NCBI GenBank assembly: GCA_017550315.1 | Contig: JAFZPN010000167.1 | Location: 2,018 to 66,017, forward strand | Direction: 5' to 3' | Length of the DNA stretch: 64,000 bases | Source: Clostridia bacterium | GTDB taxonomy: Bacteria > Bacillota > Clostridia > Oscillospirales > CAG-272 | Part shown: in pieces, positions 1-64,000 of the stretch | Position numbering within the stretch: the stretch's first letter is position 1 | How the letters are laid out: each line of letters starts with the position of its first letter | Notes under the pieces: model-generated | Told to the model about the DNA's origin: nothing | Databases searched by the model: none | Seen by the model: the letters and a program-made list of their open reading frames with translations, nothing else | Program-made: the position numbers and the translations under genes

Positions 1-1
1 G

Positions 2-247
2 ATGGAGATCATCTACGACGAGGTCAAGCGCGGGATCATCCCGCCGGCCTCCGAGCTCTACGAAGTCGTCGATCCGATGTTCGCATCAGGGTGCGACTGC
101 GCGATCCTCGGGTGCACGGAGCTCTCGCTGATCGGCAAGCAGATGCAGGACGACCCCCGCATCGTCGATTCCCTCACCGTACTCGCCGACTGCGCGATCC
201 GGCTGATGGGCCACGAGACCACCGGATTCCCCCCATTCTATGCATGA
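2..247 (+). CDS. Asp/Glu racemase family protein, C-terminal fragment (5' end outside window)
   Basis: Frame is open to the window edge. AILGCTELSLIG contains the second catalytic-Cys GCTE motif typical of aspartate/glutamate racemases. Confidence 0.6.
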   Translation: MEIIYDEVKRGIIPPASELYEVVDPMFASGCDCAILGCTELSLIGKQMQDDPRIVDSLTVLADCAIRLMGHETTGFPPFYA

Positions 248-261
248 GACAGAGGCAGACG

Positions 262-1743
262 ATGGAAATCCTCTTAGACAATCTGCTCGCTGCCTGTTCC
301 GGAGAGATCCGGGGCAGCACGGCGGGCCGCACGATCGGAAAGGTCGAGTACGATTCCCGCAAGGCGGATCCCTTGACCCTCTTCTTCTGCCTCCCCGGCG
401 CCCGCGCGGACGGTCACGACTATGCCCCGTCGGCGTATGAGGCCGGATGCAGGGCGTTCGTCGTCGAGCGGTTCCTCCCCCTGCCGGAGGACGCCGTTCA
501 GTTCCGGGTGACGGACGCGCGGGAAGCGCTCGCGTATATCTCCGCCCGGTTTTACGGCGATCCCGCGAAGGACCTCTGCATCATCGGCGTGACCGGGACG
601 AAGGGCAAGACCACGACGTCGCTACTCATCTCCGGCATCCTCTCCTCCTGCGGCATCCCCTGCGCCTACATCGGCACCAACGGCGTCGTCATCGGCGGCG
701 AGCACTTCGAGACCGTCAACTCGACCCCCGAGAGCCGCGAGCTGCACCGCTTCTTTGCCATGATGCGGGACCGCGGCTTCACCCACGTCGCGATGGAGGT
801 GTCCTCGCAGGCCCTCGATCACGCGCGCGTGAAGGGGATCCCCTTCGACACCGTGATCTTCACGAATCTCACGGAGGACCACGTCAGCCCGACGGAGCAC
901 GCGACCTTCGAGGACTACCGCGACGCCAAGCGCAAGCTCTTCCGGGACTACGGCGCGAAGCACGTGATCGCCAACGCGGACGACCCCTACACGCCGTATA
1001 TGACGGAGAGTGTGTTGGACCGGACCGTAACCTACGGCATCGACGCCCCGGCGGACTACACGGCGGCGGATATCGTGCGGTACCGGGACGAGACCTGCCT
1101 CGGGGTGGAATTCGAGATGACGGCGCGCGGGAAGACGACGCATGTACGCCTGAGGCAGCCGGGCCGGTTCAGCGCATCCAACGGGCTGGCGGCGATCGCG
1201 GCGGCGGACTGCCTGGGGATCCCGCCCGAAAAAGCGGCGGAAGCGGCGGCGAAGCTCTCGGTCCGGGGACGGATGGAGATGGTCGACGCGATCCCGGGGA
1301 TCACGTTCATCATCGACTACGCGCACAACGGGGTCAGTCTCGTGAGCGCCCTGACGGAGCTGCGCGCCTATCATCCGGATCGGCTGGTCTGCGTCTTCGG
1401 CTGCATCGGCGGGCGGACGTATCACCGCAGGCGGGAGCTGGCGGAAGCGGCGTCCTCGCTCGCGGACTTCACCGTCATCACGTCGGACAATCCCGATTTC
1501 GAGGATCCGCGCGACATCATCGAGGATGTGATGCAGTACTTCGATCGCTCGAAGCTGTACGTCACGATCCCCGACCGGGAAGAGGCGGTCCGGTTTGCGG
1601 TCCGCACGGCCAAGCGGGGAGACATCGTCCTCTTCGCCGGAAAGGGTCACGAGAATTACCAGATCGTGCGCGGCGAAAAGGTCCCGTTCTCCGAGCGGTC
1701 GGTCCTGCTCGACGAAGCGGCCAAAGAACTCGCGCCGGTGTAA
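262..1743 (+). CDS. murE: UDP-N-acetylmuramoyl-L-alanyl-D-glutamate--2,6-diaminopimelate ligase
   Basis: Start moved to ATG 262 (MEILLDNLL), because the upstream part of ORF 91..1743 overlaps the racemase. Mur ligase P-loop GVTGTKGKTTT plus DYAHNG, TSDNPDFEDP and GKGHE motifs. Confidence 0.85.
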   Translation: MEILLDNLLAACSGEIRGSTAGRTIGKVEYDSRKADPLTLFFCLPGARADGHDYAPSAYEAGCRAFVVERFLPLPEDAVQFRVTDAREALAYISARFYGDPAKDLCIIGVTGTKGKTTTSLLISGILSSCGIPCAYIGTNGVVIGGEHFETVNSTPESRELHRFFAMMRDRGFTHVAMEVSSQALDHARVKGIPFDTVIFTNLTEDHVSPTEHATFEDYRDAKRKLFRDYGAKHVIANADDPYTPYMTESVLDRTVTYGIDAPADYTAADIVRYRDETCLGVEFEMTARGKTTHVRLRQPGRFSASNGLAAIAAADCLGIPPEKAAEAAAKLSVRGRMEMVDAIPGITFIIDYAHNGVSLVSALTELRAYHPDRLVCVFGCIGGRTYHRRRELAEAASSLADFTVITSDNPDFEDPRDIIEDVMQYFDRSKLYVTIPDREEAVRFAVRTAKRGDIVLFAGKGHENYQIVRGEKVPFSERSVLLDEAAKELAPV

Positions 1744-1764
1744 ATTTAAAAAGACAAAGAAAAA

Positions 1765-1803
1765 GGAGCGTACGCGGGAAAACGTGCGCTCCTATGTTGT
1801 TTG
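1765..1803 (+). terminator. rho-independent terminator after murE
   Basis: GGAGCGTACG / CGTGCGCTCC stem with an 8-nt loop, followed by T-rich TATGTTGTTTG. Confidence 0.6.
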
Positions 1804-1852
1804 TATCCGATCCGCTCATACTATTCTCATTCTAAATAATAGATTAGCAACC

Positions 1853-2009
1853 ACACCTCATCCGCCCCTAACGGGGCACCTTCTCCTCGAGGAGAAGGCT
1901 TTCTCAATGCAGTAGCATATTGAAGAAAGCTGTACACCGATTCGGTTGAACTGTGCGAGGCTTCCCCTTGAGGGGAAGCTGTCAGCCTCAAGGCTGACTG
2001 ATGAGGTGT
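1853..2009. repeat. cluster of consecutive palindromic hairpins enclosed by a 10-bp inverted repeat
   Basis: ACACCTCATC (1853-1862) pairs with GATGAGGTGT (2000-2009). Inside are hairpins at 1864-1877, 1879-1898 (perfect 20-nt palindrome), 1899-1930 (imperfect), 1960-1979 and 1981-1998. Confidence 0.6.
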
Positions 2010-2027
2010 TTTAGGTTGAGATTAGTA

Positions 2028-3206
2028 TCAATCCCCGAGGATGACCGCTTCGGCGGCGATCTTCTCCATCAGCGCCTGCCAGAGGACCGAGGTGCGGAGA
2101 TTCTCTTCGCCGTAGTAGTCGAGGATCTCCTCCGTCGTCATGCCGTTGTACTCGGCATAGAACGCGATCCCGTCGGCGTACTCCTCTTCCGTCGGCGCGA
2201 CGCCGAGTTCCTTCACGAGAGAGTACATCACGAGGTCTTCCTTTACGTAGGCCTCGGCGGTCCCATAGATCTCGTCGTCCGTCGTCGCCATGTAGTTCGT
2301 GAGGAAGTTCGTGTAATCCGTTCCGTAGTAGGACGCGTAGGATTCATAGTAACTGCGCTGATCGGCGTAGATCCGGTGCACCGCGTCGACGGGATATTCC
2401 TTCACCGCCGAATTGTCGAGCACCTGCTGCCAGAGATCGGTGTACATCTGGCTGTTCACGTAATACGCCTTCTGCTTTTCCACGGTTTCCCGGTACGCGA
2501 TGCGGAATTCCTCGGCGTTGGCATAGGCAAAATTCGCGGTGACGAATTCGTCGTTGAGCTCCGGAACGATCAGATTGTCCGTCACGATCGCATGGACGGT
2601 CGTGACGAAGGTCACGGTCTGGCCGTTGAGGTCGTCGACGCCGTAGTCCGCCGGGAAGGCCACGTCAAAGGAGAATTCCTCCCCGATCGTCTTCCCGATG
2701 TATGCCTCGGCGAAGCCTTCGATATACCCGGTGCCGGAGGACGCGACCACTTCCTGATCGTATCCGGTCCCGCCGGCGAACGCGACGCCGTCCTTGTAGC
2801 CGGCATAGTCCACGCGCAGACGGTCGCCCTCGGAGACGGTCCCGTCGACGATTTCTTCATAGTAGGAATAGCTGTCGAGCATCGCTTCGATCTCGTCCTC
2901 GAATTCCTCGTCGGTGAGGACATCGGACATCTTCGACACGGCGAGTCCCTTGTAGTTGCCGACCTCGATGTATTTCGAGAGATCGATGGCCGTATAGTCG
3001 AACGCGGGGAGATTCGCCCACGCTTCCCATCCGGCGTGCGGGTCATCGTCGGACGAACCGGTGCCCGGGATGGGGTTGCCGCCGAGGGTGACGGTCGGAT
3101 TTCCGGCGATGTCCGCGATCGGTTTGTCGTCGTCTTCGGTTTTGCGGCATGCCGCACAAGTGCACAGAAGGGCTGCGGCGAGGAGGAGGGTCAGGATTCT
3201 TTTCAC
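2028..3206 (-). CDS. lipoprotein with trigger-factor-like FKBP-type PPIase and C-terminal chaperone-like domain
   Basis: Signal peptide with Cys (MKRILTLLLAAALLCTCAAC). The DYAGYKDGVAFAGGTG...GYIEGFAEAYIGKTIGEEFSFDVAFPADYG block resembles the trigger factor PPIase domain. Confidence 0.55.
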   Translation of the reverse strand: MKRILTLLLAAALLCTCAACRKTEDDDKPIADIAGNPTVTLGGNPIPGTGSSDDDPHAGWEAWANLPAFDYTAIDLSKYIEVGNYKGLAVSKMSDVLTDEEFEDEIEAMLDSYSYYEEIVDGTVSEGDRLRVDYAGYKDGVAFAGGTGYDQEVVASSGTGYIEGFAEAYIGKTIGEEFSFDVAFPADYGVDDLNGQTVTFVTTVHAIVTDNLIVPELNDEFVTANFAYANAEEFRIAYRETVEKQKAYYVNSQMYTDLWQQVLDNSAVKEYPVDAVHRIYADQRSYYESYASYYGTDYTNFLTNYMATTDDEIYGTAEAYVKEDLVMYSLVKELGVAPTEEEYADGIAFYAEYNGMTTEEILDYYGEENLRTSVLWQALMEKIAAEAVILGD

Positions 3207-3345
3207 GTTGTTCCTCGATTTCAGTGTGATAAAAAGGTGCCGGATACGGCGTATGACGTATTATAACATAGTTTTCGCCCGTCTGCCCGCCATTGGGGGA
3301 GAATTTACGTTTTGTTCATCGGATTCGCCGTTTTCCCCGCCGCTC

Positions 3346-3374
3346 TTGACATCGCTCCCCGATTGGATTATAAT
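3346..3374 (+). promoter_or_regulatory. sigma-A type promoter for the NUDIX gene
   Basis: TTGACA (3346-3351), 17-nt spacer, TATAAT (3369-3374). Confidence 0.6.
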
Positions 3375-3401
3375 GGAGAAAACCGAAGGGAGGCCACGGA
3401 C

Positions 3402-3890
3402 TTGTACATCACATCCCTCTGCTACGTGGAGCGGGACGGGGAATACCTGATGCTCCACCGCGTGAAGAAGGAGGAGGACCGCAACCGCGACAAATGGATC
3501 GGGATCGGCGGTTCCTTCCTCGAAGACGAGTCGCCCGAAGACTGCGTCCGGCGGGAAGCGCGCGAGGAGACCGGACTGACGCTCGTCACGCCCGTGCTGC
3601 GCGCCGTCATCACCTTCGTCGTCGAGGGCGGGGAGTCCGAACTCATGTTCCTCTTCACCTGCGAGGACTTCGCGGGAACCCTCATCGACTGCGACGAGGG
3701 CGAGCTCGCCTGGATCGCGAAGGAGAAGCTGTACGGCCTTGAGCTCTGGGAGGGCGATCGGATCTTCCTCGAAAAGATTGCTGCCCCCTGCCCCTTCTTC
3801 ACCCTGAAACTCGTTTACGACCGCGGCGGACGTCTCCTCTATGCCGAGGAAGACGGCGCGCGGGTCATCATCGACAGGAGGTCGACATGA
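3402..3890 (+). CDS. NUDIX hydrolase (MutT-like)
   Basis: Nudix box GGSFLEDESPEDCVRREAREETGL. Start set to TTG 3402, preceded by GAAGGGAGG and downstream of the promoter that lies inside the long ORF 3312..3890. Confidence 0.8.
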   Translation: MYITSLCYVERDGEYLMLHRVKKEEDRNRDKWIGIGGSFLEDESPEDCVRREAREETGLTLVTPVLRAVITFVVEGGESELMFLFTCEDFAGTLIDCDEGELAWIAKEKLYGLELWEGDRIFLEKIAAPCPFFTLKLVYDRGGRLLYAEEDGARVIIDRRST

Positions 3891-4633
3891 GGACTTTATC
3901 GATCGGCAACAGCTTCTCCCAGGATGCGTGCGGGTATCTGCATCAGACCGCCGCGTCCGCCGGAATCGACTGGGAGTGCGTGAACCTGTATATCGGCGGC
4001 TGCTCGCTGGAATACCACGCCGAAAACCTGCGCGAAGGGCGGCAGAATTACGCCTTTGAGATCAACGGCGCGGGCACGGGGCGGCAGGTCTCGATCCCCG
4101 AGGCGCTCGGAGAGATGGGACGCTTTGATTTCATCACGCTCCAGCAGGCGAGCCATTTCAGCGGCATGAAGGAGACGTACTTCCCCTTCATCCGTGAACT
4201 CTATGATGCCTGCCGTGCCGCTCAGCCGGACGCGGAGATCGTGATCCACGAGACCTGGGCGTACGAGACCGATTCGACGCACGGCGCGTTCCCGAACTAC
4301 GGCTCCGATCAGCGGCGGATGTACGCATGCCTGCGGGATGCCTACCGGGAGGCGGCGGAGGCGCTCGGCGTGCGTCTGATCCCGGTCGGCGACGCGGTCC
4401 AGTACCTGCGCGAGAACGTGCCTGCCTTCGACTATCCCCACGGCGGCGCGCCCCTCACCCGCGACGGATTCCATCTCGCGATCCCGGACGGGCGGTATCT
4501 TGCCGCGCTTGTGTGGATCGAGACCCTCGCCGGAGCCGACGCGCGGGATGCCCGGTACCTGCCCGAAGGGATGACCGAGGAACGCCGCGCGCTCCTTGCG
4601 GAAGAGATCCACGGATTCCTTCACCGCACGTGA
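3887..4633 (+). CDS. DUF4886 / SGNH-hydrolase-like protein
   Basis: N-terminal LSIGNSFSQD block. ATGA overlap with the NUDIX stop. Confidence 0.55.
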   Translation: MRTLSIGNSFSQDACGYLHQTAASAGIDWECVNLYIGGCSLEYHAENLREGRQNYAFEINGAGTGRQVSIPEALGEMGRFDFITLQQASHFSGMKETYFPFIRELYDACRAAQPDAEIVIHETWAYETDSTHGAFPNYGSDQRRMYACLRDAYREAAEALGVRLIPVGDAVQYLRENVPAFDYPHGGAPLTRDGFHLAIPDGRYLAALVWIETLAGADARDARYLPEGMTEERRALLAEEIHGFLHRT

Positions 4634-4692
4634 CTTGTGCGTTTCACACAAACCGAATGAATTTGTTTTGTCAGTTTGCACCAAAGAAAGCG

Positions 4693-4718
4693 GCCTGCCC
4701 ATGGAAACATCGGCAGGC
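4693..4718 (+). terminator. possible weak terminator hairpin
   Basis: GCCTGCC / GGCAGGC stem followed by TGTCTCTTGT. The U-tract is poor. Confidence 0.35.
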
Positions 4719-4724
4719 TGTCTC

Positions 4725-4753
4725 TTGTATCCGGATGTGAATTGTGTTATAAT
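4725..4753 (+). promoter_or_regulatory. promoter for the transaldolase-family gene
   Basis: TTGTAT (4725-4730), 17-nt spacer, TATAAT (4748-4753). Confidence 0.55.
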
Positions 4754-4786
4754 AGTACCGTAATCACATCAAAGGAAGTGTTAACT

Positions 4787-5467
4787 ATGTTATATCTGAT
4801 CGATACTGCCAATCTCGACGCGATCCGCACATGCTGCGAGTACTACCCCGTGGCGGGTGTGACGACGAATCCGACGATCATCTCGCGCGAGAATTCCGAT
4901 TTCAAGACGCTCGTGACCTCCATCCGGTCGATCATCGGCGACGAGCGGATGCTGCATGTCCAGACCACCGCGACCGAAGCCGAGGACATCGTGAAGGAGG
5001 CGGAAATGCTCCGCTCCCTCGTCGGCGGGAAGTTCTACATCAAGATCCCGATCACGAAGGAAGGGCTGAAGGCCGCGTCGGTCTGCAAGTCCCACGGCAT
5101 CGGCGTGACCATGACGGCGATCTTCACCCAGCCGCAGGCTCTCGTGGCGGCGCGCGCGGGTGCGGATTTCGTCGCGCCGTACATCAATCGCCTCGACAAC
5201 ATCGTCTCCGACGGCGTGCATGTCGTCGAAGAGATCGTCGACATCTACCGCCTGTATTCCCTGCCGACGCAGGTGCTCGCGGCCAGCTTCAAGAACGCCG
5301 AGCAGGTGCACAAGGTCTCCCTGACCGGTGCGCACGCGGTGACAATCAACCCCGATCTGTTCGACACGCTGCTCTACCATCCGCTGACGTTCTACGCCAT
5401 CGACGATTTCGCGAAGGACTGGGAGAATGTCTACGGGGAGAAAAAGGTCTCGGATCTGGTGAAATAA
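4787..5467 (+). CDS. transaldolase family protein (fructose-6-phosphate aldolase / TalC type)
   Basis: Start at ATG 4787 after AAAGGAAG. MLYLIDTANLD, GVTTNPTII, FYIKIPIT and TAIFT are characteristic of short transaldolases. Confidence 0.85.
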   Translation: MLYLIDTANLDAIRTCCEYYPVAGVTTNPTIISRENSDFKTLVTSIRSIIGDERMLHVQTTATEAEDIVKEAEMLRSLVGGKFYIKIPITKEGLKAASVCKSHGIGVTMTAIFTQPQALVAARAGADFVAPYINRLDNIVSDGVHVVEEIVDIYRLYSLPTQVLAASFKNAEQVHKVSLTGAHAVTINPDLFDTLLYHPLTFYAIDDFAKDWENVYGEKKVSDLVK

Positions 5468-5582
5468 GCCTGCAGGGGCGGGTTTCCCTGCGTTCTGGAC
5501 GGACAGGTCAAACTGGCCGTCCTTTTGTTTTGCCATGACGGACGCTCACAGCGGTCTGCTATTCAATCGCAGGACGGGCATC

Positions 5583-7901
5583 TCATTGCCTCTCCGCCAG
5601 CCAGATGGACACGCGGGACTGGATTTTTGCGGCGCAGTCCTCCGCCGATCCGACGCCGCCGAGAAAGGCGGAGATTTCCTCTTGAATGATTTCGCCGACT
5701 TCCGTGTATTTCTTGGTCCTGAACGCAGAAACTCCCGCTTCGTCGAGGATCCCGACGAGCTTCGCGTAGTCTTCTTCCGTGAATATCCCGCTGACGTGCG
5801 GAGACTGTCTGTCCTCGTCGGTGATCGTACCCTCGCCGCGGCTCCATTTTCCCCCTCTCCCATACCACCAGAGGTATTCGCGGCCGATGTACGGCTCCGC
5901 CATGCTGTCGAGCATTGTCCTCAGTGACGGGAATCCGCCCTGATACTCTTCGTCCGTGAAAAGCGCACGGCAGAATTCCCATGCGAGATCCGGCGCTTCG
6001 CAGGTCGACGGGATCATGAAGATGACCGACGATCCGGTACGAACGTTGATCCCCGCTCCCTCCCGCTCTTCGGACGCGGGATCGCCGATTGGGAACCAGT
6101 CCTTGGTACCGAACAGCAGGTGAAACCGCGAGAAATCCGTCAAGGAGGTTATGCTTCCGGCTGCCGTCATGATCCGCCCACTGAGATACGCTTCGGTCAG
6201 ATCGAGCTTTTCCATGTTCACATAGGGGGAGGTCTTCGCATATTCCGTCTCATTCGGGAGGGTGCGCAGAAAGTCCAGACAGCGAACGAAAGCGGGAGAA
6301 TCGAACGAACAGACGTCCCCGTCAATAAACTCGAGGAAAGACCCCGGTTTCGAGAGGAGCATCATCATCGTGCTCTGCGTGAGCTTTTCGGAATAATCGA
6401 CACCTTCGGGCAGCCCTTCCATATAATCGAGAATGTCGAAAATCGTCCAGAAGCCCTTTTCGGCGTACAGCCCGAGGTTCTCCGGCGTAGAGACGGTCAT
6501 GGATACCGCAAAATTCGTCGAAAGCCCCCACAGCCCGCCTTCTCCGTCGTCAAAAACACGTTCCACGGCATCGAAGAGATTATCGCGGGTGATGAGAGGA
6601 TCAGCGTCGAGGTAGGGCGAAAGATCGGTATAGAGCCCCTTTTCCGCCGCCGTCAGTAGATAGGACGAGGTCTCGTCTCCGAGCAGAATGTCGGGCTTGA
6701 AGACACCGGTTACCATATCCATCGCGAGCCGGTTTTCTCCGTCAGCAAACTCCGTATAGTCGTTGATTTCAATCTGAACGTCGGCATGTGTCCTGTTGAA
6801 ATCCGAAATCGCTCTCGTCACGGTGAGGGATAATGACGTGTTCGCAATTGCAAGATGCAGGATCCGTGCGTTTGATATATCGATATCTTCCCCGCGCATA
6901 TAGAGCACTGGACGGCGGCTGAACGACGCGTTCAGGGTATCGGTTTCGTCGACCGTAAAGATCATCGTATCCCTGTCCGCTGCAAACCAGAGCGCCGCGC
7001 CCTGAATGCCGGAATTGATGTAATTCAAAAGGCAGACCGGCGCTTCCTCGTCCGGATTCACGCCGAATATGCCGCCCGTGCCGTCGTTGATATAGAGACC
7101 GTAGCAGTAGTCGAATTCGCTTCCGCACGGGACGGGAATCCTCTCATCGGAGATGAAATCCCCGAAACGGGCATTTTCCGCGTCGTAAAAGGCGTAACCT
7201 GTGGCTCCCGAGCGGTCTGTGCATCTCGCGAGGATCGTTCCGTCGGGAAGCGTCATAAGTCCCTCCGCCTGTGTGTCCGGCGGAAGAATGGCGGAGCGCA
7301 CGGCCTTCCAGGACTTGTCGACAAACAGAAGCTCATCCTGCGACAGGACCGCCGTGTTTCCGTCCGCATCCCGCACCGCACCCGCAATCCCGAGCACCTG
7401 CCGGGGGAAGAGGGAATTGATCGTTTCGCTGATTTCCGCCTTTTTCTTTTTCCGGTTGAAACGCATCAGCCGGTAATGCCGGTTCGGCGTCGCGAGCACG
7501 ATGACCGCCTCGTCGGCGTAAATCGCTCCTTCCGCAGGACCTTCGACGGCGCTGCCCGGAAGTTCCGTCGCAGATTTTATTTCCCCCGCGCAGAGGTCTG
7601 CTGTCACGAGCACCGGAATCTCGAAAACGGACCAGCTCCCGTCCAATGTTTCCGTTTCAGCCGTTGTTTTCGCGAGATAGGTGAGTTCCCCGGCCTTCGC
7701 GTCCCAATACGGCGTGACGTTCATGTACAGCTCCGCGCCGTCCGGCAGAGGAAAGGCTGTTTCCTTGAAAATGTTTGTCTTGACGAAAGGGTTGTTTTCA
7801 TTCCCCTTCGCCGTTTGCTCTTCGCCGACCGATCTATTCCCGCATGCGGCAAGGCTGAAAAGCAAAAGGATCATCATAAACGGAATGATCTTTCGGCTCA
7901 T
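5583..7901 (-). CDS. lipoprotein, N-terminal repeat/propeller-like region fused to family-1 extracellular solute-binding domain
   Basis: Lipobox LFSLAAC. C-terminus ...AEDCAAKIQSRVSIWLAERQ is typical of sugar-type SBPs. Paralog of 8132..10354. Confidence 0.6.
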   Translation of the reverse strand: MSRKIIPFMMILLLFSLAACGNRSVGEEQTAKGNENNPFVKTNIFKETAFPLPDGAELYMNVTPYWDAKAGELTYLAKTTAETETLDGSWSVFEIPVLVTADLCAGEIKSATELPGSAVEGPAEGAIYADEAVIVLATPNRHYRLMRFNRKKKKAEISETINSLFPRQVLGIAGAVRDADGNTAVLSQDELLFVDKSWKAVRSAILPPDTQAEGLMTLPDGTILARCTDRSGATGYAFYDAENARFGDFISDERIPVPCGSEFDYCYGLYINDGTGGIFGVNPDEEAPVCLLNYINSGIQGAALWFAADRDTMIFTVDETDTLNASFSRRPVLYMRGEDIDISNARILHLAIANTSLSLTVTRAISDFNRTHADVQIEINDYTEFADGENRLAMDMVTGVFKPDILLGDETSSYLLTAAEKGLYTDLSPYLDADPLITRDNLFDAVERVFDDGEGGLWGLSTNFAVSMTVSTPENLGLYAEKGFWTIFDILDYMEGLPEGVDYSEKLTQSTMMMLLSKPGSFLEFIDGDVCSFDSPAFVRCLDFLRTLPNETEYAKTSPYVNMEKLDLTEAYLSGRIMTAAGSITSLTDFSRFHLLFGTKDWFPIGDPASEEREGAGINVRTGSSVIFMIPSTCEAPDLAWEFCRALFTDEEYQGGFPSLRTMLDSMAEPYIGREYLWWYGRGGKWSRGEGTITDEDRQSPHVSGIFTEEDYAKLVGILDEAGVSAFRTKKYTEVGEIIQEEISAFLGGVGSAEDCAAKIQSRVSIWLAERQ

Positions 7902-8131
7902 GACCATTTCTCCCACATCTTGATTTCGATATCAGTATAGCACACCAAGCTCATCCATTCAACAGGTTTCGCTGAAATACCACAGCGCGAACCCGACCAT
8001 GGATGAAACGCCATCGATCGGGATGATTCTCTTTTCATCCTCTCCTGTGTCCCCTTTTCGACTCGGTTGAGCTTGGCAGCGATGTTCTTGTCCCAGCAGT
8101 TGAGCGTAACTGTTTACGGGGATATGGCAGC

Positions 8132-10354
8132 TTACTTATGTTCCGCCAGCCAGATGGACACGCGCGATTGCAGATTCGCCGCGCAGACCTCCGGCGTGCT
8201 GTGACCCGCGGCCATGGCGGACAGTTCTTCCCCGACGAGTTCTTCGAGGGAGACGTCAAAGCCTACCGCCCACGGAGAACCCGCGCCGTCGAGTATTCCG
8301 CGGAATTCTTCGGCATCTTCCTTTGTGAAGACTTTCCGGAATCCCGCTTTGTCCGGCTTCGGATCTTCCGGTCCGCATGACACGGAACCATCGGCATAAT
8401 ATGAGAAGACGTATCCTTCGTGTGATTCGGCATACGCGTCATACCCGCTCTTCAGGATGTTAGATGCCCGGTAGTCCCCGTTGGCGGTCGTATATAGCGC
8501 TTCCCCGACATGATCCGTCAGATACTGTAAAAACGTCCAGCATTCCTCCTTGCGGTCGGAGCATTTCAGGATCACGGTCGGACTGGACGGCACCGTGACA
8601 ATGCCGCTGTACGGGATTTCCGCGTTTTCCGTGGGATAGCCGATCACGGTGATTCCTTCGGTTTGATACAGGCCGAAACCGCTGAACCAGTCGAACGGCC
8701 CGGTGATGTCGAGCCCGTAAAGCGCAACCTGTCCGTCCCGGTACACGGCCGTGCCTTCATCAAATTGCCGCCGCTCCACCGCTGAACGCCTGCTCAGTTC
8801 CTCATTCGTCACGGGAAGGGAGGACATATAGGTCAGGAAACGGATCGCCTCCGGGCTCGTGAAGGAACAGGTCCCCGTCTCCATATCGATGAATGCCCGC
8901 AAATCGGTATAGTACATCAGTTTGAACGGCGCCAGATCCTGCCGGAGCCCGCTCATGGCTTCCGCATCCCCGCGCGGAAAGGATTCGACAAAGTCGAGTT
9001 CTTCTGTCAGGGTCCATGAGGTCCGGCCCGCGTATTTTCCCATAAGGGAGTCGAGTCCGATCAGTGTCCTGTATCGGATCTCCTCGGGAATGCCCCAGAT
9101 CGCCCCGTCATACGTCATCGTCCGGATTGCCGAGCCGAAGAGATTGTCCATCCGGAGATCCCCCTCCCCGCGGAGAAGATAGGGGGTCAGGTCTTCAAAC
9201 AGATGATGCGCGGTGATCGTGTCGAGGAGGGAGGCATACCCCGTAGAGATCATGTCCGCCTGATACGTCCCGGTCATGAGGCCGACGAGGAACGCGTCCT
9301 TCGCCCGGAGCCCGTCCCCGTCGAATGCGTCCGGGTAGACGATGACGTTGATATGGATGTCCGGGTGCGTCCGGTTGAAATTTGCAATGAGCTTCTTGAT
9401 CTCCGCCCGCGGTTCGAGCCAGAAAACCAGATCCACCTCCGCCGTCTCCGCATCTTCGTCCGTCATCCGGTAGTTCCACAGGATCCGTTTTTCTCCGTCA
9501 GACAGAGAATACAGCGTTTCGCCGTCGCTTCGGACCATCAGCAGCACGGAGTTCTGCGGCACAATATCCGCCGCGGTGTAATCAACCTTCAGCGACCAGC
9601 CGTTCCCCTCCCATGCAAAGAGACCTTTGGCGGCTTCGCAGTACAGCGTATTTTCCGAAAACCACAACCGGGTCACGCCGTTTGGAGCCCCGCGGCTTTC
9701 TGTCACGTTCCCGTTTGCGTCATACCGCCGCAAGGCTTTGCCCGTCAGGATCCATGCGCCGCTCTCCCCGTCCGGAACGAGGGAAAACGGGACGTCCTCC
9801 ACCGGAAAAGAAGTCCGGAGCGAAAGATCCTTTTCCACAATGCCCACGCGATCCTGAAAAGCGATCCAGACGGCCCCGTCCCCGCTCACCGCGATCTCCC
9901 GCGGAACAGCCCCCGCGACATCCGCGGCCAGTGCGGAGATACGCGTATCGCCGTCATGCCGCATTATCCAAAATTGCTCTGATCCGTCCCGCACGAGCAG
10001 ATCGCACCCGCCGGAGGAAAGAACGCCGGAGAGTGGCTCCGCCCCCTCGTCGAGCGGGATCTCCCGAAAAGACCCGTCCGCGGGAATCCATGCCTGCGCG
10101 CCGTTTCCGTCCGTTTTTTTCAGCGTAAGCGTGCCGAACGCGCCGTCCTCCCGATTGACGCAGACGGTCAGCGTTCCCGTCTCTTCGTCGTACCACAGAA
10201 GAAAATACGGCAGGATCTCGCAGCCGCCGAGGTCGACGCTGTCCCCGCGGTAGGAGTAGGTGATCTTCGGCCCGTCTTCATTCTTTTTCCCGCGGCAGCC
10301 CCCTGCCAGGAGAAGCAGCAGGACTGATAACCATACAACGAAAACCCGTTTCAT
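8132..10354 (-). CDS. lipoprotein, paralog of 5583..7901 (solute-binding-type C-terminal domain)
   Basis: Lipobox LLLAGGC. C-terminus ...PEVCAANLQSRVSIWLAEHK matches the neighbouring gene. Start at MKRVFVV after GAAAGG. Confidence 0.6.
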   Translation of the reverse strand: MKRVFVVWLSVLLLLLAGGCRGKKNEDGPKITYSYRGDSVDLGGCEILPYFLLWYDEETGTLTVCVNREDGAFGTLTLKKTDGNGAQAWIPADGSFREIPLDEGAEPLSGVLSSGGCDLLVRDGSEQFWIMRHDGDTRISALAADVAGAVPREIAVSGDGAVWIAFQDRVGIVEKDLSLRTSFPVEDVPFSLVPDGESGAWILTGKALRRYDANGNVTESRGAPNGVTRLWFSENTLYCEAAKGLFAWEGNGWSLKVDYTAADIVPQNSVLLMVRSDGETLYSLSDGEKRILWNYRMTDEDAETAEVDLVFWLEPRAEIKKLIANFNRTHPDIHINVIVYPDAFDGDGLRAKDAFLVGLMTGTYQADMISTGYASLLDTITAHHLFEDLTPYLLRGEGDLRMDNLFGSAIRTMTYDGAIWGIPEEIRYRTLIGLDSLMGKYAGRTSWTLTEELDFVESFPRGDAEAMSGLRQDLAPFKLMYYTDLRAFIDMETGTCSFTSPEAIRFLTYMSSLPVTNEELSRRSAVERRQFDEGTAVYRDGQVALYGLDITGPFDWFSGFGLYQTEGITVIGYPTENAEIPYSGIVTVPSSPTVILKCSDRKEECWTFLQYLTDHVGEALYTTANGDYRASNILKSGYDAYAESHEGYVFSYYADGSVSCGPEDPKPDKAGFRKVFTKEDAEEFRGILDGAGSPWAVGFDVSLEELVGEELSAMAAGHSTPEVCAANLQSRVSIWLAEHK

Positions 10355-10476
10355 CCGCGCGCCTTTCCGCATCGATTATCCGATGACTGCCTTCGTTTTC
10401 TTTCATTGTACCACAGTTCCGTGCGCAGCGCAAGAGCAATTCTCCCCGCTTTTCCCCATCCCCTCGCCGATCGTTC

Positions 10477-10505
10477 TTGCATTCGCCGCCGAAATGTGCT
10501 ATAAT
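10477..10505 (+). promoter_or_regulatory. promoter for the URO-D family gene
   Basis: TTGCAT (10477-10482), 17-nt spacer, TATAAT (10500-10505). It lies inside the 5' end of ORF 10477..11595, so the real start is downstream. Confidence 0.55.
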
Positions 10506-10581
10506 GGGAACCGAAGACGCCCCGGACGGCCGTAATCAAGGAAAGGATTTGTTGCCGGGATCTCCCGGAACGGTACGCATC

Positions 10582-11595
10582 ATGACCTCCAAGGAAATCA
10601 TTCGACGCCTTGTCGCTCACGACGATCCCCCGCGGTTCGGGTATGATTTTGCCAATCTGTCGGACTTCGCGTGGGTCGGCACGCGGCGCTACATCAACCT
10701 GCCTCCCAATCCCTATGACGCATGGGGAGATTATCCGGAGCTGAAGGCAATCACGCACTTCTCGGGAGAAGTCCGCCGGGACATCTACGGAAACATCTAC
10801 GGACGCTTCAACGGCAAGACCAAGGGCGAGTGCATCCGCGGCGCGATTCAGGACTGGGACGACTACGAATTCCCGCTGCCCGACTTCGATCCCGGCTACC
10901 GAAAGGAGCTCCTCGACCGGGATCTCGCGCGGCATGAGAAATACATTCTCGGCGGCGGAGGCTCGCTGTTCTCCGTCCTGCGCGACGCCCGTCTGATCGC
11001 CAACGCCCTCATGGACACCATCACGGATCCGGAGCAGGTGTCAGCGTTCGTGGACATGCTCGCGGAGCACGAGGCCGCCGTCATCAAGAGCGTCGCGGGC
11101 TGCGGGATCGACGGCTGGTTTTTCGGAGACGATCTCGGGACGCAGGAGACCACGTTCATGTCGCCCGACTCGTTCCGGGAGCTGTTCAAGCCCGCGTACA
11201 AAAAGGTCGCGGATGCCGCGCACGAGGCCGGGATGGCGGTCTTCATGCACTCGTGCGGGAACGACTACGGCCTGATCGAGGACCTGATCGACGCGGGGAT
11301 CGACGTGTTCCAGTTCGATCAGCCGGACGTGTATCCCACGGAAGTCCTCGTCGACGAATTCGCGAGCCGCGTCGTCTTTCACTCGCCCGTCGACATCCAG
11401 AAGGTCCTTCCCACCGGGGACCGGGATTTCATCGAATCCCGCGCGCGGAGGATGTGCGAGCTGTTCCGCTCCGTCGGCGGCGGGTGGATCGCGAAGGATT
11501 ATCCGACCTACGACGACATCGGGGTGAAGCGGGAATGGGCGGCGTGGGCCCAGACGGTCATCGTCGAAAACAGCGCGATCCCGCAGAACGGATAA
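10582..11595 (+). CDS. uroporphyrinogen decarboxylase (URO-D) family protein / methyltransferase-like
   Basis: Overall URO-D-like TIM-barrel pattern (FGDDLGTQ, FMHSCGN, FQFDQP). Start is uncertain: ATG 10582, or TTG 10549/10552 after AAGGAAAGGA. Confidence 0.6.
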   Translation: MTSKEIIRRLVAHDDPPRFGYDFANLSDFAWVGTRRYINLPPNPYDAWGDYPELKAITHFSGEVRRDIYGNIYGRFNGKTKGECIRGAIQDWDDYEFPLPDFDPGYRKELLDRDLARHEKYILGGGGSLFSVLRDARLIANALMDTITDPEQVSAFVDMLAEHEAAVIKSVAGCGIDGWFFGDDLGTQETTFMSPDSFRELFKPAYKKVADAAHEAGMAVFMHSCGNDYGLIEDLIDAGIDVFQFDQPDVYPTEVLVDEFASRVVFHSPVDIQKVLPTGDRDFIESRARRMCELFRSVGGGWIAKDYPTYDDIGVKREWAAWAQTVIVENSAIPQNG

Positions 11596-11618
11596 AGCGG
11601 CACCGCCATGCACAAACA

Positions 11619-11658
11619 AAAGCGATCCATGATCGGAGAGATCATGAATCGCTTTTTT
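11619..11658. terminator. bidirectional rho-independent terminator
   Basis: AGCGATCCATGATC / GATCATGAATCGCT stem flanked by an A-tract on the left and TTTTTT on the right. Confidence 0.7.
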
Positions 11659-11745
11659 GATCGAGGTTTCGCGGGAAAGCAATGAAAATGGCGCCGATCT
11701 TCGGAGAGATTTGTGCATGATCTCCGCAGCCAGCGCCTATTTTCG

Positions 11746-11769
11746 TCTCTGAGTGACTGGACTTGAACC
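11746..11769. repeat. attL core (24-bp direct repeat of the tRNA-Pro 3' end)
   Basis: TCTCTGAGTGACTGGACTTGAACC is identical to 47205-47228. Confidence 0.85.
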
Positions 11770-11808
11770 CGCAAGCATGAACCAAAAAACTGTTGTTATT
11801 ATTGACTT

Positions 11809-12876
11809 TCAGGGCTGTTCATTCTCAACGTGTTGCACGCCGTGTTGCATGGTTTCCAGTTTACTATACAGGGCGGCGGTGATCTCGCGGTCCCGGTCAG
11901 CCATCAAGTGACCGTACACCCGGCGCAGCATGTTCGGCGTTTTGTGCCCGAGGCGGCGGACGATGTAATGCTCCGGCGCGTTCACCGAGAGAAGGAGCGA
12001 GGCATAATAGTGCCGAAGATTGTGAAAATGTATGTCGAGGCCGCGCCTGGCTGCCGCCCGCCGAAATCCGCTCGTGATGTACGCCGGGTGCACCGGTTTG
12101 TAATCCGACGGCAGGGCGAGGAGCTTCTCGATCAGCCAGGCCGGGCAGTCGACGTCCCGCGTGCTCTCATACGTTTTCGTGCGGTTCTCGACGAACCACT
12201 CGCCGTCCGCGTTCTCCGTCATACACCGCCGCACCCGGAGCACGCCGCGCTTTTTGTCGATGTCGTCCGGGAATTTCAGGGCCGCGATCTCGCCGCGACG
12301 GAGCCCGCAGGCCGCGCCGATGAGCACCGGGATCTCAAGCCGCGTTCCGGCGATGTCCTCGAGGAGACCGGCGAGCTGCTCTTCCGTCGGAATGTTCATT
12401 TCCGACTTGATGAGCGCGGGGAGATTCACGTCCGGGCGGAAGTCCGGGAACGCGGTGACGACAGCGATCCGCACGAGGCCCCAGGCGTTCCGCACCGATT
12501 TCGGCGCGAGCCTCCGGGCTTCGGCATTGATCTCCCGTTGTATCGTCGCGTTTGTGAGATCACGGATCTTGACGCGCATGATGCCCTGGAAATACCGCGC
12601 CCGATACCCCTTGTACTCGCGGATGGTCTTCGGCGCGAGCACGTTTTCGTTTGTTTCGAGGTATTGATCGATCGCCTCGCCGACTGTCATTTGCGAAGGT
12701 GCCCGATCCTTTTGTATGCCGATCTCCAGCTCCCGTGCACGCGCGGCGGCGAGGAGGTCGGCTTCTTTTTTTGTGTTGGCTGTAAAACTTTCATAAATGC
12801 GTTTTCCGTTCGCGTCCTTGCCGACGTACACCTGCGCGCGCCAGCTTCCGGACGGGAGTTTGTGAGCTTCTGCCAT
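11809..12876 (-). CDS. int: tyrosine recombinase / phage integrase
   Basis: C-terminal catalytic motifs HNLRHYYASLLL and LGHKTPNMLRRVYGHL. Adjacent to attL. Confidence 0.9.
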   Translation of the reverse strand: MAEAHKLPSGSWRAQVYVGKDANGKRIYESFTANTKKEADLLAAARARELEIGIQKDRAPSQMTVGEAIDQYLETNENVLAPKTIREYKGYRARYFQGIMRVKIRDLTNATIQREINAEARRLAPKSVRNAWGLVRIAVVTAFPDFRPDVNLPALIKSEMNIPTEEQLAGLLEDIAGTRLEIPVLIGAACGLRRGEIAALKFPDDIDKKRGVLRVRRCMTENADGEWFVENRTKTYESTRDVDCPAWLIEKLLALPSDYKPVHPAYITSGFRRAAARRGLDIHFHNLRHYYASLLLSVNAPEHYIVRRLGHKTPNMLRRVYGHLMADRDREITAALYSKLETMQHGVQHVENEQP

Positions 12877-12919
12877 GATGAATCCTTTCTGAAAATCTTA
12901 CAACACGGAAATGCAGAGG

Positions 12920-13642
12920 TTATTCGTCGGGGCTCTCCTTTTCGATTTCTGAAAGATAACCGGCGGTGATGATACCGGACGGGAGGGCGACGATCGCGAT
13001 GCCGAAAACGGAAGAGAGCATCGTCACGACGCGCCCCATCACCGTCACCGGGTAAATGTCGCCGTAGCCCATCGTCGTCAAGCTCACCGTCGCCCAGTAG
13101 ACCGCGTCGAAGAAATTCCCGAAGCTGTCGGGCTCGACGTTGATGATGATGAGCGCCGAGACGAGGACGTACACGACGGCCAACGTGCCGACGGCGGCAA
13201 GCGGTTCGCGGGATCGGCGGAAGACCTTCGCGATGATCTGAATGCTCCGGGAGTACCGCGCGGCCTTGAACACCCGGAGGACTCGCAGCGCGCGGAACAT
13301 ACGCATCACGCGGAGAACCTTGAAACCGGAATTGAGGGCGGTGACGGACGGCAAGACAGACAGAAGATCGATCAAGGCCATAAACGAGAACGGGTACCGC
13401 ACGAAGGAAAGCACGGACCGCTTCCCGAACTTATAATCCGCAGTCAGCAGGCGGAGGAAATAGTCAAGAATGAAAATCCCCGCGCAGACCTTGTCCAGCA
13501 CCGCGAAAAAAGGCGGCTCTTCCTTGAAGGCGAGCGGAATGAGGGAGACGACGATCACGACCATCATAAAGGCGTCGTAAATTGCACTTACCCGGTCGCC
13601 GTCTTTCGACGTCTCAATGATTTCAAAAATGCGTTTTCTCAT
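12920..13642 (-). CDS. 6-TM voltage-gated K+ channel (Kv/KvAP-like), prophage-encoded
   Basis: Start at MRKRIFEII after GGAGG. S4 segment LRVMRMFRALRVLRVFKAARYSR has a basic residue every third position. Selectivity filter is TTMGYGD. Confidence 0.8.
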   Translation of the reverse strand: MRKRIFEIIETSKDGDRVSAIYDAFMMVVIVVSLIPLAFKEEPPFFAVLDKVCAGIFILDYFLRLLTADYKFGKRSVLSFVRYPFSFMALIDLLSVLPSVTALNSGFKVLRVMRMFRALRVLRVFKAARYSRSIQIIAKVFRRSREPLAAVGTLAVVYVLVSALIIINVEPDSFGNFFDAVYWATVSLTTMGYGDIYPVTVMGRVVTMLSSVFGIAIVALPSGIITAGYLSEIEKESPDE

Positions 13643-13917
13643 GGAGCCTCCGTTTCTTCGGCGGATTCCATTTCGACGGCGGAGAGGGCTGCCTCCGTCT
13701 CCGAAGCGTCGTCCTTGCTTCCCGGATCGCAGACCGCAAGAATCAGAGCAAGGGCGACGAAGAGCAGCAGGATCCAAACGCACCCGCTCGCGAGCTTCCC
13801 CTTCCATTTACGGGTCGAGGTAGAAATGCGCGTCCCCTTGGATCCGACGGAGAAACCGACGCCGCCGGAAGAAGACGCGCGCACCCGGACGGGACCGACC
13901 TTTTTTGAAAATCTCAT
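13639..13917 (-). CDS. DUF4236-like small membrane protein
   Basis: N-terminus MRFSKKVGPVRVRASSSGGVGFSVGSKGTRIS resembles DUF4236, followed by one TM helix and an acidic tail. ATGA overlaps with both neighbours. Confidence 0.6.
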   Translation of the reverse strand: MRFSKKVGPVRVRASSSGGVGFSVGSKGTRISTSTRKWKGKLASGCVWILLLFVALALILAVCDPGSKDDASETEAALSAVEMESAEETEAP

Positions 13918-14543
13918 GCGTGCCTCCTCGTCAAACTCTTTTGCAGCGTCACGGCCATGCCGATCACGCGGATCGTCTCGAGCTCGGGTCCTTGGTACAC
14001 CTGCGTCCGGAATGCCGGATTCGCGGGCGTGAGGATCAAGGTCGACGTCTCCGGGCGGTAGTCGATGTATTTGATCGTCGCCTCGTCCCCGATCAGAACG
14101 ACGGCGATGTACCCGTTTTCGACGACGTCCATTTGCTTTATAAAGACGATGTCCCCGTCGTCGATATGAGCGCCGGTCATGCTGTCTCCCTGCGCGACGA
14201 GGCAGAAATCCGCGTCGATGTCCCCGGACGCCGTGATCCAGGTCTCGCGGTCCTCGTCGGCGAAGATCGGCTCGCCGCACGCAACCTTCCCCAGAACGGG
14301 GAATTTTTTCTTTTTCACCGGATAAAAGCCGGAAAGCACTTCGGAATCATCCGAACGGCCGAGAAGATAGTCGATCGTCACATGGTAAAAATCGGCGATC
14401 TGAGCGAGCGTGGTATAATCCGGCTCTCTTTTCCCGAGCTCCCAGTTTCCGATGGCGGACTGCGTTACATTCAAGGCTTTCGCAAGTTCCGCCTGCGTGA
14501 GTTTTCGCTCTTTGCGAAGTTTAACAAGTCGTGAGGTGTTCAT
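13914..14543 (-). CDS. CI/LexA-like phage repressor (XRE HTH + S24 peptidase)
   Basis: HTH LTQAELAKALNVTQSAIGNWELGKR. S24 motifs VACGEPI and GDSM...DGDIVFIK. Start may be 14549 or 14543. Confidence 0.85.
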   Translation of the reverse strand: MNTSRLVKLRKERKLTQAELAKALNVTQSAIGNWELGKREPDYTTLAQIADFYHVTIDYLLGRSDDSEVLSGFYPVKKKKFPVLGKVACGEPIFADEDRETWITASGDIDADFCLVAQGDSMTGAHIDDGDIVFIKQMDVVENGYIAVVLIGDEATIKYIDYRPETSTLILTPANPAFRTQVYQGPELETIRVIGMAVTLQKSLTRRHA

Positions 14544-14556
14544 AATCATCCCCCTT

Positions 14557-14699
14557 TTATTTCATTCTGTCCAAATAATAACACACTCCGCTATAAAATA
14601 CAATAGCATTTTGTGTGTTTTTTAGAAAAACAACAAATTGAAATAAAACCCTTGACAGATAAAACGATATGTCATATAATATACATCAGAATGAAATAA
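14557..14699. promoter_or_regulatory. lysis/lysogeny switch with divergent promoters
   Basis: Plus strand: TTGACA 14652-14657, 17 nt, TATAAT 14675-14680. Minus strand: TTGTAT (RC of 14598-14603), 17 nt, TATTAT (RC of 14575-14580). A 13-bp inverted repeat TTATTTCATTCTG (14557-14569) / CAGAATGAAATAA (14687-14699) flanks both. Confidence 0.65.
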
Positions 14700-14713
14700 A
14701 CGGGAGGCAAAAA

Positions 14714-14920
14714 ATGAGACTGAAAGAAATTCGGAAACAGAAAGGGATGACCGCCGAAGAGGTCGGACGCGAAATCGGCGTCACGCAGGCGGCCATCGCA
14801 AACTGGGAGAACAACCGCCGAATCATGAACGTCGACACGCTCGTCCGCCTGTCTCAGGTCCTCGGCTGCACGCCGAACGACCTGCTCGGGTTTGAGACGA
14901 AGGAAGAGGAGAGGGCGTGA
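14714..14920 (+). CDS. Cro-like XRE-family HTH regulator
   Basis: Start at ATG 14714 after GGGAGG. HTH MTAEEVGREIGVTQAAIANWENNRR. Confidence 0.8.
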   Translation: MRLKEIRKQKGMTAEEVGREIGVTQAAIANWENNRRIMNVDTLVRLSQVLGCTPNDLLGFETKEEERA

Positions 14921-14921
14921 G

Positions 14922-15152
14922 ATGACCTACAACGAATGGAGAAACGCAAATCCCGACAGAGGGTACACATGCCGATGGGCTGCGAATGCGCACAGCTTCG
15001 GGCCCAAGGGCGGCGATGTATACGGGGATAAATCGGGCTGCATCGTCGTCCGCGAAGAACCGAGTCCGCTGTCTCGTGATCCGGATTTCGTTATCCTCTA
15101 CCTGTGGCACCCGATCTGCTGCGATCCTCTCGAAGAGGGGGCCGCAGTATGA
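14922..15152 (+). CDS. hypothetical early protein
   Basis: ATG lies 1 nt after the cro stop. In the coding-strand chain of coupled ORFs. Confidence 0.45.
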   Translation: MTYNEWRNANPDRGYTCRWAANAHSFGPKGGDVYGDKSGCIVVREEPSPLSRDPDFVILYLWHPICCDPLEEGAAV

Positions 15153-15481
15153 TCGACTATTTCACCGAAGAGCTCCGCGAGTGGGCGAGGCGGCTGGCAG
15201 CGTCGGCGACCTATTACAACTACACCGTCGACCGCTTCAAAAACTGCCGCGGGAGATACGCCGACGTCCTCGCCGCGGAGAGGGACTTCTACCGCCTGAA
15301 CGTGGAGGCGCACATCGACGGGCTCCGGACGGAGAAAACCATGCAGGCGCGTTCCTCGCGCGTCGGCTTTTCGCTGGACGAGATCGCGCGGGTGTCCGTC
15401 ACGCGGAGAGCGACGACGGTGTCCGCCTCGCCGCGCACATACAGAAAGGAGATCAACCATGAAACCGAAAAAAACGCTTGA
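15149..15481 (+). CDS. hypothetical early protein
   Basis: ATGA overlap with the upstream ORF. Confidence 0.45.
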   Translation: MIDYFTEELREWARRLAASATYYNYTVDRFKNCRGRYADVLAAERDFYRLNVEAHIDGLRTEKTMQARSSRVGFSLDEIARVSVTRRATTVSASPRTYRKEINHETEKNA

Positions 15482-15737
15482 AGAAGTCTATGCGCAGTCC
15501 TCCGTGCTCGGCCTAAACGTGCGAATGCTCATGGCCGTCAACCGTGACAGCCGCGAGGCCGTCGCCGACTATCTCGGGATCTCGCGCAAAACCATGACGG
15601 AGAGGCTCGCGCGGCCGTGGGAATTCCGGCTGCAGGAGCTCGAGGACATCGGCCGGCGGTACGACGTCACCGTTTCGCAGCTCGCGAAGCGGCCCGTGTA
15701 CGTCGAGGACGAGCCCATGCGGGAGGCCGTGCGATGA
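15459..15737 (+). CDS. hypothetical early protein, possible HTH
   Basis: Good RBS AGAAAGGAG. VADYLGISRKTMTERL resembles an HTH. Confidence 0.5.
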   Translation: MKPKKTLEEVYAQSSVLGLNVRMLMAVNRDSREAVADYLGISRKTMTERLARPWEFRLQELEDIGRRYDVTVSQLAKRPVYVEDEPMREAVR

Positions 15738-16033
15738 AGGACAGGCAAAGAGAGACCGAGGCCATGGCGAGATACCGGGCGGCGATCCACGCCCGCGGGC
15801 TGTGCATCCGGTGCCGGAAACCGCTTGAGCCGGAGCGGGCGCATTATCTCGAGTGCGCGGCGTGCATGGAGATCACCAGGCGGAACACCGGCGCCCGGCG
15901 GAAGGAGCTCATCGCGCGCGGACTGTGCATCGACTGCGGGAAAAACGCGGCGCAGGCCGGGCACCTCCGATGCTTCGGATGCGCGCGGCGACGGGCGGAA
16001 TGGCAGGAAAACCACCGGAAAGGTGAAAAATAA
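15734..16033 (+). CDS. Cys-rich zinc-ribbon protein
   Basis: ATGA overlap. Paired CxxC motifs (CIRCRK...CAAC, CIDCGK...CFGC). Confidence 0.5.
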   Translation: MKDRQRETEAMARYRAAIHARGLCIRCRKPLEPERAHYLECAACMEITRRNTGARRKELIARGLCIDCGKNAAQAGHLRCFGCARRRAEWQENHRKGEK

Positions 16034-16071
16034 AAATCAAATGCGGCAGGACCGCAAAGGAGGAAATCACC

Positions 16072-16347
16072 ATGAAACAACCGATCAGAGGATGGGCGTC
16101 GCAGCTGGGTGACGCGGCAAGGGTCGAAAACCTGAAACACACCCTTGAAAACCACGAGGAAAAGACGGCGGTCATCACGGTCAACGTCTTCCCGGACGGG
16201 GCGATCGCGATGTATTGCCTTCCGGATGACATCTACACGACCTCCGTGCACCTGAAAGAGGGGCAGGAGGCAAGCGAGGAGAGGGCCGTGAAAAACCTGA
16301 TTGCCCGGCTGTACCGGGAGCTCGGATGGGAGGAAGAGACAAAATGA
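16072..16347 (+). CDS. hypothetical early protein
   Basis: RBS AAAGGAGG 7 nt upstream of the ATG. Confidence 0.5.
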   Translation: MKQPIRGWASQLGDAARVENLKHTLENHEEKTAVITVNVFPDGAIAMYCLPDDIYTTSVHLKEGQEASEERAVKNLIARLYRELGWEEETK

Positions 16348-16739
16348 AGCCGATGAGCTATACCGCGGACGTGCAGACGCTGCACTCCGGAACAATCGCC
16401 TTTGAGAACGTCCCGGGAAACATCTATCGCGCCATCATCGACCTGCTCGGCGGGCGCGGCGTGATCGAAACGCGGGAGCCGTCCCGTCCGGAGACCGTGG
16501 ATGTGCAGCCGACGCGGCTCGTGCACGTGCTGACGCTGGGGCAGACCCTCCGGAAGCTCCGGTCCCGCGCGAATCTTGCACCCCAGCAGGTGGCAGCCTG
16601 GTGCGGTGTCACGCCGACGACGGTGTACCGCTGGGAGAGCGACAGACGGAAACCGACCCGCCCGAATCGGGAGAGACTGTGCTCACTGTACGGGATCCCG
16701 TCGATCCCGGTGCTATTCGGAGAGGAGGAGACGAAATGA
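16344..16739 (+). CDS. XRE-family HTH domain protein
   Basis: ATGA overlap. C-terminal HTH LAPQQVAAWCGVTPTTVYRWESDRRKP. Confidence 0.6.
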   Translation: MKPMSYTADVQTLHSGTIAFENVPGNIYRAIIDLLGGRGVIETREPSRPETVDVQPTRLVHVLTLGQTLRKLRSRANLAPQQVAAWCGVTPTTVYRWESDRRKPTRPNRERLCSLYGIPSIPVLFGEEETK

Positions 16740-17491
16740 AACAGGATCGGAAATTCGATTCGCACATCGCGGAGCACGCGCACGACGTGAAGATCGCGAA
16801 GCTGCGCCTCGGTATGTATATCATCGGCGGGATCTTCCTCTTCGTCCTCGCCGTCGCGGCCTTCGCGGTCTCGCTGGCCGACGGCGTGAAGGCGAATCTT
16901 CCGGAACGGACGGAGGAGATCACCGTCAACGGATCCGCGCCCGTCGAAGATCACGCGGAATTCTTCGGCATCCCGGACGAGCCTGCCGAGGGTGTCGGGC
17001 GGGAGGAAAAAACATGCGCCGTCACCCGCGCGGCATCGGGGATCTCCGCCGACCGGCTCGACTACACAGACGGCGTGATCTGGGGATGGGACGGGCGGTA
17101 CTGCGAGCTGTGGGAAATGGATCTCTTCGCGCGGATCATGTACCTCGAATTCTGGGGGACGTCCCCGGAATGCTGCGAGGCAGGCGTCGACTCCGTTCTC
17201 CGGATGCTCGAGAGCGGGTACTTCGGGGACAGCCTCGGCGCAGTGCTCTCCGCGCGGTGCGAGACGGGTGCGCTCGTCTATTCCACCTACGCCTATGTAT
17301 GGGAATGGGAATACGACACCCAGGGCCTCGCGGATATGCGTGCGCTGTGCGAGGAGCGCTTCGCGACGGGCCCCGTGTGGATCGCGCCTTTCTTCCAGCT
17401 GTATTATTATCCCTCCTGGGCGGTGCCCTGCTATCAGCTCGACGGCGTGTATTTCTCGACGAGCCCGTGGATTATGGGAGGCGCGAAATGA
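16736..17491 (+). CDS. membrane-anchored protein, possible SleB-like cell-wall-hydrolase-related domain
   Basis: ATGA overlap. One TM helix (YIIGGIFLFVLAVAAFAV). ARIMYLEFWG...AGVDSVLRMLESGYF weakly resembles Hydrolase_2. Confidence 0.4.
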   Translation: MKQDRKFDSHIAEHAHDVKIAKLRLGMYIIGGIFLFVLAVAAFAVSLADGVKANLPERTEEITVNGSAPVEDHAEFFGIPDEPAEGVGREEKTCAVTRAASGISADRLDYTDGVIWGWDGRYCELWEMDLFARIMYLEFWGTSPECCEAGVDSVLRMLESGYFGDSLGAVLSARCETGALVYSTYAYVWEWEYDTQGLADMRALCEERFATGPVWIAPFFQLYYYPSWAVPCYQLDGVYFSTSPWIMGGAK

Positions 17492-18066
17492 GCGAGAAGC
17501 CGATTCTGTTCAACACCGAAATGGTCCGCGCGATCCTCGACGGTCGGAAAACACAGACGCGCAGGATTATAAAAAAGCCACCAGGAGAAGGAAGCATCGT
17601 AGCATACAACAGGTACTATAACATTCTGATCGTTAATAATATTCCGGACTTCTCGGCTCCGATCGAGGAAGGCGACGTTTTGTGGGTCCGTGAAACGTGG
17701 GCCGCTTGGTCAAGAACATACGGATCGTTCCCGAAGGTCATATACAAAGCGGACGAGAATCCACGAAATATCAGCGATATCGAATGGCGTCCATCAATAC
17801 ACATGCCGAGGGATTTGGCGCGAATTTTCCTCCGGGTGACAGGCGTTCGGGCGGAACGATTACAGAAAATTTCGGGGTCTGACTGTGTCGCGGAAGGCTG
17901 TGACGCCGAAATGCTCTCCGAGGTCGGCGAAGAGTTTACGAGAGGCGTGTTTCATGGAATATGGGACAGCACGATCAAGAAAAAGGATTTGCCGCGCTGC
18001 GGATGGGACGCGAATCCGTGGGTGTGGGTGTATGAATTTGAAAGGATAGAGGGAGGAGCGAAATGA
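17488..18066 (+). CDS. ASCH/PUA-like phage protein
   Basis: ATGA overlap. ILFNTEMVRAILDGRKTQTRR, WVRETW and NPWVWVYEFE motifs recur in phage ASCH-like proteins. Confidence 0.5.
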   Translation: MSEKPILFNTEMVRAILDGRKTQTRRIIKKPPGEGSIVAYNRYYNILIVNNIPDFSAPIEEGDVLWVRETWAAWSRTYGSFPKVIYKADENPRNISDIEWRPSIHMPRDLARIFLRVTGVRAERLQKISGSDCVAEGCDAEMLSEVGEEFTRGVFHGIWDSTIKKKDLPRCGWDANPWVWVYEFERIEGGAK

Positions 18067-18401
18067 ACGCACCGAACCGCGAAAAAATCATGAAGGCGCT
18101 CGCGTGCCACGCAGACACGTCAAAAGGGTGCGCCGAGGAGTGCCAGTACATTAAGGTAAGAACCCCCGGCGTTTTATGCAGCGAAGCCCTCGCCCGCGAC
18201 GCGCTCAAGCTGATCGAGACGCTGATCGAAGAAAACAAGGGAATGAGGCTTTTGATTGAATGGGCGGAGGAGTGCGACTTCGGCTATGACAACATTCCGG
18301 AAGAATACGAGAAATACAAGGGAATCGTGGAAAATATGGGCTATATAGAAGGATTGATATATATAGGCATACAAGAAGCGAAGGAGGCCGCCGATGCGTA
18401 A
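18063..18401 (+). CDS. hypothetical early protein
   Basis: ATGA overlap with the upstream gene. Confidence 0.5.
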   Translation: MNAPNREKIMKALACHADTSKGCAEECQYIKVRTPGVLCSEALARDALKLIETLIEENKGMRLLIEWAEECDFGYDNIPEEYEKYKGIVENMGYIEGLIYIGIQEAKEAADA

Positions 18402-18771
18402 CCGTCAGAAACAGCGCGCGCTTCGCCGGGCCGGGATCCGGCGGGAAGACGAGCTCGGGCCGAAAAACGCCGAGGAATACTTCGACCCGGTCCCGGCTGC
18501 CGCTGTCCGGGAGATCAAAAAAGAGAAGGAGGAGAGGGCGCGCGAGTATGCGCAGAAGCTCGAAATGCCGGAAAAAGAAAAATGCCCGATGAGGCACGAA
18601 AACGGGAACTGCCTCACGATGGGCGGTTTCTGCACTTCGGTGAATCAAGAAATCTGCGCCGCGCTCCGCCGGGCATATATCGCGGGACGTTTCGACTTGC
18701 TGTTGAGCGAAATTAACAAGAAGATCTTAGCCTTGCAGGAAAACGAAAAGACAGAGAAGGAGAAGGCATGA
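18394..18771 (+). CDS. hypothetical early protein (charged, coiled-coil-like)
   Basis: Overlaps the upstream stop by 8 nt. Same strand as the chain. Confidence 0.45.
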   Translation: MRNRQKQRALRRAGIRREDELGPKNAEEYFDPVPAAAVREIKKEKEERAREYAQKLEMPEKEKCPMRHENGNCLTMGGFCTSVNQEICAALRRAYIAGRFDLLLSEINKKILALQENEKTEKEKA

Positions 18772-19088
18772 CAACGATTCAATGGCTTGTTTACGGCGCA
18801 GCGATGGCGATCGTGTTTCTTCTGGGCGTCGGACTCGGCGAAGAAATAAAAGACGGCGAGGTCGAAAAATGGAAAAGATTCGCGATCGAACGCATGAATC
18901 GGCAGGACGCAGCGAACAAGGATTTCGAGCGCGATCAATACGCGAACACGGCCACCATGATCGAGGAAAGCGGAAAGAAAATCATGTACGAAGGCGCCGC
19001 GGTCACGGGAACGGCGACACGTTTATGGGCTGACGATCGAGTGGTATGCGAAATCAGGGAGGAGAAACATGAAAAAAATGATTTGTGA
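18768..19088 (+). CDS. small membrane protein
   Basis: ATGA overlap. N-terminal TM helix WLVYGAAMAIVFLLGVGLG. Confidence 0.5.
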   Translation: MTTIQWLVYGAAMAIVFLLGVGLGEEIKDGEVEKWKRFAIERMNRQDAANKDFERDQYANTATMIEESGKKIMYEGAAVTGTATRLWADDRVVCEIREEKHEKNDL

Positions 19089-19266
19089 ACGATGCGGGGA
19101 AGAGTATGAGCCCTTGCCGGATTATGCGCAGGACCCGGCGTTCGGGTATCGGGTGATGTACTACCGGGGGCTTACGTTCCGGCATGTGGGTCTGTGCGAG
19201 AAGTGTCAGAAGGATCTCGACCGCTGGCTGAAGGAGAAGACGAAAAGGGAGGGGGAGGCGGAGTGA
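19069..19266 (+). CDS. small zinc-ribbon protein
   Basis: RBS GGGAGGAG. CERCG...CEKC motifs. Confidence 0.5.
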   Translation: MKKMICERCGEEYEPLPDYAQDPAFGYRVMYYRGLTFRHVGLCEKCQKDLDRWLKEKTKREGEAE

Positions 19267-19472
19267 AACAAAATCACCGTTTTATTTTCCGATTCGACGG
19301 CGAGCTCGGGCAGGTGATCCGCGCGTGCAGGCCGGGGGACGCCGAACGGTACGCACGGCAGCTCGCGCGGGCGATCGCCGAGAAATACACAGCAGCCGAC
19401 GTCGTGTGCGTATGGCACGGACCGGCGGAAAGCAAACTCCCGAAAAAACTCCTTGCGGAAGCGTCGGCCTGA
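19263..19472 (+). CDS. hypothetical protein (GTG start)
   Basis: GTGA overlap after GGGGGAGG. Weak call. Confidence 0.35.
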   Translation: MKQNHRFIFRFDGELGQVIRACRPGDAERYARQLARAIAEKYTAADVVCVWHGPAESKLPKKLLAEASA

Positions 19473-19581
19473 TCCGGCGCTCCTATCTCCCGATCTGGCG
19501 ATGGGTGCGGGATTATTGCTTGTCCGCGGCTCCGGGTCCGATTCCCGGACGGGAGAACATAAAACGAAAGGGGAAAATATC

Positions 19582-20127
19582 ATGGTAAAGAAACCGGAGA
19601 TCGGGATGAGATGCGCCGTCGCGGAGTCCGACCGCGTGGATTCCCGATACTGGAACCTCATCGGCACTGTCACGGACGTCGATATGGCGCGGATGACGGT
19701 GCGGCTGTGCATTCCGCGCGGGAACACGGACGGCCTGACGGTATGGCTCCACGCAGACGATCTTCTCCCGGTTGACGATGCCGGGCACATCATCCGGAGC
19801 GCGACGGTGGACGAGGAGGGGGCACGGCCCATCGAGGCGAACGTCCGCGAGGATCCGCCGGTCGCCGTGCCGGGGTTCATCACCGTGACGGCGTCGCCGA
19901 AGTCCTTCATGCTCACTTTCGGGGAGGAAAAGAACGTCCGCGAGATGATCGACATCCGCGACATCCTCTGCGTGATCGAGCAGGATGATGATCACGCAAT
20001 GATCATCCGGAGATCGGACCAGGACAAAGCACAGATGGTACTGCCGCTCGTCACCGTCGAGGACTTCGACGAGGTCGCGCGCAGAATGCGGAGGGCGACG
20101 GAACATGCGGAAGATCATCGCGATTGA
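19582..20127 (+). CDS. hypothetical early protein
   Basis: ATG 19582 after AAAGGGGAAAA. The upstream part of ORF 19453..20127 has no RBS. Confidence 0.5.
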   Translation: MVKKPEIGMRCAVAESDRVDSRYWNLIGTVTDVDMARMTVRLCIPRGNTDGLTVWLHADDLLPVDDAGHIIRSATVDEEGARPIEANVREDPPVAVPGFITVTASPKSFMLTFGEEKNVREMIDIRDILCVIEQDDDHAMIIRRSDQDKAQMVLPLVTVEDFDEVARRMRRATEHAEDHRD

Positions 20128-20476
20128 CTTCGACGGCACCCTCTGCGAGAACGCATGGCCGAAGATCGGAGCGGCGCACGAAGACGTCATCGCGTTCGCA
20201 AAATACGAGCGGCAAAACGGTGCGGCGCTGATCCTGTGGACCTGCCGCTGCGGGGAGCTGCTCGATGCGGCGGTCGCATGGTGCCGGGAGCGCGGTCTCG
20301 AATTCGATGCCGTAAACGAAAACCTCCCGGAGAGGGTCGCCCAGTATGGCGGGACCGAAAGCCGAAAAGTGTCGGCGGACGAATACTGGGAGGACCTGGG
20401 ACTCGATCACTGGACGCTTCGTGTCCGGTGGAACATCGTGCAGAACAGAATTAAAAAGAAAAAACGAAAGGAGTGA
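20105..20476 (+). CDS. HAD-superfamily phosphatase/nucleotidase-like protein
   Basis: N-terminal IAIDFDGTL is HAD motif I (DxDGT). Confidence 0.6.
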   Translation: MRKIIAIDFDGTLCENAWPKIGAAHEDVIAFAKYERQNGAALILWTCRCGELLDAAVAWCRERGLEFDAVNENLPERVAQYGGTESRKVSADEYWEDLGLDHWTLRVRWNIVQNRIKKKKRKE

Positions 20477-20481
20477 GGCAC

Positions 20482-20859
20482 ATGACACGCGACGAAGTCG
20501 TCGAGGCCTGGGAGCGCGGGTGTCCGGTCGTCAACACCGACGGCATCAACGGGGATCTGCTCTATCTGCGGATCTCCGCGCTGATCTACCGACGGGCGTC
20601 GACGGAGCAGCTCAACCGGGGGTACCCGGAGAAATACCTGCAGGTGGAGCTCGAGCCCATGAGCGGCGCGAACTCCGTGACGATCACGATCCCGGCGGCG
20701 CTCCGGATGCCGACGCCGGAGGAGATGGCCGCGCCGCGGATGTACCCGGAAAGGCCCGAAAGCCCGGCGGCGTATAAAAAGCCCGTGCCGCGGATGTACG
20801 CGACGCCGGAGGCGCGGAAGAAAATCATGTCCGCGGAAGAGCAGGCGTTCGCGCTATGA
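20482..20859 (+). CDS. hypothetical early protein
   Basis: ATG 20482 lies 9 nt after AAAGGAG. Confidence 0.45.
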   Translation: MTRDEVVEAWERGCPVVNTDGINGDLLYLRISALIYRRASTEQLNRGYPEKYLQVELEPMSGANSVTITIPAALRMPTPEEMAAPRMYPERPESPAAYKKPVPRMYATPEARKKIMSAEEQAFAL

Positions 20860-20871
20860 TAGGAGGAAAGA

Positions 20872-21192
20872 ATGAGATACGAATTTCACGACACGTGTCC
20901 GTACTGCGGGCAAACGCTCATCGACTACAAAAGCGACGCGCGCGATCTGTGCGGATGCATGGCGGCGAAGAAATGGCGGAACATGCAGGAAGCCATCGCG
21001 GAAATCCGAGAGGAAGGCGTCGCGATGGATCCACTCGACGAAGACACGGTGGACATGCTGTGCAACATGGCGCACCTCATCGCGGGCGGCCAGGTGGACA
21101 GCGCGCAGCTCTCACTCGAGGACGGTTCAAAGGTAACGCTCGGCATGAAGGTCGCGCGGACTGCGAAGATCAAGCGAGAAAAGGCCGTATAA
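20872..21192 (+). CDS. hypothetical Cys-containing protein
   Basis: RBS TAGGAGGAAAG. CPYCG...CGC. Confidence 0.5.
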   Translation: MRYEFHDTCPYCGQTLIDYKSDARDLCGCMAAKKWRNMQEAIAEIREEGVAMDPLDEDTVDMLCNMAHLIAGGQVDSAQLSLEDGSKVTLGMKVARTAKIKREKAV

Positions 21193-21293
21193 AGAAGAGG
21201 AAAGAAACCGATGCCGGAGGCGAAACAACCGCCTCCGGTTGACCTTGTAAGACAGACTTAACAATAGCGACATGGAGACAGGGAGAAACGACG

Positions 21294-22142
21294 ATGCAGT
21301 GCAAATACCGGGAAAAGGCTTTCGTGTGCGGGGACATGCTCTTCGTCTCCGTCATCCCGACATGGAGACAGACCGGGCGGCGGCGCGGGAGATTCCGTCC
21401 GACATCGGAGGATCAAAAGCGGCTGAACGAGAAGTACTCCATGCTCCGCCTACAAATGCTTGTGCATGAAAATTTCGATCGGAATGACTACCGGCTCGAT
21501 CTGACGTACAGCGACCGCTATCTTCCCGCCGACGAAGAGCAATTCAAACGGGATTGCAGGAACTTCGCGGCGAAGATGCGGCGGTATTATGCGAGAGAAG
21601 GCGTAGAGCTGCGGTATATCATTTTCCCGGCGTATTCGGAAAGCGGTAGGCCGCATGTGCATTTTTTTATCAAGGGCGGCGTGAACTTTGCCGAACTCGC
21701 GGAGCTTTGGGGGATGGGACGTGTATCATGGTGTCCGCTCGAATTCGATGAGTGTGGCGTGATCGATCTGTCGTTTTATTACGGCTCACAGAAGAAGGCG
21801 GGCAAGACGGACACGATCCACGAGCGCGCGAAGGGCCAGCGGCGGTGGAGCGGATCGCGGAATCTGCGCAAGCCGGTCGAGAGGACGGACGTGCACACCT
21901 ATGCGCGGCATGAGCTTGAAATGCTGGCTGACGCGGGAACGGTGAAGCGGCACACGTTTTTCTCGCTTGCCTATCCGGGCTACTGGCTTTCGGAACAGCC
22001 GCGGCTCCGGTTCAACGACGTCAACAAGGCGTGGTACATGGACGCGGTGCTTTATCGTCCGGACAGCCAGAACCTCGCTACATACGCGCGGCGTGACGAC
22101 GATGCAATACGCGGAAGGAGGCGGAAGCGTGCGGAAGCATAG
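21294..22142 (+). CDS. HUH-type rolling-circle replication initiator-like protein
   Basis: RPHVHFFIKG gives the HUH motif (H-V-H). Downstream FYYGSQKKAGK and QRRWSGSRNL resemble the Tyr motif and R-x-F/W-S-x-S-R-x-L block of phage/plasmid RCR Reps. Confidence 0.5.
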   Translation: MQCKYREKAFVCGDMLFVSVIPTWRQTGRRRGRFRPTSEDQKRLNEKYSMLRLQMLVHENFDRNDYRLDLTYSDRYLPADEEQFKRDCRNFAAKMRRYYAREGVELRYIIFPAYSESGRPHVHFFIKGGVNFAELAELWGMGRVSWCPLEFDECGVIDLSFYYGSQKKAGKTDTIHERAKGQRRWSGSRNLRKPVERTDVHTYARHELEMLADAGTVKRHTFFSLAYPGYWLSEQPRLRFNDVNKAWYMDAVLYRPDSQNLATYARRDDDAIRGRRRKRAEA

Positions 22143-22146
22143 GGAT

Positions 22147-22488
22147 ATGATCCAGGCGACGGAGGCGTTCCGGAAATGGGCGCGTGCCGGGTGTCCTGGG
22201 CTGGAAGAGATCAAGAGACGCGGAGGATCGTCGGCGCGTGAGCTGCTGGCGTGTGCCGCGGCCTTTGACGTTCTCCGGAGGGAAAGCCATGGCCGAGAGA
22301 TCGAGGAGGCGGTGCGCGCGGTGTACATGCAGGAGCCGGGCCGACCGCTGCGTCGAGCCGAGGTGACGATGCGCGCGCGGCGTTTCGCGGCAGAGCATTA
22401 CGTTTCGGAGCGCACGGTTTATTACTGGCTGGCGCGTGCGCGCAAATTGTGGTGTTTGTTATCCGGCCGGGGCGACGATTTGCAGTAG
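22147..22488 (+). CDS. putative late-gene transcriptional regulator (sigma region-4-like HTH)
   Basis: C-terminal AAEHYVSERTVYYWLARARKLW resembles a sigma-70 region 4 / ArpU-RinA-type HTH. Sits just upstream of the packaging genes. Start is uncertain. Confidence 0.4.
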   Translation: MIQATEAFRKWARAGCPGLEEIKRRGGSSARELLACAAAFDVLRRESHGREIEEAVRAVYMQEPGRPLRRAEVTMRARRFAAEHYVSERTVYYWLARARKLWCLLSGRGDDLQ

Positions 22489-22541
22489 TAGACGGGCTGT
22501 TTGTGATAAGATAAGGCAAAAGGAAAACGGGAGGGGCGAAC

Positions 22542-22820
22542 GTGGCGCAGGATTTCGCGGCGGCGTTTTACAAGTCGAAGGCGTGGCGGGAATTCCGCGC
22601 GGCGTACTTTGCCCGCGTGCTTCTCTGTGAGCGGTGCGGACGGCCGGGGAAGATCCTGCATCACAAGATCCTCTTAACGCCAGAGAACATCGTGAACCCG
22701 TTGATCACGCTGAACCCGGAGAACGTCGAGCTTTTGTGCAAGGACTGCCATGAGGCAGAGCATCACGCGCACTTCGACGCCGACGGACATCCGGTACCGG
22801 AAAATTATTGGCGGGGGTGA
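22542..22820 (+). CDS. HNH endonuclease (packaging-associated)
   Basis: CERCG...HHK...N...LCKDCHEAEHH is an HNH/zinc finger. GTG start after GGGAGGGG. Immediately upstream of the terminase. Confidence 0.8.
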   Translation: MAQDFAAAFYKSKAWREFRAAYFARVLLCERCGRPGKILHHKILLTPENIVNPLITLNPENVELLCKDCHEAEHHAHFDADGHPVPENYWRG

Positions 22821-22968
22821 TCCCCCCCGTCAAACGGATATTTTATGGGGTGTGGAGAACCGGCAGAGGGGACCTCCAAAAAATGCGCAGATCGCGGACA
22901 TAACCCCCCCGGGAAAAGACGTTTATAAAATCATAAAGAAGGGAGCCGCGGAAAAGGGCGAAAAAAGC

Positions 22969-23340
22969 ATGAAAAACGCATGGAAAGAACGCACAGAAAG
23001 CCAGCAGAAAAAAGCGATTTCCGCCGAGATCAAGAGACTTGCGGCGCTCTTCGACGGACTTGAGGGGAAGAAGAAGGAGGTCGCGGACGGCCTGATCGAA
23101 GAGGCGGCTTTCATGCGCGTCCAGCTTGAAGAACTCAAGGCGAAGCTGCTGAAATATGGCTTCCTGGACGAAATGCCGCAGGGGAAATACACGATCACGC
23201 GCGAATCTCCATACAGCCGCGCCTATAACTCCATGATCCAGCGGTACACGACCGCGCTTGGCAAGCTCGCGGAGCTGCTCCCGAAGGAAGTCGCGGCGGA
23301 GGTGGACGATGGCTTCGACGACTTCCTCGAAACCCGCTGA
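22969..23340 (+). CDS. terminase small subunit (P27 family-like)
   Basis: Position, size (123 aa) and LIEEAAFMRVQLEELKAKL...ESPYSRAYNSMIQRY pattern. Confidence 0.7.
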   Translation: MKNAWKERTESQQKKAISAEIKRLAALFDGLEGKKKEVADGLIEEAAFMRVQLEELKAKLLKYGFLDEMPQGKYTITRESPYSRAYNSMIQRYTTALGKLAELLPKEVAAEVDDGFDDFLETR

Positions 23341-25042
23341 AAACCCGATCCTCGCGTACTGGGCGGAAATCTCCGCAGGGCGGGAAACCGTCGGAAAAAA
23401 AGTGCGCGCGGTTTACAGAAAGCTGGCGGACGACGTCGAGCATCCGGGACGATGGTTTTATTCCCAGGAAAGGGCCGAGCACGTGCTCCGTTTCGCTGAG
23501 GAATACTGCCACCACTCGAAGGGAAAGTACGGCGGGAAGAAGGTGCGCCTCGAACTCTGGGAGAGGGCCGCGCTGGCTGCCGTTTTCGGATTCATCGACG
23601 ACGAAGGGATCCGGAAGTATCAGGTATTCGCGCTTTTCGTCGGGAAGAAAAACGGGAAGTCGCTTCTCTCGTCGATCATCGGGAATTATATGCTGTTCGC
23701 GGACGGAGAAGCCGGTCCGGAAGTGTACGCCGTCGCGACGAAACGCGATCAGGCAAAAATTATCTGGGAAGAAGCGCGGCGCATGGTCCGCAAGTCCCCC
23801 GCCCTGCTCCGGCGTGCCCGCACCCTGGTCGCGGAGATCCTCACGGACTTCAACAACGGAAAATTTAAACCTCTCGCGTCGGACAAGGACACCCTCGACG
23901 GCCTCAACGTGAGCTGTGCGCTCATGGACGAGATCCATCAATGGAAAGCGGGCCGCGATCTGTACGACGTCATCGCGGACGGCGTCGCAGCCAGAGAGCA
24001 GCCGCTCATCGTCATCACGACGACGGCGGGTACCATCCGCGGCGACATTTACGACGAGAAGTACGAGGAATTCACACGGATCATCGAGGGGTATGAGAAC
24101 GGGAAGTACACGGACGATCGGGTGCTCCCGATCCTCTATGAGCTTGACAGCAGAAACGAGTGGAGCGATCCGGCGTGCTGGAAAAAAGCAAATCCGGGGC
24201 TCGGCACGATCAAAAATCTTGCAACGCTGGCCGAGAAGGTGGAGCGGTGCAAGGAAAACCCGCGGCTTTTGAAGAATGTTCTGTGCAAGGAATTCAACAT
24301 CCCGGAGACGACGTCGGAGTCCTGGCTGACCTTTGAGGAAATCAGAAACCGGGAGACATTCCGGATCCCGGACAAGCACGCGGAAAACTGGATCGGGCCG
24401 GAGGACGCCGAGACCATCCTCCGTCCGCGGTACGCGATCGGCGGCGTCGACCTGTCATCCACGACGGACCTGACCGCGGCGAAGATCATCTTCCAGGTCC
24501 CGGAAAGCGACAAGATCTTCGTGCACTCCATGTACTGGCTGCCGGAAGACAACCTCGAGCGGCGCGTGAAGGAAGACAAGATCCCCTATGACTTCTGGCA
24601 TGAGCGCGGGCTCGTCCGGCTGTCCCGCGGGAACAAGATCGATCCGCACGACGTGACGCTATGGTTCCGCGAACTTTGGGAGCAATACGACATCTTCCTC
24701 TATGCGATCGGATATGACGAGTGGGGCGCGGAAATGTGGGCATCGGAAATGCGGCAGACGTTCGGAGCGGACACGATGATCCCGGTCCGGCAGGGCGTGA
24801 AGACGCTTTCGGCACCCATGAAAGCGCTCGGCGCGGATCTGGCATCGCACCGGATCGTCTATAACGACAACCCAGTCGACGAGTGGTGCCTCGCCAACAC
24901 GACCTACGAAGAAGACAAAAACGGCAACATACAGCCAAAGAAAACGAACAACCCCCGCAGGCGCATAGACGGCGCGGCGGCTCTTCTGGACGCCTACACG
25001 GTTTTGTCCCAGAAGGAGGACGAATACAAAAACATTATTTGA
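23309..25042 (+). CDS. terminase large subunit
   Basis: Start at ATG 23309 after GGAGGTGG. Walker A-like FVGKKNGKS, ALMDEIH (Walker B) and the C-terminal nuclease region. Confidence 0.85.
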   Translation: MASTTSSKPAENPILAYWAEISAGRETVGKKVRAVYRKLADDVEHPGRWFYSQERAEHVLRFAEEYCHHSKGKYGGKKVRLELWERAALAAVFGFIDDEGIRKYQVFALFVGKKNGKSLLSSIIGNYMLFADGEAGPEVYAVATKRDQAKIIWEEARRMVRKSPALLRRARTLVAEILTDFNNGKFKPLASDKDTLDGLNVSCALMDEIHQWKAGRDLYDVIADGVAAREQPLIVITTTAGTIRGDIYDEKYEEFTRIIEGYENGKYTDDRVLPILYELDSRNEWSDPACWKKANPGLGTIKNLATLAEKVERCKENPRLLKNVLCKEFNIPETTSESWLTFEEIRNRETFRIPDKHAENWIGPEDAETILRPRYAIGGVDLSSTTDLTAAKIIFQVPESDKIFVHSMYWLPEDNLERRVKEDKIPYDFWHERGLVRLSRGNKIDPHDVTLWFRELWEQYDIFLYAIGYDEWGAEMWASEMRQTFGADTMIPVRQGVKTLSAPMKALGADLASHRIVYNDNPVDEWCLANTTYEEDKNGNIQPKKTNNPRRRIDGAAALLDAYTVLSQKEDEYKNII

Positions 25043-25079
25043 CGCTACGGCGGGCGGGTTGGAGGGAAAATATTCGGAC

Positions 25080-25937
25080 ATGAACGAACAGATGGAGCTT
25101 TTCCCGGGGAGCGAATACGCGGCCTTCGTGGACAAGTTCAAACCCAAAAAGACGACGGACGACTGCTACACGCCGGAGGCGGTGTACGAAGCGGTCGCGG
25201 ATTTTGTTGTAAATAGATACGGCATCGACCGATCGCGTTTTGTACGCCCGTTTTGGCCGGGCGGCGATTTTGAACGGTATGATTATAAACCGGGAGACGT
25301 CGTCGTAGACAATCCGCCGTTTTCGATTTTCAGCGCGATCACATGGTTTTATCAGGGAAAGGGGATCGACTTCTTCCTCTTCGGGCCGACATTGACGCTG
25401 TTCTCGGCTGCTCCGGAATGCTGTGTGCTTCCGACGGGCGTCGGGATCATTTACGAGAACGGAGCGGATATAAACACGTCATTTGCGACCTCTCTCGAGC
25501 CGGGACTTCGGATCGCGACACGGCCGGAACTGTTCCAGGCGGTCGACAAGGCAAACCGCGAGGAACAGGCGAGAAGAGTGAAGAGCGTGCCGAAATATGA
25601 ATACCCGGACAGCGTCATCACCGCGGCGCGCGCTTATCAGTATGCCCAGCACGGCGTCACGTTTGAGGTGCCGACGAAAGAGTGCGTCAAGGTCAGAAAA
25701 CTTGATGCGCAGGACGCCTACGGGAAAGCGATTTTCGGCGCGGGGTATCTCCTTTCGGAGCGCTGCACGAAACTGAAAGCGGCAGCGGAAAAAGCGGCAG
25801 CGGAAAAAGCGGCAGCGGAAAAAGCGGCAGCGGAAAAAGCGGCAGCGGAAAAAGCGGCAGCGGAAAAAGCGGCAGCGGTACGCTGGAAACTCAGCGACCG
25901 CGAAGAGCAGATCCGGGCATTGCTTTCGGAGGAATAA
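25080..25937 (+). CDS. EcoRI-methylase-like N6-adenine DNA methyltransferase with C-terminal (AAAEK)n repeat
   Basis: DDCYTPEAVYEAV and VVVDNPPFSIF (motif IV DPPF) followed by FFLFGP, as in EcoRI-type adenine MTases. Start is ambiguous (TTG 25059 / ATG 25080). Confidence 0.6.
   Translation: MNEQMELFPGSEYAAFVDKFKPKKTTDDCYTPEAVYEAVADFVVNRYGIDRSRFVRPFWPGGDFERYDYKPGDVVVDNPPFSIFSAITWFYQGKGIDFFLFGPTLTLFSAAPECCVLPTGVGIIYENGADINTSFATSLEPGLRIATRPELFQAVDKANREEQARRVKSVPKYEYPDSVITAARAYQYAQHGVTFEVPTKECVKVRKLDAQDAYGKAIFGAGYLLSERCTKLKAAAEKAAAEKAAAEKAAAEKAAAEKAAAEKAAAVRWKLSDREEQIRALLSEE
25776..25878 (+). repeat. perfect 15-bp tandem repeat, about 6.9 copies
   Basis: AAAGCGGCAGCGGAA repeated head to tail. 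Encodes (AAAEK)6 within the methyltransferase C-terminus. Confidence 0.95.
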
Positions 25938-25938
25938 A

Positions 25939-27150
25939 ATGAAATTCTTCGACAAACTTTTCGGGAGGGTCCGTTCTCCCACCGGGCGCGCCGGGAAACG
26001 CGAGCAGATCCGGATGGTCGAGCAGCAGAAAAGCACCATCATGGGGTGGGACTGGGATCTCTATTCCTCCGACATCGTGCGGTCGGCGATCCGCCCAAAG
26101 GCAAAAGCGATCGGGAAGATGACCATGCACCATATCCGCGAGAATCAGCGGACGCGGGAAAAGGCCGTCGACCCGGAGCCGTATATGCGCTTCCTTCTGC
26201 GCGAGCCGAACGCATACATGACGATGCAGATGATGCTCGAATACATGATCACCCGGAAGGAGCTGACCGGCAATGCCTTCGCGCTGATCGTACGCGATGG
26301 AAACGGGCTCCCGGTGGAGCTCTTCCCCATTCCCGCCGTCACGACGCAGGCCGTCATTGACGAGCGCGGGGAAATCGTTATCCGGTTTACCTTCCGGAAC
26401 GGAAACAAGTCCGAGGTCAAGTACGAGGACTTGATCCACCTCCGCGGCGACTATGCGGAAAACGACATCCTCGGCACAACGCCGAAGCGCGCGCTGTCCG
26501 GGGTGATGGAGGTGATCGCGGCATCCGATCAATCCGTGATTGCCGCCGTCAAGAACTCCTCCGTCGTCCGCTGGATCATGCGGCTGCTCGTCCCGAAGAG
26601 AGACGAAGACGTCAAGGCGGCCGCGGAAAACTTTGCAAAGTCATTCCTGCTGTCGGAGGACGGCGGCTTCGGCGTCGCCGCGCACGACAACACGACAGAG
26701 CTGAAAGAAGTGCAGCCGCATGACTTCGTCCCGAACGCGGCGAACATGGACCGCACGATGAAGCGGGTGCAGGCGTTCTACGGTACGAACGACAAGATCA
26801 TCACGTCGAGCTATACCGAAAACGACTGGCTCGCATACTATGAGGCCGAAGTCGAACCGGACGTGAAACAGATCTCCGAGGAATTCACACGGAAGATCTT
26901 TTCCCGCCGGGAGAGGGCGGTCGGAAATTATATCCTCTGCGAGGCGGCGTCCTTACAATATGCCTCCATGCAGACGAAGCTCTCCCTCGTCTCGTGGGTC
27001 GACCGCGGCGCGATGAGCGTGAACGAACTCCGCGCGCTGCTGACGCTGCCGCCGGTGCCGGGAGGCGACGTGATGGTCCGCCGTCTCGACACGGTGCCAG
27101 TCGACAAACCGGAGGACAAAAATCCCGAGGAAGGAGGTGACGACGAATGA
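25939..27150 (+). CDS. portal protein (HK97 family)
   Basis: Position after the terminase, size (403 aa), typical portal core, and ATGA overlap with the protease gene. Confidence 0.85.
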   Translation: MKFFDKLFGRVRSPTGRAGKREQIRMVEQQKSTIMGWDWDLYSSDIVRSAIRPKAKAIGKMTMHHIRENQRTREKAVDPEPYMRFLLREPNAYMTMQMMLEYMITRKELTGNAFALIVRDGNGLPVELFPIPAVTTQAVIDERGEIVIRFTFRNGNKSEVKYEDLIHLRGDYAENDILGTTPKRALSGVMEVIAASDQSVIAAVKNSSVVRWIMRLLVPKRDEDVKAAAENFAKSFLLSEDGGFGVAAHDNTTELKEVQPHDFVPNAANMDRTMKRVQAFYGTNDKIITSSYTENDWLAYYEAEVEPDVKQISEEFTRKIFSRRERAVGNYILCEAASLQYASMQTKLSLVSWVDRGAMSVNELRALLTLPPVPGGDVMVRRLDTVPVDKPEDKNPEEGGDDE

Positions 27151-27830
27151 AGCTCAAAATCAAAGGTGACATCATCGACAACGACAGCAAATGGATCTAT
27201 GACCTTTTTAAAATCGACGCGACGTGCCCGAAGGACGTCGACGCGATCCTTGACGCCTGCGAAGAAGGAGAACCTCTCGACGTGGAGATCTCCTCCGGCG
27301 GCGGCATGATTCACGCAGGGTCGGAAATCTATACCGCCCTGCTGGATTATAAAAAGGGCCCGGTGACGATCAAGGTGACAGGGCTCGCAGCGTCCGCGGC
27401 GTCCGTGATCGCGATGGCCGGCCGGTGCGAAATGTCGCCGACCGCGCTGATGATGATTCACAATGTGTCCGGCGGCGCGCGCGGTGATTACCGTGACATG
27501 GAGCACTTCGTGGAGGTCCTCAAAACCGCGAACGAATCGCTGATCACGGCATACGCGAGAAAGACCGGCCTGGATCGCAAAGAGCTCGCCCGCATGATGG
27601 ACAAGGAGACCTGGATCACGGCGGAGAGGGCCGTCGAGCTGGGCTTCGCGGATGCGATCATCGGGGATGCCGAGATTGAGCCGCTCGTCGCATCGACGGG
27701 GCTGACGATCAACCCGGAGGCGATCGAGAAAATCCGCGCGATGATGCGTGCGAAAGAAGCAGAAGATACCAAGACCAAAAAGGCCCGCGCATGGGTCGAA
27801 CTTGAAATGCTGAAAGGAGCAGAAAAATGA
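27147..27830 (+). CDS. head maturation protease (ClpP/S14 family)
   Basis: ISSGGGMIHAGSEIY...GLAASAASVIAMAG...MIHN contains the Ser/His ClpP-like motifs. Confidence 0.85.
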   Translation: MKLKIKGDIIDNDSKWIYDLFKIDATCPKDVDAILDACEEGEPLDVEISSGGGMIHAGSEIYTALLDYKKGPVTIKVTGLAASAASVIAMAGRCEMSPTALMMIHNVSGGARGDYRDMEHFVEVLKTANESLITAYARKTGLDRKELARMMDKETWITAERAVELGFADAIIGDAEIEPLVASTGLTINPEAIEKIRAMMRAKEAEDTKTKKARAWVELEMLKGAEK

Positions 27831-29056
27831 GAAGAGAAGAATACCTTGAAAAGCGCGCCGAACTGCTGAATCAGGCGAAGGCCGCGACTGCCGACGGCAA
27901 GCTCGAAGACTTCGAGGCCATGAAGAAGCAGATCGAAGAGCTCGACGCGAAGTTTGAGCTCGAAGCCAAGGCGGAAGCCAACCTTGCCGCCCTGGAAAGA
28001 GGCGTCGTCGTTTCGAAGACGGCGATCGGCGTCGGCGTCGGAACGAAGTCTGAAGACGAAGACGACGAAGCGGCAACCGACACCTACAAAACCGCCTTCC
28101 TGAAGGCGATGATGCACCGCGGCCTGAACGACGCCGAAAAGAAGTCGTTCGCAGCCGTCAACGGCGACGAACTCGTGAACGCTGGCACTCAGACCGCCGC
28201 AAACCATCCCGCCGTGATCCCCGTGACCATGATGCGCGAAATCTGGTCCGAAATGGCGGAGCAGCATCCCATCATCGCGGATTCCGCGGCATCCAGAACA
28301 TACGTCCGCGGAAAGGTGACGATCCCCACCGCCGACGTCAGCGGGGACGGCGAGTGGTACGACGAGGCGACGGCGACCGTGCCGAGCGCAATCACGAGCG
28401 CAAACATCGAGCTCGACGGACACGAGCTGGCCAAGGCCGTGACCATTTCGTGGAAGCTCTACGAAATGTCCCTCGAAGACTTCGAGGCATTCCTCCGTAG
28501 AAAGCTCGCCGAGAAGATGGGAAACGCGATCGCGACCGCGTTCGTGACCGGCCCCGGCATCCCCGGCCAGGGCGATTCCTTCAAGCCGCAGCCGCTCGGT
28601 GTCATCACCGCCCTCGAAGCGGAGACCTCCACCCCGCAGGTCATCACCTACACCGCGGCGAACGGCATTTCCTATGCCAACCTGACGGCGGGCATGGGCG
28701 TGCTGCTCTCCGGCTATGTTTCCGGCTCCGCGATCTACGCGAAGAGCACCACGATCTGGACGCTGCTCGCGAACATCCTCGACACCACAAAGCGCCCGAT
28801 CTTTGTCCCTGACGTAACCGCGGGCGGCGTGGGCCGTATGTTCGGGATCCCGGTCAAGGCGGAAGACGCCGTTCCGACGGGCAAGGTTCTCGGCGGCAAC
28901 TACGCGCGCGGCTACGTTTCCAACGTGAACCGCGACGTCGAGATCCTCACCGAAGATCATGTTCTCGCCAGGACGACCGACTACAGCGCGTACGCGATCC
29001 TCGACGGCAAACCGATGACGACGAAGGCATTCTTCCTCATCGAGCCGAGCACCTGA
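27827..29056 (+). CDS. major capsid protein (HK97 fold)
   Basis: N-terminal coiled-coil delta-like domain followed by a ~300-aa capsid core. Sits after the protease with an ATGA overlap. Confidence 0.85.
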   Translation: MRREEYLEKRAELLNQAKAATADGKLEDFEAMKKQIEELDAKFELEAKAEANLAALERGVVVSKTAIGVGVGTKSEDEDDEAATDTYKTAFLKAMMHRGLNDAEKKSFAAVNGDELVNAGTQTAANHPAVIPVTMMREIWSEMAEQHPIIADSAASRTYVRGKVTIPTADVSGDGEWYDEATATVPSAITSANIELDGHELAKAVTISWKLYEMSLEDFEAFLRRKLAEKMGNAIATAFVTGPGIPGQGDSFKPQPLGVITALEAETSTPQVITYTAANGISYANLTAGMGVLLSGYVSGSAIYAKSTTIWTLLANILDTTKRPIFVPDVTAGGVGRMFGIPVKAEDAVPTGKVLGGNYARGYVSNVNRDVEILTEDHVLARTTDYSAYAILDGKPMTTKAFFLIEPST

Positions 29057-29080
29057 CCATAACGAAAGGAGGCGGAGAGC

Positions 29081-29371
29081 ATGACGGAGGAGGTACTGAG
29101 AGAGGCTCGGCTTGCGGCGGGCATCGCATCCGATGACGACACGCACGATTCGACCGTGACGGCGCTGATTCTGGCGTGCTCCGCTGACCTCAAATCCGCG
29201 GGTGTTCCCCGGCCCGTGGAGAGCCACCCACTCTATACGCAGGCCGTCCGGTTTTATATCCACGCCTACGGCTGGACTGAACCGGACGCCGAGCGCTGGG
29301 GGAAATGCTATGAAAATCTCCGTGCGATGATGCGCCACGATACGGGAGGCACCTATGCCGGGAGCCGTTGA
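29081..29371 (+). CDS. head-tail connector (gp6-like)
   Basis: Size, position and the LREARLAAGIASDDDTHDSTVTALILA pattern of gp6-like connectors. Confidence 0.6.
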   Translation: MTEEVLREARLAAGIASDDDTHDSTVTALILACSADLKSAGVPRPVESHPLYTQAVRFYIHAYGWTEPDAERWGKCYENLRAMMRHDTGGTYAGSR

Positions 29372-29621
29372 ACACACTTCCGTCACGATCGGCGGAAAGC
29401 GCGTCCCTGCGCAGAAAACGGAGATCACACAGCGCGAATACTTCCAGGCGGCAGCGGTAGGTCTCAAGCCTTCCGCGCGCTACACCGTGCGGGGTGACTA
29501 CTACAACGGAGAAGACCGGCTGACGACGCACAAGGGCGAGGTCCTCGCGATCTACCGGAGCTATCGGGACGGCGCATGGGTCGAGCTCTACTGCGAACGG
29601 AGGACGGGCGTGCATGGGTAA
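29355..29621 (+). CDS. head closure / head-tail adaptor protein
   Basis: Size and position. SPP1 gp16-like pattern ...YTVRGDYY...LAIYRSY. Confidence 0.55.
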   Translation: MPGAVEHTSVTIGGKRVPAQKTEITQREYFQAAAVGLKPSARYTVRGDYYNGEDRLTTHKGEVLAIYRSYRDGAWVELYCERRTGVHG

Positions 29622-30018
29622 AACGTACACAATCGACCTCGTCGGGCAGGCGGTCGAAGACGCCGTCCGGGGCTATGTCAAAGGCGCGGGCGCGGCGGTA
29701 AAGCGGGCCGTGGAACGATGCGCGGCAGAAACGAACGCGGAGATCAAAGCGCACTCAATCTTCAAGCGAAGGACGGGCGCGTATGAAAAGGCGTTTGCGC
29801 TGAAAGTCGTCCACGTCGACGAAATGAACGAGCGGATCCGCTGGTATGTCAAGGCGCCGCACTATCGGCTCACGCACCTGCTCGAATTCGGGCACCGCAT
29901 CGTCGACCGAAACGGGCGGATGCACGGAACGAAGAGGCCGATCCCGCACATCGAATACGGCGAAGCGCTCGCGCAGAAACGTCTTCCGCAGCTCATCGAG
30001 GAGGAAATGCAGAAATGA
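29614..30018 (+). CDS. HK97 gp10-family tail component
   Basis: AETNAEIKAHSIFKRRTGAYEKAF and HLLEFGH motifs. Confidence 0.6.
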   Translation: MGKTYTIDLVGQAVEDAVRGYVKGAGAAVKRAVERCAAETNAEIKAHSIFKRRTGAYEKAFALKVVHVDEMNERIRWYVKAPHYRLTHLLEFGHRIVDRNGRMHGTKRPIPHIEYGEALAQKRLPQLIEEEMQK

Positions 30019-30347
30019 CGCGTGACACTATCGAAGCGATTCTCACAGCGCTTGACATCCCCTTCGGGTACGGCGATCTCACCAATCCGATGACGCCGTA
30101 CGCCGCGTATTATGTTCAGGACACCGTCTTCACGGCTCCGGATGATTACGGCGGCGTGACAACACGAGAGGACAACGCGACGATCGAGCTGTACACGACC
30201 GGAAAGGACTGGGAGCTTGAGGACAGGCTCGAAGCCATGATCGAGCAATACAGCCCGCGCAAGCACGAGGAGCGGAACTACTACGAGGAGGTGTGGCAGA
30301 TCACCTACACCTTCACGATCAAAACAAAGAAAAGGAGAATATCATGA
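30015..30347 (+). CDS. tail completion/terminator-like protein
   Basis: Assigned from position only. ATGA overlaps on both sides. Confidence 0.4.
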   Translation: MTRDTIEAILTALDIPFGYGDLTNPMTPYAAYYVQDTVFTAPDDYGGVTTREDNATIELYTTGKDWELEDRLEAMIEQYSPRKHEERNYYEEVWQITYTFTIKTKKRRIS

Positions 30348-30901
30348 GCGATAAAATCGTTCTGGGGTCCGGCTATCTGTACGTAACCGAATTCACGGGC
30401 GGGACCATTCCCGCCGACAACGTGATCGAAGTCGACGCAAACCGGCTCGGATATATCAAGGGCGGCGCGACGCTTACCTATACGCCAACCTGGTACAAGG
30501 CGATCGACGACATGGGGCGCGTCTCGAAGTCGATCAAGACCGACGAAGTGGCGACGCTGAAATCCGGCATCATGACGTGGGACGGCGAAACGCTGAAAAA
30601 ACTCGTTTCCAACGCGCGGCTGACGACCCAGGCGGCGACATCTTCCGCAGCCGGAAAGCGGACGCTCAAAATCGGCGGCGGATCTGACGACGGGAAGATG
30701 TACCTCATCCGCTTCCTCCATCCGGACGCGGCGGACGGGGACATGCGCGTCACCGTCATCGGAAAGAATCAGGCGGGCTTCGAGATCGCCTTCGCGAAGG
30801 AAAACGAAACGGTCATCGACGCGGAGTTCACGGCATTCCCGGCGGACAGCGACGGGACGCTCATTCAGATCGACGAGACGATTCCGCAGCTCTCGGCATA
30901 A
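30344..30901 (+). CDS. major tail protein
   Basis: Position upstream of the chaperone and tape measure, 185 aa, beta-rich. Confidence 0.6.
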   Translation: MSDKIVLGSGYLYVTEFTGGTIPADNVIEVDANRLGYIKGGATLTYTPTWYKAIDDMGRVSKSIKTDEVATLKSGIMTWDGETLKKLVSNARLTTQAATSSAAGKRTLKIGGGSDDGKMYLIRFLHPDAADGDMRVTVIGKNQAGFEIAFAKENETVIDAEFTAFPADSDGTLIQIDETIPQLSA

Positions 30902-30913
30902 TCGGAGGCAAAC

Positions 30914-31210
30914 ATGCTGACGCTGAAAACGAAGGACATCCCGACCCTTGAGATCGAGCTTTTGAGCGGGGAGCAGATCCACGTGCTTCCCGCGACGAAG
31001 CGCATCATTGACAGCATGGCGGGATTCGATCCGAAAAGCAGAAACACAGGCGAGATGTACAAGCTCCTCGCGGTGATTCTCTCGCACAATCGGGAAAACA
31101 TCCCGGTCACGGTGGAGGATCTCGAGGACGTCCCGGTGTCGACCATCGCCGAGATCATGCGAGAGTACACCGCTTTCATCAACGGCAAAATCAACAGCGC
31201 AAAAAACTGA
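30914..31210 (+). CDS. tail assembly chaperone (G-like)
   Basis: Position directly before the tape measure. Ends in the slippery A_AAA_AAC followed by TGA. Confidence 0.6.
   Translation: MLTLKTKDIPTLEIELLSGEQIHVLPATKRIIDSMAGFDPKSRNTGEMYKLLAVILSHNRENIPVTVEDLEDVPVSTIAEIMREYTAFINGKINSAKN
31201..31207 (+). promoter_or_regulatory. -1 programmed ribosomal frameshift slippery heptamer AAAAAAC
   Basis: A_AAA_AAC sits immediately before stop 31208-31210. The -1 frame is open for 90 codons. Confidence 0.6.
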
Positions 31211-31479
31211 CGATCCCGTACTATCCCTCCGGGGATGGTACGGGACAATACGATACAGAGACGAGAGCCGAGAAGCTGGTCGCCGATTATGCGCGGATCT
31301 CCATCTTCGAGGTCGAGGACCTCTGTTATTATACCTATCGGCTCCTGCTCCGCGACGCGGTGATCCACGCCTGCGAGAGCACGCCGTCCGGGCGCGAATA
31401 CCTTGAAAAGTGCTGGACGCTGGAACAGACGGAGCCGGACCGCGAGAAACTCCGCGAAGTCTTCGGGAAAGGAGAGTGA
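31207..31479 (+). CDS. -1 frameshift extension of the tail assembly chaperone (G-T type fusion with 30914..31207)
   Basis: ATG-less open frame LTIPYYPSGDG...REVFGKGE ending at TGA 31477-31479, just before the tape measure ATG. Confidence 0.55.
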   Translation: MTIPYYPSGDGTGQYDTETRAEKLVADYARISIFEVEDLCYYTYRLLLRDAVIHACESTPSGREYLEKCWTLEQTEPDREKLREVFGKGE

Positions 31480-31483
31480 CGTC

Positions 31484-33595
31484 ATGGCAGATAAGATCCA
31501 GGGAATCACCGTCGAGATCGGCGGCGACACAACGGGCCTGTCGAACGCGCTGAAAGACATAAACAAGGAATCGAACAGCCTGTCCAAAGAGCTGCGCGAC
31601 GTCGAAAAACTTCTCAAGCTCGACCCGACGAACACGGAGCTCCTCGCCCAGAAGCAGGAGCTTCTTGCAAAACAGGCGGAAACGGCGGCAAAGCGCGTCG
31701 ACGCCGTGAAACAGGCCCAGGACGCGATGAACAAGATGATCGCGTCCGGGGAGATCGAAAAAGGATCCGCGGAGTACCGGAAGTTCGAGCGGGAAGTCGC
31801 GAGCGCAGAGGCGAGCCTCAAGAAGGCCGAGGACGCGCAGAAAGAATTCGGGAAGCAGCATTCTGCGATCGCAAAAGTCAAGGAAGCCGTCGCGGGCGTA
31901 AAGGACAAGCTCGACGATCTCAAGAACACGAAATTCGGGGAGGCTGTCTCCGCGGGCTTCGACGCGATCAAGAGCGCGGCAAAGGCGACCGTGGACGCTG
32001 TCGCCGTGGTAGGAGCAGCCGTCGCCGCCGGGATCGGCGCAGGCGCAAAGGTGATCGCGGACGCGACGACATCCGCCGCCGTATATGCCGACAATTTCGC
32101 GACGCTCTCCGTCCAGACAGGCGTCGCGACGGATACCTTGCAAGCCTACGCCGCTGTCTCGGAGCTCGTCGACGTTTCCACAGAAACGCTGACCGGCTCC
32201 ATGACGAAAAACTTTCAGGCGATGCAGAAGGCGGCGGACGGAAATGAGAAGCTCACGGCAGCTTATCAGACGCTCGGCGTAACCGTCACCGACGAAAACG
32301 GGAAACTGCGCGACAGCGAGACCGTTTACTGGGAAATGATCGACGCCCTCGGGCAAGTCGAGGACGAAACGGAGCGCGACGCGCTTGCGATGGAGATCTT
32401 CGGCAAAAGCGCGAAGGAGCTGAACCCGCTGATCGAAACCGGAAGCGAAGCACTTCACGGCATGATGGAGGAGGCAAAGGCTTCCGGCGCGGTGCTTTCG
32501 GAGGAGACGCTCTCTTCCCTGCTCGAAGTTTCCGACGCGATGGAAAAGGCGAAGACCGGCGCGGAAGCTGTGCAGAACAATTTCGGCGCACTCGGCGCGA
32601 CGCTGATGACCGAGGTGTATTCCGGAATTTCGGAAGTCGAAAGCGCGTTCACCGCGATGATCGCGGCGGCGGCAAACGGCGAAGAAATCACCGACGAAAT
32701 GAAGGAGAATTTCGCAAACTCCATCGTCGAAATGGTCCGCGGCGTGGCCGAGGCGCTCCCTGCCCTGCTTGAGGCCCTCGCAGAGATATTCGAGGCGGCG
32801 CTTGAAGCGATCGGAGAAGCCCTGCCGATGATTTCGGAGACGCTGATCAAATACCTGCCGCAGCTCACGCAGACGATTTTGTCCTTTCTTCCGACGATCC
32901 TCGAGGTGGGCTTGCAGCTGTTCCTTGCCCTGATCGGAGCGCTGCCGGAGATCATCAAACAGATCTGCGCAGCCATTCCTCAGATTATCACGGCACTTGT
33001 GGACGTTCTGCTGTCGGATCAAATGATCAATCAGATCATCGAAGCGGGGATCGAGCTGCTCATCGCGCTCGTCGAGAACCTGCCGCAGATCATCAAAACC
33101 ATCGTCGCCGCGATCCCGAAGATCATTTCGGCGCTCGTCAAAGCGTTCACCGATAACAAGGATAAAATCAAAGAGGTCGGCACCGACCTGATCAAGGGCC
33201 TGTGGGAAGGTATAAAAGATATGGCGGGCTGGATCAAGGAAAAGGTATCGGGATTTTTCAGCGGCGTCGTCGACAGCGTGAAGGACTTCCTCGGCATCCA
33301 TTCCCCGTCGAAAGTTTTCCGGGATGAGATCGGGCGGATGCTCGCGCTCGGCATCGGAGAGGGATTCGAGGACGAGATGAAGGAGGTCCGCGCGGACATG
33401 GAAGACGCGATCCCGACGAGCTTCGACACGGAAGTCAATACCGCATGGGGCGCGATCACGGGAGGTTTCGGCGACGTGTTCGACGTCACAATCCCCTTTA
33501 TGATCGGCGCCGAAAAAATCACGACGGCGGTGTCCCGCGTGCAGTATAACCGGCAGACGGGGCAGGCGCGCGTCCTGGGGGTAACATACGCATGA
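31484..33595 (+). CDS. tail tape measure protein
   Basis: 703 aa, Ala/Glu/Lys-rich helical. N-terminal ITVEIGGDTTGLSNALKDINKE is a typical TMP start. Confidence 0.85.
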   Translation: MADKIQGITVEIGGDTTGLSNALKDINKESNSLSKELRDVEKLLKLDPTNTELLAQKQELLAKQAETAAKRVDAVKQAQDAMNKMIASGEIEKGSAEYRKFEREVASAEASLKKAEDAQKEFGKQHSAIAKVKEAVAGVKDKLDDLKNTKFGEAVSAGFDAIKSAAKATVDAVAVVGAAVAAGIGAGAKVIADATTSAAVYADNFATLSVQTGVATDTLQAYAAVSELVDVSTETLTGSMTKNFQAMQKAADGNEKLTAAYQTLGVTVTDENGKLRDSETVYWEMIDALGQVEDETERDALAMEIFGKSAKELNPLIETGSEALHGMMEEAKASGAVLSEETLSSLLEVSDAMEKAKTGAEAVQNNFGALGATLMTEVYSGISEVESAFTAMIAAAANGEEITDEMKENFANSIVEMVRGVAEALPALLEALAEIFEAALEAIGEALPMISETLIKYLPQLTQTILSFLPTILEVGLQLFLALIGALPEIIKQICAAIPQIITALVDVLLSDQMINQIIEAGIELLIALVENLPQIIKTIVAAIPKIISALVKAFTDNKDKIKEVGTDLIKGLWEGIKDMAGWIKEKVSGFFSGVVDSVKDFLGIHSPSKVFRDEIGRMLALGIGEGFEDEMKEVRADMEDAIPTSFDTEVNTAWGAITGGFGDVFDVTIPFMIGAEKITTAVSRVQYNRQTGQARVLGVTYA

Positions 33596-35298
33596 GCAAA
33601 ATCTATCTCAACAGCGGAGGCGAGAGGCACGCGCTGGAGCACATCGGAGAGGGCGCGGCCCTGACCGAGGCCCTGAGCGGAGAGCAGACCCTCCGCTTCA
33701 CCGTTTTACCGGAGGATCTGAAATTCCTGACGGAAGGGATCCCGCTTCTCGAAAACAACGACGAACCGATCCTGACAAACGACGACCTCGTGATCTACGC
33801 CAGCAGCCTTGCGAAATTCTACGGAGCAGCGCTGGTGGAATTCGAGGGGCAATATTATGATATCGCATCGGTGCGGCTTTCCGGAAATCACCTTGCGGCC
33901 TTCGCGGAGGTGAGCACGGAGCACGTCACCTACAGGCTCAACCGCCCGGAATACAACATTCAAAGCCTCAACCTCGGCGGGACATACGCGCAGGTCCTCG
34001 CGCGGATCCTCGACGGAACGGAATTCACGCCGGGGACGACGCCGACCGGGACGCTCGACACGACCGTGATCGAAGGCGTCACGCGCCGCGAAGCGCTCAA
34101 CACCGTCGCCGAGCTGATGGGCGGGGAGCTGGACTTCGACGGGTGGACCGTCAACGTCGTCGCACATCGCGGAAGCACGCAGCGCGTCGACCTGATGGCG
34201 ACCGGGAATATCTCCGCGGTGGAGGTAGACGAAAATCTCGTCACGGGTGAGACTGCGTACCGCGTCGGCCTGATCCAGCGCGGCAGCCTTGCCGTCGGCG
34301 ACGAGGTGAAGATCGTGTTCCGACCGTTCGGCCTCGACGCCGAGACGCGGATCATCGAAATGACGCGGAATCCGTACAAGGAAACGGAATGCACGATCAC
34401 CGTCGGCGCGCACATCCCGGAGATCACGGACACCTTTGTCGACGTGACGCGGAAGGTGCTTTATAAATCCGAAGCCGATATCACGATCAGTAAATACATC
34501 AACTCCGCCGAGGGGACCGCTGAACTTGTGGCGGCGCTCTCCGGATCTTACGTGACGCAGTCGCAGCTCGAGGATTATCCGACGTTTTCGGAGCTGGACG
34601 CTGAGATCGGCGCATACATCGACGGACAGGAAGGGACCGCGAAGATCATTTCGGCGGCCTCCGGGACCTATCAGACCATCGCAGACATGAGCGACTATGC
34701 GACAACGCAGGCCGTGAGCACGGCGATCACGCAGGCGGTCAGCCCCGTCGCTGCTGAGATCGACATGACGGCGGCGTACGGAAGCGGGACGATCGGGTCG
34801 GAAGTCCGCGCGCTGCTCCAACTTGTCGCAAACCCGGACAGCTCGCAGATCATGCTCAAGGCGTCAAAAATCACGCTGGACGGAGACCTGCACGTGCAAA
34901 AAGTCTTCTACTACGACGGCACAAATTATTATTTGATGCTGACCGGGCAGATGGAAAGCGAAGCAACAATCACGCACGTCGGACCGAAAGACATTGACCC
35001 GAATGCAACAGGAGTCCAAATCGCACAAAGGACTTTCATCTATGGGACGCAGATCATCTTCGGAATCGGCAGTAAAAACCTTTTAACGGACAGCGACAGC
35101 CTTCTTGTAATTCCTTCAACGCATAGAATTATTCCGAATACTGACGAAGTATGGACACTCGGAACAAACAGCAGCATTTTCTCCGCAGTATTTTCAAGAT
35201 ATTACTATTTTCACGACGGAACATATTTGCACACGTCGGCAGGTGGCACGCGCCTGTATTGGCACGACAGCAACGACGACGACAGAAGGATTTTCTGA
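33592..35298 (+). CDS. tail-associated minor structural protein (Tal-like)
   Basis: ATGA overlap with the TMP. N-terminal pattern ...LSGEQTLRFTV...YYDIASVRL...EHVTYRL resembles phage minor structural protein N-terminal regions. Confidence 0.5.
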   Translation: MSKIYLNSGGERHALEHIGEGAALTEALSGEQTLRFTVLPEDLKFLTEGIPLLENNDEPILTNDDLVIYASSLAKFYGAALVEFEGQYYDIASVRLSGNHLAAFAEVSTEHVTYRLNRPEYNIQSLNLGGTYAQVLARILDGTEFTPGTTPTGTLDTTVIEGVTRREALNTVAELMGGELDFDGWTVNVVAHRGSTQRVDLMATGNISAVEVDENLVTGETAYRVGLIQRGSLAVGDEVKIVFRPFGLDAETRIIEMTRNPYKETECTITVGAHIPEITDTFVDVTRKVLYKSEADITISKYINSAEGTAELVAALSGSYVTQSQLEDYPTFSELDAEIGAYIDGQEGTAKIISAASGTYQTIADMSDYATTQAVSTAITQAVSPVAAEIDMTAAYGSGTIGSEVRALLQLVANPDSSQIMLKASKITLDGDLHVQKVFYYDGTNYYLMLTGQMESEATITHVGPKDIDPNATGVQIAQRTFIYGTQIIFGIGSKNLLTDSDSLLVIPSTHRIIPNTDEVWTLGTNSSIFSAVFSRYYYFHDGTYLHTSAGGTRLYWHDSNDDDRRIF

Positions 35299-35308
35299 GG
35301 AGATCAAC

Positions 35309-35689
35309 ATGAAACAGATACAGATTTTCAACGCGATCCCGGCGCTCCGAAAGCTCGCAGCAGCGGAAGGACTTCCGGGAAGGCAGCTCTTCGACCTCGT
35401 GCGCCTGACGCACGAGGCGGAGAGGGAAGCCGAGATCTTACGCGCGGCCTCCTCGAAGGTGTACGCCGAATGCGGGATCAAAGATGGGAAGACATACCGG
35501 GTGACGCCGGGAAAAGAAAAAGAGCTCGTCGAAAGGCTCACGGAAATCGGAGAAGCGGAGGCCGAGGGGATCCGGGAGATCACCCTCGACTATCGCGAGA
35601 GCATGAACCTGTCCGCCAACGACATCGCCGCACTCGAAGGAATCGTCCGGCTGACCTGCCGGGATGAAGAAGCGAAAGAGGAAAAATGA
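35309..35689 (+). CDS. hypothetical tail-module protein
   Basis: RBS GAGGAG. Weakly similar to the next ORF. Confidence 0.45.
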   Translation: MKQIQIFNAIPALRKLAAAEGLPGRQLFDLVRLTHEAEREAEILRAASSKVYAECGIKDGKTYRVTPGKEKELVERLTEIGEAEAEGIREITLDYRESMNLSANDIAALEGIVRLTCRDEEAKEEK

Positions 35690-35979
35690 TGGAAAACGAA
35701 AGAATCCTCAAAGCGCGCCTCGGCCTCGCAAAACTGGCAAACACGGAATTCCCCGCCCCGATCCTCGACCTTCTCACGCCGACGCTCGACGCGGCGGATC
35801 CAGTGATCGGCGAAGCGCTGAAACTCGACGCGGCGGAAGAGAGCGAGGAGCTCAAAAAGTTCCTCAAGAAAGAAACGGATATTCCGGTCTGTGTTCTGCC
35901 GAGCCTGCCAGACATCCGCATGACATACATCGATCGGAGAAACCTGCGCGGGATCGTGGAGTTTGAGGAGGTAGTATAA
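35686..35979 (+). CDS. hypothetical tail-module protein
   Basis: ATGA overlap upstream and TAATG overlap downstream. Confidence 0.45.
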   Translation: MMENERILKARLGLAKLANTEFPAPILDLLTPTLDAADPVIGEALKLDAAEESEELKKFLKKETDIPVCVLPSLPDIRMTYIDRRNLRGIVEFEEVV

Positions 35980-37835
35980 TGCCAGACGAAGGAATAAAAA
36001 TCAGCCAGCTCACGCCAGCGTCATCGATCGCCGACACGGACCTCATCCCGAAGGAAAACGCCGGCGGGACGAGCACGGAGGCCGCGACAGCTGCGCAGCT
36101 TGCGAACTATTTCAAGAGCAAGGGCGTCCAGGTCGACAACACCCTGTCGACACCCGGCGCAGCCGCCGACGCTGCCAAAACCGGGGCGGAGGTTACTGAT
36201 TTAAAGAACGCAATTGATTTTGAAAAAATTATATACACTCCCGGACGCGCTATTGTTACAAACGTGGGAGACGGAAACGCTGTTAACCTAACAACGGTTC
36301 CCGGAGGTTCGCAAAACTGCGCCGTTGTAGATTGTGAAGAGGGCAATCTATTTACAATAACAGGCACAGGCGGTTCTTCATATCGTTTGTGGTGTTTTAT
36401 AGATTCTTATAATATTGCATTAGAAACGTCCAAAGTCGGTGTGACAGGAAACAATCTTGTCATCGTCGCTCCGAAAAATGCCGCAAAGCTGATTTTGAAC
36501 AACACAAACACGGAAGAGAGTTATAAAGGGATTGTCGTTGACAAAAAGGTCGTATTTATAGAAGATTCTATTCTGCATAATGACGGAACAAAGTATCTTC
36601 GGTTCTCGACATCATCGTATTGCTTGAATTGCGCAACAGACCTCTCTTCATTAAATCCTACGCAGACATCGAGTGTTTATAGATTCTGCCTTGTGAGTGC
36701 AAGTGCTGGTGATTTGTTTACAATAACGTGTACGGGTGGTGTGTCTCCGCAAGCATACGCATTTATCAACAACAATTTAGAAATACTTGAAAACGCTGGA
36801 CAGAATGTAACACTTACAGATCATGTCATAAAGGCTCCTGCTAATACGGCATATTTAATTATAAACGACGGGTCGGGGACAGGATATGCATTCAAAGGTA
36901 TCACTGGAAAAGCGTACAAGAAATATATAAACGATGTCATCAAAATCCCTGATTCTCCGGTTTCGGATTCTGCCGCCGTGAGCGCATTTGTCGCAAGGAT
37001 GAATGTGTTTGCCGCTCAAATCGGAATGGCAAACAGTACGTTCGTAAATCCTTCCGGGCTTGGCACGTCGAACAGCGTGGAAATTTTGGACGTTATGAAA
37101 ATGGGTTTAATCGCGTCCAGTTATCGTGAAATCCTGCAAATGTGGTCGCTCCGTTCGGCAAGCGTTGTGGTCGGATCGACAGAAACAAGTGTAACAAACA
37201 GCTATCTTGATTATGCCGATCAAGTCATTACAAACGCAAATGTTTTAGGCGGAAAAGGCGGGAGCATCGGAGATCAATACAGGACACAGATTGATATTGT
37301 TGATATATCCGGGAAAACGTGCATCCTGTGTCTGTGCGGCATGAACGCGACGGATTATGGCCAAATTTATACATACGCGAACGACCTTGCCGGGATGCTG
37401 GCGGATGAGATAGAAAACGGATCATACACCGTGCCGACACACTCTGGCGGGCAAGATCTTGCCGGTCTTGTTTCAAGGGGAGGGGCGTATGCGGCGATGG
37501 TTATTCCTGACGGGAATCCTTCTGCCTATTCCGGGAACTATTCAACCACTAAATTAAAAGCGCGGGATCATGTAATTGTGGACGGCGAAAACAATGCGTG
37601 TGTTCCGTGTAGTATTACAAAGGTGCTGTCTGCTATGGTTACTCTGGACGTACTTCCTGATTTGAACGCAATCATTGAAATTCATTCCTCTGATCTCGTT
37701 GGAGGAAGTGGCATCTCGTTAAGTGCCGGGGACAAGATTAGCGCGAAAGATGCGCTTGTGCTTGCGCTTATCAACAGCAATAATGCAGCGGCAACCGCAC
37801 TCGGGCGGACTGCCGGGAGACTGCTTGTGAGGTGA
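35979..37835 (+). CDS. tail fibre / receptor-binding protein with two ~95-aa modules and a C-terminal permuted S11 DD-carboxypeptidase-like domain
   Basis: N-terminal fibre anchor KISQLTPA...ATAAQLANYF. Repeated FTITGTGG...WCFID / FTITCTGG modules. Peptidase motifs are FVARMNVFAAQIGMANSTFVNPSGL (aa 337), KGG (426), SITK (545) and SNN (600). Confidence 0.6.
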   Translation: MPDEGIKISQLTPASSIADTDLIPKENAGGTSTEAATAAQLANYFKSKGVQVDNTLSTPGAAADAAKTGAEVTDLKNAIDFEKIIYTPGRAIVTNVGDGNAVNLTTVPGGSQNCAVVDCEEGNLFTITGTGGSSYRLWCFIDSYNIALETSKVGVTGNNLVIVAPKNAAKLILNNTNTEESYKGIVVDKKVVFIEDSILHNDGTKYLRFSTSSYCLNCATDLSSLNPTQTSSVYRFCLVSASAGDLFTITCTGGVSPQAYAFINNNLEILENAGQNVTLTDHVIKAPANTAYLIINDGSGTGYAFKGITGKAYKKYINDVIKIPDSPVSDSAAVSAFVARMNVFAAQIGMANSTFVNPSGLGTSNSVEILDVMKMGLIASSYREILQMWSLRSASVVVGSTETSVTNSYLDYADQVITNANVLGGKGGSIGDQYRTQIDIVDISGKTCILCLCGMNATDYGQIYTYANDLAGMLADEIENGSYTVPTHSGGQDLAGLVSRGGAYAAMVIPDGNPSAYSGNYSTTKLKARDHVIVDGENNACVPCSITKVLSAMVTLDVLPDLNAIIEIHSSDLVGGSGISLSAGDKISAKDALVLALINSNNAAATALGRTAGRLLVR

Positions 37836-37839
37836 TGAT

Positions 37840-38787
37840 ATGGCAATCTCTAAAATCACATTAAACGGAATGACACAGATGGACGTTACGCAAGATACGG
37901 TCGTTGCAAATCATTTGCTCGATGGTGATACTGCCACGGGATCAGATGGGGTTCGACTTACCGGGACGTTGCAGTCCACGGTTGCTGTTGATACAACACT
38001 TTCAGTTCCCGGCGATGCCGCAGATGCGGCGGTTACGGGCGACAGAATTGGTACTCAGCAATTAGCAACAGGGTTTTCGCGTATAGAATACACATATTTT
38101 AATCAAGCAATTGTGGATAATGGAGGGGATGGATCAACAGTCACGCTCACGCCAGTAGCATCTACGGGTGGATTTAATTCCGTTATTGTTCCGTGTTCGG
38201 AAGGAGATCGGTTCACGATTACAGGAACCGGCGGAGACAGCGTTCGTCTGTGGTGCTTTATCGATTCCGACAACGTGTCTATTCAAAACGCAAAAGCATC
38301 GGTAATTGCAACCAATCTTGTCCTTGCTGCGCCGAAGTATGCGGCTAAACTCATCCTCAACAACAGAAATACCGAGGAATCGTATAAGGGAATAGTTAAT
38401 AAACAGAATATTTCCGACATAAAGACAATCATAAAAAACGCATTCGGAATAGAAGCGATTGACTTCTCAAACTTTTCGTATTGCATGAATTGCGCGACGA
38501 AACCAAGTGCTTTGAGACCCACGCAGACATCGAATGTATATCGCTATGCTTTAACTCCTTGTGTGGCGGGAGATCAGTTCACGATTTGTTGCTCTGGCGG
38601 TATATCACCAAGAGCATATACGTTTTTGGATAGCGATCTCAATATACTAACCCCGCAAGCACCGGCGAGTGCATCGTACACAAATGAGGTTATCACAGCA
38701 CCGACAAATGCGGCATGGCTGATTCTTAACGACAGCACAACAACCGGATACGCATTTAAGGGTGTTACACCTCTGGCAGGGGTATAA
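37840..38787 (+). CDS. second fibre/receptor-binding protein, paralogous to the middle of 35979..37835
   Basis: Shares VD.TLS.PG.AADAA, FTITGTGGDSVRLWCFIDS, AAKLILNN.NTEESYKGIV and YC.NCAT...PTQTS.VYR blocks with the upstream gene. Confidence 0.55.
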   Translation: MAISKITLNGMTQMDVTQDTVVANHLLDGDTATGSDGVRLTGTLQSTVAVDTTLSVPGDAADAAVTGDRIGTQQLATGFSRIEYTYFNQAIVDNGGDGSTVTLTPVASTGGFNSVIVPCSEGDRFTITGTGGDSVRLWCFIDSDNVSIQNAKASVIATNLVLAAPKYAAKLILNNRNTEESYKGIVNKQNISDIKTIIKNAFGIEAIDFSNFSYCMNCATKPSALRPTQTSNVYRYALTPCVAGDQFTICCSGGISPRAYTFLDSDLNILTPQAPASASYTNEVITAPTNAAWLILNDSTTTGYAFKGVTPLAGV

Positions 38788-38818
38788 TGAAGTGAACCTT
38801 TAAGTCAGCAAACGCAAG

Positions 38819-38856
38819 TAAAAAAAAGGCCGTTTCCTTTAATTAGGCGACGGCCT
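38819..38856 (-). terminator. rho-independent terminator oriented against the late operon
   Basis: AGGCCGT / ACGGCCT stem. The T-tract is present only on the minus-strand reading (A8 on plus at 38820-38827). Confidence 0.4.
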
Positions 38857-38886
38857 CCACCCCATAAATAAAGAAAGGCTAAAAAG

Positions 38887-39177
38887 ATGGAAAATCTGAC
38901 AGTACCGGCGATCATCGCCGTCGCATCCTTGGTTTCTCTCGCGCTCGGCATTTCCAGCTTTTTTATCGGGAGAGCGTCAGCCAGGCGAGCCGAAGGAGAA
39001 AAGGCCGGAGCGATCGCATCCGACATCGGCTACATAAAGGCGGGAAATGACGACATCAAGAAAGAGCTGCGGGACATGCGGGACGATCAAACGGAAATCA
39101 AGATGCGGCTCGGTGTCCTTGAAGAGAAGTCAAAGTCACAGCAGCGGCAGATCGACGAAATCAAAAAAGGAGGCTGA
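38887..39177 (+). CDS. membrane-anchored coiled-coil protein (possible holin/lysis accessory)
   Basis: N-terminal TM helix VPAIIAVASLVSLALGISSFFIG, then a charged coiled coil. Precedes the M23 peptidase by 3 nt. Confidence 0.45.
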   Translation: MENLTVPAIIAVASLVSLALGISSFFIGRASARRAEGEKAGAIASDIGYIKAGNDDIKKELRDMRDDQTEIKMRLGVLEEKSKSQQRQIDEIKKGG

Positions 39178-39179
39178 CG

Positions 39180-39800
39180 ATGGCAGTATTACAGCTGCCC
39201 TACCGCGGTCGGATCCGATTCACTTCCCCCTACGGCGACCGCCTCATGAACGGGCGAACAAGCTGGCACAACGGAATCGACCTCGTAGGCCTGGAATCGA
39301 AAACCGTCATCGCGCCGTGCGCCGGTAGGGTGGCCGTCTCGACGATGATCCCGCGGGAGACGGACCTGACGCGGACGTGGGAATGGGGAAATATTATCCG
39401 GATCGACACCGGCGACGGGATGCGGGTGTACCTCTGCCACCTGTCCGAGCGTCTCGTGAACGCCGGTGAAACCGTTTCGGCCGGTCAGCCGGTCGGCATC
39501 GAGGGCGACACCGGGTACACGTTCGGGGCGCACCTGCATTTCGAGGTCCGGAGAGGGGAGGCCGCCGTCAACCCCTGCCCGCTGCTCGGAATCGAAAACC
39601 GCGCGGGCGTCACGCTCGAGGGTGCACCGATCGCAGCGCCGACATGGTACGACGAGGCCTCGAAGTGGGCCGTCGATGCTGGGATACTCAAAGGGACGGG
39701 CGACGGACTCGCGCTGGATGAGCCGTGCACCCGTGCGATGATGGTGACGTTCCTGTACCGGTTCTGGGCGTACATCAAAAACGAAGCGATCACAAAATAA
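39180..39800 (+). CDS. M23 family metallopeptidase with SLH-like C-terminal domain (lysin)
   Basis: WHNGIDL and GDTGYTFGAHLHFEV are M23 zinc motifs. C-terminal WYDEASKWAVDAGILKGTGDGLALDEPCTRAMMVTFLYRF resembles an SLH repeat. Confidence 0.8.
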   Translation: MAVLQLPYRGRIRFTSPYGDRLMNGRTSWHNGIDLVGLESKTVIAPCAGRVAVSTMIPRETDLTRTWEWGNIIRIDTGDGMRVYLCHLSERLVNAGETVSAGQPVGIEGDTGYTFGAHLHFEVRRGEAAVNPCPLLGIENRAGVTLEGAPIAAPTWYDEASKWAVDAGILKGTGDGLALDEPCTRAMMVTFLYRFWAYIKNEAITK

Positions 39801-39818
39801 CAGAAAGGAGGCGCGCCC

Positions 39819-40112
39819 ATGAGAGGGACGACACCGACGCACACCTTCCGGGTGCCGATCGATCTGACGAGCGCCGCGGTGCTCAAGGTTTACTATAAAC
39901 AGGGATATGAAGTCCTTGTCGAAAAAGAAAAACCGGATCTCGTCGTCACGCCGTCGACGATCACGGTGCAGCTCACACAGGAGGAGACGCTGCGTTTTGC
40001 CGACGGACAAATCAAGATGCAGATCCGCGCAAAAATGCCGAACGGAAAAGCCGTGAAATCAAAGGTAAAAACGACCTCGGCGGACGAGCTGTTGAAGAAT
40101 GAGGTGATCTGA
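39819..40112 (+). CDS. hypothetical structural-module protein
   Basis: RBS AAAGGAGG. Beta-rich, 97 aa. Confidence 0.4.
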   Translation: MRGTTPTHTFRVPIDLTSAAVLKVYYKQGYEVLVEKEKPDLVVTPSTITVQLTQEETLRFADGQIKMQIRAKMPNGKAVKSKVKTTSADELLKNEVI

Positions 40113-40531
40113 TGGACGAACAGATCATCCCGATCGTTTTTGATCTGGACTTCGAGGAGGACGCCGAAGAATTCGACATGAATTTCGAGGCATCGGATGA
40201 TGAATTCGACGCCGGTTTCGAGGGCGTCGTCGAGGTCCCGATCGGCGACTATTACGAAGGAGACTATAACGTGACGCCTGGCACGGAGGAGCAGGTGCTC
40301 CGGACGCGCGGGCTCGCGATGGCGGACGACGTCACCGTCGCGCCGATCCGACCGGCCACGACCGCGGCGCTCGGCAGCGTCATCGTCGGGGCGGATTTGG
40401 AGATCACCGAAGAGGGCGTCATCAGCGTGCAGAAGGCCGACGCCGTCGAGCAGAACAACACGCACCCCATCACCGCCGCCGCGGTTTATACCGAGGTCGG
40501 AAACATTAACGCACTTTTGCAAACAATTTGA
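40112..40531 (+). CDS. fibre-associated protein (acidic N-terminus)
   Basis: TGATG overlap. C-terminal HPITAAAVYTEVGNINALL is a motif seen at phage fibre ends. Confidence 0.45.
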   Translation: MDEQIIPIVFDLDFEEDAEEFDMNFEASDDEFDAGFEGVVEVPIGDYYEGDYNVTPGTEEQVLRTRGLAMADDVTVAPIRPATTAALGSVIVGADLEITEEGVISVQKADAVEQNNTHPITAAAVYTEVGNINALLQTI

Positions 40532-40546
40532 CAGGAGGAATAAAAC

Positions 40547-41431
40547 ATGAGCACAGCAACAGAGATCGCCAGACTGCAGGCTGCACGGAATAAACTCCGC
40601 ACGAAGGCGGTCGCGCTCGGCATCGGCGTCTCGACGGATAAGCTGGACGACCTCGCCGACGAGTTTGACGCCATCGTAAACCGCGGCGCAGTATCGGCGC
40701 AGGTGCAGGAGGGCGACACCTACACAATCCCCGCGGGCTATCACAACGGCTCCGGCACAGTCTCCGGCGTAGCAGGCGGCGGCAACTACTCCCTGCAATC
40801 AAAGTCCGTGACGCCGACGAAATCGCAGCAGGCCATCACGCCGGACAGCGGATACTACGGTCTTTCGGACGTCACCGTCGCGGCAATCCCGGCGGCCTAT
40901 CAGGACGTCTCCTCCGTCGATGCGGCGGCGGCGGACGTCCTGGCAAACAAGATTTTCGTGGACGACGAGGGCAATGTCACCCCCGGTACCATGCCGAACA
41001 ACGGCGCCGTCACAAAAACACTTGACGCGGGGGAAAACAATCAGTCGTACACAATCCCGGCGGGTTATCATAACGGATCGGGCGCGGTGACGATCACGCT
41101 CGAGCAGAAATCCGCGACACCGACGAAAAGCGCGCAGACGATCACGCCAACAGCCGGGAAGGTCCTGTCTTCGGTGACAGTCGCGGCGATCCCGTCGGCC
41201 TATCAGGACGTCTCCAACGTCGACGCAACGTCTGCGGACGTCATGGCAGGAAAAACGATCGTCCTGGCCGACGGTACTGAGGTCGGCGGCGACATCATCG
41301 ACCGCGGGACAGTCACGGCGACGATCGACGGCTTGACCACGCTGACCTATACGATCCCCGCAGGGCGGCACAGCGGATCCGGCACCGTGTCCCTCACCAA
41401 CGACATCGAGACGGCGCTTGCGGCGATTTGA
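40547..41431 (+). CDS. tail fibre-like repeat protein
   Basis: YTIPAGYHNGSG(T/A)V occurs three times. The block KS.TPTKS.Q.ITP...VTVAAIP.AYQDVS.VDA...DV is duplicated. Confidence 0.5.
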   Translation: MSTATEIARLQAARNKLRTKAVALGIGVSTDKLDDLADEFDAIVNRGAVSAQVQEGDTYTIPAGYHNGSGTVSGVAGGGNYSLQSKSVTPTKSQQAITPDSGYYGLSDVTVAAIPAAYQDVSSVDAAAADVLANKIFVDDEGNVTPGTMPNNGAVTKTLDAGENNQSYTIPAGYHNGSGAVTITLEQKSATPTKSAQTITPTAGKVLSSVTVAAIPSAYQDVSNVDATSADVMAGKTIVLADGTEVGGDIIDRGTVTATIDGLTTLTYTIPAGRHSGSGTVSLTNDIETALAAI

Positions 41432-41443
41432 TGGGGGTGCGCT

Positions 41444-42337
41444 ATGAGCATCCAGTCGGAAATCACACGCATAAGCGCAAACGTCACCGCGGCGCTCGCG
41501 GCGATCGCGCGGAAAGGCGTCACCGTTCCATCGGGATCAAACAGCGACGACCTCGAAGATCTCATTGACGCCATCAGCGCCGGGGGCGGAAGCGCGATCT
41601 CCATCGTGGACGAGCTGGACAGCCACGGCGGCACGATCCGGCACATCACGGCGGTGGATCTCTCGGGCGACACCGTGGCGGCGGATAAAATGCTCGCAAA
41701 TACCACCGCCCACAACGCCCAAGGCCAGCCTGTGACGGGCGGCATTCAGTCCCAGGCCGCGCAGACGATCCATCCGTCGAGCAACGATCAGACGATCGCG
41801 GCGGGAAAATACCTCGCCGGCGCGCAGACGATAAAAGCCGTGACGCTCGCAAATCTCTTGGCGGCGAACATCAAGAAGGACGTCGTGATAAAGGTCGGAG
41901 ACAGCACAGACGATGACTGTGTAGCCTCCGTCACGGGTTCTTATACGGGGGGCGGCGGTTCTCTCAGCGTCGACACGAAAACCGTGACGGCATCCAACTA
42001 TCCGGTGAGCATCAGTTTCAGTTCCATGAAGGGAGAGCCGAAATACTTCTTCTTGAGATCGACATCACAGATCAGTTCTTCCGGCTCGACGACGTACTAC
42101 TACATCATCGATATGCGGTACGACGGAAACGCGAACAAATACTGTAACGGCAACGTCTTTCGTATCGGTTCGACGAGACGTGTTGAGGTGATTACGACTG
42201 CATCTTCCGGTGGTGTTGTTAGTGGATATACATGGTCGTATTCAGGCACGACGCTCACGATCACGTCCAGCGCGGCAAGCCGTTCCGCGTCGCCTGGTGC
42301 GTTCAACAACACGTACGAATTGACTTATATCTATTAA
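41444..42337 (+). CDS. tail fibre-like protein, N-terminus related to 40547..41431
   Basis: Shared N-terminal helix (EITRISANVTAALAAIARKGVTV vs EIARLQAARNKLRTKAVALGIGV). Ser/Thr/Gly-rich C-terminal region. Confidence 0.5.
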   Translation: MSIQSEITRISANVTAALAAIARKGVTVPSGSNSDDLEDLIDAISAGGGSAISIVDELDSHGGTIRHITAVDLSGDTVAADKMLANTTAHNAQGQPVTGGIQSQAAQTIHPSSNDQTIAAGKYLAGAQTIKAVTLANLLAANIKKDVVIKVGDSTDDDCVASVTGSYTGGGGSLSVDTKTVTASNYPVSISFSSMKGEPKYFFLRSTSQISSSGSTTYYYIIDMRYDGNANKYCNGNVFRIGSTRRVEVITTASSGGVVSGYTWSYSGTTLTITSSAASRSASPGAFNNTYELTYIY

Positions 42338-42346
42338 GGAGGCAGA

Positions 42347-42607
42347 ATGGAAAACTTTATCAGAAAAATAACATCCCGCAAACTCTGGATCTGCATCATC
42401 GTCATCGTCGTCTGCGTCGCGTCGCAGCTCGGCGTGAAGCCGGAGGAGATCGGCAATGTCGTTGCAATGATCGATCAGATCGTCGCGCGGGCGGGTGCGA
42501 TTGCCGCCGGGCTCGCCTACATCCTCAGCGAGGCGCACATCGACGCCGCGAGCGTCAAGGCAAAAGCAGAAGAAAAAAAGAGCGAAGATACCGAAAGTTT
42601 GCAGTAG
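42347..42607 (+). CDS. holin candidate
   Basis: 86 aa with two hydrophobic helices (LWICIIVIVVCVASQLG, AGAIAAGLAYIL) and a charged C-terminal tail. Confidence 0.55.
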   Translation: MENFIRKITSRKLWICIIVIVVCVASQLGVKPEEIGNVVAMIDQIVARAGAIAAGLAYILSEAHIDAASVKAKAEEKKSEDTESLQ

Positions 42608-42657
42608 TAGCCGATTTTGAAGTGATATAATAAAGCAAATGATAACGGGGAGGTGTT

Positions 42658-43038
42658 ATAATCAGCTACGTTAATTTTAACGCAAACCCGATACACAACC
42701 GGGTCGAGGATTGCACAGTCCGCGCCTTGGCTTGTGCACTCGGCACGGACTGGGATCGGGAGTACGTCCGTCTTTCGGCGCAGGGGTTTGATATGAAGAG
42801 CATGATGCACGATAACGACGTGTGGGGCGCGTATCTGCTCGAAAACGGATTCACGGCCCGCGGACTTGCCGAGTCCATCCTTCGGAGATACACCGTCCGG
42901 GATTTTGCCGCGGATCACCCCCGCGGGATCTACGTCGTGCGCACAAACGGCCACGTCCTCACCGTCCGAGACGGGGCTTATTATGACACCTGGGACTCCG
43001 GCGACGAAGTCCCGCTCGTCTACTTTGAAAGGAGATAA
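42658..43038 (+). CDS. papain-like Cys-His-Asp peptidase-fold protein (possible endolysin), non-canonical start
   Basis: The conserved-looking N-terminus NFNANPIHNRVEDCTVRAL lies upstream of the first TTG (42727). SD GGGGAGGTG at 42647-42655. The only in-frame candidates are ATA 42658 and ATC 42661. Later come GHVLTV and YYDTWDSG. Confidence 0.4.
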   Translation: MISYVNFNANPIHNRVEDCTVRALACALGTDWDREYVRLSAQGFDMKSMMHDNDVWGAYLLENGFTARGLAESILRRYTVRDFAADHPRGIYVVRTNGHVLTVRDGAYYDTWDSGDEVPLVYFERR

Positions 43039-43043
43039 AAACC

Positions 43044-43601
43044 ATGGTACCCTTCAACGCATTTCCGGCAAACTATCCCGCAATGCCATACGGCGGATAT
43101 TTTTATCCGAATCCGTACGCAGCCGCGCAGCCGCAGCCGGTTCCGCAGGCGCAGCCGCAGCAGACGCCCGTTTCAGGGCAGACACAGCCCGCTCCGGCGT
43201 ATCAGCCGCAGAAGCGGACGTACTACCCGCCGAACTGGATCCAGAACGAAAAAGAGCTCGACGAATATGAGGTTCAGGCCGGGAATCCGCTCTTTGCTTT
43301 CGTGAGAGGAGGAGAGGGCGAGGAGCGGCTTGTGATCCGCACGATCGGCGAGGATGGACGTCCTCACGACGAGACGATCCCGCTGAGCTTCCCGAAGGAG
43401 GAAAAAGTCACCCGGAAGGATCTCGAAGCCTTCGCGACGGTGGACAACCTTCGGACCGTCCTCGGAGAGATCAAAAGACTTTCCGAGCGCGTCGAAAACC
43501 TGTCCGAAGAAGTAGCACAGGTACCGGCGCCGCAGCCGCAGACGAGAGCGCGCAAGACCAGCGCGAAGACGTGGGAGGATGATGAAAATGTCACTCTTTG
43601 A
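43044..43601 (+). CDS. hypothetical protein with Pro/Gln/Tyr-rich N-terminus
   Basis: Low-complexity region PYGGYFYPNPYAAAQPQPVPQAQPQQTP followed by a globular part. Confidence 0.45.
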   Translation: MVPFNAFPANYPAMPYGGYFYPNPYAAAQPQPVPQAQPQQTPVSGQTQPAPAYQPQKRTYYPPNWIQNEKELDEYEVQAGNPLFAFVRGGEGEERLVIRTIGEDGRPHDETIPLSFPKEEKVTRKDLEAFATVDNLRTVLGEIKRLSERVENLSEEVAQVPAPQPQTRARKTSAKTWEDDENVTL

Positions 43602-43833
43602 TCGGGTGTACGGAAAGCAGACGCAGAGCGCGAAGCCGCAGCAGAGCCAGCAGCAGAACCAACCCGCGCCGCTCTTCCAGAACCGCGCCGCGATGATGAA
43701 ATGGTTCGGACAGCAGAAGGCGCAGTATCACGGGGATCCTGCCGCGGACTTTCAGCGCGTCGCGGCGCAGTACCCACCGCAGGTCGCACAGATGGCGATG
43801 ATGGTCGCCGGAAAGATCTTCGGAAACAAATAA
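43588..43833 (+). CDS. small Gln-rich hypothetical protein
   Basis: RBS GGGAGG 9 nt upstream of ATG 43588. Overlaps the upstream gene. Confidence 0.4.
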   Translation: MSLFDRVYGKQTQSAKPQQSQQQNQPAPLFQNRAAMMKWFGQQKAQYHGDPAADFQRVAAQYPPQVAQMAMMVAGKIFGNK

Positions 43834-43892
43834 TCAGATATACATAACTGGCCAGTGTGTATAATATATCATCAAAGAAAGGACTTCTTTCA

Positions 43893-44840
43893 ATGGCAAT
43901 CGAAAACGGAAACAACAACGGCATGATCATGCCCGTCCAGCCCTACGGCAACGGATGGGGTGGTTACGGGAACGGCTGGGGCGGCTTCGGCGGTCTCGGC
44001 GGCGACGGCCTACTGCTCGCTCTTTTCCTCCTGCCTCTGATCGCTTGTTTCGGCGGCTTCGGCGGCTTCGGAATGGGCGGTTTCGGCGGGATGGGTATGA
44101 TGGGCGGTCTCGGGATGATGTTCCCGTGGCTCATGGCCCAGAACGTCGACAACGACGTGAACGCCGGTTTCAACAACGCCGGGATCGCAGCAGCAGTCGC
44201 GGCAAACGGCAACGCGATCGCGGGTGTCCGTCAGGATATTTGCGGCGTGAACCAGAACGTCTCCAACACCGGCGCGGCGATCTCCGCAGGCGTAGCCGCT
44301 GGCTTCGCAAACGCGGAAAGCGCGGCGGCGGCCCGTCAGATGGCCTCCCTCGAGCGTTCCTTCGCGGCGCAGACGGCGATTGACGGTCGCCTCGACGGCC
44401 TCGCGATGGGACAGCAGGCCGGAAACAGCGACATACGCGCGGGCATCGCGGATCTCAAGTACACTGTCGCGACAGAAAATTGCGCGGACAGATACGAAGC
44501 AGCGCAGAACACGCGCGACGTCATCGACGCGATCAACAACAAGGGCCAGGCGATCATGGACAAGCTCTGCGACCTCGAGCTCCAGGGCGTCAAGAACGAA
44601 CTCGCGCAGTCCCGCCGTGAAAACGATCTCCTCCAGAATCAGCTTTATATGGGCTCGCTCCGCGAAGCTGAGGCAAACCAGAACGTGTTCTTCACGCAGG
44701 GCATCAACGCGGCGTTCGAGAACTTCTACAACCGCCTCAAAAACTGCCCCGTGAACTCTGTCCCCGTCTACGGCAGCCAGCCGATCTTCACGTGCCCCGG
44801 TGCCGCGAATGCTTGCCCGTGCGGATATGCGGCGGCGTAA
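43893..44840 (+). CDS. Gly-rich membrane protein with long helical domain and Cys-rich C-terminus
   Basis: GNGWGGYGNGWGGFGGLGG, then the hydrophobic LLLALFLLPLIACFGGFGGFGMGGFGG, then a ~230-aa Ala/Asn/Gln-rich domain, ending in CPG...CPCG. Confidence 0.5.
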   Translation: MAIENGNNNGMIMPVQPYGNGWGGYGNGWGGFGGLGGDGLLLALFLLPLIACFGGFGGFGMGGFGGMGMMGGLGMMFPWLMAQNVDNDVNAGFNNAGIAAAVAANGNAIAGVRQDICGVNQNVSNTGAAISAGVAAGFANAESAAAARQMASLERSFAAQTAIDGRLDGLAMGQQAGNSDIRAGIADLKYTVATENCADRYEAAQNTRDVIDAINNKGQAIMDKLCDLELQGVKNELAQSRRENDLLQNQLYMGSLREAEANQNVFFTQGINAAFENFYNRLKNCPVNSVPVYGSQPIFTCPGAANACPCGYAAA

Positions 44841-44852
44841 GGGGGCGGTAAC

Positions 44853-45320
44853 ATGCCTGGATATGCCGCAAACGGAAGTCAGACCGTAAATCCCGGAGCA
44901 AGCGTGCTTTTCAACATCACCGTCAAAGGGTGCCCGCTGGGACTGATCCGGCATTTTGACGGAGAGGGGGACTTCCTTCTCTCCGGAAAAACGAGGAACC
45001 GGGGCGGGTCCTGCCCGTGCCGGTGCAAAAAGACGACGGAGTATTTTATCGACTTCGCGGCAAACGTCGGAGTCGAAGAAGGCGGAACGCCCGGACCGGT
45101 GTCGCTCGCGCTTGCGCGAAACGGCGTCGTGATTCCCTATACCACCATGACCGTGACGCCAGCCGCAGCCGGAACGCTCGACAACGTCAGCCGCGCGGTA
45201 AACGTCCCGATCTGGCTCGGCTGCTGTCAATCTGTGGCGGTGGTAAACACCGGGACCGACCCGATCGTCGTCAACAATCCCACAATCGAAATCGACTGGA
45301 CGGAGAAAGGAGGAGCTTAA
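44853..45320 (+). CDS. beta-rich protein, possible BclA-C/C1q-TNF-like jelly-roll
   Basis: The pattern TVNPGASVLFNITVKG...FLLSG...YFIDFAANV...VSLALARNGVVIPYTTMTV...VAVVNTG resembles exosporium BclA C-terminal domains. The call is weak. Confidence 0.35.
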   Translation: MPGYAANGSQTVNPGASVLFNITVKGCPLGLIRHFDGEGDFLLSGKTRNRGGSCPCRCKKTTEYFIDFAANVGVEEGGTPGPVSLALARNGVVIPYTTMTVTPAAAGTLDNVSRAVNVPIWLGCCQSVAVVNTGTDPIVVNNPTIEIDWTEKGGA

Positions 45321-45323
45321 ACC

Positions 45324-45731
45324 GTGGAGGAACGCGATTATAAGGACCTCATCCGAATCTATGAGAACCAGCTCATGGATCACATGGAAATGGTAAAAGA
45401 TCAGCGCGACATCCCGCTCGACGAGCTGGAAAAAGGCAAGTGTCTCCTTTCGGCGATCACGAAAGCGCAGACCGCGATCGCGATGAAGAATTCCGGCGTC
45501 GCAAACCGGGGCCACAGCTATGCGGACGGATATTCCAACGCATGGGACGGGTACTCCGGGAATGACATGGACTACTCACGCGAGAGCAGAGCCCGCGATG
45601 ACCGCAGAACCAGCCGCAACAGCGGAGAGGGCCGCATGATGGAGCACCTGGAAAGGATCGCGCGCGAGGACAGAAATGCCCAGCGACGCGAGCTGGCACA
45701 GGACATGATGCGGGAGCTAAAAAACGCATAA
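45324..45731 (+). CDS. hypothetical charged protein (GTG start)
   Basis: RBS AAAGGAGGA 9 nt upstream of GTG. Last gene before a strong terminator. Confidence 0.4.
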   Translation: MEERDYKDLIRIYENQLMDHMEMVKDQRDIPLDELEKGKCLLSAITKAQTAIAMKNSGVANRGHSYADGYSNAWDGYSGNDMDYSRESRARDDRRTSRNSGEGRMMEHLERIAREDRNAQRRELAQDMMRELKNA

Positions 45732-45745
45732 GCAATCCCCCAAAA

Positions 45746-45776
45746 AGAAAGGGCCTTCGGGTCCTTTCTCTTTTCA
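45746..45776 (+). terminator. rho-independent terminator ending the late/cargo operon
   Basis: AGAAAGGGCC-TTCG-GGTCCTTTCT hairpin followed by CTTTTC. Confidence 0.7.
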
Positions 45777-45816
45777 AAAAAACTTGAAAAAATCAGAAAA
45801 AACTTTGAAAAGCCTC

Positions 45817-45845
45817 TTGACATATTCCGGGATATGTGGTATAAT
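45817..45845 (+). promoter_or_regulatory. consensus sigma-A promoter of the right-end moron
   Basis: TTGACA (45817-45822), 17-nt spacer, TATAAT (45840-45845). Confidence 0.65.
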
Positions 45846-45898
45846 ATAATCACAGAAAGGGAGCGCGGATAACCCACCAACCGCGGGAAGGAAAGAAA

Positions 45899-46150
45899 AT
45901 GAAAACCATCATCTTCAACAACGTCGAATTCACCGCCTGCACCGCCATCGCTGTAAGCATCGGCGACACCGAACGACAGAACGCCGTCTTCGTTCACGAC
46001 CTTAACGACGAATTCCGCAACGGCGATTTCGTGGCATTCGGGTACGATCTCCCCGAGGACGAGGATGACGCCAAGAACATCCTCTTCGACAATTCCGCGC
46101 AGTCCACAGAACAGGAGGACCTCGACACTGCGGAATGGGACGAGGCCTGA
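45899..46150 (+). CDS. small highly acidic protein
   Basis: 83 aa, roughly 20 Asp/Glu versus 4 Lys/Arg. RBS GGGAAGGAAAG. Confidence 0.5.
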   Translation: MKTIIFNNVEFTACTAIAVSIGDTERQNAVFVHDLNDEFRNGDFVAFGYDLPEDEDDAKNILFDNSAQSTEQEDLDTAEWDEA

Positions 46151-46154
46151 GCCG

Positions 46155-46814
46155 ATGCCTCTCAACGACCTCACGGGGAAGCGCTACGGCTCCCTCACCG
46201 TTCTCCGCCGGGATGACTCACGCCTCAGCGGCGACGCATTCTGGATATGCCGCTGCGGACGATGCGGGCGGGAAAAAAGCATCCGAGGGACATACCTCAC
46301 CGGGCCGAGGGCCTACAAGGACTGCGGCTGCTCATGGAACGAAAGGAAGGCCGATCTTACAGGCCGGACGATGGGTGGCGTCTCCGTCATGGAACGTCTG
46401 CCAGAGAACCGATATGGGCAGAAAACCTATCGCGTTCGCTGCGCGGTATGCGGAGCGGAGAGGATCATGGTACAGCACGATCTTCTCGGGAAACCGAGAG
46501 ACTGCGGATGCACGGCGCGGGCCGAGACGAACGAACGCTTGAGAAATCAGGCGGCTGATGCTTCGTCAAGATCGATATACAACGGCGCGAAGATCGCCGC
46601 GGCGTTCGCAGAAAAGCCCATGCCGACCAGCACGACGGGATTCCGGTGGGTGCGATGGTATCCGCGCAACAACTGCTGGTGCGCCACATTCCGCGTGGCC
46701 GGACAACGGTATTTCAAATACGGGTTTGAAACGCCTGAGAGCGCATACAAGTGGGCGAAAGAAGAGCACGAAAAAGCGGTAAAGGAACACGGAATAACAG
46801 AAAAGGAGGAATGA
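46155..46814 (+). CDS. AP2-domain DNA-binding protein with two N-terminal Cys-rich repeats
   Basis: Two copies of DLTG(K/R)..G...V......W.C.C..CG....CGC. C-terminal GFRWVRWYPRNNCWCATFRVAGQRYFKYGFETPESAYKWAKE looks like an AP2/integrase-type DNA-binding domain. Confidence 0.55.
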   Translation: MPLNDLTGKRYGSLTVLRRDDSRLSGDAFWICRCGRCGREKSIRGTYLTGPRAYKDCGCSWNERKADLTGRTMGGVSVMERLPENRYGQKTYRVRCAVCGAERIMVQHDLLGKPRDCGCTARAETNERLRNQAADASSRSIYNGAKIAAAFAEKPMPTSTTGFRWVRWYPRNNCWCATFRVAGQRYFKYGFETPESAYKWAKEEHEKAVKEHGITEKEE

Positions 46815-47026
46815 GTTTGCAATTCAAGAATAGAAATCGAGCATGGGACAAAACGCCGGAGGCGGCAGCATATCGTCAACAGTACCGTGATGCGCACTAT
46901 ACAAGAATAGAAATCGCTGTCACGGAAACAAAACGAAACGAGATCGACGAGCGGGCGAAGGCGGCGGGCATTTCGAGAACCGCATACATCCTCGCGGCGG
47001 TTGAGGAATACATGAAAAAGGGCTGA
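46811..47026 (+). CDS. ribbon-helix-helix (CopG/MobC-like) protein
   Basis: ATGA overlap. TRIEIAVTETKRNEIDERAKAAGISRTAYILAAVEEY fits an RHH fold. Confidence 0.5.
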   Translation: MSLQFKNRNRAWDKTPEAAAYRQQYRDAHYTRIEIAVTETKRNEIDERAKAAGISRTAYILAAVEEYMKKG

Positions 47027-47040
47027 GAAGCCCTTTTCGT
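47017..47040 (+). terminator. rho-independent terminator of the moron
   Basis: AAAGGGC-TGAGAA-GCCCTTT followed by T. Confidence 0.55.
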
Positions 47041-47139
47041 GTTGCATTTCCGTGTTGCATGGGTGAGTAAAAGGCGAATCAATAAGAGAAAACAAAGTAT
47101 CAGAAATCGAAAAAGACAGTCAAAACTTGTGCGATTCAA

Positions 47140-47194
47140 ACAAAAACGGGGCAGTTTGTGTGACGAAATGGGTTATAAAGTACACAAACAGCCC
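47140..47194 (-). terminator. phage-borne terminator for the reconstituted tRNA-Pro
   Basis: On the minus strand: GGGCTGTTTGTGT ... ACACAAACTGCCCC hairpin followed by GTTTTTGTTTG, immediately 3' of the tRNA. Confidence 0.55.
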
Positions 47195-47204
47195 TGCTTT
47201 TGAT

Positions 47205-47228
47205 TCTCTGAGTGACTGGACTTGAACC
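47205..47228. repeat. attR core (24-bp direct repeat)
   Basis: Identical to 11746-11769. Covers the tRNA T-arm 3' half, the acceptor 3' strand and 2 nt beyond. Confidence 0.85.
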
Positions 47229-47279
47229 AGCGGCCTCTACCACCCCAAGGTAGCGCGCTCCCAACTGCGCCACACCCAG
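47207..47279 (-). tRNA. tRNA-Pro (anticodon GGG), no encoded CCA
   Basis: Hand-folded cloverleaf. Acceptor CTGGGTG/CACTCAG (C1-G72, A73), D-arm GCGC-AGTTGGGA-GCGC, anticodon arm CTACC-TTGGGGT-GGTAG, T-arm GCTGG-TTCAAGT-CCAGT. Confidence 0.85.
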
Positions 47280-47304
47280 ATCCGATGCTTTTGACAGCCC
47301 TTGT

Positions 47305-47333
47305 ATTATAGCACCGGCGGCGTGATTTGTCAA
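47305..47333 (-). promoter_or_regulatory. promoter of tRNA-Pro
   Basis: Minus strand: TTGACA (RC of 47328-47333), 17 nt, TATAAT (RC of 47305-47310), about 20 nt upstream of the tRNA 5' end. Confidence 0.6.
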
Positions 47334-47445
47334 GTCCTTTTCGGAAATTTCTTTCGGTGTGCGGTACTTACACGGCTGCGTTTGCCCGGCACCGGACGAA
47401 AAAGGACCGGCGCGATACCGGCCCTCTCCGATCGTTTCTCCGCCC

Positions 47446-47667
47446 TTATTCGGCGGTGTTCGTTTTCCCGCAGGCGGCAGGATCGCAGGCAAAGGATTCG
47501 CAGTCGACGCACTTCGTCTCGGTGGGATGCGGCTCATGCGTGCCGACGTGGATGCGGTCCAGCACGCAGTAGTCGCAGGTCTTGGCGTGATGCGCGCACG
47601 CGTCCACGGTGCAGGCGATCGCGCGGTTGGGTTCTCTTTTCTCCGTCCGGTTTGTCTTTTCCATCAT
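47446..47667 (-). CDS. DUF1540 domain protein
   Basis: Two Cys/His-rich repeats (IACTVDACAHHAKTCDYCVLDRIHVG; TKCVDCESF) typical of DUF1540. Start at MMEKT after GAGGT. Confidence 0.6.
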   Translation of the reverse strand: MMEKTNRTEKREPNRAIACTVDACAHHAKTCDYCVLDRIHVGTHEPHPTETKCVDCESFACDPAACGKTNTAE

Positions 47668-47809
47668 TTTGTACCTCGGTATCTTCGGATTTCGGAGCGT
47701 CTTCACGCTTCGTATTCAGCATACCCCGCGCGGCGGGTTTTTATGCGCTTGACGACAAGCTGCGCGCGTGTTATAATGAACGGAGATAATCATGAATCGG
47801 GAGGGAGCC

Positions 47810-48319
47810 ATGCTTCGGTTGACGATCCCGCGGGAGACCGATCTTCCCGCGCTGGCGGACTATCGCCGTGAGGTATTCCTCGGGGACGGGGATTTTGACG
47901 GGACGGCCGGGCTCGGGAGCGCGTCGGATGCGGCAGAGTGGCTCGCGCGGCTGAAGGTCCTCTCCTCCCCGGATGCTCCCCGTCGCGGATGGCTGCGGAC
48001 CTTCGTCTATCTCGGATACAACGGCGAGCAGCTGTGCGGGATCGTAAACATCCGGCCGACGGAGGACGAGGCGGTCCGGACGGCGGGGCACATCGGGTAT
48101 CACATGCGGCCTTCGGAACGCCGGCGGGGCTACGGACGGGAGCTTCTTCTGCGCGGGGCGTCGCTGTGCCGGGTCCACGGGATCGCCGTTCCGCTCGTCT
48201 GCGTGCAGGCGGACAACGAGGCGTCCATCCGTACCGCGCTGTCCGCCGGATTCGCCCCCGATGGCGAGGAACGGCATCCGGAATTCGGGCGGATCCTGCG
48301 CTTCCGGGCGGATTTCTGA
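47810..48319 (+). CDS. GNAT family N-acetyltransferase
   Basis: Acetyl-CoA motif RRRGYGRELL. Start at ATG 47810 after GGGAGGGAG (ATG 47792 is also possible). Confidence 0.7.
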   Translation: MLRLTIPRETDLPALADYRREVFLGDGDFDGTAGLGSASDAAEWLARLKVLSSPDAPRRGWLRTFVYLGYNGEQLCGIVNIRPTEDEAVRTAGHIGYHMRPSERRRGYGRELLLRGASLCRVHGIAVPLVCVQADNEASIRTALSAGFAPDGEERHPEFGRILRFRADF

Positions 48320-48405
48320 TATTTTTTCGCGAAAACGCTTATCCGGCACGGCGGTTGGGCTACTGTTTGGCAGACCGGTCAAAATCCAACAGAAAGGACG
48401 ACGTC

Positions 48406-49944
48406 ATGACAACCCGGATCGACGAGGGATGGATGCGCGAATTCTTCGCCTACGCCCTCTCGCGCACGGACAACCGCGCCGACGCGGAGGAACTGGCCTC
48501 GGAAATCATCCTGCGCTGTCTCGAAGCCGAGGCGGGACGGGACGATATCCGCGACCCGGAGCATTTCTTCCGCGGGATCGCCCGGAATACGGCCAACAGC
48601 TTCTTCCGCCGCCGTTCCGTCCCCGCGCCGGAGGATGTGTTCTCGAACATCCCCTCCAACGAACCGCAGCCGGACGAGATCGCCGCCTCGCGCGAGGATG
48701 CCGCCGAGGTCCGCCGCACCCTTGCCTCGCTCTCCGGGCTCTATCGCGACGTGCTCGTGGACCATTATTACCGCGGGCAGAGCGTCCGGGAAATCGCCCG
48801 CCGCCGGGAGCTTTCGCCGGATATGGTGAAATACTATCTCCGGGCCGGGCGGGCCAAAATGAAGGAGAGCATCATGAATCCCATTCCGTCCACAAACACT
48901 TTCGCACCCACGCCCTTTGAGCTTAACGGCTCGTTCATTGATCTCAATCACATAAATCCGTGGAAGCTCACGGAACGAAAACTGCCATGCCAGATCCTGC
49001 TCGCGGCATACGAGAAACCGAAATCCGCGGAACAAATCTCCGCCGAACTCGCCACCCCCGCCGTCTATATCGAGGAGGAGATCGCCCTGCTTGCCGATGC
49101 CGGACTGCTCGTTTCCCCGGCAAAGAACAAATACCGCGCCAACCTGCATATCCTTCCCGCGGACGATTTTGCCGCCGTCACCGCGCGCATCCGGGAACTG
49201 TACCGCGACTATCTGCCGGATTATTACGAACTCTTCCGTCGCTTTCTGCCGCGGATGCGCGTTTCCGGGCTCTTCCGGGAGGATGAGGACGAAGCACGGT
49301 TCCGCTGGTTCTTCGCCTCCGAAGCCGGGGAATTCGACGAGCGCATCTATGAACGCATTGCCTCCGCGAACTGCCCCCGCATCCTGTCCGACGGGAGCCG
49401 CGGATTCGTCTTCGCAGCGGAATCGGAGCCGCTCCCGTGGGGCTTCGGGACCACGCCGCGGACCTGCCCGGAGGGGACAGTGCACCCGGTCGACGTGTAT
49501 TGCCGCAGGCAGCCCGCCGGTCTCTCCGCGCAGTCCTATTTCTATGAGAAGAAGAACTGTACCGCCCTGTTCAAAATCCTCCGCGGAGAGGAGCCCGATC
49601 CGGAGACCGCGGCGGATCTGATCGCAAAGAACTTCGCCAAACGGATCGACGGAGGCCTCGCTGTGAACGTCGCGGTGCGCACGGAGGCATGGAACGCCCT
49701 CGTCGCCGAGGCAAAGGAGATCCTCTCCGAGCGTCTCGCCGCACCGTCTGCCGCGATCCTTGAAGAGGTCCGCACCGTCACGAAGCACACAATCCCGCCA
49801 CAGCTCGCCGAATATGCCGAAGGCTTTACTCTGACGTGGTGCGCGATGCTCGCGGGGTGCCTCTTTACGGAGACGCTTTACGACGACGGCTTCCTGTCGT
49901 ACGATCCGTCCGTCCCGTATCTCACGTATCTCACGGAAAATTAA
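48406..49944 (+). CDS. sigma-70 family (ECF-like) sigma factor with ~350-aa C-terminal extension
   Basis: Start at ATG 48406 after AGAAAGGA. Region 2 ADAEELASEIILRCLE...FFRGIARN. Region 4 GQSVREIARRRELSPDMVKYYLRAGRAKM. Followed by a long non-membrane C-terminal domain. Confidence 0.7.
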   Translation: MTTRIDEGWMREFFAYALSRTDNRADAEELASEIILRCLEAEAGRDDIRDPEHFFRGIARNTANSFFRRRSVPAPEDVFSNIPSNEPQPDEIAASREDAAEVRRTLASLSGLYRDVLVDHYYRGQSVREIARRRELSPDMVKYYLRAGRAKMKESIMNPIPSTNTFAPTPFELNGSFIDLNHINPWKLTERKLPCQILLAAYEKPKSAEQISAELATPAVYIEEEIALLADAGLLVSPAKNKYRANLHILPADDFAAVTARIRELYRDYLPDYYELFRRFLPRMRVSGLFREDEDEARFRWFFASEAGEFDERIYERIASANCPRILSDGSRGFVFAAESEPLPWGFGTTPRTCPEGTVHPVDVYCRRQPAGLSAQSYFYEKKNCTALFKILRGEEPDPETAADLIAKNFAKRIDGGLAVNVAVRTEAWNALVAEAKEILSERLAAPSAAILEEVRTVTKHTIPPQLAEYAEGFTLTWCAMLAGCLFTETLYDDGFLSYDPSVPYLTYLTEN

Positions 49945-50024
49945 AGAACGGAGGCGCGGGGTCCGTCCTCACGCCTCCGGATATGACGCCTGCTTCCCGT
50001 TTTCCTCGGGGAGCAGGCGTTTTT

Positions 50025-50606
50025 CTATGCGAGAAACAGCGGCAGAAGCTGACGTCCCTCCGTCATCGCCGCGAGGGCTTCAGGGACCCGGGTGAAATCC
50101 GCGACGAGGGAGTGCGGCTTGCCCCGCGGATCGTCCTGCCGCATCGGGACGAACCAAATATTCTTGCGGTTGAGCAGCGTCCCGATATTCCCGAGGTTCG
50201 CGCTCATCGCGTCGTTGGAGGCAAGGGCGATGAGGAGGGGGCGGTCCGTGCGCAGATGGGCCTTCACCGCCATCGTCACCGGTGTGTCGGTGATCCCTTG
50301 CGCGAGCTTCGCAAGGGTGTTCCCGGTGCAGGGGCAGACGAGCAGCGCGTCGAGCGGATCGGACGGGCCGAAGCGTTCGGCTTCTGCAATCGTCGTCACC
50401 GGCGGCCGCCCCGCGACGGATTCGACCTCGGCGCAGAGATCCGCCGCACGGCCGAAACGGGTATCGGTGCCCGCCGCGTGGAAGGAGAGGATCGGCACGA
50501 GATCCCAGTCCCCGGCCAGCGCATGCAGCACGTCAAGCGCGGCGCGGTGATTGCAGAAGGATCCGGTCAGAGCAAATCCGAGGCGGGGCTTTGGCATCTT
50601 ATCCAC
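50025..50606 (-). CDS. spoVFB: dipicolinate synthase subunit B
   Basis: Flavoprotein-like LGFALTGSFC...CPCTGNTLAKLAQGITDTPV...ASNDA pattern. Overlaps the spoVFA stop. Confidence 0.85.
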   Translation of the reverse strand: MDKMPKPRLGFALTGSFCNHRAALDVLHALAGDWDLVPILSFHAAGTDTRFGRAADLCAEVESVAGRPPVTTIAEAERFGPSDPLDALLVCPCTGNTLAKLAQGITDTPVTMAVKAHLRTDRPLLIALASNDAMSANLGNIGTLLNRKNIWFVPMRQDDPRGKPHSLVADFTRVPEALAAMTEGRQLLPLFLA

Positions 50607-51468
50607 GGAGACCGCCCCCTTCCCCGAGGATCCGCGCGACCGAGGCGGCGATCCCCTCTCCGGCGCTCTTCGGCGCGACCTTCCCGGGCAAACCGGGCAG
50701 CGGGATCACGCGAAGTCCGCACGCCTCTGCCGCCTCCCGGTCGATCCCGGCCGCGAGCTCGAAGAGGACGGCCGACGGCGGGAGATGGCCGAGCGCATTC
50801 GCACCGATCACCGTCACGGGCACGGTCGAGAAAACGGCGTCCGGGGATCCGGGATCCGCCGCCCAGCCGTCGAGCGATGTCGCCCGGCAGCCGTCCGCCT
50901 CCGCCCATGCGCGATCCCGGGGACTGCGCGCGGCAACCGTGACATGGGCGCCGAATGCCCGGAGACGGTTTGCGAGCGTCCGCCCGAGCCGTCCATAGCC
51001 GATGACCGCACAGTCCATGCCCGAGACGGTCCCCGGGAGGCTGTTCACGCACGCCGCAACCGCCCCCTCCGCCGTCTGCACCGCGCCCGCGATCTGGAAC
51101 GCCTCGTCTTCGTAGTAATCGACCGCCCGGATCCCGCGCTCCTTTGCGCATTCCGTATAGAGCGGCGGCAGCTTCCCACCGAAGAGAAGAGCTCCCGTCG
51201 GCATCCGGTCGAGGATCGCGTCGAGCGGGATCTGATCCCCGGCGTCGGGAGCCGACAAGGCGACGCCGTCGCGGGTGACGGGCAGGGGCAGCACGACCGC
51301 ATCCGCGCCTCGGACCGCGCCCTGCCAGTCCGCCGCACGCACGAGAGGGGAGGCAAAATCCCCGCCGATCCCCCAGACGGCGCACTCCGCGATCCCCGAG
51401 AGCGCCTCCGCCGCATACCGCATCCGCGTGTCGCCGCCGAGGATCCCGATTTTTATATAGTCTTTCAT
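50599..51468 (-). CDS. spoVFA: dipicolinate synthase subunit A
   Basis: Start at MKDYIKIGILGGDTRM (ATG 51468). NAD-binding AVIGYGRLGRTLANRL. The longer ORF 50599..52164 overlaps the divergent GNAT and was rejected. Confidence 0.85.
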   Translation of the reverse strand: MKDYIKIGILGGDTRMRYAAEALSGIAECAVWGIGGDFASPLVRAADWQGAVRGADAVVLPLPVTRDGVALSAPDAGDQIPLDAILDRMPTGALLFGGKLPPLYTECAKERGIRAVDYYEDEAFQIAGAVQTAEGAVAACVNSLPGTVSGMDCAVIGYGRLGRTLANRLRAFGAHVTVAARSPRDRAWAEADGCRATSLDGWAADPGSPDAVFSTVPVTVIGANALGHLPPSAVLFELAAGIDREAAEACGLRVIPLPGLPGKVAPKSAGEGIAASVARILGEGGGLRG

Positions 51469-51576
51469 CTTGAACACCTGCAGCTTTTGGATATGGAGAG
51501 AACTCCACAAACAGGATATGCGCGCGGCGGAAATCGGTGAGGAGGCAGAAACCGCTTCCCGGATTCCCGAAATTCC

Positions 51577-51605
51577 TTGTATTTCGTCCGCGGGTATGGT
51601 ATAAT
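51577..51605 (+). promoter_or_regulatory. promoter for the GNAT gene
   Basis: TTGTAT (51577-51582), 17-nt spacer, TATAAT (51600-51605). Confidence 0.55.
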
Positions 51606-51636
51606 GAGGCGAAATACCATCACCGGAGGTTTTTTT

Positions 51637-52215
51637 ATGCGACAGCTTATGATGATTCACCTGCTTGACAACATCCCGGACAAGGCGGCGCCGGAGGGCT
51701 TTTTCATCCGGAACTGGACGCCGGGAGAAGAGGAGATCTGGGTCGAGATCTGCAAATTCGGACTTCTCGGACCGGACGCAACGATCAACGAATGGAACGG
51801 CGCGATCCTCGGCCGGAAGACCCTCGATCCGCATACCGACACCTTCTTCGTCTGCCGCTCGTCCGACGGGACCCCGGTCGCGACGATCACGGGCTATGTC
51901 CGCGAGGACGGCGTGGGGGACATCCACATGGTCGCCTGCCGGGAAGACGCGCGCGGGCACGGCATCGGGGAATACATGCTGTCCCACGCGATGCGAAAGC
52001 TCAAGGCCGATCTGCCCGGGGACGGTCACCGTGTCGAGCTGACGACGGACGACTGGCGGATCCCGGCGATCGTCGGCTATCTCCGCGGCGGTTTCCATCC
52101 CGTGGAATACGACGAGGGCATGTTCGACCGCTGGACGAAGATCTGCCAGGATATCCGGATGCACGGGATCGAGATGCTGACGGAGACCGGCGAGAGGACC
52201 GGCATCATTTTATAA
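51637..52215 (+). CDS. GNAT family N-acetyltransferase
   Basis: Start at ATG 51637 after GGAGGT. Acetyl-CoA motif ARGHGIGEYML. Confidence 0.7.
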   Translation: MRQLMMIHLLDNIPDKAAPEGFFIRNWTPGEEEIWVEICKFGLLGPDATINEWNGAILGRKTLDPHTDTFFVCRSSDGTPVATITGYVREDGVGDIHMVACREDARGHGIGEYMLSHAMRKLKADLPGDGHRVELTTDDWRIPAIVGYLRGGFHPVEYDEGMFDRWTKICQDIRMHGIEMLTETGERTGIIL

Positions 52216-52231
52216 GGCAAAAGGAGCAGTT

Positions 52232-53266
52232 ATGAACAACAGAGAATGGTTCAAATCCGCCGGTTACGGCATGATGGTCCACTTCGGACTCTATTCCCTC
52301 CTCGGCGGCGAATACCGCGGCGGACGCACCCCGACCTACGGCGAATGGGCGCAGTCCTGGTTCGGCATCGGGACGGAGGAGTATTCCGCGCTCGCGAAGT
52401 GCTTCAACCCGGTCTATTTCAACGCGGACGAATGGATCGCGGCGGCGAAGTCCTTCGGGATGAAGTATTTCGTCATCACCTCGAAGCACCACGAGGGATT
52501 CGCGCTCTTCCGCTCGAAGGCCGATCCCTTCAACGTCGTCGACGCCACCCCATTCGGGCGGGACATCATCGCGGAGCTGGCCGAAGCGTGCTACAAGTAC
52601 GGGGTGAAATTCGGCCTCTACTATTCGCAGGAGCTCGACTGGCACGATCCCGACGGCGGCGGCTACGACAAGAAGGGCGGCTGCTCCGGGCGCGACTGGT
52701 TCAACTCGTGGGACTGGCCGGACATCGCGTCAAAGGATTTCACCCGCTGCTTCGAGAACAAGATCAAGCCGCAGGTGAAGGAGATCCTCACACAGTACGG
52801 CGATCTCTGCCTGATCTGGTTCGACACGCCCGGCGTCATCTCGAAGGAACAGAGCCTCGAGATCTACAACATGGTCAAGGAATACCAGCCGGACTGCCTC
52901 ATCAACTCCCGGCTCGGCAACGGCGCGTACGACTACGTCTCCCTCGGGGACAACGAAATCCCGCGCGAGCCTCCGAAGGAGATGACCGCGGCAGAATCCG
53001 GCGACATGAACGGCCTCGGCGGATACAAGTGGTCGCCCTACGGCTTATACGAGACCGCCGCCACCCTCAACGACACCTGGGGCTTCAAGTATTTCGATCA
53101 CAACTGGAAGTCCCCCGAGACGATCGCCGCGAACAAGCGCCACCTGAACGGCATGGGCGTGAACTATCTTTTGAACGTCGGACCGGACGGCCTCGGGCGC
53201 ATCCCGTCCTTCTCGCTCGAAATCCTCCGCCGCGCGCGGGAGATCGAAGAAGAGGAAAACGGTTGA
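52232..53266 (+). CDS. alpha-L-fucosidase (GH29)
   Basis: YGMMVHFGLYS, GMKYFVITSKHHEGFALF, FGLYYS and IWFD motifs are typical of GH29. Confidence 0.85.
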   Translation: MNNREWFKSAGYGMMVHFGLYSLLGGEYRGGRTPTYGEWAQSWFGIGTEEYSALAKCFNPVYFNADEWIAAAKSFGMKYFVITSKHHEGFALFRSKADPFNVVDATPFGRDIIAELAEACYKYGVKFGLYYSQELDWHDPDGGGYDKKGGCSGRDWFNSWDWPDIASKDFTRCFENKIKPQVKEILTQYGDLCLIWFDTPGVISKEQSLEIYNMVKEYQPDCLINSRLGNGAYDYVSLGDNEIPREPPKEMTAAESGDMNGLGGYKWSPYGLYETAATLNDTWGFKYFDHNWKSPETIAANKRHLNGMGVNYLLNVGPDGLGRIPSFSLEILRRAREIEEEENG

Positions 53267-53794
53267 TTTTCCGCACGTAGGTGCTGAAAGCCTTACAGGA
53301 CAACGGGTTTGCGGATGGATAAAACGTCCGTACCAAAGATTTACCAAAAATCACAAGACAACATACAGGGGAGAATCCCGCGCATGACGGACGCCTTGCT
53401 GACAAAAGCAGGGCGTTTTGTCTTTGCGCACAGAATAGAAAACAAAAGATTGTCCCAATGCTCTGAATTCCACTGAATGCCGGGACACGCGCGGAAAACC
53501 TTCGCACCATCTGGACAACCTCATCCGTCAATGAACGCAGGAGATTTCATGACAAACACGACACCAACCGCCCCCAATATTCGATCCAATCTCCACGCTT
53601 TGAAATCGGAACATACTGCCCTTAAGCTGGGATGATTCGTCTTGGAAACCGACAAGACGTAATCAGAGGTCAGATTGCCGCTGAAGATCGCCCGGCTTTG
53701 TACGCGGAGAAGGCTGCAAACGAGGAAAAGATCGCGCAGCTTCGGGATTGACAGCGGTACTATGAAATCCGACTGAAGATCTGCGAGAAAGAAA

Positions 53795-54193
53795 ATGAAG
53801 GAATATACTCGAAGCCCTCTCCCCGAGAGCCATACCCCCGGCGATCCCGCCACCTGCACCGATCCCTGTCTCTGCGAAATCTGCAGCGCGGTGCTGGAGT
53901 TTCCAACAGGTCACGACTACGAGACGGAAACCGTTCCGCCCACATACACGGACTTCGGCTAAACTTGTTCTATCTGCTCCGTCTGCGAAGACGAATGGCA
54001 GTCCGACTTACTCCCACCCCTCGGCCATAAAGAATCTGGCTGGATCATCGATAAAGAGCCGGATTTCACATCTACAGGCCTGCGGCATAAAGAATGCAAA
54101 CGCTGTTACACCGTCCTTGTCACGGAGACCGTGGACTGCCTGTACCGGAACGTCAGAACGGACAACCACAGCGAAGCGGTTGTCGGACAGTAA
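53795..54193 (+). pseudogene. remnant of a Cys-rich GH-x-W/PTCT-repeat surface-protein gene with an in-frame TAA
   Basis: A single frame reads ...PATCTDPCLCEICSAVLEFPTGHDYETETVPPTYTDFG*TCSICSVCEDEW...PLGHKESGWIIDKEPDFTSTGLRHKECKRCY.... The TAA at 53960-53962 sits where the repeat expects Tyr. Confidence 0.4.
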
Positions 54194-54202
54194 GGAACAC
54201 AT

Positions 54203-54961
54203 TTATCCATAAACAATCCTCAGCTGATCAAGGATGTCTGATTTCGTCTTACCCGGAATATCGAGCTGCTTCAGATCCACAGCCTCCGGTAACATCCTTT
54301 CAATGAATTCATTCATGTCGCTCCGAATGGTATCAGGTAAATTCGGAAGTGGTCCCTGATTAGAATCAAGAAGTTCCGTCAACCTGAAAGCATCATTTTT
54401 GTGCTTGCGGATATTTCTGCTGTCCACAGATACGCCAGCAGCTTTTCGGTCGGAGAGATCTATCCAGGCTTTTGCTTTAAATGGAATCAGGTATGGCGCA
54501 TCCAGTATCGTAACACCGGAAACATTCACCTTTCCTTGCTTCAAGAGACTGTAATAGTCATCGTTCAGCAGGATCGCTGACAAGCTGGAAATATTGTCAT
54601 CCATCGGCAACGGTGTCAGGACAGCATCTTCCGGCAGCGGAATATCGTCCAGCCGTCGTGTGAACAGTTCAATCATCGCCGGGAATTCCTGGGACTTGGG
54701 ATTCGTGAAACGATAGAATTGAGGTGCGCCCGTACTTTTGTTTCGGTGTTCATATCTAGCCGCAGCAATATATTCCCAGAATCTTCTGGCGAAATCTGCG
54801 TCGATTGCTTCGACGATCAGCACGAGATCGATATCCTTTGTGGCCCGGAATTCAAGACCGCTGTCAGACATTAGGAGATCGCAAGCGGTGCCTCCGATGA
54901 TCACATACTGTTCTTCATATCCCTGAAACCATTCTTTGAAGCTGTCAAGTCCTCTTACCAT
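54203..54961 (-). CDS. nucleotidyltransferase, AbiEii/AbiGii toxin family-like
   Basis: NTase motif IIGGTACDLLM...RATKDIDLVL. 17-nt overlap with the upstream wHTH gene. Low-GC context. Confidence 0.6.
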   Translation of the reverse strand: MVRGLDSFKEWFQGYEEQYVIIGGTACDLLMSDSGLEFRATKDIDLVLIVEAIDADFARRFWEYIAAARYEHRNKSTGAPQFYRFTNPKSQEFPAMIELFTRRLDDIPLPEDAVLTPLPMDDNISSLSAILLNDDYYSLLKQGKVNVSGVTILDAPYLIPFKAKAWIDLSDRKAAGVSVDSRNIRKHKNDAFRLTELLDSNQGPLPNLPDTIRSDMNEFIERMLPEAVDLKQLDIPGKTKSDILDQLRIVYG

Positions 54962-55910
54962 CGATATCCTCCCATGTCATTGATAACATCTCTTCTATAG
55001 CATCCTCTACCCGTTCATCCTTGTCATCACAGAAAGAGAGGGCAAGGGATAAGCGGTCAACCATGCCATTGCCGGAAAGTTTCCGAGGGTCATATCTCCA
55101 CAACTGAATCTCGTACTGATCGTCTGTGCTTTGCAGTTTGCGGGTAGATGCTTTTTCCCATGCGGCTATGCTGTCAGAAGCGAAGCATTTCATTCTGGGC
55201 GGGTTTAACATTGTGTATTCAGACAGTGCAGAATACCCGCTCATGAGCAAATCACAAGTTATCGCATCTCTCGGAACATAAATTGTCCGTTTGACAGGAT
55301 TGAGCATGCTCGAACGCGATATGGCAAACAGCTCTTTCGGAGACAATTCGGAAGAGATAATCTTTTGCACACCTCGCTTTTCTGTTTTGACGATCCCCAT
55401 CTCTTCAAGTTGTTTTGAGGCGCGGGAAACGGATGTCGCTGTGAGGCCAAGTTCTTTGACTGCATCACTGGTCAGCATTTCACCGCAGCCGTTATAGATA
55501 TAGAGAAGTAGAAGCAATTGAGAGGAAGGAAGCATATCGGATCGTTCTTGTTCCTCTTTATCCCCGCGTTCCTGCAAGTAAACGGCCATGAACGGCAGAT
55601 AAATCTGTTTTCCATCGACAATAAAAGGGAGATGCGCTTTCAAAAGATATTCCTTTTGGCGATAAGTCAGATGATCCAGCATAAGAACAGCGGGAGTATT
55701 CTCTGCCTTTTCAACTCTTTCCATGTGTTTCTTTACGGCATCTACAGAATCCAGTTTGCTTTTCGGATACATAAAAGACGCTGCTTTGCCGTCGAGCAAT
55801 ACTCTCTGAATTCTGTAGCGAGACTGTATGAAATTCGGTAAGGATTGGGGGTTATTGTCTTCATACATTACGTGAATGCCCATCACACGATTCAAGTATT
55901 CCAAAACCAT
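54945..55910 (-). CDS. wHTH (MarR-like) regulator, AbiEi-like antitoxin candidate
   Basis: Central winged helix LTSDAVKELGLTATSVSRASKQLEEMGIVKTEKRG. Operon partner of the NTase. Confidence 0.5.
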   Translation of the reverse strand: MVLEYLNRVMGIHVMYEDNNPQSLPNFIQSRYRIQRVLLDGKAASFMYPKSKLDSVDAVKKHMERVEKAENTPAVLMLDHLTYRQKEYLLKAHLPFIVDGKQIYLPFMAVYLQERGDKEEQERSDMLPSSQLLLLLYIYNGCGEMLTSDAVKELGLTATSVSRASKQLEEMGIVKTEKRGVQKIISSELSPKELFAISRSSMLNPVKRTIYVPRDAITCDLLMSGYSALSEYTMLNPPRMKCFASDSIAAWEKASTRKLQSTDDQYEIQLWRYDPRKLSGNGMVDRLSLALSFCDDKDERVEDAIEEMLSMTWEDIDGKRT

Positions 55911-55937
55911 GCCCTCCTGTTTATAACGCTTGTTTGT

Positions 55938-55966
55938 ATTTTAACTTATTTTAAGTCAAGAATCAA
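55938..55966 (-). promoter_or_regulatory. candidate promoter of the AbiE-like operon
   Basis: Minus strand: TTGATT (RC of 55961-55966), 17 nt, TAAAAT (RC of 55938-55943). Confidence 0.4.
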
Positions 55967-56019
55967 TAAATAAGTTGTGAATGAATGGTAATTATTCATG
56001 CACAGCATGTCTCTCCAAT

Positions 56020-56260
56020 TGTTTTGACATTAGGTCCTTCCCGGTTTGCGCTCCCGGTACTACGACCTCAGCTGACTCCCGGTCATGAGCTTTTTTTCGC
56101 ACGCGGCTTCTCTTTTTCTGCCGCGCTGACCGGGCCTCCCGGGGTAGGTCTCAGTTCTTTCGCCGCACAACCTCCGGATTTACTGCTTCGGTTTTACGTT
56201 TACCCTTCATGCTTCGGTTTGTTATGTAACCTTATCTGTCTTCTTTTCGTGTTTCTTAAC
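56020..56260. other. GC-rich non-coding segment with nested stems, unassigned
   Basis: Stops in all frames. CCCGGTCA (56078-56085) pairs with TGACCGGG (56126-56133), enclosing a GCGGC/GCCGC hairpin. Several CCGGG/CCCGG elements. Confidence 0.3.
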
Positions 56261-56349
56261 CTGCTGACAAAAGCCTTGACATACGATGTTTTTTCTGATA
56301 CCATATATTGCACAGATAATAGTGGATGATCAGAGAAAGGAGTGCGGCC

Positions 56350-57984
56350 ATGACGAAACAGAATCGAAACACCTTTCTGTTCTTCGGCTTTCTTCTGTTG
56401 GGCGGGATCTGCAACCTGCTTACACGGACACTGATCTCCGTCGTCGACACCTTCATGTTCAGTGCCAACTTCCTGATCTATATCGGGCTTCTGATTTTCT
56501 GGATGCATTCCGTAAAGACCCGGCTCCTGCCCACCAAAGCGCGGAGTTATATCCTCGCATCGGCGAGCCTGAGCATCTTCTATCTTCTCGTTCGGGTCCT
56601 GAGATTCCGCATCCTGACGGAAGTGATCGTCCGGCGCTATGTGGATTACCTGTACAATATCGCGCCGGTCCTGTCGTCAACCTTATTCTTGATGACCTGC
56701 ATCCGGATCCACCGGGGAGACGGCGACGAACGAAACGGGAAAGAACGGCTGCTGCTCGTCCCGGCCTGTACGCTGCTTGTGCTGATCCTGACAAACGATC
56801 TGCATCAGCTGTTCTACCGCCGGCTCATTCCGCTGTCGGAGTTTCACGGCGTCGTCGGCACCTATACCTACGGACCGTTGTTTTACCTCATGTACGGTTG
56901 GATGGTGGCAGCGCTGCTCACCGGATTTGTTTTCCTGATCCTCAAAACCCGGCGGCAGAGCTTTCGGGTGCTCTTCCATTTCGCTGCGGTCGTTCTGATC
57001 TGGGGGAGTGTAAACCTGATCAATCTGCTGGTATTCACGCCCCTGGATCTCGTGCGTCTGTTTCACGCACCGGAGATCAATGTATTCGGCATGCTGGGCT
57101 TCTTTGAGGTCTGCATCCGGAACCGCCTGATCCCGTATAATGAAAACTATACCGGTTTCTTTGCCAATCTCGGCTTGCCGGTTCGGATTACGGACGATGC
57201 CTTCGCGTCGGTTTATGAGACAAACCTTCCGATCTGCGCGTCCGAGCAGGAGCTATCCGCGTCGGTCGCGGCGCCGGTATATCCGGATGAAGATACGCGG
57301 CTGTCGGGGATGAAGATCCGTCCTGGCTATGTTTTCTGGACGGAAGACGAAAGCGAGCTGCACCGGGAAAGCCTCCGGCTGGAATCCGCCAATGAGATCC
57401 TGAGCGAGGAAAACGCCCTGATCGCCGTGGAAAACGAGCTGAAGGAGAAAAAAGCGCATCTGGACGCGCAGGATCGGATCTACAACAAGATCGCCGCCGC
57501 ACTGTATCACAAGCAGCAACGGATCGACAGACTGCTCGAGAGTACGCCGCCGTCGTCGGAGAACTTCGAGAAAACGCTGGCGGAGTGCTGTGTGCTGAAC
57601 GCTTACTGCAAGCGCAAGAGTAATCTGCTCCTCCTCACGAACGAAAACATGTCTCTGCCGAGCCGCGAGCTATTTCTGGCGCTGCAGGAATCCGCGCGTT
57701 ATCTGAACTGCTGCGGGATCCCCGCGGCTGCCACGGGGGAGGAGTATTCCGATCTGCCGCTGGATTCTGTCAACGCGGTGTATGATTGTTTTGAGACGCT
57801 GATTGAAGCGCTTTTGCCGCAAATCCAGGGAATGACCGTATCTCTGGCTGCCGGAGGCATCCGGATCGCCATGGAGGCGGATTGTGATCCGGAACTGCCG
57901 AAAACGGCACTTCCCGTGACATGCTTGAAAAGCGACGGCTGCTATTTCCTGACCGTGCACGCGGAAGGAGGCGAGGGCAAATGA
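56350..57984 (+). CDS. membrane sensor with histidine-kinase-type 7TM N-terminal domain and degenerate kinase core (pseudokinase)
   Basis: Start at ATG 56350 after GAAAGGAG. About 7 hydrophobic helices, then a coiled coil. The C-terminal alpha/beta region lacks N-box and G-box motifs. Confidence 0.55.
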   Translation: MTKQNRNTFLFFGFLLLGGICNLLTRTLISVVDTFMFSANFLIYIGLLIFWMHSVKTRLLPTKARSYILASASLSIFYLLVRVLRFRILTEVIVRRYVDYLYNIAPVLSSTLFLMTCIRIHRGDGDERNGKERLLLVPACTLLVLILTNDLHQLFYRRLIPLSEFHGVVGTYTYGPLFYLMYGWMVAALLTGFVFLILKTRRQSFRVLFHFAAVVLIWGSVNLINLLVFTPLDLVRLFHAPEINVFGMLGFFEVCIRNRLIPYNENYTGFFANLGLPVRITDDAFASVYETNLPICASEQELSASVAAPVYPDEDTRLSGMKIRPGYVFWTEDESELHRESLRLESANEILSEENALIAVENELKEKKAHLDAQDRIYNKIAAALYHKQQRIDRLLESTPPSSENFEKTLAECCVLNAYCKRKSNLLLLTNENMSLPSRELFLALQESARYLNCCGIPAAATGEEYSDLPLDSVNAVYDCFETLIEALLPQIQGMTVSLAAGGIRIAMEADCDPELPKTALPVTCLKSDGCYFLTVHAEGGEGK

Positions 57985-59264
57985 GTTTCTTCTGCAGTAT
58001 TCTCGAGACCCCCGTCACATTCCCGCTTCTGATGGGCGCACTCTTTCTCATGATTGGGCAGACCGTGATCTTCCAGCTTTCCCTCGTGGAGAATAATAGT
58101 CGCAGGCAGACGCTGATCGCTGCCCTGCACCTGTCCGTCGGCTTTCTGGTATTTGTGTTCCTCCTGGACGGATATGACACCACCCATTACGAGCAAATAC
58201 CGCGGGACTATGTTCAGACCGGGTGGTTTCCGTATGCGCTGCCCTGGCCGGTCTACGCCGTCTGGGAAATACTCTCCGCGGTGATCATCCTCCATCATCT
58301 CCGGACATACAAGCGCTACCGGGCAAGCACCGTGACCACCGCCGCTATCCGCCAGGCCGTCGATTTGTTGCCGGAGGGGATCTGCGTCAGCGCGTCGGAC
58401 GGCACGCCGCTGCTCGTCAATCTGAAAATGGACGCCCTGTGCCGCGCGCTGACCGACGAACGCCTTTCGGACGCCAAGCGGCTCTGGGAGTTTTTGGAGG
58501 AGAACGGAGAAAGCCAGGAGGACAAGCGCCTGATGCAGACGCCTCGTGGCGAGGCATGGCTCTTTGCCGAAGACGACCTCGTGATCGACGGGGTGGTGTA
58601 TAGGCGGATGAGCGCCGTCAACGTCACCGAGCGATACCGGATCACAGAGGAGCTCCGGAAGAAAAACGCGCACCTGCAAGAGGTCCGGCGCCGCATGAAA
58701 GAGGCATCGGAGCTCTCCGCGGAAATGTTCATAAAACAGGAAGAAGCCGCGGCCCGCACCGCTCTGCACAACGAGCTGGGGCAGGTTTTGCTGATGGGCC
58801 GCCACTATCTCGAGCATCCGGACACTACGGACAAAGAGACAGTTGCCCGGATGACCCGGCAGATGAGCTGTTTCCTGCTCGGAAAGAGTCTGGCGCCACA
58901 GACGCGGGGAGAAGACGAGGTCCGTGAGGCGATCCGCATGGCGAAGGATATCGGCGTGACCGTCGATGTGAAGGGAGGCCCCGTCGAAGAGAAAAGGCTC
59001 CGCGCGCTTCTCTGCGAGGCGATCCGCGAATGCGCCGCCAACACCGTCAAGCACGCCGAGGGGGACCGGCTCTCGGCGGAGATCGATCAAAGCGCGGCGG
59101 GGACGCGCATCACGCTCACGAACAACGGCATGCCCCCGAAAGGGCCCATTGCCGAGAGCGGCGGTCTGCTTTCTCTGCGCCGGATGGTTGGGGAGGCGGG
59201 CGGAAAGATGACCGTGCAATGCCGGCCTGTTTTTGCCCTGACCATCTCGTTTCTCCGTTCATAA
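57981..59264 (+). CDS. sensor histidine kinase (HisKA_3 / NarL-partner type)
   Basis: ATGA overlap. TM helices, PAS-like LPEGICVSASDGTPLLVN, H-box LHNELGQVLL, N-box ANTVKHA, G-box-like region SGGLLSLRRMVGEAGG. Confidence 0.8.
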   Translation: MSFFCSILETPVTFPLLMGALFLMIGQTVIFQLSLVENNSRRQTLIAALHLSVGFLVFVFLLDGYDTTHYEQIPRDYVQTGWFPYALPWPVYAVWEILSAVIILHHLRTYKRYRASTVTTAAIRQAVDLLPEGICVSASDGTPLLVNLKMDALCRALTDERLSDAKRLWEFLEENGESQEDKRLMQTPRGEAWLFAEDDLVIDGVVYRRMSAVNVTERYRITEELRKKNAHLQEVRRRMKEASELSAEMFIKQEEAAARTALHNELGQVLLMGRHYLEHPDTTDKETVARMTRQMSCFLLGKSLAPQTRGEDEVREAIRMAKDIGVTVDVKGGPVEEKRLRALLCEAIRECAANTVKHAEGDRLSAEIDQSAAGTRITLTNNGMPPKGPIAESGGLLSLRRMVGEAGGKMTVQCRPVFALTISFLRS

Positions 59265-59270
59265 TGTTCT

Positions 59271-59307
59271 GCGCTCCCTTCCTTCACCGGACAGGGAGCG
59301 CTTTTTC
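59271..59307 (+). terminator. rho-independent terminator after the kinase
   Basis: GCGCTCCCT / AGGGAGCGC stem followed by TTTTT. Confidence 0.7.
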
Positions 59308-59498
59308 GGATTTCTTCCGGAAATCGGATTTTCCCGGAAAATGGTACGAATGGGTGATGGGAATTCCCGGTGCTGTCTGATATAATATTATGAAACATTA
59401 TGGTATAAGGGTAACCATATCCTGTCGACGGAAGATCCCGTAAAAAAGAAGCCGGCGGCACATGTTCCGGCGCTATGGAAAAAGGAAGGTGAGGATAT

Positions 59499-60158
59499 GT
59501 GAATAAGCGCATCCGGGTTGTCGTGGCAGACGACCAGAACATTTCGCGCGGTTTTTTCGAGATGTATGTTCACGCTTCCGAACGCTATGAGCTCGCGGCT
59601 TCTTTGCGGACGGCGGAGGAAGCCGTGGAATTCGTGGAGGAAAACGAAGCCGATCTCATGATTTTAGACGTCATCATGCAGGAAGGGATCGACGGGCTGA
59701 CAGCCGCCGCGAAGATCAAGCAAAGGCATCCTGAGATCAAGATCGTCCTGACCACCTCCACCTCGGAGACCAGCTGGGAGGACAAAGCGCGTGAAATCGG
59801 CGTGGAGAGCTTTTGGTACAAGGAATACGACGATCACAGCCTGGCCGACATCATGGAACGCACCCTGCGTGGCGAATCGGTTTATCCGTCGTCGCCGCCC
59901 GAGGTGAACTTCGGCAAGATCCGGCGGAGCGATCTGACGGAGAGGGAGCTGGACGTGCTGCGGGAGCTGACGGCCAGCCTCACCAACGAGGAGATCGCCG
60001 AGAAGCTGCACATCTCCGCCAATACCGTCAAGCGGCACCTGCAAAACATCATGGAAAAGACGGGCTTCAACCGGCGCATCGATCTGGCGATCCACGCGCG
60101 GCTGCTCGGCCTGGTCGTAAACGACAGCGAACGCATCAATTCAAGCGAAAGGAAATAG
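59499..60158 (+). CDS. LuxR/NarL-family response regulator
   Basis: GTG start after AAAGGAAGGTGAGG. Receiver VVVADDQ...ILDVIM...LTTS. C-terminal LuxR HTH LTERELDVLRELTASLTNEEIAEKLHISANTVKRHL. Confidence 0.85.
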   Translation: MNKRIRVVVADDQNISRGFFEMYVHASERYELAASLRTAEEAVEFVEENEADLMILDVIMQEGIDGLTAAAKIKQRHPEIKIVLTTSTSETSWEDKAREIGVESFWYKEYDDHSLADIMERTLRGESVYPSSPPEVNFGKIRRSDLTERELDVLRELTASLTNEEIAEKLHISANTVKRHLQNIMEKTGFNRRIDLAIHARLLGLVVNDSERINSSERK

Positions 60159-60162
60159 AACC

Positions 60163-63100
60163 ATGAAAAAGACCTTGCGATGGACCATTTTGCTCAGTCT
60201 GCTTCTTGTCTGCGTGATGATTCCCGTCATGGCGCAGAAAGCGGAAGCGGCGGACTACAACATTTGGGTCGGCACGGAACGCGTGACGGATGACCATTTA
60301 TCCGGCGACGGCTGGTCGTTTGATCCCGATTCCAAAACACTGACGCTGAAAGACGCAAAGATCGACACCCATGCTGAACCCAACGATGACGACGGGGACA
60401 CGGTCGGCAACGGTTTAATCTACGCCAAAAGGTTGGACTTTGCGCTGACCATCACAGGCACGGCGGATCTGTCTAAGAAAAACGCAGCGATGGGCGGAAT
60501 TTTCACGGAATTTGTCGATACCGTGGTTCTGGACAACGCAGTCATTCAGGCGACAGGTGATCAAGCAGGTATTCAGATTTCTGACGGCGAACTGATTATC
60601 AAAGGCGATAAAACGAGCATCACCGCTACAGGATTGTATGGCTCCGGCATAAAATCTACGAACCTCACCATCGAAGGCGGGACGGTGGACGCAACTGCTG
60701 GGAGCGGCGCAGGTATCGATCCTGAGAAATCTTTTGTAATCTCCGGCGGCACGGTGACAGCCACGGGCGATAATTCTGCCTTTGACATAGTCCCCGAACT
60801 CAAAGGCACGTTTGAGGTTACGGTAAACGAAAACGAGAAGTGGGATGGAACTACCAGCCTTGACTCTGACACCTTCAAAACGGTCCAGATCGTCGCTGTC
60901 CCGACCTATACCGTGACGTGGAAGAACGCCGACGGGAAGGTCCTCGAAACGGACGAAGGCGTTGTTTCTGGCGCGACGCCTGAATACAACGGTAAGACCC
61001 CGGAAAAGGCTGCCGACGCTCAGTACACCTACACCTTCGCTGGCTGGGATCCGGCCATCACCACGGTCACCGGCGACGCCACTTACACGGCGACCTACAC
61101 CGAGACCGTCAACAAGTACACAATCAAATTCGTGAACTGGGATGGCAAGGAGCTCCAGAGCAGCCCGGTGGCCTACGGCGACACGCCTTCATACACCGGC
61201 GCGGAACCGACCAAAGCCCCGTCCACCGAATACACCTACACCTTCGCGGACTGGACGCCGAAAATCACGGCGGTCACCGGCGACAAGACCTATACGGCGG
61301 ATTTCGATATCGCGCGGAGAACCTACACCATCACGTGGAAGAACGACGACGGCAGCGTGATTGGCACCACCGAAGTGGAATACGGCAAGACGCCGATGTA
61401 TCCTGACCAGAAGAAGGAAGCGGACGATCAGTATACCTACACCTTCGCTGGCTGGGATCCCATTCCTGCGGCAGTCGCCGCCGACGCCACCTACACGGCC
61501 ACGTATAATGCCACTCCCATCAATACCTACCCCCTCTGGGTCGGCGGCAAGCAGGTGACGGAAAAGAACCTCGACGACATCCTCGGTGACAACACGGGCT
61601 CGGCGAAATACGATCCCAAGACGAACACGCTGACGCTGAACAATCCGATGATATCGGGTGTGTATGAAAACGCACAGATTTATTCCGACGGCATCAATCT
61701 CACGATCAACGGCGACGTGAAGCTGACGCTGGATAGCGCACAATACAGTATTATTGCTAAGGACGGCGACCTCACCATCTCTGGCGGCACAATAACCGCT
61801 GATAATGATATCGTTGTCTACGGAGATTTCAATATTACCGACGGCGATATCACTGTCACGGACATCCATAACGCAATCGTATGCCATAATACAATAACTG
61901 TATCCGGGGGCAAACTGACAGCTACAGGTACAGGAGAAAATAGTAAGGGAATTCATACAGCTATTCTCAATATCACCAAGGGTGATGTGAAGACAACGGG
62001 AGTCAAAGCCGGGGTAGATACTTTGAGTGTGTATGGTCGGCTTGACATGTCCGGCGGAACTTTGTATGCTGAAGCTACGGATAAAGAAGGCTACGGTATC
62101 AATTTCGGATTTGGCGGTACCATTCGTATCGTTCAGGGTGATGTGACAGCTAAAGGCGGGAAATATGGTATTTATACAAAATTGTATGGTTCGAGTGGAG
62201 GTACAGTCTATATCTCCGGCGGCAACGTGACGGCGGAAGGCAAAGAGTACGGTATCTATGCTTCCGACAACATCACCATCTCCGGCGGAACAGTCACCGC
62301 CACGGCGGAGGGCGAAGAGAGCCACGCTATCTACGCAGAAAAAGGCGCCATCACTATAACCGACGCGACGGTCAACGCCACGGCAACAGGCGATAAAGGC
62401 AATGCCATCTACACCGCGGAAGGCAACATCAAAATCGAAGGCTGCGAAGTAGTAGCGGAAGGAAAGGCAGCTGGCATCTACGCTGAAAAAGGCGACATCA
62501 CCATCTCCGGCGGCGAAGTCACCGCCACAGCGACGGGCGACTTTGACCGCGCCATCTGCGCCGAGGAAGGCGACATCACCATCTCCTGCGGAACTGTGGC
62601 TGCGGAAGGGGATTATTACGGTATCATTGCTCGCAAGAACATTACAATTTCCGGCGATAAGACCGTCGTGACCGTCGCAATGACAGGCGAAGACGGCTTC
62701 GCCGCCCTCTGCGCCTATACCGGCGACATCACCATCTCCGGCAGCGAAGTCAATGCTACGGCGAAGGGTGAAGTCGGCATCTATGCCGACAAGAGCATCA
62801 CCATCTCCGGCGGCAACGTGACGGCGGAAGGCAAAGAGTACGGTATCTACTCGTATGCCGACAACATCACCATCTCCGGCGGCACCGTGACCGCGGAAGG
62901 GAAAGAGAGAGGTATCATCGCCTCGAAGCAGCTCACCATCTCCGGCGGAACAGTCAACGCCACGGCGACAGGCAATGAAGGCTACGCCATCAGGGCGTGG
63001 GGGGGCGACATCACCATCTCCGGCGGCGAAATGAACGCCACGGCGACGGGCAAGAACGGGAATGCGATCTGCGCTGAGGAAGGCAACATCACCATCTCCG

Positions 63101-64000
63101 GCGACGCCACAGTCAACGCCACGGCGACGGGCGAAAAAGGCAAAGCCATCTATGCTGAAAAAGGCGATATCACCATTTCTGGCGGCGAAGTTAACGCTAC
63201 AGCGGAGGGTGAACTTGCAGAAGCCATCCATGCCAAGGAAGGCACCATCAAGATCACCAGCGCTACGGTTAACGCTACTTCAGAGGATGATTGTGCCATC
63301 TATGCCGGTGACATCACCATTGATGGAGCAACAGTAACAGTTGGTAACTTTTACGGAATAATAGCAGAGTCTCTTGACTCCAACAAGGGAAACCTCTGGA
63401 TATCTGATTCGACGATTAAGGCAAATACAAAGGGTTATTGTATCTACTCAGGGGGCGGAGAACTCATAATATCCGATTCCAACGTTGAGGCAATGGCCAC
63501 ATACGGACCCGGAATCTCAGGCAACAGTTTAATTACCATCTCCGGCAGCACGATAACGGCAGCAGGGGATACCCACGGGATAGAAGGCGAATGTTCTAAA
63601 ATCACGATTTCAAACAGTACGGTAGATCTCAAAGGTGACAGATACGGTATCTATGCGCCTAAAGCTGAAATCACCATCGAGGGGAAAGATACTGAAGTAA
63701 AGGCGGAGGGCGGCAAACTGGCGGCGATCCTCGCCTCTGCCGACACCATCATCGTCAACGAACCGCTTGCCATCCTCGATCCGCAGGGCGGCGTGATCGG
63801 CGAGACGACTGACGACGGCAAGCAGTATCAGACGATCTTTGCATCCGACGGCGAGACCGTTGCCAAGAAGGTCTACATCGCCGAAGGCGGCACCACCGGC
63901 GGCATCCTGGTCGTCGACCCCGATACCGGCGAACCCGTCGTCGGCGGCACCGTTTCGCTTATCGATCCCGAGACCGGCGAGGTCCTTGATTCGTGGACGC
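60163..64000 (+). CDS. large secreted repeat protein (three YTYTFAGW-type repeats plus ITISGG beta-helix-like repeats), 3' end outside window
   Basis: ATG 60163 lies 4 nt after the regulator stop. Signal peptide MKKTLRWTILLSLLLVCVMIPVMAQKAEA. By hand translation the frame has no stop through 64000. It is absent from the ORF track, presumably because no stop lies in the window. Confidence 0.8.
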   Translation, partial: MKKTLRWTILLSLLLVCVMIPVMAQKAEAADYNIWVGTERVTDDHLSGDGWSFDPDSKTLTLKDAKIDTHAEPNDDDGDTVGNGLIYAKRLDFALTITGTADLSKKNAAMGGIFTEFVDTVVLDNAVIQATGDQAGIQISDGELIIKGDKTSITATGLYGSGIKSTNLTIEGGTVDATAGSGAGIDPEKSFVISGGTVTATGDNSAFDIVPELKGTFEVTVNENEKWDGTTSLDSDTFKTVQIVAVPTYTVTWKNADGKVLETDEGVVSGATPEYNGKTPEKAADAQYTYTFAGWDPAITTVTGDATYTATYTETVNKYTIKFVNWDGKELQSSPVAYGDTPSYTGAEPTKAPSTEYTYTFADWTPKITAVTGDKTYTADFDIARRTYTITWKNDDGSVIGTTEVEYGKTPMYPDQKKEADDQYTYTFAGWDPIPAAVAADATYTATYNATPINTYPLWVGGKQVTEKNLDDILGDNTGSAKYDPKTNTLTLNNPMISGVYENAQIYSDGINLTINGDVKLTLDSAQYSIIAKDGDLTISGGTITADNDIVVYGDFNITDGDITVTDIHNAIVCHNTITVSGGKLTATGTGENSKGIHTAILNITKGDVKTTGVKAGVDTLSVYGRLDMSGGTLYAEATDKEGYGINFGFGGTIRIVQGDVTAKGGKYGIYTKLYGSSGGTVYISGGNVTAEGKEYGIYASDNITISGGTVTATAEGEESHAIYAEKGAITITDATVNATATGDKGNAIYTAEGNIKIEGCEVVAEGKAAGIYAEKGDITISGGEVTATATGDFDRAICAEEGDITISCGTVAAEGDYYGIIARKNITISGDKTVVTVAMTGEDGFAALCAYTGDITISGSEVNATAKGEVGIYADKSITISGGNVTAEGKEYGIYSYADNITISGGTVTAEGKERGIIASKQLTISGGTVNATATGNEGYAIRAWGGDITISGGEMNATATGKNGNAICAEEGNITISGDATVNATATGEKGKAIYAEKGDITISGGEVNATAEGELAEAIHAKEGTIKITSATVNATSEDDCAIYAGDITIDGATVTVGNFYGIIAESLDSNKGNLWISDSTIKANTKGYCIYSGGGELIISDSNVEAMATYGPGISGNSLITISGSTITAAGDTHGIEGECSKITISNSTVDLKGDRYGIYAPKAEITIEGKDTEVKAEGGKLAAILASADTIIVNEPLAILDPQGGVIGETTDDGKQYQTIFASDGETVAKKVYIAEGGTTGGILVVDPDTGEPVVGGTVSLIDPETGEVLDSWT
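60901..61521 (+). repeat. three ~68-aa tandem domain repeats (Y-T-[VI]-.-[WF]...YTYTFA.W.P...TYTA)
   Basis: YTVTWKNADGK...AQYTYTFAGWDP...ATYTATY; YTIKFVNWDGK...TEYTYTFADWTP...KTYTADF; YTITWKNDDGS...DQYTYTFAGWDP...ATYTATY. Confidence 0.8.
61690..63760 (+). repeat. array of ~23-25-aa repeats (G.ITISGG.V.A.G.....AIYA)
   Basis: ACATCACCATCTCCGGCGG recurs about every 70-75 nt. A 47-bp exact duplicate occurs at 62212-62258 and 62804-62850. Confidence 0.8.

Follow-up and report, generated by a model that had tools for sequence, protein, structure and literature searches.

An intact, siphovirus-like prophage of ~35.5 kb, inserted in tRNA-Pro, carries in its immunity operon a gene for a predicted voltage-gated K+ (Kv) channel. 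As judged by its relatives, this gene was captured from a host, and, as judged by gene order and the channel family tree, placement of such a channel as the last gene before the integrase or recombinase is a recurrent and polyphyletic trait of temperate Firmicutes phages and of at least one actinobacterial element. Since many unrelated temperate phages carry the channel in this manner, it probably benefits the lysogen, via either phage exclusion or potassium physiology. Our preferred reading, which we hold tentatively, is that the channel would provide phage exclusion through a voltage-triggered loss of K+, with no need for a separate sensor. The features of the locus are collected in Table 1, with positions counted from the first letter of the window, i.e. 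the whole 64,000-nt stretch of DNA analysed.

Table 1. Features of the prophage lysogeny module and its surroundings (positions in the window)
Feature	Coordinates	Strand	Basis
tyrosine integrase, 355 aa, final gene of the minus-strand lysogeny unit	11809..12876	-	Pfam Phage_integrase 1.3e-12; phrog_1 integrase 1.3e-51
240-aa Kv-type 6TM potassium channel	12920..13642	-	Ion_trans 1.7e-30; phrog_7872 2.9e-39
92-aa single-pass membrane protein	13639..13917	-	ATGA overlaps at both ends
CI/LexA-type repressor	13914..14549	-	Pfam; phrog_4 transcriptional repressor 6.7e-43
genetic switch, three 16-18-nt operator-like motifs (CAGAATGAAATAAA type)	14552..14700	.	repeat search, families D1, I1, I2
lytic (cro) promoter, TTGACA-17-TATAAT, 12/12 consensus	14652..14680	+	
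Cro-like HTH protein, 68 aa, divergent from repressor	14714..14920	+	HTH_3 4.5e-17; 68 aa on identical contigs
attL, 24-bp direct repeat TCTCTGAGTGACTGGACTTGAACC, duplicates tRNA-Pro 3' end	11746..11769	.	exact match to 47205-47228
attR (47205-47228), overlapping the 3' end of intact tRNA-Pro(GGG) (47206-47280)	47205..47280	-	ARAGORN; repeat search
structural module of the same prophage: large terminase, portal, head protease, major head protein, tape measure, tail protein	23258..35298	+	PHROGs

The integrated temperate prophage is recognised by its att repeats, integrase, divergent switch and packaging, head and tail module, the latter with strong PHROGs matches for the terminase (4.4e-152), portal (3.2e-62), protease (7.8e-74), major head protein (8.5e-52) and tape measure (5.3e-76). 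The repressor combines an N-terminal HTH domain (HTH_3, 2.6e-17, 63 bits) with a C-terminal Peptidase_S24 domain (1.3e-20, 73.6 bits) that carries the GDSM serine motif, and its sequence contains a Cys-Gly candidate cleavage site, as befits a CI/LexA-type S24 protein. Its true start is probably 14543 rather than 14549, yielding a protein of 209 aa, the length called on identical contigs. The operator-like copies (14552–14569, 14630–14647 and 14683–14700) flank or overlap the divergent promoters. The cro gene starts at 14714, with a GGGAGG ribosome-binding site ahead of it; the start at 14669 given in the ORF list was rejected, as that ATG lies within the cro promoter. The genome hosting the prophage is that of a rumen or gut member of the Clostridia.

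The initial annotation described three minus-strand genes chained by ATGA overlaps and located between the integrase and the genetic switch, and this layout was borne out in full. An ORF check recovered the repressor, the 92-aa protein and the 240-aa channel; the repressor stop (13914–13916) overlaps the ATG of the small gene (13915–13917; ...CGC ATGA GA...), the stop of which (13639–13641) in turn overlaps the ATG of the channel (13640–13642; ...TCC ATGA GA...), and the switch is intact, with three operator copies and a perfect cro promoter. The integrase, 90% identical to that of the related prophage L010, begins 43 nt past the channel stop, completing the gene order S24 repressor, truncated single-pass membrane protein, Kv-type channel, tyrosine integrase. 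As ATGA junctions are found again in the diverged relatives L018/L024, L044/L046, Dulem virus 33 and JNU_P5, and as the genes are under purifying selection (see below), the arrangement is not due to chance. Since independent phages repeatedly have the channel coupled translationally either to the repressor or to the gene that follows the repressor, and with no convincing terminator found between cI and int, we infer on sound grounds that the trio is expressed in the lysogen, as was originally proposed; being translationally chained to the repressor, the channel would be made continuously.

By sequence, the 240-aa protein is a voltage-gated K+ channel, as it had been called in the initial annotation, and the profile matches anticipated there for the channel (Ion_trans) and for the repressor (Peptidase_S24) were both obtained. 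The Ion_trans match (1.7e-30; 106.5 bits against a Pfam cut-off of 25) covers residues 21–229 and spans S1–S6, and Ion_trans_2 is matched as well (2.1e-15). Both the S4 string LRVMRMFRALRVLRVFKAARYSR and the filter TTMGYGD were found. The S4 charges, placed at every third position (R111, R114, R117, R120, R123, K126 and R129), are all invariant, as are the countercharges D60 in S2 and D92 in S3; the filter (residues 189–195) lines up with TTVGYGD of Kv2.1 and, apart from position 191, does not vary among 23 relatives. The closest solved structures in the PDB are Kv2.1, KCNQ2 and Kv1.2 (E about 1e-24 over S2–S6), and the protein has no cytoplasmic regulatory domain. An AF2 monomer model built with 23 close homologues (pLDDT 57) displays a low-confidence helix pattern that fits S1–S6 plus the pore helix; as a low-confidence model gives meaningless matches, it was used for the helix pattern alone and not for a fold search. 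Scanning the channel against NCBIfam produced solely far sub-threshold matches, including one to the hyperpolarisation-activated MVP-type (44 bits against a cut-off of 300), and hence gating polarity cannot be assigned from NCBIfam. Collectively, these features suggest that the channel would add a voltage-gated K+ conductance to the lysogen membrane.

The 92-aa protein, which the initial annotation had assigned to DUF4236, fared differently. The protein has a basic N-terminus that resembles DUF4236, a TM helix at approximately residues 45–63 and an acidic tail, and its match to DUF4236 (PF14020; E 0.0033, model positions 6–38 of 55) falls under the gathering score (18.3 versus 27 bits). E-values below 0.01 were obtained for 3 of the 11 members of the small-protein family, and hhalign of this family (A2) against the DUF4236 protein of viral contig L019, which itself scores 64.5 bits to Pfam, returned a probability of 4.6% over 19 columns. 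By eye, RFSKKVGPVRVRASSSGGVGFSVGSKGTRIS in the small protein resembles the DUF4236 consensus. As compared to L010 and L018, the window’s gene is an in-frame deletion of a 168–234-aa protein, and the extracellular Ada-like zinc domain found at the end of the full-length protein is lost. When the family was compared with 1.84 billion protein representatives, thousands of matches were returned, almost all of them to the C-terminal Ada-like domain, with the N-terminal family restricted to two 50%-identity clusters; tblastn of the small protein against the phage database and a search against IMG/VR found nothing. The dN/dS of the small gene is 0.15–0.18.

The further expectation that a DUF4236 and Ion_trans pair would be syntenic across prophages was likewise not supported. 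The window-type small gene adjoins the channel only within its own clade (the window, L010 and L024), true DUF4236 genes do so in just two further lineages (L019 and L021/L023), and phage-borne channels mostly have either no small gene or another neighbour (ImmA, or the repressor directly). Approached from the other side, a channel lies within 3.5 kb at 2 of the 80 viral DUF4236 loci; the rarity of the channel, set against an integrase or repressor nearby at about half of these loci, suggests that one cargo slot is shared. Furthermore, in locus L106 an 88%-identical channel occurs in the order cI-channel-int, with the small gene missing, which suggests that the channel would work alone and that the small protein would be optional. 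Given the 2 in 80 viral loci and the absence of the small gene beside so similar a channel, the pair does not qualify as a conserved two-component system, and no RexA-like sensor is part of it.

These results bear directly on a Rex-like scenario in which the DUF4236-like protein senses infection and gates the Kv channel, in the manner of RexA and RexB or of a KCNE-type subunit. The small gene is indeed coupled on both sides, its N-terminal part is under purifying selection, and in 91 channel loci all matches to DUF4236, to the window-type N-terminus, to ‘MKxGxRKPS’ or to TM plus Ada-like proteins are on the same strand as, and adjacent to, the channel, with true DUF4236 genes abutting it in the two lineages named above. 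While this is compatible with a functional partnership, the window copy has lost its entire extracellular domain, the N-terminal family is as narrow as described, most phage channels have no such neighbour, and there is no homology to RexA or RexB, making the scenario very improbable. The single-pass proteins, whether DUF4236-like or composed of a TM helix and an Ada-like zinc domain, may be optional KCNE-like modulators.

The channel itself recurs in phages. A tyrosine or serine recombinase lies no more than 1.7 kb downstream of the channel relative, on the same strand, in 11 of 80 species genomes; three further INT/SREC matches within the ±6 kb flanks were placed differently, including one in L046, a locus already counted. 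A channel just upstream of an integrase or recombinase is also present in cultured phages PLE2, JNU_P5, and Dulem virus 33 (26–62% identity), where it occupies the lysogeny-module position after the repressor or after an ImmR/ImmA pair, and the pattern is seen in metagenomic prophages too, with channels of 79–93% identity. The start of such phage channels often overlaps the stop of the repressor or of the next gene, with 4-nt stop/start overlaps between the channel and an upstream repressor or small gene in L044/L046, L001, L018 and L104. On the channel family tree, copies from phage contexts occupy at least 10 separate positions. In lactobacilli, prophage and non-phage contexts of the PLE2-type channel are mixed. 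Matches labelled ‘Acinetobacter phage MD-2021a’ were set aside since, with acnB next door, they look like mislabelled bacterial contigs.

In several phages the channel stop overlaps the recombinase start (L101; L108), and here the channel shares one unit with cI and int in which no terminator was detected. This raises the possibility of a role in the phage life cycle: made together with cI and the integrase as lysogeny is established, or sensing membrane potential in the lysogen, the channel could tune the lysis–lysogeny decision, spontaneous induction or premature holin triggering. Membrane state does influence phage entry and lysogeny choice (PMC10274716). We consider this role unlikely, as many related phages have no channel and the gene is a recent and repeated capture from hosts, not a conserved core phage gene. 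To our knowledge, there is also no link between K+ conductance and either repressor cleavage or the integrase.

As for the origin of the gene, the channel is 84% identical to a chromosomal orthologue located in an SbcCD-MurJ-GDPD-channel-PepF context, another orthologue (75% identical) lies within a purine operon, and phage neighbours are absent at most of the 80 species loci. S4, the filter and S6 of the phage channel are those of the chromosomal orthologues, and we found no residues that tell phage copies from host copies, every functional motif being alike. High identity to a host gene would be expected if the channel were a neutral passenger, i.e. host DNA acquired by imprecise recombination and functionless in the phage. 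The selection analysis disfavours this: as compared to other prophage copies, the channel has a dN/dS of 0.06–0.09 (0.061 and 0.085) over a dS of 0.75–0.94, indicative of strong purifying selection, and the repeated, independent captures always ended in the same position. We therefore regard neutral carriage as the least probable of all the explanations.

The same similarity to host orthologues also bears on lysogenic conversion, whereby an extra, constitutive copy of an ordinary Kv channel would aid K+ and membrane-potential physiology with no direct effect on other phages; the proposed benefits are K+ uptake or release, osmotic or pH adaptation, and recovery when stress depolarises the cell in a gut or rumen rich in K+. 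As the phage channel is not distinguishable from its host orthologues, conversion is nearly as likely as exclusion. It is further favoured by the housekeeping context of the 84%-identical orthologue, by the predominantly chromosomal distribution of the family (one copy being inside a purine operon) and by the channel having neither a sensor partner nor a defence-database match. No second close copy was found in genomes with a prophage-borne channel among the 80 loci returned, a weak point in its favour given a pattern-limited search and incomplete MAGs. Against conversion, the convergence of at least 10 phage lineages on a slot used by exclusion genes is more typical of phage–phage conflict genes, and the nearest host lineages already have the gene, so that an added phage copy would often be redundant.

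Exclusion, the reading we prefer, posits that the channel is an exclusion or abortive-infection device in need of no separate sensor. A superinfecting phage would depolarise the membrane as it adsorbs or as its DNA enters, the S4 sensor would respond to the depolarisation and the pore would open; the loss of K+, together with changes in turgor and membrane potential, would then block DNA entry or the early development of the incoming phage, and this block would protect the prophage. Exclusion genes are known to occupy the slot that separates int from the repressor: in phage TP-J34 the exclusion gene ltp is located there, and the prophage transcribes it (PMC3952083). In viral contig L019, the second gene upstream of the channel encodes an Ltp homologue, beside the DUF4236 gene. 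A suitable trigger exists, since phage adsorption depolarises cells ahead of DNA entry and depolarisation impedes entry (PMC10274716), and channel effectors have precedents in Hailong HalA (PMC13434031) and lambda RexB. Finally, a coupled operon in an intact prophage, purifying selection, host origin, recurrence through independent captures and the apparent autonomy of the channel are all consistent with exclusion.

Several observations count against exclusion. Compared with the host orthologues, the phage copy displays no alteration that hints at a function which is new, toxic or triggered in a special way, PADLOC returned no match for the channel or the small protein, and there is no conserved sensor partner. 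If activated by depolarisation, a K+ channel should repolarise the cell, and this could just as well be of use in housekeeping or under stress. Gating direction and threshold are not readable from the sequence; co-transcription with int would fit a role in lysogeny establishment too. The restriction–modification (R-M) neighbourhoods of some chromosomal relatives were considered as evidence for defence and rejected: the R-M system varies beside an unchanging channel-SymE-ComM block, and so the channel looks like the conserved flank of a variable island. The broader proposition – that temperate phages of Firmicutes have repeatedly domesticated a host Kv channel as an anti-phage effector in need of no separate sensor, its S4 reading phage-caused depolarisation and its K+ release blocking entry or aborting infection – is more doubtful than exclusion at this locus.

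What bacterial Kv channels do is a long-standing question, which their repeated capture by unrelated temperate phages makes experimental; a cultured system, phage PLE2 in Lacticaseibacillus casei BL23, is at hand. Should the anti-phage reading be true, a voltage-gated channel would for the first time form the basis of an immune device, a bacterial Kv channel would have its first clear physiological task, and voltage sensing would be added to the triggers of bacterial immunity, alongside nucleotide signalling and protein sensing. Should the channel serve lysogen fitness, it would clearly exemplify how a phage-borne gene controls K+ and membrane potential in bacteria of the gut and rumen. The initial annotation knew of no exclusion system made of a Kv channel and a DUF4236 partner. 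This stands in so far as our literature searches (prophage and phage Kv channels; DUF4236; the PLE2, JNU_P5 and Dulem virus 33 genes) found no functional study; since channel-based abortive-infection systems are already known (RexAB; Hailong HalA, PMC13434031), only the Kv-type building block is new.

How does the locus compare with known systems? RexB of phage lambda forms a membrane channel and, upon infection, depolarises the cell, and the lambda rex genes are expressed in the lysogen. The initial annotation saw in the window the slot and the logic of lambda cI-rexA-rexB. The likeness is one of position: in both cases membrane-channel genes lie directly downstream of the repressor. RexB, however, has four TM helices and neither a voltage sensor nor a K+ filter, and is unrelated to the Ion_trans channel of the window, which also has no RexA-like cytoplasmic sensor at its side, the small gene being optional and truncated. 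In Hailong, HalA is a tetrameric ion-channel effector, the opening of which depolarises the cell and aborts infection (PMC13434031), and a related system on phage satellites has an IRK potassium-channel domain (PMC13586616). While HalA is gated by oligodeoxyadenylate made by HalB, the window locus encodes no nucleotidyltransferase and its channel lacks a ligand-binding crown; voltage would be the gating signal, and the defence role is putative. Ltp of S. thermophilus TP-J34 shares the slot between int and the repressor, the repressor strand, expression from the prophage (predicted for the window locus) and a membrane-associated product (PMC3952083), but is an extracellular lipoprotein that blocks DNA injection, neither an ion channel nor host-derived.

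Virus-encoded K+ channels with a canonical filter are also represented by Kcv and Kesv of chloroviruses and phycodnaviruses. Depolarisation driven by Kcv is tied to infection and to the exclusion of further viruses, and Kcv probably acts from the membrane of the virion as the virus enters its eukaryotic algal host. Kcv is a minimal 2TM pore with no voltage sensor, whereas the window channel is a 6TM protein that would be expressed in the lysogen. The family of viral K+ channels is reviewed in PMC7019647. The annotated ‘ion transporter’ genes of PLE2, JNU_P5 and Dulem virus 33 have an ImmA neighbour where the window has the small membrane protein. The physiological role of bacterial Kv channels is poorly understood. 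With the prokaryotic channels of the KvAP/KvLm type the window channel has in common the 6TM architecture, the S4 with a basic residue at every third position, the acidic countercharges in S2 and S3, the TxGYGD filter and the absence of a cytoplasmic ligand-binding domain; it differs from them in being prophage-borne and in lying inside a repressor operon.

The three minus-strand genes that the initial annotation had read as a Rex-like lysogeny operon chained by ATGA overlaps lie exactly at the coordinates it gave, and the Ion_trans and Peptidase_S24 matches it proposed to look for were found by profile searches (see table). The TGA of the repressor gene forms a common ATGA with the start codon of the 92-aa ORF, and the TGA of the latter does the same with the start codon of the 240-aa ORF; the repressor itself probably starts at 14543, correcting 14549. 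We saw no convincing terminator on the minus strand from the repressor to the end of the integrase gene. The S4 voltage-sensor string and TTMGYGD filter quoted in the initial annotation are both present in the 240-aa protein, S2-S6 of which aligns with the solved structures of Kv2.1, KCNQ2 and Kv1.2 (E ~1e-24); the alignment takes in the S4 arginines as well as the acidic S2 and S3 countercharges. This is an ordinary Kv/Ion_trans family protein.

Genes of the repressor-channel operon, MKxGxRKPS-type small-protein genes and gene orders around channel relatives. L handles denote genome or viral loci holding channel relatives; PLE2 and JNU_P5 are Lactobacillus phages and Dulem virus 33 is a further phage.
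Feature or gene order	Locus	Position	Strand	Remarks
Repressor	window	13914-14549	minus	HTH_3 2.6e-17; Peptidase_S24 1.3e-20
Small-protein ORF, 92 aa	window	13639-13917	minus	ATGA overlaps at both ends
Channel ORF, 240 aa	window	12920-13642	minus	Ion_trans 1.7e-30 (106.5 bits vs cut-off 25); Ion_trans_2 2.1e-15
Tyrosine integrase	window	11809-12876	minus	starts 43 nt downstream of channel gene
MKxGxRKPS-type small protein	L045	6771-7598		
MKxGxRKPS-type small protein	L052	6780-7223		
MKxGxRKPS-type small protein	L070	6701-6949		
MKxGxRKPS-type small protein	L080	2209-2679		
cI(S24)-channel-int	L044, L046, L106			
HTH-channel-int or recombinase	L026, L090, L101, L115, Dulem virus 33			
HTH-ImmA-...-channel	PLE2, JNU_P5, L027, L068			
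HTH-(TM + Ada-like protein)-channel-int	L108, L025			L025: same order, contig ends at channel

The prophage to which the repressor-channel genes belong is intact. Each end carries one copy of a 24-bp direct repeat, at 11746-11769 and at 47205-47228, which is a duplication of the tRNA-Pro(GGG) 3' end, and the ~35.5 kb between the two copies encode large terminase, portal, protease, major head protein and tape measure. The switch carries three copies of an operator-like motif of 16-18 nt and a perfect cro promoter (TTGACA-17-TATAAT). The listed cro start at 14669 was rejected, its ATG lying inside this promoter (-10 hexamer at 14675-14680); cro starts at 14714, preceded by a GGGAGG ribosome-binding site. 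The last large gene before attR encodes an HNH endonuclease (46065-46814; phrog_374, 1.9e-28) and would fall on the integrase side of the att junction once the phage circularised. Within the prophage, a low-GC stretch (35979-38787; 0.47 vs ~0.59) codes for two proteins, one of 618 aa that matches Peptidase_S11/beta-lactamase-like families only in part and one of 315 aa without a family match; they could be a tail-fibre/receptor-binding module or one acquired separately. A second low-GC patch (0.46) lies outside the prophage at 54001-56000, with minus-strand ORFs at 54203-54961 and 54945-55910.

The channel family comprises 7,855 database clusters at E<=1e-10, chiefly from gut and rumen Clostridia, all gene contexts being taken from MAGs and metagenomic contigs. 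The identical protein is found on 14 contigs, all with the same prophage. A related prophage, in which cI is followed by the gene for a 206-aa small protein, the channel and int, has a 93%-identical one. An 84%-identical copy has a plain chromosomal context (SbcCD-MurJ-GDPD-channel-PepF), and a purine operon holds a 75%-identical one. The clade of the window's channel is sister to the 84%-identical host copy in a neighbour-joining tree built from 91 copies, in which phage-context channels occupy at least 10 separate places. Phage and host copies showed no difference at S4, filter or S6. Between prophage copies, channel dN/dS is 0.061 and 0.085 (dS 0.75-0.94), lower than that of the repressor (0.15-0.24) and of the small protein (0.15-0.18). 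Together, the identities, tree, unchanged motifs and dN/dS show that the channel is a host gene captured by phage and kept by selection inside phages. These dN/dS values speak against a neutral passenger, the least probable of the roles we considered.

Three chromosomal relatives (L110, L113 and L114; 72-74% identity) share a constant channel-SymE toxin-ComM-like block adjoined by a variable R-M system, Type III in L110 and L113 and MmeI-type in L114; this region resembles a defence-island hotspot with the channel at its flank.

In 11 of 80 species-representative genomes with a channel relative, a tyrosine integrase or serine recombinase lies <=1.7 kb downstream of the channel on the same strand, and three more such matches fall elsewhere in the +-6 kb flanks, one of them in the already-counted L046; neighbour counts here and below are lower bounds, since neighbours were classed with tblastn and with small HMMs built ad hoc. 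The 4-nt stop/start overlap with an upstream repressor or small gene also occurs in L044/L046, Dulem virus 33, L018 and JNU_P5. This recurrence is comparative evidence that the channel would be co-expressed with the repressor, and shows it to be selected cargo of the slot that houses superinfection-exclusion genes in Gram-positive phages. The ltp gene of TP-J34, situated between int and repressor, is transcribed in the prophage (PMC3952083). In viral contig L019 an Ltp homologue is followed, in a row, by the genes for a true DUF4236 protein, for the channel and for a serine recombinase. The L019 homologue (4210-4980), immediately upstream of the DUF4236 gene, matches Lipoprotein_Ltp of the superinfection-exclusion type (E 1.6e-36). 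In the Eggerthellaceae MAG locus L101 (5528-8246; HTH-channel-serine recombinase) the channel stop overlaps the recombinase start; with this actinobacterial layout, the channel-before-recombinase pattern reaches beyond Firmicutes. Two 'Acinetobacter phage MD-2021a' records (CAKLQH020000004.1, CAKLQF020000002.1) also match the channel; acnB and ydhP adjoin it there, and the two records appear to be bacterial contigs filed as phage.

The DUF4236 match of the 92-aa protein falls below threshold (18.3 bits vs 27), and its link to that family is weak. Its own family is small: ten clusters at 90% identity and, among 1.84 billion proteins, two at 50%. In full-length relatives (168-234 aa) a basic N-terminus leads into a single TM helix, then an acidic/proline linker and, at the C-terminus, a cysteine motif, HYxWC...CxRCHG, related to Ada_Zn_binding-type domains. 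The window's form is a clean in-frame deletion of linker and cysteine-motif domain that preserves the ATGA junction, and since a second 92-aa variant exists (88% identical), the short form persists. Among 6,251 ORFs of 91 loci, matches to true DUF4236, 'MKxGxRKPS', TM + Ada-like and window-type N-termini were all channel-adjacent and on the same strand. Small proteins starting MK(V/F)G(F/A/M)RKPS(I/V/L)K+S(I/F)KARTTGK, one with a TM2 domain, directly adjoin the channel in four independent loci (see table), with none elsewhere in the +-6 kb flanks of channel loci.

Three results speak against a dedicated DUF4236-channel pair. In L106, where the channel is 88% identical to that of the window, there is no small gene, and phage-borne channels mostly have other neighbours. 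Among 80 viral DUF4236 loci (L116-L195, fetched from IMG/VR with DUF4236 N-termini), a channel lies within 3.5 kb in only 2, a tyrosine integrase in 30, a serine recombinase in 11 and an S24-type repressor match in 31. DUF4236 proteins and Kv channels are thus each common cargo of one small slot, and the evidence points to slot-sharing, or to an accessory role that is optional, rather than to a sensor-effector pair of the Rex type; we consider the two-component Rex-like model very unlikely. DUF4236 proteins, on which we found essentially no literature, are themselves often carried in lysogeny modules and may be an unrecognised class of prophage membrane/exclusion proteins.

The lysogen would express the channel continuously, and the channel would act alone as a voltage-gated K+ conductance. 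We tentatively favour voltage-triggered exclusion or abortive infection as its role. Rex has an established channel effector. So has Hailong (PMC13434031; see also PMC13586616), and phage adsorption depolarises cells ahead of DNA entry, which depolarisation impedes (PMC10274716). Almost as probable is a change of the host's K+ and membrane-potential physiology by lysogenic conversion, supported by the unchanged, host-like channel sequence, the lack of a sensor partner and the lack of a PADLOC match. Action in establishment, induction or lysis timing seems unlikely.

Homologous genes of PLE2, JNU_P5 and Dulem virus 33 are annotated 'ion transporter', and we found no functional study of them in the literature. 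The recurrence of the channel is striking, and the question is open to test in a cultured system. The likeness to cI-rexAB is one of gene position only, with no homology; Hailong, by contrast, is ligand-gated with a nucleotidyltransferase partner, and Kcv is a 2TM pore of algal viruses. Set beside these systems, the prophage channel would be of the lysogeny-module cargo or membrane-acting exclusion kind.

Follow-up and report, generated by a model that had tools for sequence, protein, structure and literature searches.

Low-molecular-mass penicillin-binding proteins (PBPs) of MEROPS family S11 (PF00768) include the PBP7/PbpG-type enzymes (6muq, 6azi), B. subtilis DacB (3mfd), the Streptomyces K15 DD-transpeptidase (1skf) and E. 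coli PBP5 (1nzo), and the threonine of their KTG box contacts the substrate in known PBPs. Few enzyme scaffolds have been studied as much as the penicillin-binding/beta-lactamase fold, which consists of a five-stranded sheet with flanking helices and an all-alpha subdomain, and to our knowledge no natural circular permutation of it has been reported earlier; it has so far been permuted by engineering only, in cp254, a circular permutant of the S. aureus PC1 class A beta-lactamase (PDB 1ALQ; Pieper et al. 1997, Biochemistry 36:8767, cited in PMC2213659). This permutant demonstrates that joining the native termini and opening the chain elsewhere is compatible with the same fold; its break, at residue 254, is reportedly located in the beta-hairpin that follows the KTG strand. 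The virion-associated peptidoglycan hydrolases of Gram-positive phages have been reviewed (PMC5380687). Such hydrolases carry CHAP, M23, NlpC/P60, lysozyme or glucosaminidase domains. In a survey of lysin domains (PMC11267937) the M15 D-Ala-D-Ala carboxypeptidase is listed and S11 is absent, and no S11 enzyme is known to us to act as a virion-associated lysin.

The window, i.e., the whole stretch of 64,000 nucleotides that was analysed, contains on its forward strand a complete ORF (35979..37835) for a 618-aa tail-fibre-type protein, whose C-terminal 290 aa are a genuine, natural, circularly permuted serine DD-peptidase domain of the S11 family (PBP5/PBP7/K15-type); homology and permutation are shown, and activity is inferred. 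The canonical C-terminal part of the S11 fold is encoded first (aa 330-480, 36966..37418, + strand; delimited by Pfam, PDB and AF2) and comprises the FVARMN helix, the NPSGL loop, beta3 with K426-G-G, beta4, beta5 and helix alpha11. It is followed by a linker (aa 481-502, 37419..37484, + strand; AF2, doubled profile and insertion analysis) that connects alpha11, at the ancestral C-terminus, with beta1, at the ancestral N-terminus, and the canonical N-terminal part is encoded last (aa 503-618, 37485..37832, + strand; Beta-lactamase2, PRK11669 and PDB matches), comprising beta1, beta2, helix alpha2 with S545-I-T-K548, and S600-N-N602 with its helix, after which the protein ends. Motif mapping placed FVARMNVFAAQIGMANSTFVNPSGL at aa 337-361; GGKGGS at aa 424-429, with K426 of the KTG-box variant (K426-G-G428 codons 37254..37262, + strand); CSITKVLSAMV at aa 544-554, with S545 and K548 of SxxK as nucleophile serine and general-base lysine (codons 37611..37622, + strand); and INSNNAAATALG at aa 598-609, with S600 and N602 of SxN (codons 37776..37784, + strand), all three catalytic motifs resting on motif and family conservation. 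The motif order along the chain is KGG (426), SxxK (545) and SxN (600), so that the colinear S11 order of SxxK, SxN and KTG is not fulfilled, which is the permutation itself. SxxK and SxN are separated by 55 aa, NPSGL and K426 by 65-69 aa, and the C-terminus lies 16 aa past N602. The initial annotation, made on 36940-37835 (aa 321-618), had already named these motifs, and all of them held exactly in sequence and position. Its SxxK-SxN spacing, its distance from SxN to the protein end and its placement of the new termini in the loop that follows the SxN helix held as well, and its "about 70" residues between NPSGL and KGG come to 65-69.

Comparison with the characterised S11 PBPs revealed both likeness and difference. 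The window domain shares with them homology over the whole catalytic domain after un-permuting, the SxxK, SxN and K(T/G)G residues and the normal internal spacings; the C-terminal beta-sandwich domain of PBP5 is missing from it, as it is from PBP7 and K15. It differs from them in its rotated order, in which the chain is opened past the SxN helix and ~22 aa of linker connect the old termini, in having KGG instead of KTG, and in showing no evident signal peptide or membrane anchor; whereas those PBPs are periplasmic or extracellular housekeeping enzymes, the window domain follows an N-terminal region of phage fibre type in one fusion protein.

The rotated order was observed in HMM and PDB matches alike. 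Pfam Peptidase_S11 (PF00768) matched the 618-aa protein with E=3.2e-10 and 40.3 bits (gathering cut-off 27.6), placing aa 335-395 on profile positions 120-179, while Beta-lactamase2 placed aa 540-613 on positions 20-99 and NCBIfam PRK11669 placed aa 530-609 on positions 54-136. In phmmer searches against the PDB, the PBP7-type endopeptidases 6muq and 6azi were matched in two reversed pieces, with query residues 532-609 on chain residues 29-109 and query residues 334-387 on chain residues 116-169; a manually un-permuted construct gave a single colinear alignment (18-167 on 34-169). The family profiles behaved in the same way: the native-order profile aligned with S11 structures in reversed stretches (26-172 on 112-257 and 196-298 on 3-106), whereas the un-permuted profile aligned with solved S11 enzymes in one end-to-end stretch with E-values of 1e-27 to 1e-31, covering residues 5-244 of 3mfd (E=2.6e-31), residues 26-257 of 6azi, and 15-258 of the 262 residues of 1skf (profile positions 23-269). 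Alignments of the un-permuted construct put the new termini in the loop directly past the SxN helix. The agreement between motifs and HMM matches in the 618-aa protein far exceeds chance, and with its KGG/SxxK/SxN order and reversed HMM pieces the domain has a chain topology represented by no curated model, yet the homology is intact. No end-to-end model for this order exists in Pfam, NCBIfam or PHROGs.

In structure prediction, AF2 with a 3-sequence alignment gave a pLDDT of only 48, and an alignment of 33 sequences was used instead, from which one compact domain was obtained with a pLDDT of 95.6 and a pTM of 0.93. The predicted elements run from alpha5 through beta3 (KGG), beta4, beta5 and alpha11 to the linker, and from there through beta1, beta2 and alpha2 (SxxK) to the SxN helix. 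The top Foldseek matches of the model were again the PBP7-type endopeptidases 6azi and 6muq (probability 1.00), with only 153-168 columns aligned and TM values of 0.38-0.40; Foldseek is a sequential aligner, and for this reason its searches of the PDB and BFVD recover only about half of the domain and speak neither for nor against reconstitution of the full fold. The compact fold with rotated PBP element order rests on the model prediction alone, without a permutation-aware superposition.

A single metagenomic window raises by default the concern that faulty assembly or annotation, or short motifs brought together by chance, could account for the rotated order. Nothing is left in favour of this explanation, and it can be set aside almost entirely. 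The identical 618-aa protein, with the same neighbours, was found on 9 independently assembled metagenome contigs from different samples and assemblers, and the same order, termed type I, is common to 123 of the 150 top cluster representatives at 22-50% identity, which together exclude misassembly. The order is also present in two cultured Staphylococcus phage genomes (UHP46 and ZCSS1), the HMM matches have significant E-values, and from the native order AF2 obtains a confident fold. In UHP46, a member of the Herelleviridae, the protein concerned is XDJ02811.1 (also present in ZCSS1), labelled a "serine hydrolase", whose type I permuted S11 domain (motif order FIEEMN...GGKTG...ASMTK...SSN) is likewise C-terminal and lies behind tail-fibre-type repeats. 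XDJ02811.1 shares 25% identity with the window protein, from which it differs in its canonical KTG and its N-terminal region, and, unlike the window gene, its gene is located away from the main tail module in the genome of a large myophage. In the UHP46 genome paper this gene goes unmentioned, and the permutation is neither annotated nor discussed.

Three chain orders of the tail-borne S11 domain, namely canonical, type I and type II, were distinguished by the doubled-profile test, each covering ~280 of 280 doubled-profile positions in one stretch; a cellular S11 protein (P0005) spans 281 such positions. Type I, to which the window protein belongs, is broken past the SxN helix in the all-alpha subdomain, while type II, found in 21 sister proteins, is broken in the beta4-beta5 hairpin. 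The family search gave roughly 20,000 matches; among the top 150 at least 144 representative clusters (50% identity) are permuted, of which 123 are type I and 21 type II; 29 relatives had initially been read as canonical, and the doubled-profile test moved 21 of them to type II. PF00768 matches 67 of 68 long family members. Scans of IMG/VR, for which narrow peptide patterns were used, returned one locus each. A separate related-locus search returned mostly canonical cellular S11 genes, and one apparently full-length relative from it (L009) was rejected as an ordinary DacB. The canonical-order members on tail proteins comprise an 852-aa protein (L038), P0016, P0065, P0113, P0119, P0134 and P0154, and, together with BFVD phage "DacC" proteins (A0A6J5SY61), share with the window protein the subfamily, the C-terminal position and the catalytic residues, differing from it in their canonical chain order. 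No paper on these proteins was found in the literature searched, and they are apparently uncharacterised.

The two natural break sites can be compared with the engineered one. The break of cp254 apparently corresponds to the natural type II break of the 21 sister proteins, and it differs from the type I break of the window domain, which lies in the all-alpha subdomain after SxN. In profile matches 1alq is offset by +45 residues from the wild-type chains, which fits beta5, alpha11 and the linker shifted to the front. In contrast to the window domain, cp254 is man-made, is a beta-lactamase and not a DD-peptidase, and is not carried by a phage.

Concerning the origin of the permutation, close relatives include both canonical and permuted orders as well as a tandem-copy protein, P0016, in which two canonical S11 copies occur within one tail protein. 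The existence of this two-copy protein, together with the second break site in sister proteins, points to duplication followed by deletion in recombination-prone fibre genes as the likely origin; the direction and the number of events remain unresolved. An NJ tree gave ~5 order changes by Fitch count and is too weak for permutation events to be counted. In 13 type I members a CBM_4_9-like module is inserted exactly at the junction of the old termini (the equivalent of linker aa 481-502). A tandem [CBM-S11]x2 ancestor is not directly supported, P0016 having no CBM_4_9-like module between its copies.

The core claim of the initial annotation, a permuted S11/PBP domain ending a tail-fibre-type protein, held in every test run. 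Its expectation of HMM matches in reversed order was met by the Pfam, NCBIfam and PDB pieces; the structure prediction that it proposed gave a high-confidence AF2 model with rotated PBP element order, recovered by Foldseek over half its length only; the assembly rearrangement that it named as a possible refutation was excluded by the nine identical contigs and the conserved order; and the permuted homologs that it suggested seeking in other phages were found, including those of Staphylococcus phages UHP46 and ZCSS1. What it had missed is that the protein belongs to a large family and is not a one-off, and that a type II permutation and canonical versions occur on other phage tail proteins.

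The catalytic residues are invariant or nearly so in 105+18 type I, 21 type II and 7 canonical tail-borne representatives. In the type I representatives, the serine of SxxK is conserved in 104 of 105 and its lysine in 105/105; the serine and the asparagine of SxN are each conserved in 105/105; and the lysine and final glycine of K(x)G are each conserved in 105/105, with the middle position occupied by T in 70, G in 25, S in 8 and P in 2. The serine and lysine of SxxK are invariant in the type II and canonical tail-borne representatives as well. Because of this (near-)invariance, the window domain is probably an active enzyme and not a purely binding module, although activity itself is inferred. 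The middle glycine of the window protein, shared by 24% of the family, is an observation that counts against an enzymatic reading.

An alternative is that the S11 domain serves mainly as a receptor-binding or adhesion module, in which recognition of D-Ala-D-Ala stem peptides, perhaps with a long-lived acyl-enzyme, would tether the fibre to nascent peptidoglycan and the wall would not be degraded. In favour of this, the domain forms the distal tip of a fibre-type protein, the usual site of receptor-binding domains; the residues required for acylation are conserved; and the KTG threonine is replaced by glycine here and in the same quarter or so of the family, so that slower turnover is possible through loss of a substrate-contacting residue. 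Against it, KTG is present in 21/21 type II members and KTG or KSG in most type I members; the fully conserved SxN and SxxK lysine are expected of an enzyme that turns over; binding is already supplied by separate CBM-type modules in relatives; and peptidoglycan is a poor determinant of host-range specificity. The adhesion reading is considered unlikely.

The remainder of the 618-aa protein and its surroundings suggest a tail location. Its N-terminal ~49 aa (35979..36125, + strand) are absent from the downstream paralog and are inferred to be a virion-attachment segment. The following region (aa 50-309, 36126..36905, + strand) consists of a VDxTLSxPGxAADA motif and two tandem ~100-aa modules, recognised by BLASTP and by an internal repeat (E=2e-10); it is 54% identical by BLASTP to the product of the next gene, the similarity beginning at aa 50, and aa 99-174 are 38% identical to a module of a crAss001 structural/tail protein. 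The N-terminal half has no Pfam or PHROGs match and no recognised fibre domain. The gene order in the window is TerL, portal, capsid, a Prophage_tail protein (PF06605; Tal-like, tail-tip; 33592..35298, + strand, E=9.1e-11), the S11-tipped gene, a paralogous 315-aa fibre gene without an S11 domain (37840..38787, + strand; identified by BLASTP, with low GC3 as in the cassette), a holin-like gene (38887..39177, + strand) and a gene for a putative endolysin with Peptidase_M23 (39180..39800, + strand; M23 E=6.5e-21, with a weak SLH match of E=0.011 below the cut-off). The 96-aa product of the holin-like gene has an N-terminal hydrophobic segment, a charged coiled-coil-like tail and no Pfam match, and is called a putative holin by inference from sequence and position. 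A megablast comparison of 24 kb of the window with cultured phages gave no match.

Comparable arrangements were observed at related loci, such as Tal, S11-tipped protein and Amidase_3 in L039; baseplate and fibre genes, a canonical S11-tipped protein and a cell-wall hydrolase in L038; tape measure, a Laminin_G_3 protein, a two-copy S11 protein and a muramidase in L041; and, in L001 and L034, a stand-alone S11 gene followed immediately by a holin gene. The fusion partners of the homologs include BppU_N, collagen, phage fibre repeats (Phage_fiber_rpt), CBM_4_9, CBM_5_12, a YadA stalk and an M14 carboxypeptidase. From this synteny and these fusion partners, and without virion data, the 618-aa protein, called a tail fibre in the initial annotation, is likely to occupy the tail-fibre slot of a siphophage-type prophage. 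It resembles the tail-associated lysins in that a domain of cell-wall-active type (activity inferred) is located in a tail protein whose gene lies between tail-tip and lysis genes, and it differs from them in that S11 is not among their usual domains and in its position at the tip of a fibre instead of within Tal or the tape measure.

The gene also lies near holin-like and endolysin genes, and the stand-alone homologs P0001 and P0019 are directly upstream of holins, in accordance with another possibility, that the protein is not a virion component but an accessory of the lysis module or a lysogenic-conversion enzyme that would remodel host peptidoglycan from within, as a lysis aid or for superinfection exclusion. 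This possibility appears very improbable: no N-terminal hydrophobic segment resembling a signal peptide is seen in the 618-aa protein by eye (no predictor); the S11 domain is fused to a module common to the neighbouring fibre paralog; BppU_N, collagen, fibre repeats and baseplate-type N-termini occur as fusion partners of homologs, which lie downstream of baseplate or host-specificity genes; and the N-terminus of P0001 itself resembles that of the preceding fibre-like gene.

Taken as a whole, the evidence makes it most likely, with moderate confidence, that the protein is a virion-borne permuted DD-endo/carboxypeptidase whose target is host peptidoglycan; its activity and substrate, its place in the virion, its role in infection and the reason for the permutation are all inferred. 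In this proposal the N-terminus would anchor the 618-aa protein on the phage tail, the two beta-rich modules (CBM_4_9-like in many relatives) would hold it to cell-wall glycan, and Ser545/Lys548, Ser600/Asn602 and Lys426 would carry out acylation on stem peptides that are D-Ala-D-Ala-terminated or DD-cross-linked, followed by hydrolysis, so that S11 action may loosen or trim the peptidoglycan locally at adsorption and penetration. The binding or trimming of stem peptides suggested by the initial annotation stays plausible by inference, with the invariant catalytic residues favouring an enzyme over a pure binder. The absence of biochemical or virion-proteomic evidence also counts against the proposal.

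The target might instead be a surface polymer other than peptidoglycan, such as teichoic-acid D-alanyl esters, a peptide-bearing capsule or a secondary wall polymer, the domain then being a fibre-borne depolymerase or unmasking enzyme. Phage fibre-tip enzymes are typically depolymerases of surface polymers. In support, FmtA offers a precedent as a PBP-fold esterase acting on teichoic-acid D-Ala (PMC4752606). In addition, at least one stand-alone type I member, P0014, has as its neighbours Mur ligase, ATP-grasp, PGA_cap, LicD and glycosyltransferases in a cellular gene cluster for an envelope polymer, and this gene content suggests that the polymer is decorated with peptides or amino acids. As this cluster is cellular and not phage, the family is not phage-exclusive, and another D-amino-acid-containing polymer is a possible substrate. 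On the other side, the characterised enzymes that the domain most resembles in sequence (PBP7-type endopeptidases, DacB and K15) are without exception peptidoglycan DD-peptidases, and one relative pairs the S11 domain with an M14 carboxypeptidase, a family that includes murein-peptide peptidases. A non-peptidoglycan target seems improbable, and a peptidoglycan DD-peptidase remains the preferred reading.

A bolder version of the preferred reading, which is offered tentatively and as one joint claim, is that these domains represent an unrecognised class of serine DD-peptidase tips that was permuted at least twice, that their termini were selected for presentation of the active site, that they are needed to infect Gram-positive gut bacteria, and that beta-lactams, as expected for a penicillin-binding fold, would covalently inactivate the virion domain and thereby modulate infectivity.

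No description of a natural permuted PBP/S11 domain, or of S11 fibre tips, was found in the literature searched. Nature seemingly used both the site engineered in cp254 (type II) and a second site in the all-alpha subdomain (type I), and the three topologies among close relatives provide a ready system for studying the origin and the effects of permutation. A family of considerable size is hereby defined among phage tail-tip proteins, enzymatic by inference and so far without annotation; its type I members are mislabelled or unlabelled in gut-phage annotation because Pfam, NCBIfam and PHROGs give half-matches only. If these domains are active on virions, S11 DD-peptidases would be added to the repertoire of virion-associated cell-wall enzymes, and beta-lactam antibiotics would be predicted to bear on phage infectivity by a direct biochemical route.

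The 618-aa tail-fibre-type protein is encoded by an uninterrupted ORF at 35979..37835 (+), in which all four landmarks of the circularly permuted S11 DD-peptidase domain claimed by the initial annotation were located exactly: FVARMNVFAAQIGMANSTFVNPSGL at aa 337-361, GGKGGS (K426) at aa 424-429, CSITKVLSAMV (S545, K548) at aa 544-554 and INSNNAAATALG (S600, N602) at aa 598-609, with the C-terminus at aa 618. SxxK and SxN are separated by 55 aa, and NPSGL and K426 by 65-69 aa. The Pfam Peptidase_S11 match was significant (E=3.2e-10, 40.3 bits, cut-off 27.6), with profile positions 120-179 aligned to aa 335-395, while positions 20-99 of Beta-lactamase2 were aligned to aa 540-613. The same two-piece split was observed with NCBIfam, where positions 54-136 of PRK11669 (a PBP7-type endopeptidase model) correspond to aa 530-609 and positions 145-174 of a PBP4 model to aa 332-361. 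In phmmer searches of PDB sequences, the PBP7-type DD-endopeptidases 6muq and 6azi were each matched in two reversed pieces (chain 29-109 to query 532-609; chain 116-169 to query 334-387), whereas a construct cut at aa 519/520 with its halves exchanged gave a single colinear alignment in the same search, 18-167 to 34-169. The claim of a permuted domain therefore held, as did the expectation that HMM pieces would appear in reversed order. A profile built from 33 sequences in native order matched S11 structures in two reversed stretches (26-172 to chain 112-257; 196-298 to chain 3-106), whereas an un-permuted profile from 16 sequences rearranged in silico matched them in one full-length stretch, covering the K15 DD-transpeptidase 1skf at 15-258 of 262 residues, PBP5 1nzo at 28-256, DacB 3mfd at E=2.6e-31, and also 6azi and 6muq. 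The comparison of the two profiles is decisive for circular permutation at the family level.

With an alignment of 33 stand-alone permuted homologs, AF2 returned one compact domain (mean pLDDT 95.6, pTM 0.93); a three-sequence alignment gave pLDDT 48. The model contains the helix with FVARMN (aa 330-347), beta3 bearing KGG (aa 421-430), beta4 (aa 434-443), beta5 (aa 446-454), the long helix that is C-terminal in the normal order (aa 457-480), a linker (aa 481-502), beta1 (aa 503-508), beta2 (aa 532-535), the SxxK helix (aa 544-558), and S600-N-N602 followed by a terminal helix, an order predicted to be the PBP fold with a shifted starting point. Foldseek, which aligns sequentially, ranked 6azi and 6muq top (probability 1.00), although its alignments span no more than 153-168 columns at TM 0.38-0.40; against BFVD it detected no full-length structural counterpart, only canonical phage 'DacC' proteins over half of the length.

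That the rotated order is an artefact can be all but excluded, and we consider it refuted, as the identical protein with the same neighbours was found on 9 contigs that differ in sample and assembler, so the misassembly alternative raised at first failed, and the order is common to many representatives and two cultured phages. When 1.84 billion cluster representatives were searched exhaustively with the profile, 174 hits were obtained at E<1e-30, and 105 of the best 150 matched the permuted profile end to end in a single stretch, with a median of 3 aa from match end to C-terminus and a median N-terminal extension of 273 aa; 18 more show the same order, but with an insertion separating the halves. 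In the Herelleviridae, a 439-aa 'serine hydrolase' of the cultured Staphylococcus phages UHP46 and ZCSS1 likewise has its S11 halves in this rotated order, behind tail-fibre-type repeats, so that permuted homologs in other phages, suggested as a check, were indeed found. The N-terminal ~160 aa of the UHP46 protein (XDJ02811.1, locus L003 5473-6792) recur in many proteins of Staphylococcus myophages whose annotations read tail, major tail, lipase/acylhydrolase or hydrolase-domain tail protein, and thus related phages might mount different enzymes on one anchor module.

As relatives that looked canonical stopped only ~17 aa past KTG, a doubled (tandem) profile was used to locate permutation break-points, and three chain orders were resolved, each covering ~280/280 profile positions in one stretch. 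The canonical order, from beta1 to the C-terminal helix, is found in cellular P0003-5 and in the tail proteins P0016 (two copies), P0065, P0113, P0119, P0134 and P0154; type I, with termini directly after the SxN helix, in the window protein and 122 other representatives; and type II, from beta5 to after beta4 with the break in the beta4-beta5 hairpin (reference aa 442/443), in 21 representatives. Direct reading of the type II protein P0019 showed SILVASVLDADSDSARFSAMKQLL near its start, then ASVTK(101), PSSN(156), FITKMN(190) and GGKTG(278), the chain ending 17 aa past GGKTG. Type II gives a near-complete canonical match in Pfam (P0026, profile 25-213 of 239) and would therefore escape notice. 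Among the hits of the un-permuted profile was also 1ALQ, the structure of cp254, a permutant engineered from S. aureus PC1 beta-lactamase (Pieper et al. 1997, cited in PMC2213659), with its alignment shifted by +45 residues relative to wild-type chains; its break, which we take to be in the hairpin equivalent to that of type II, would possibly make the cp254 site the natural type II site, whereas the type I break differs from it.

Because a two-copy protein exists and close relatives display all three topologies, an origin of the permutation by duplication and deletion is plausible. P0016 (L041 7001-10585), a siphophage tail protein with canonical S11 domains at ~aa 382-630 and 929-1187, may be a living example of the expected tandem intermediate. 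A CBM_4_9-like module of ~150 aa, normally upstream of the S11 domain (65/154 family proteins), lies exactly at the old-termini junction (alpha11-equivalent helix/beta1) in 13 type I members, such as P0072, P0089, P0098, P0106, P0109, P0111, P0120, P0124 and P0140; it was not found between the two S11 copies of P0016. An NJ tree implied ~5 order changes, but is unreliable and leaves the number and direction of events unresolved.

The window carries a prophage at ~13-47 kb, roughly bracketed by a CI-like repressor (HTH + Peptidase_S24; 13914-14549, -) and tRNA-Pro(GGG) (47206-47280, -), the latter a possible integration site. TerL (23258), portal (25939), capsid (27827) and a Tal-like Prophage_tail protein (33592-35298) are followed by two small ORFs, the 618-aa gene, a 315-aa paralog (37840-38787; 54% identical to aa 50-309, without S11), a 96-aa holin-like gene and a Peptidase_M23 putative endolysin (39180-39800), with a C-terminal SLH-like match that is weak (E=0.011, below cut-off) and might point to a host whose wall polymer anchors SLH domains. 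The paralog stops where the S11 domain would start; both fibre proteins contain an internally duplicated ~100-aa module, one copy being 38% identical to a stretch of a crAss001 structural protein. The two fibre genes (35979-38787) have GC 45-49% and GC3 0.41-0.49, against GC3 0.74-0.82 in their neighbours (Tal, capsid, M23), so the pair is read as a host-range cassette likely acquired recently from a lower-GC phage. A second low-GC patch (45.8%, 54000-56000), outside the prophage, encodes two proteins, one of 320 aa whose weak MarR-type match narrowly misses the Pfam cut-off and one of 251 aa without family match, and adjoins a 7TM histidine-kinase-like gene.

Comparable synteny was found at other loci, such as L039 (Tal, a 666-aa protein with type I tip, Amidase_3); L038 (Baseplate_J, Gp48, gp53-like fibre, an 852-aa protein with canonical tip, cell-wall hydrolase); L041 (tape measure, DUF1833, Laminin_G_3 protein, P0016, muramidase); L001 and L034 (stand-alone type I and type II genes, holin immediately downstream); and L040 (type II, capsid gene on the same contig). 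Within the family the domain is fused to BppU_N, collagen, YadA stalk, phage fibre repeats, CBM_5_12, the widespread CBM_4_9-like module and an M14 carboxypeptidase, among others. P0040 (L042 3773-8527), a 1584-aa baseplate-type protein with a DUF4815 N-terminus, joins an M14 zinc carboxypeptidase and a type I S11 domain, two different peptide-trimming enzymes in one structural protein.

The type I order is not covered end to end by any Pfam, NCBIfam or PHROGs model, the full-text literature searched describes neither a natural permuted PBP/S11 nor S11 fibre tips, and the homolog goes unmentioned in the UHP46 genome paper. While the PBP fold, its chemistry and circular permutation as a phenomenon are already known, the natural permuted S11 orders and S11 fibre tips appear new within that literature, and the three coexisting topologies of the tail-borne domain go beyond the initial annotation.

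Among type I representatives, S545 is conserved in 104/105 and K548, S600, N602, K426 and G428 each in 105/105, and the pattern is the same in the type I proteins with split halves, in type II and in the canonical tail-borne group. At the middle KTG position, type I representatives have T (70), G (25), S (8) or P (2), so the KGG of the window protein is a recurrent variant. Near-invariant catalytic residues at an overall identity of 22-50% favour catalysis, or at least acylation, which is likely for the window domain, though inferred from conservation. A covalent-capture adhesin for D-Ala-D-Ala is an unlikely reading. An enzyme for a different D-amino-acid-bearing polymer is also unlikely, although it is suggested by the FmtA precedent (PMC4752606) and by a counter-example to the phage loci, the stand-alone type I P0014 (L037 8001-8888), whose cellular neighbours (Mur ligase, ATP-grasp, PGA_cap, LicD, GtrA and glycosyltransferase genes) form an envelope-polymer cluster; this neighbourhood suggests a cellular role for that permuted enzyme, perhaps in the synthesis or trimming of a surface polymer that carries peptides or amino acids. 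A lysis or conversion enzyme absent from the virion is very unlikely. On balance we lean towards a virion-borne DD-endo/carboxypeptidase, with PBP7-type endopeptidases, DacB and K15 as nearest characterised relatives; its activity, substrate and virion location are inferred, as is any benefit of the permutation. The N-terminus would hold the protein on the tail, beta-rich or CBM modules would keep it on wall glycan, and the S11 domain would form an acyl-enzyme at Ser545 with D-Ala-D-Ala or DD-cross-linked stem peptides, which it would then hydrolyse, so that peptidoglycan may be loosened or trimmed where the phage adsorbs.
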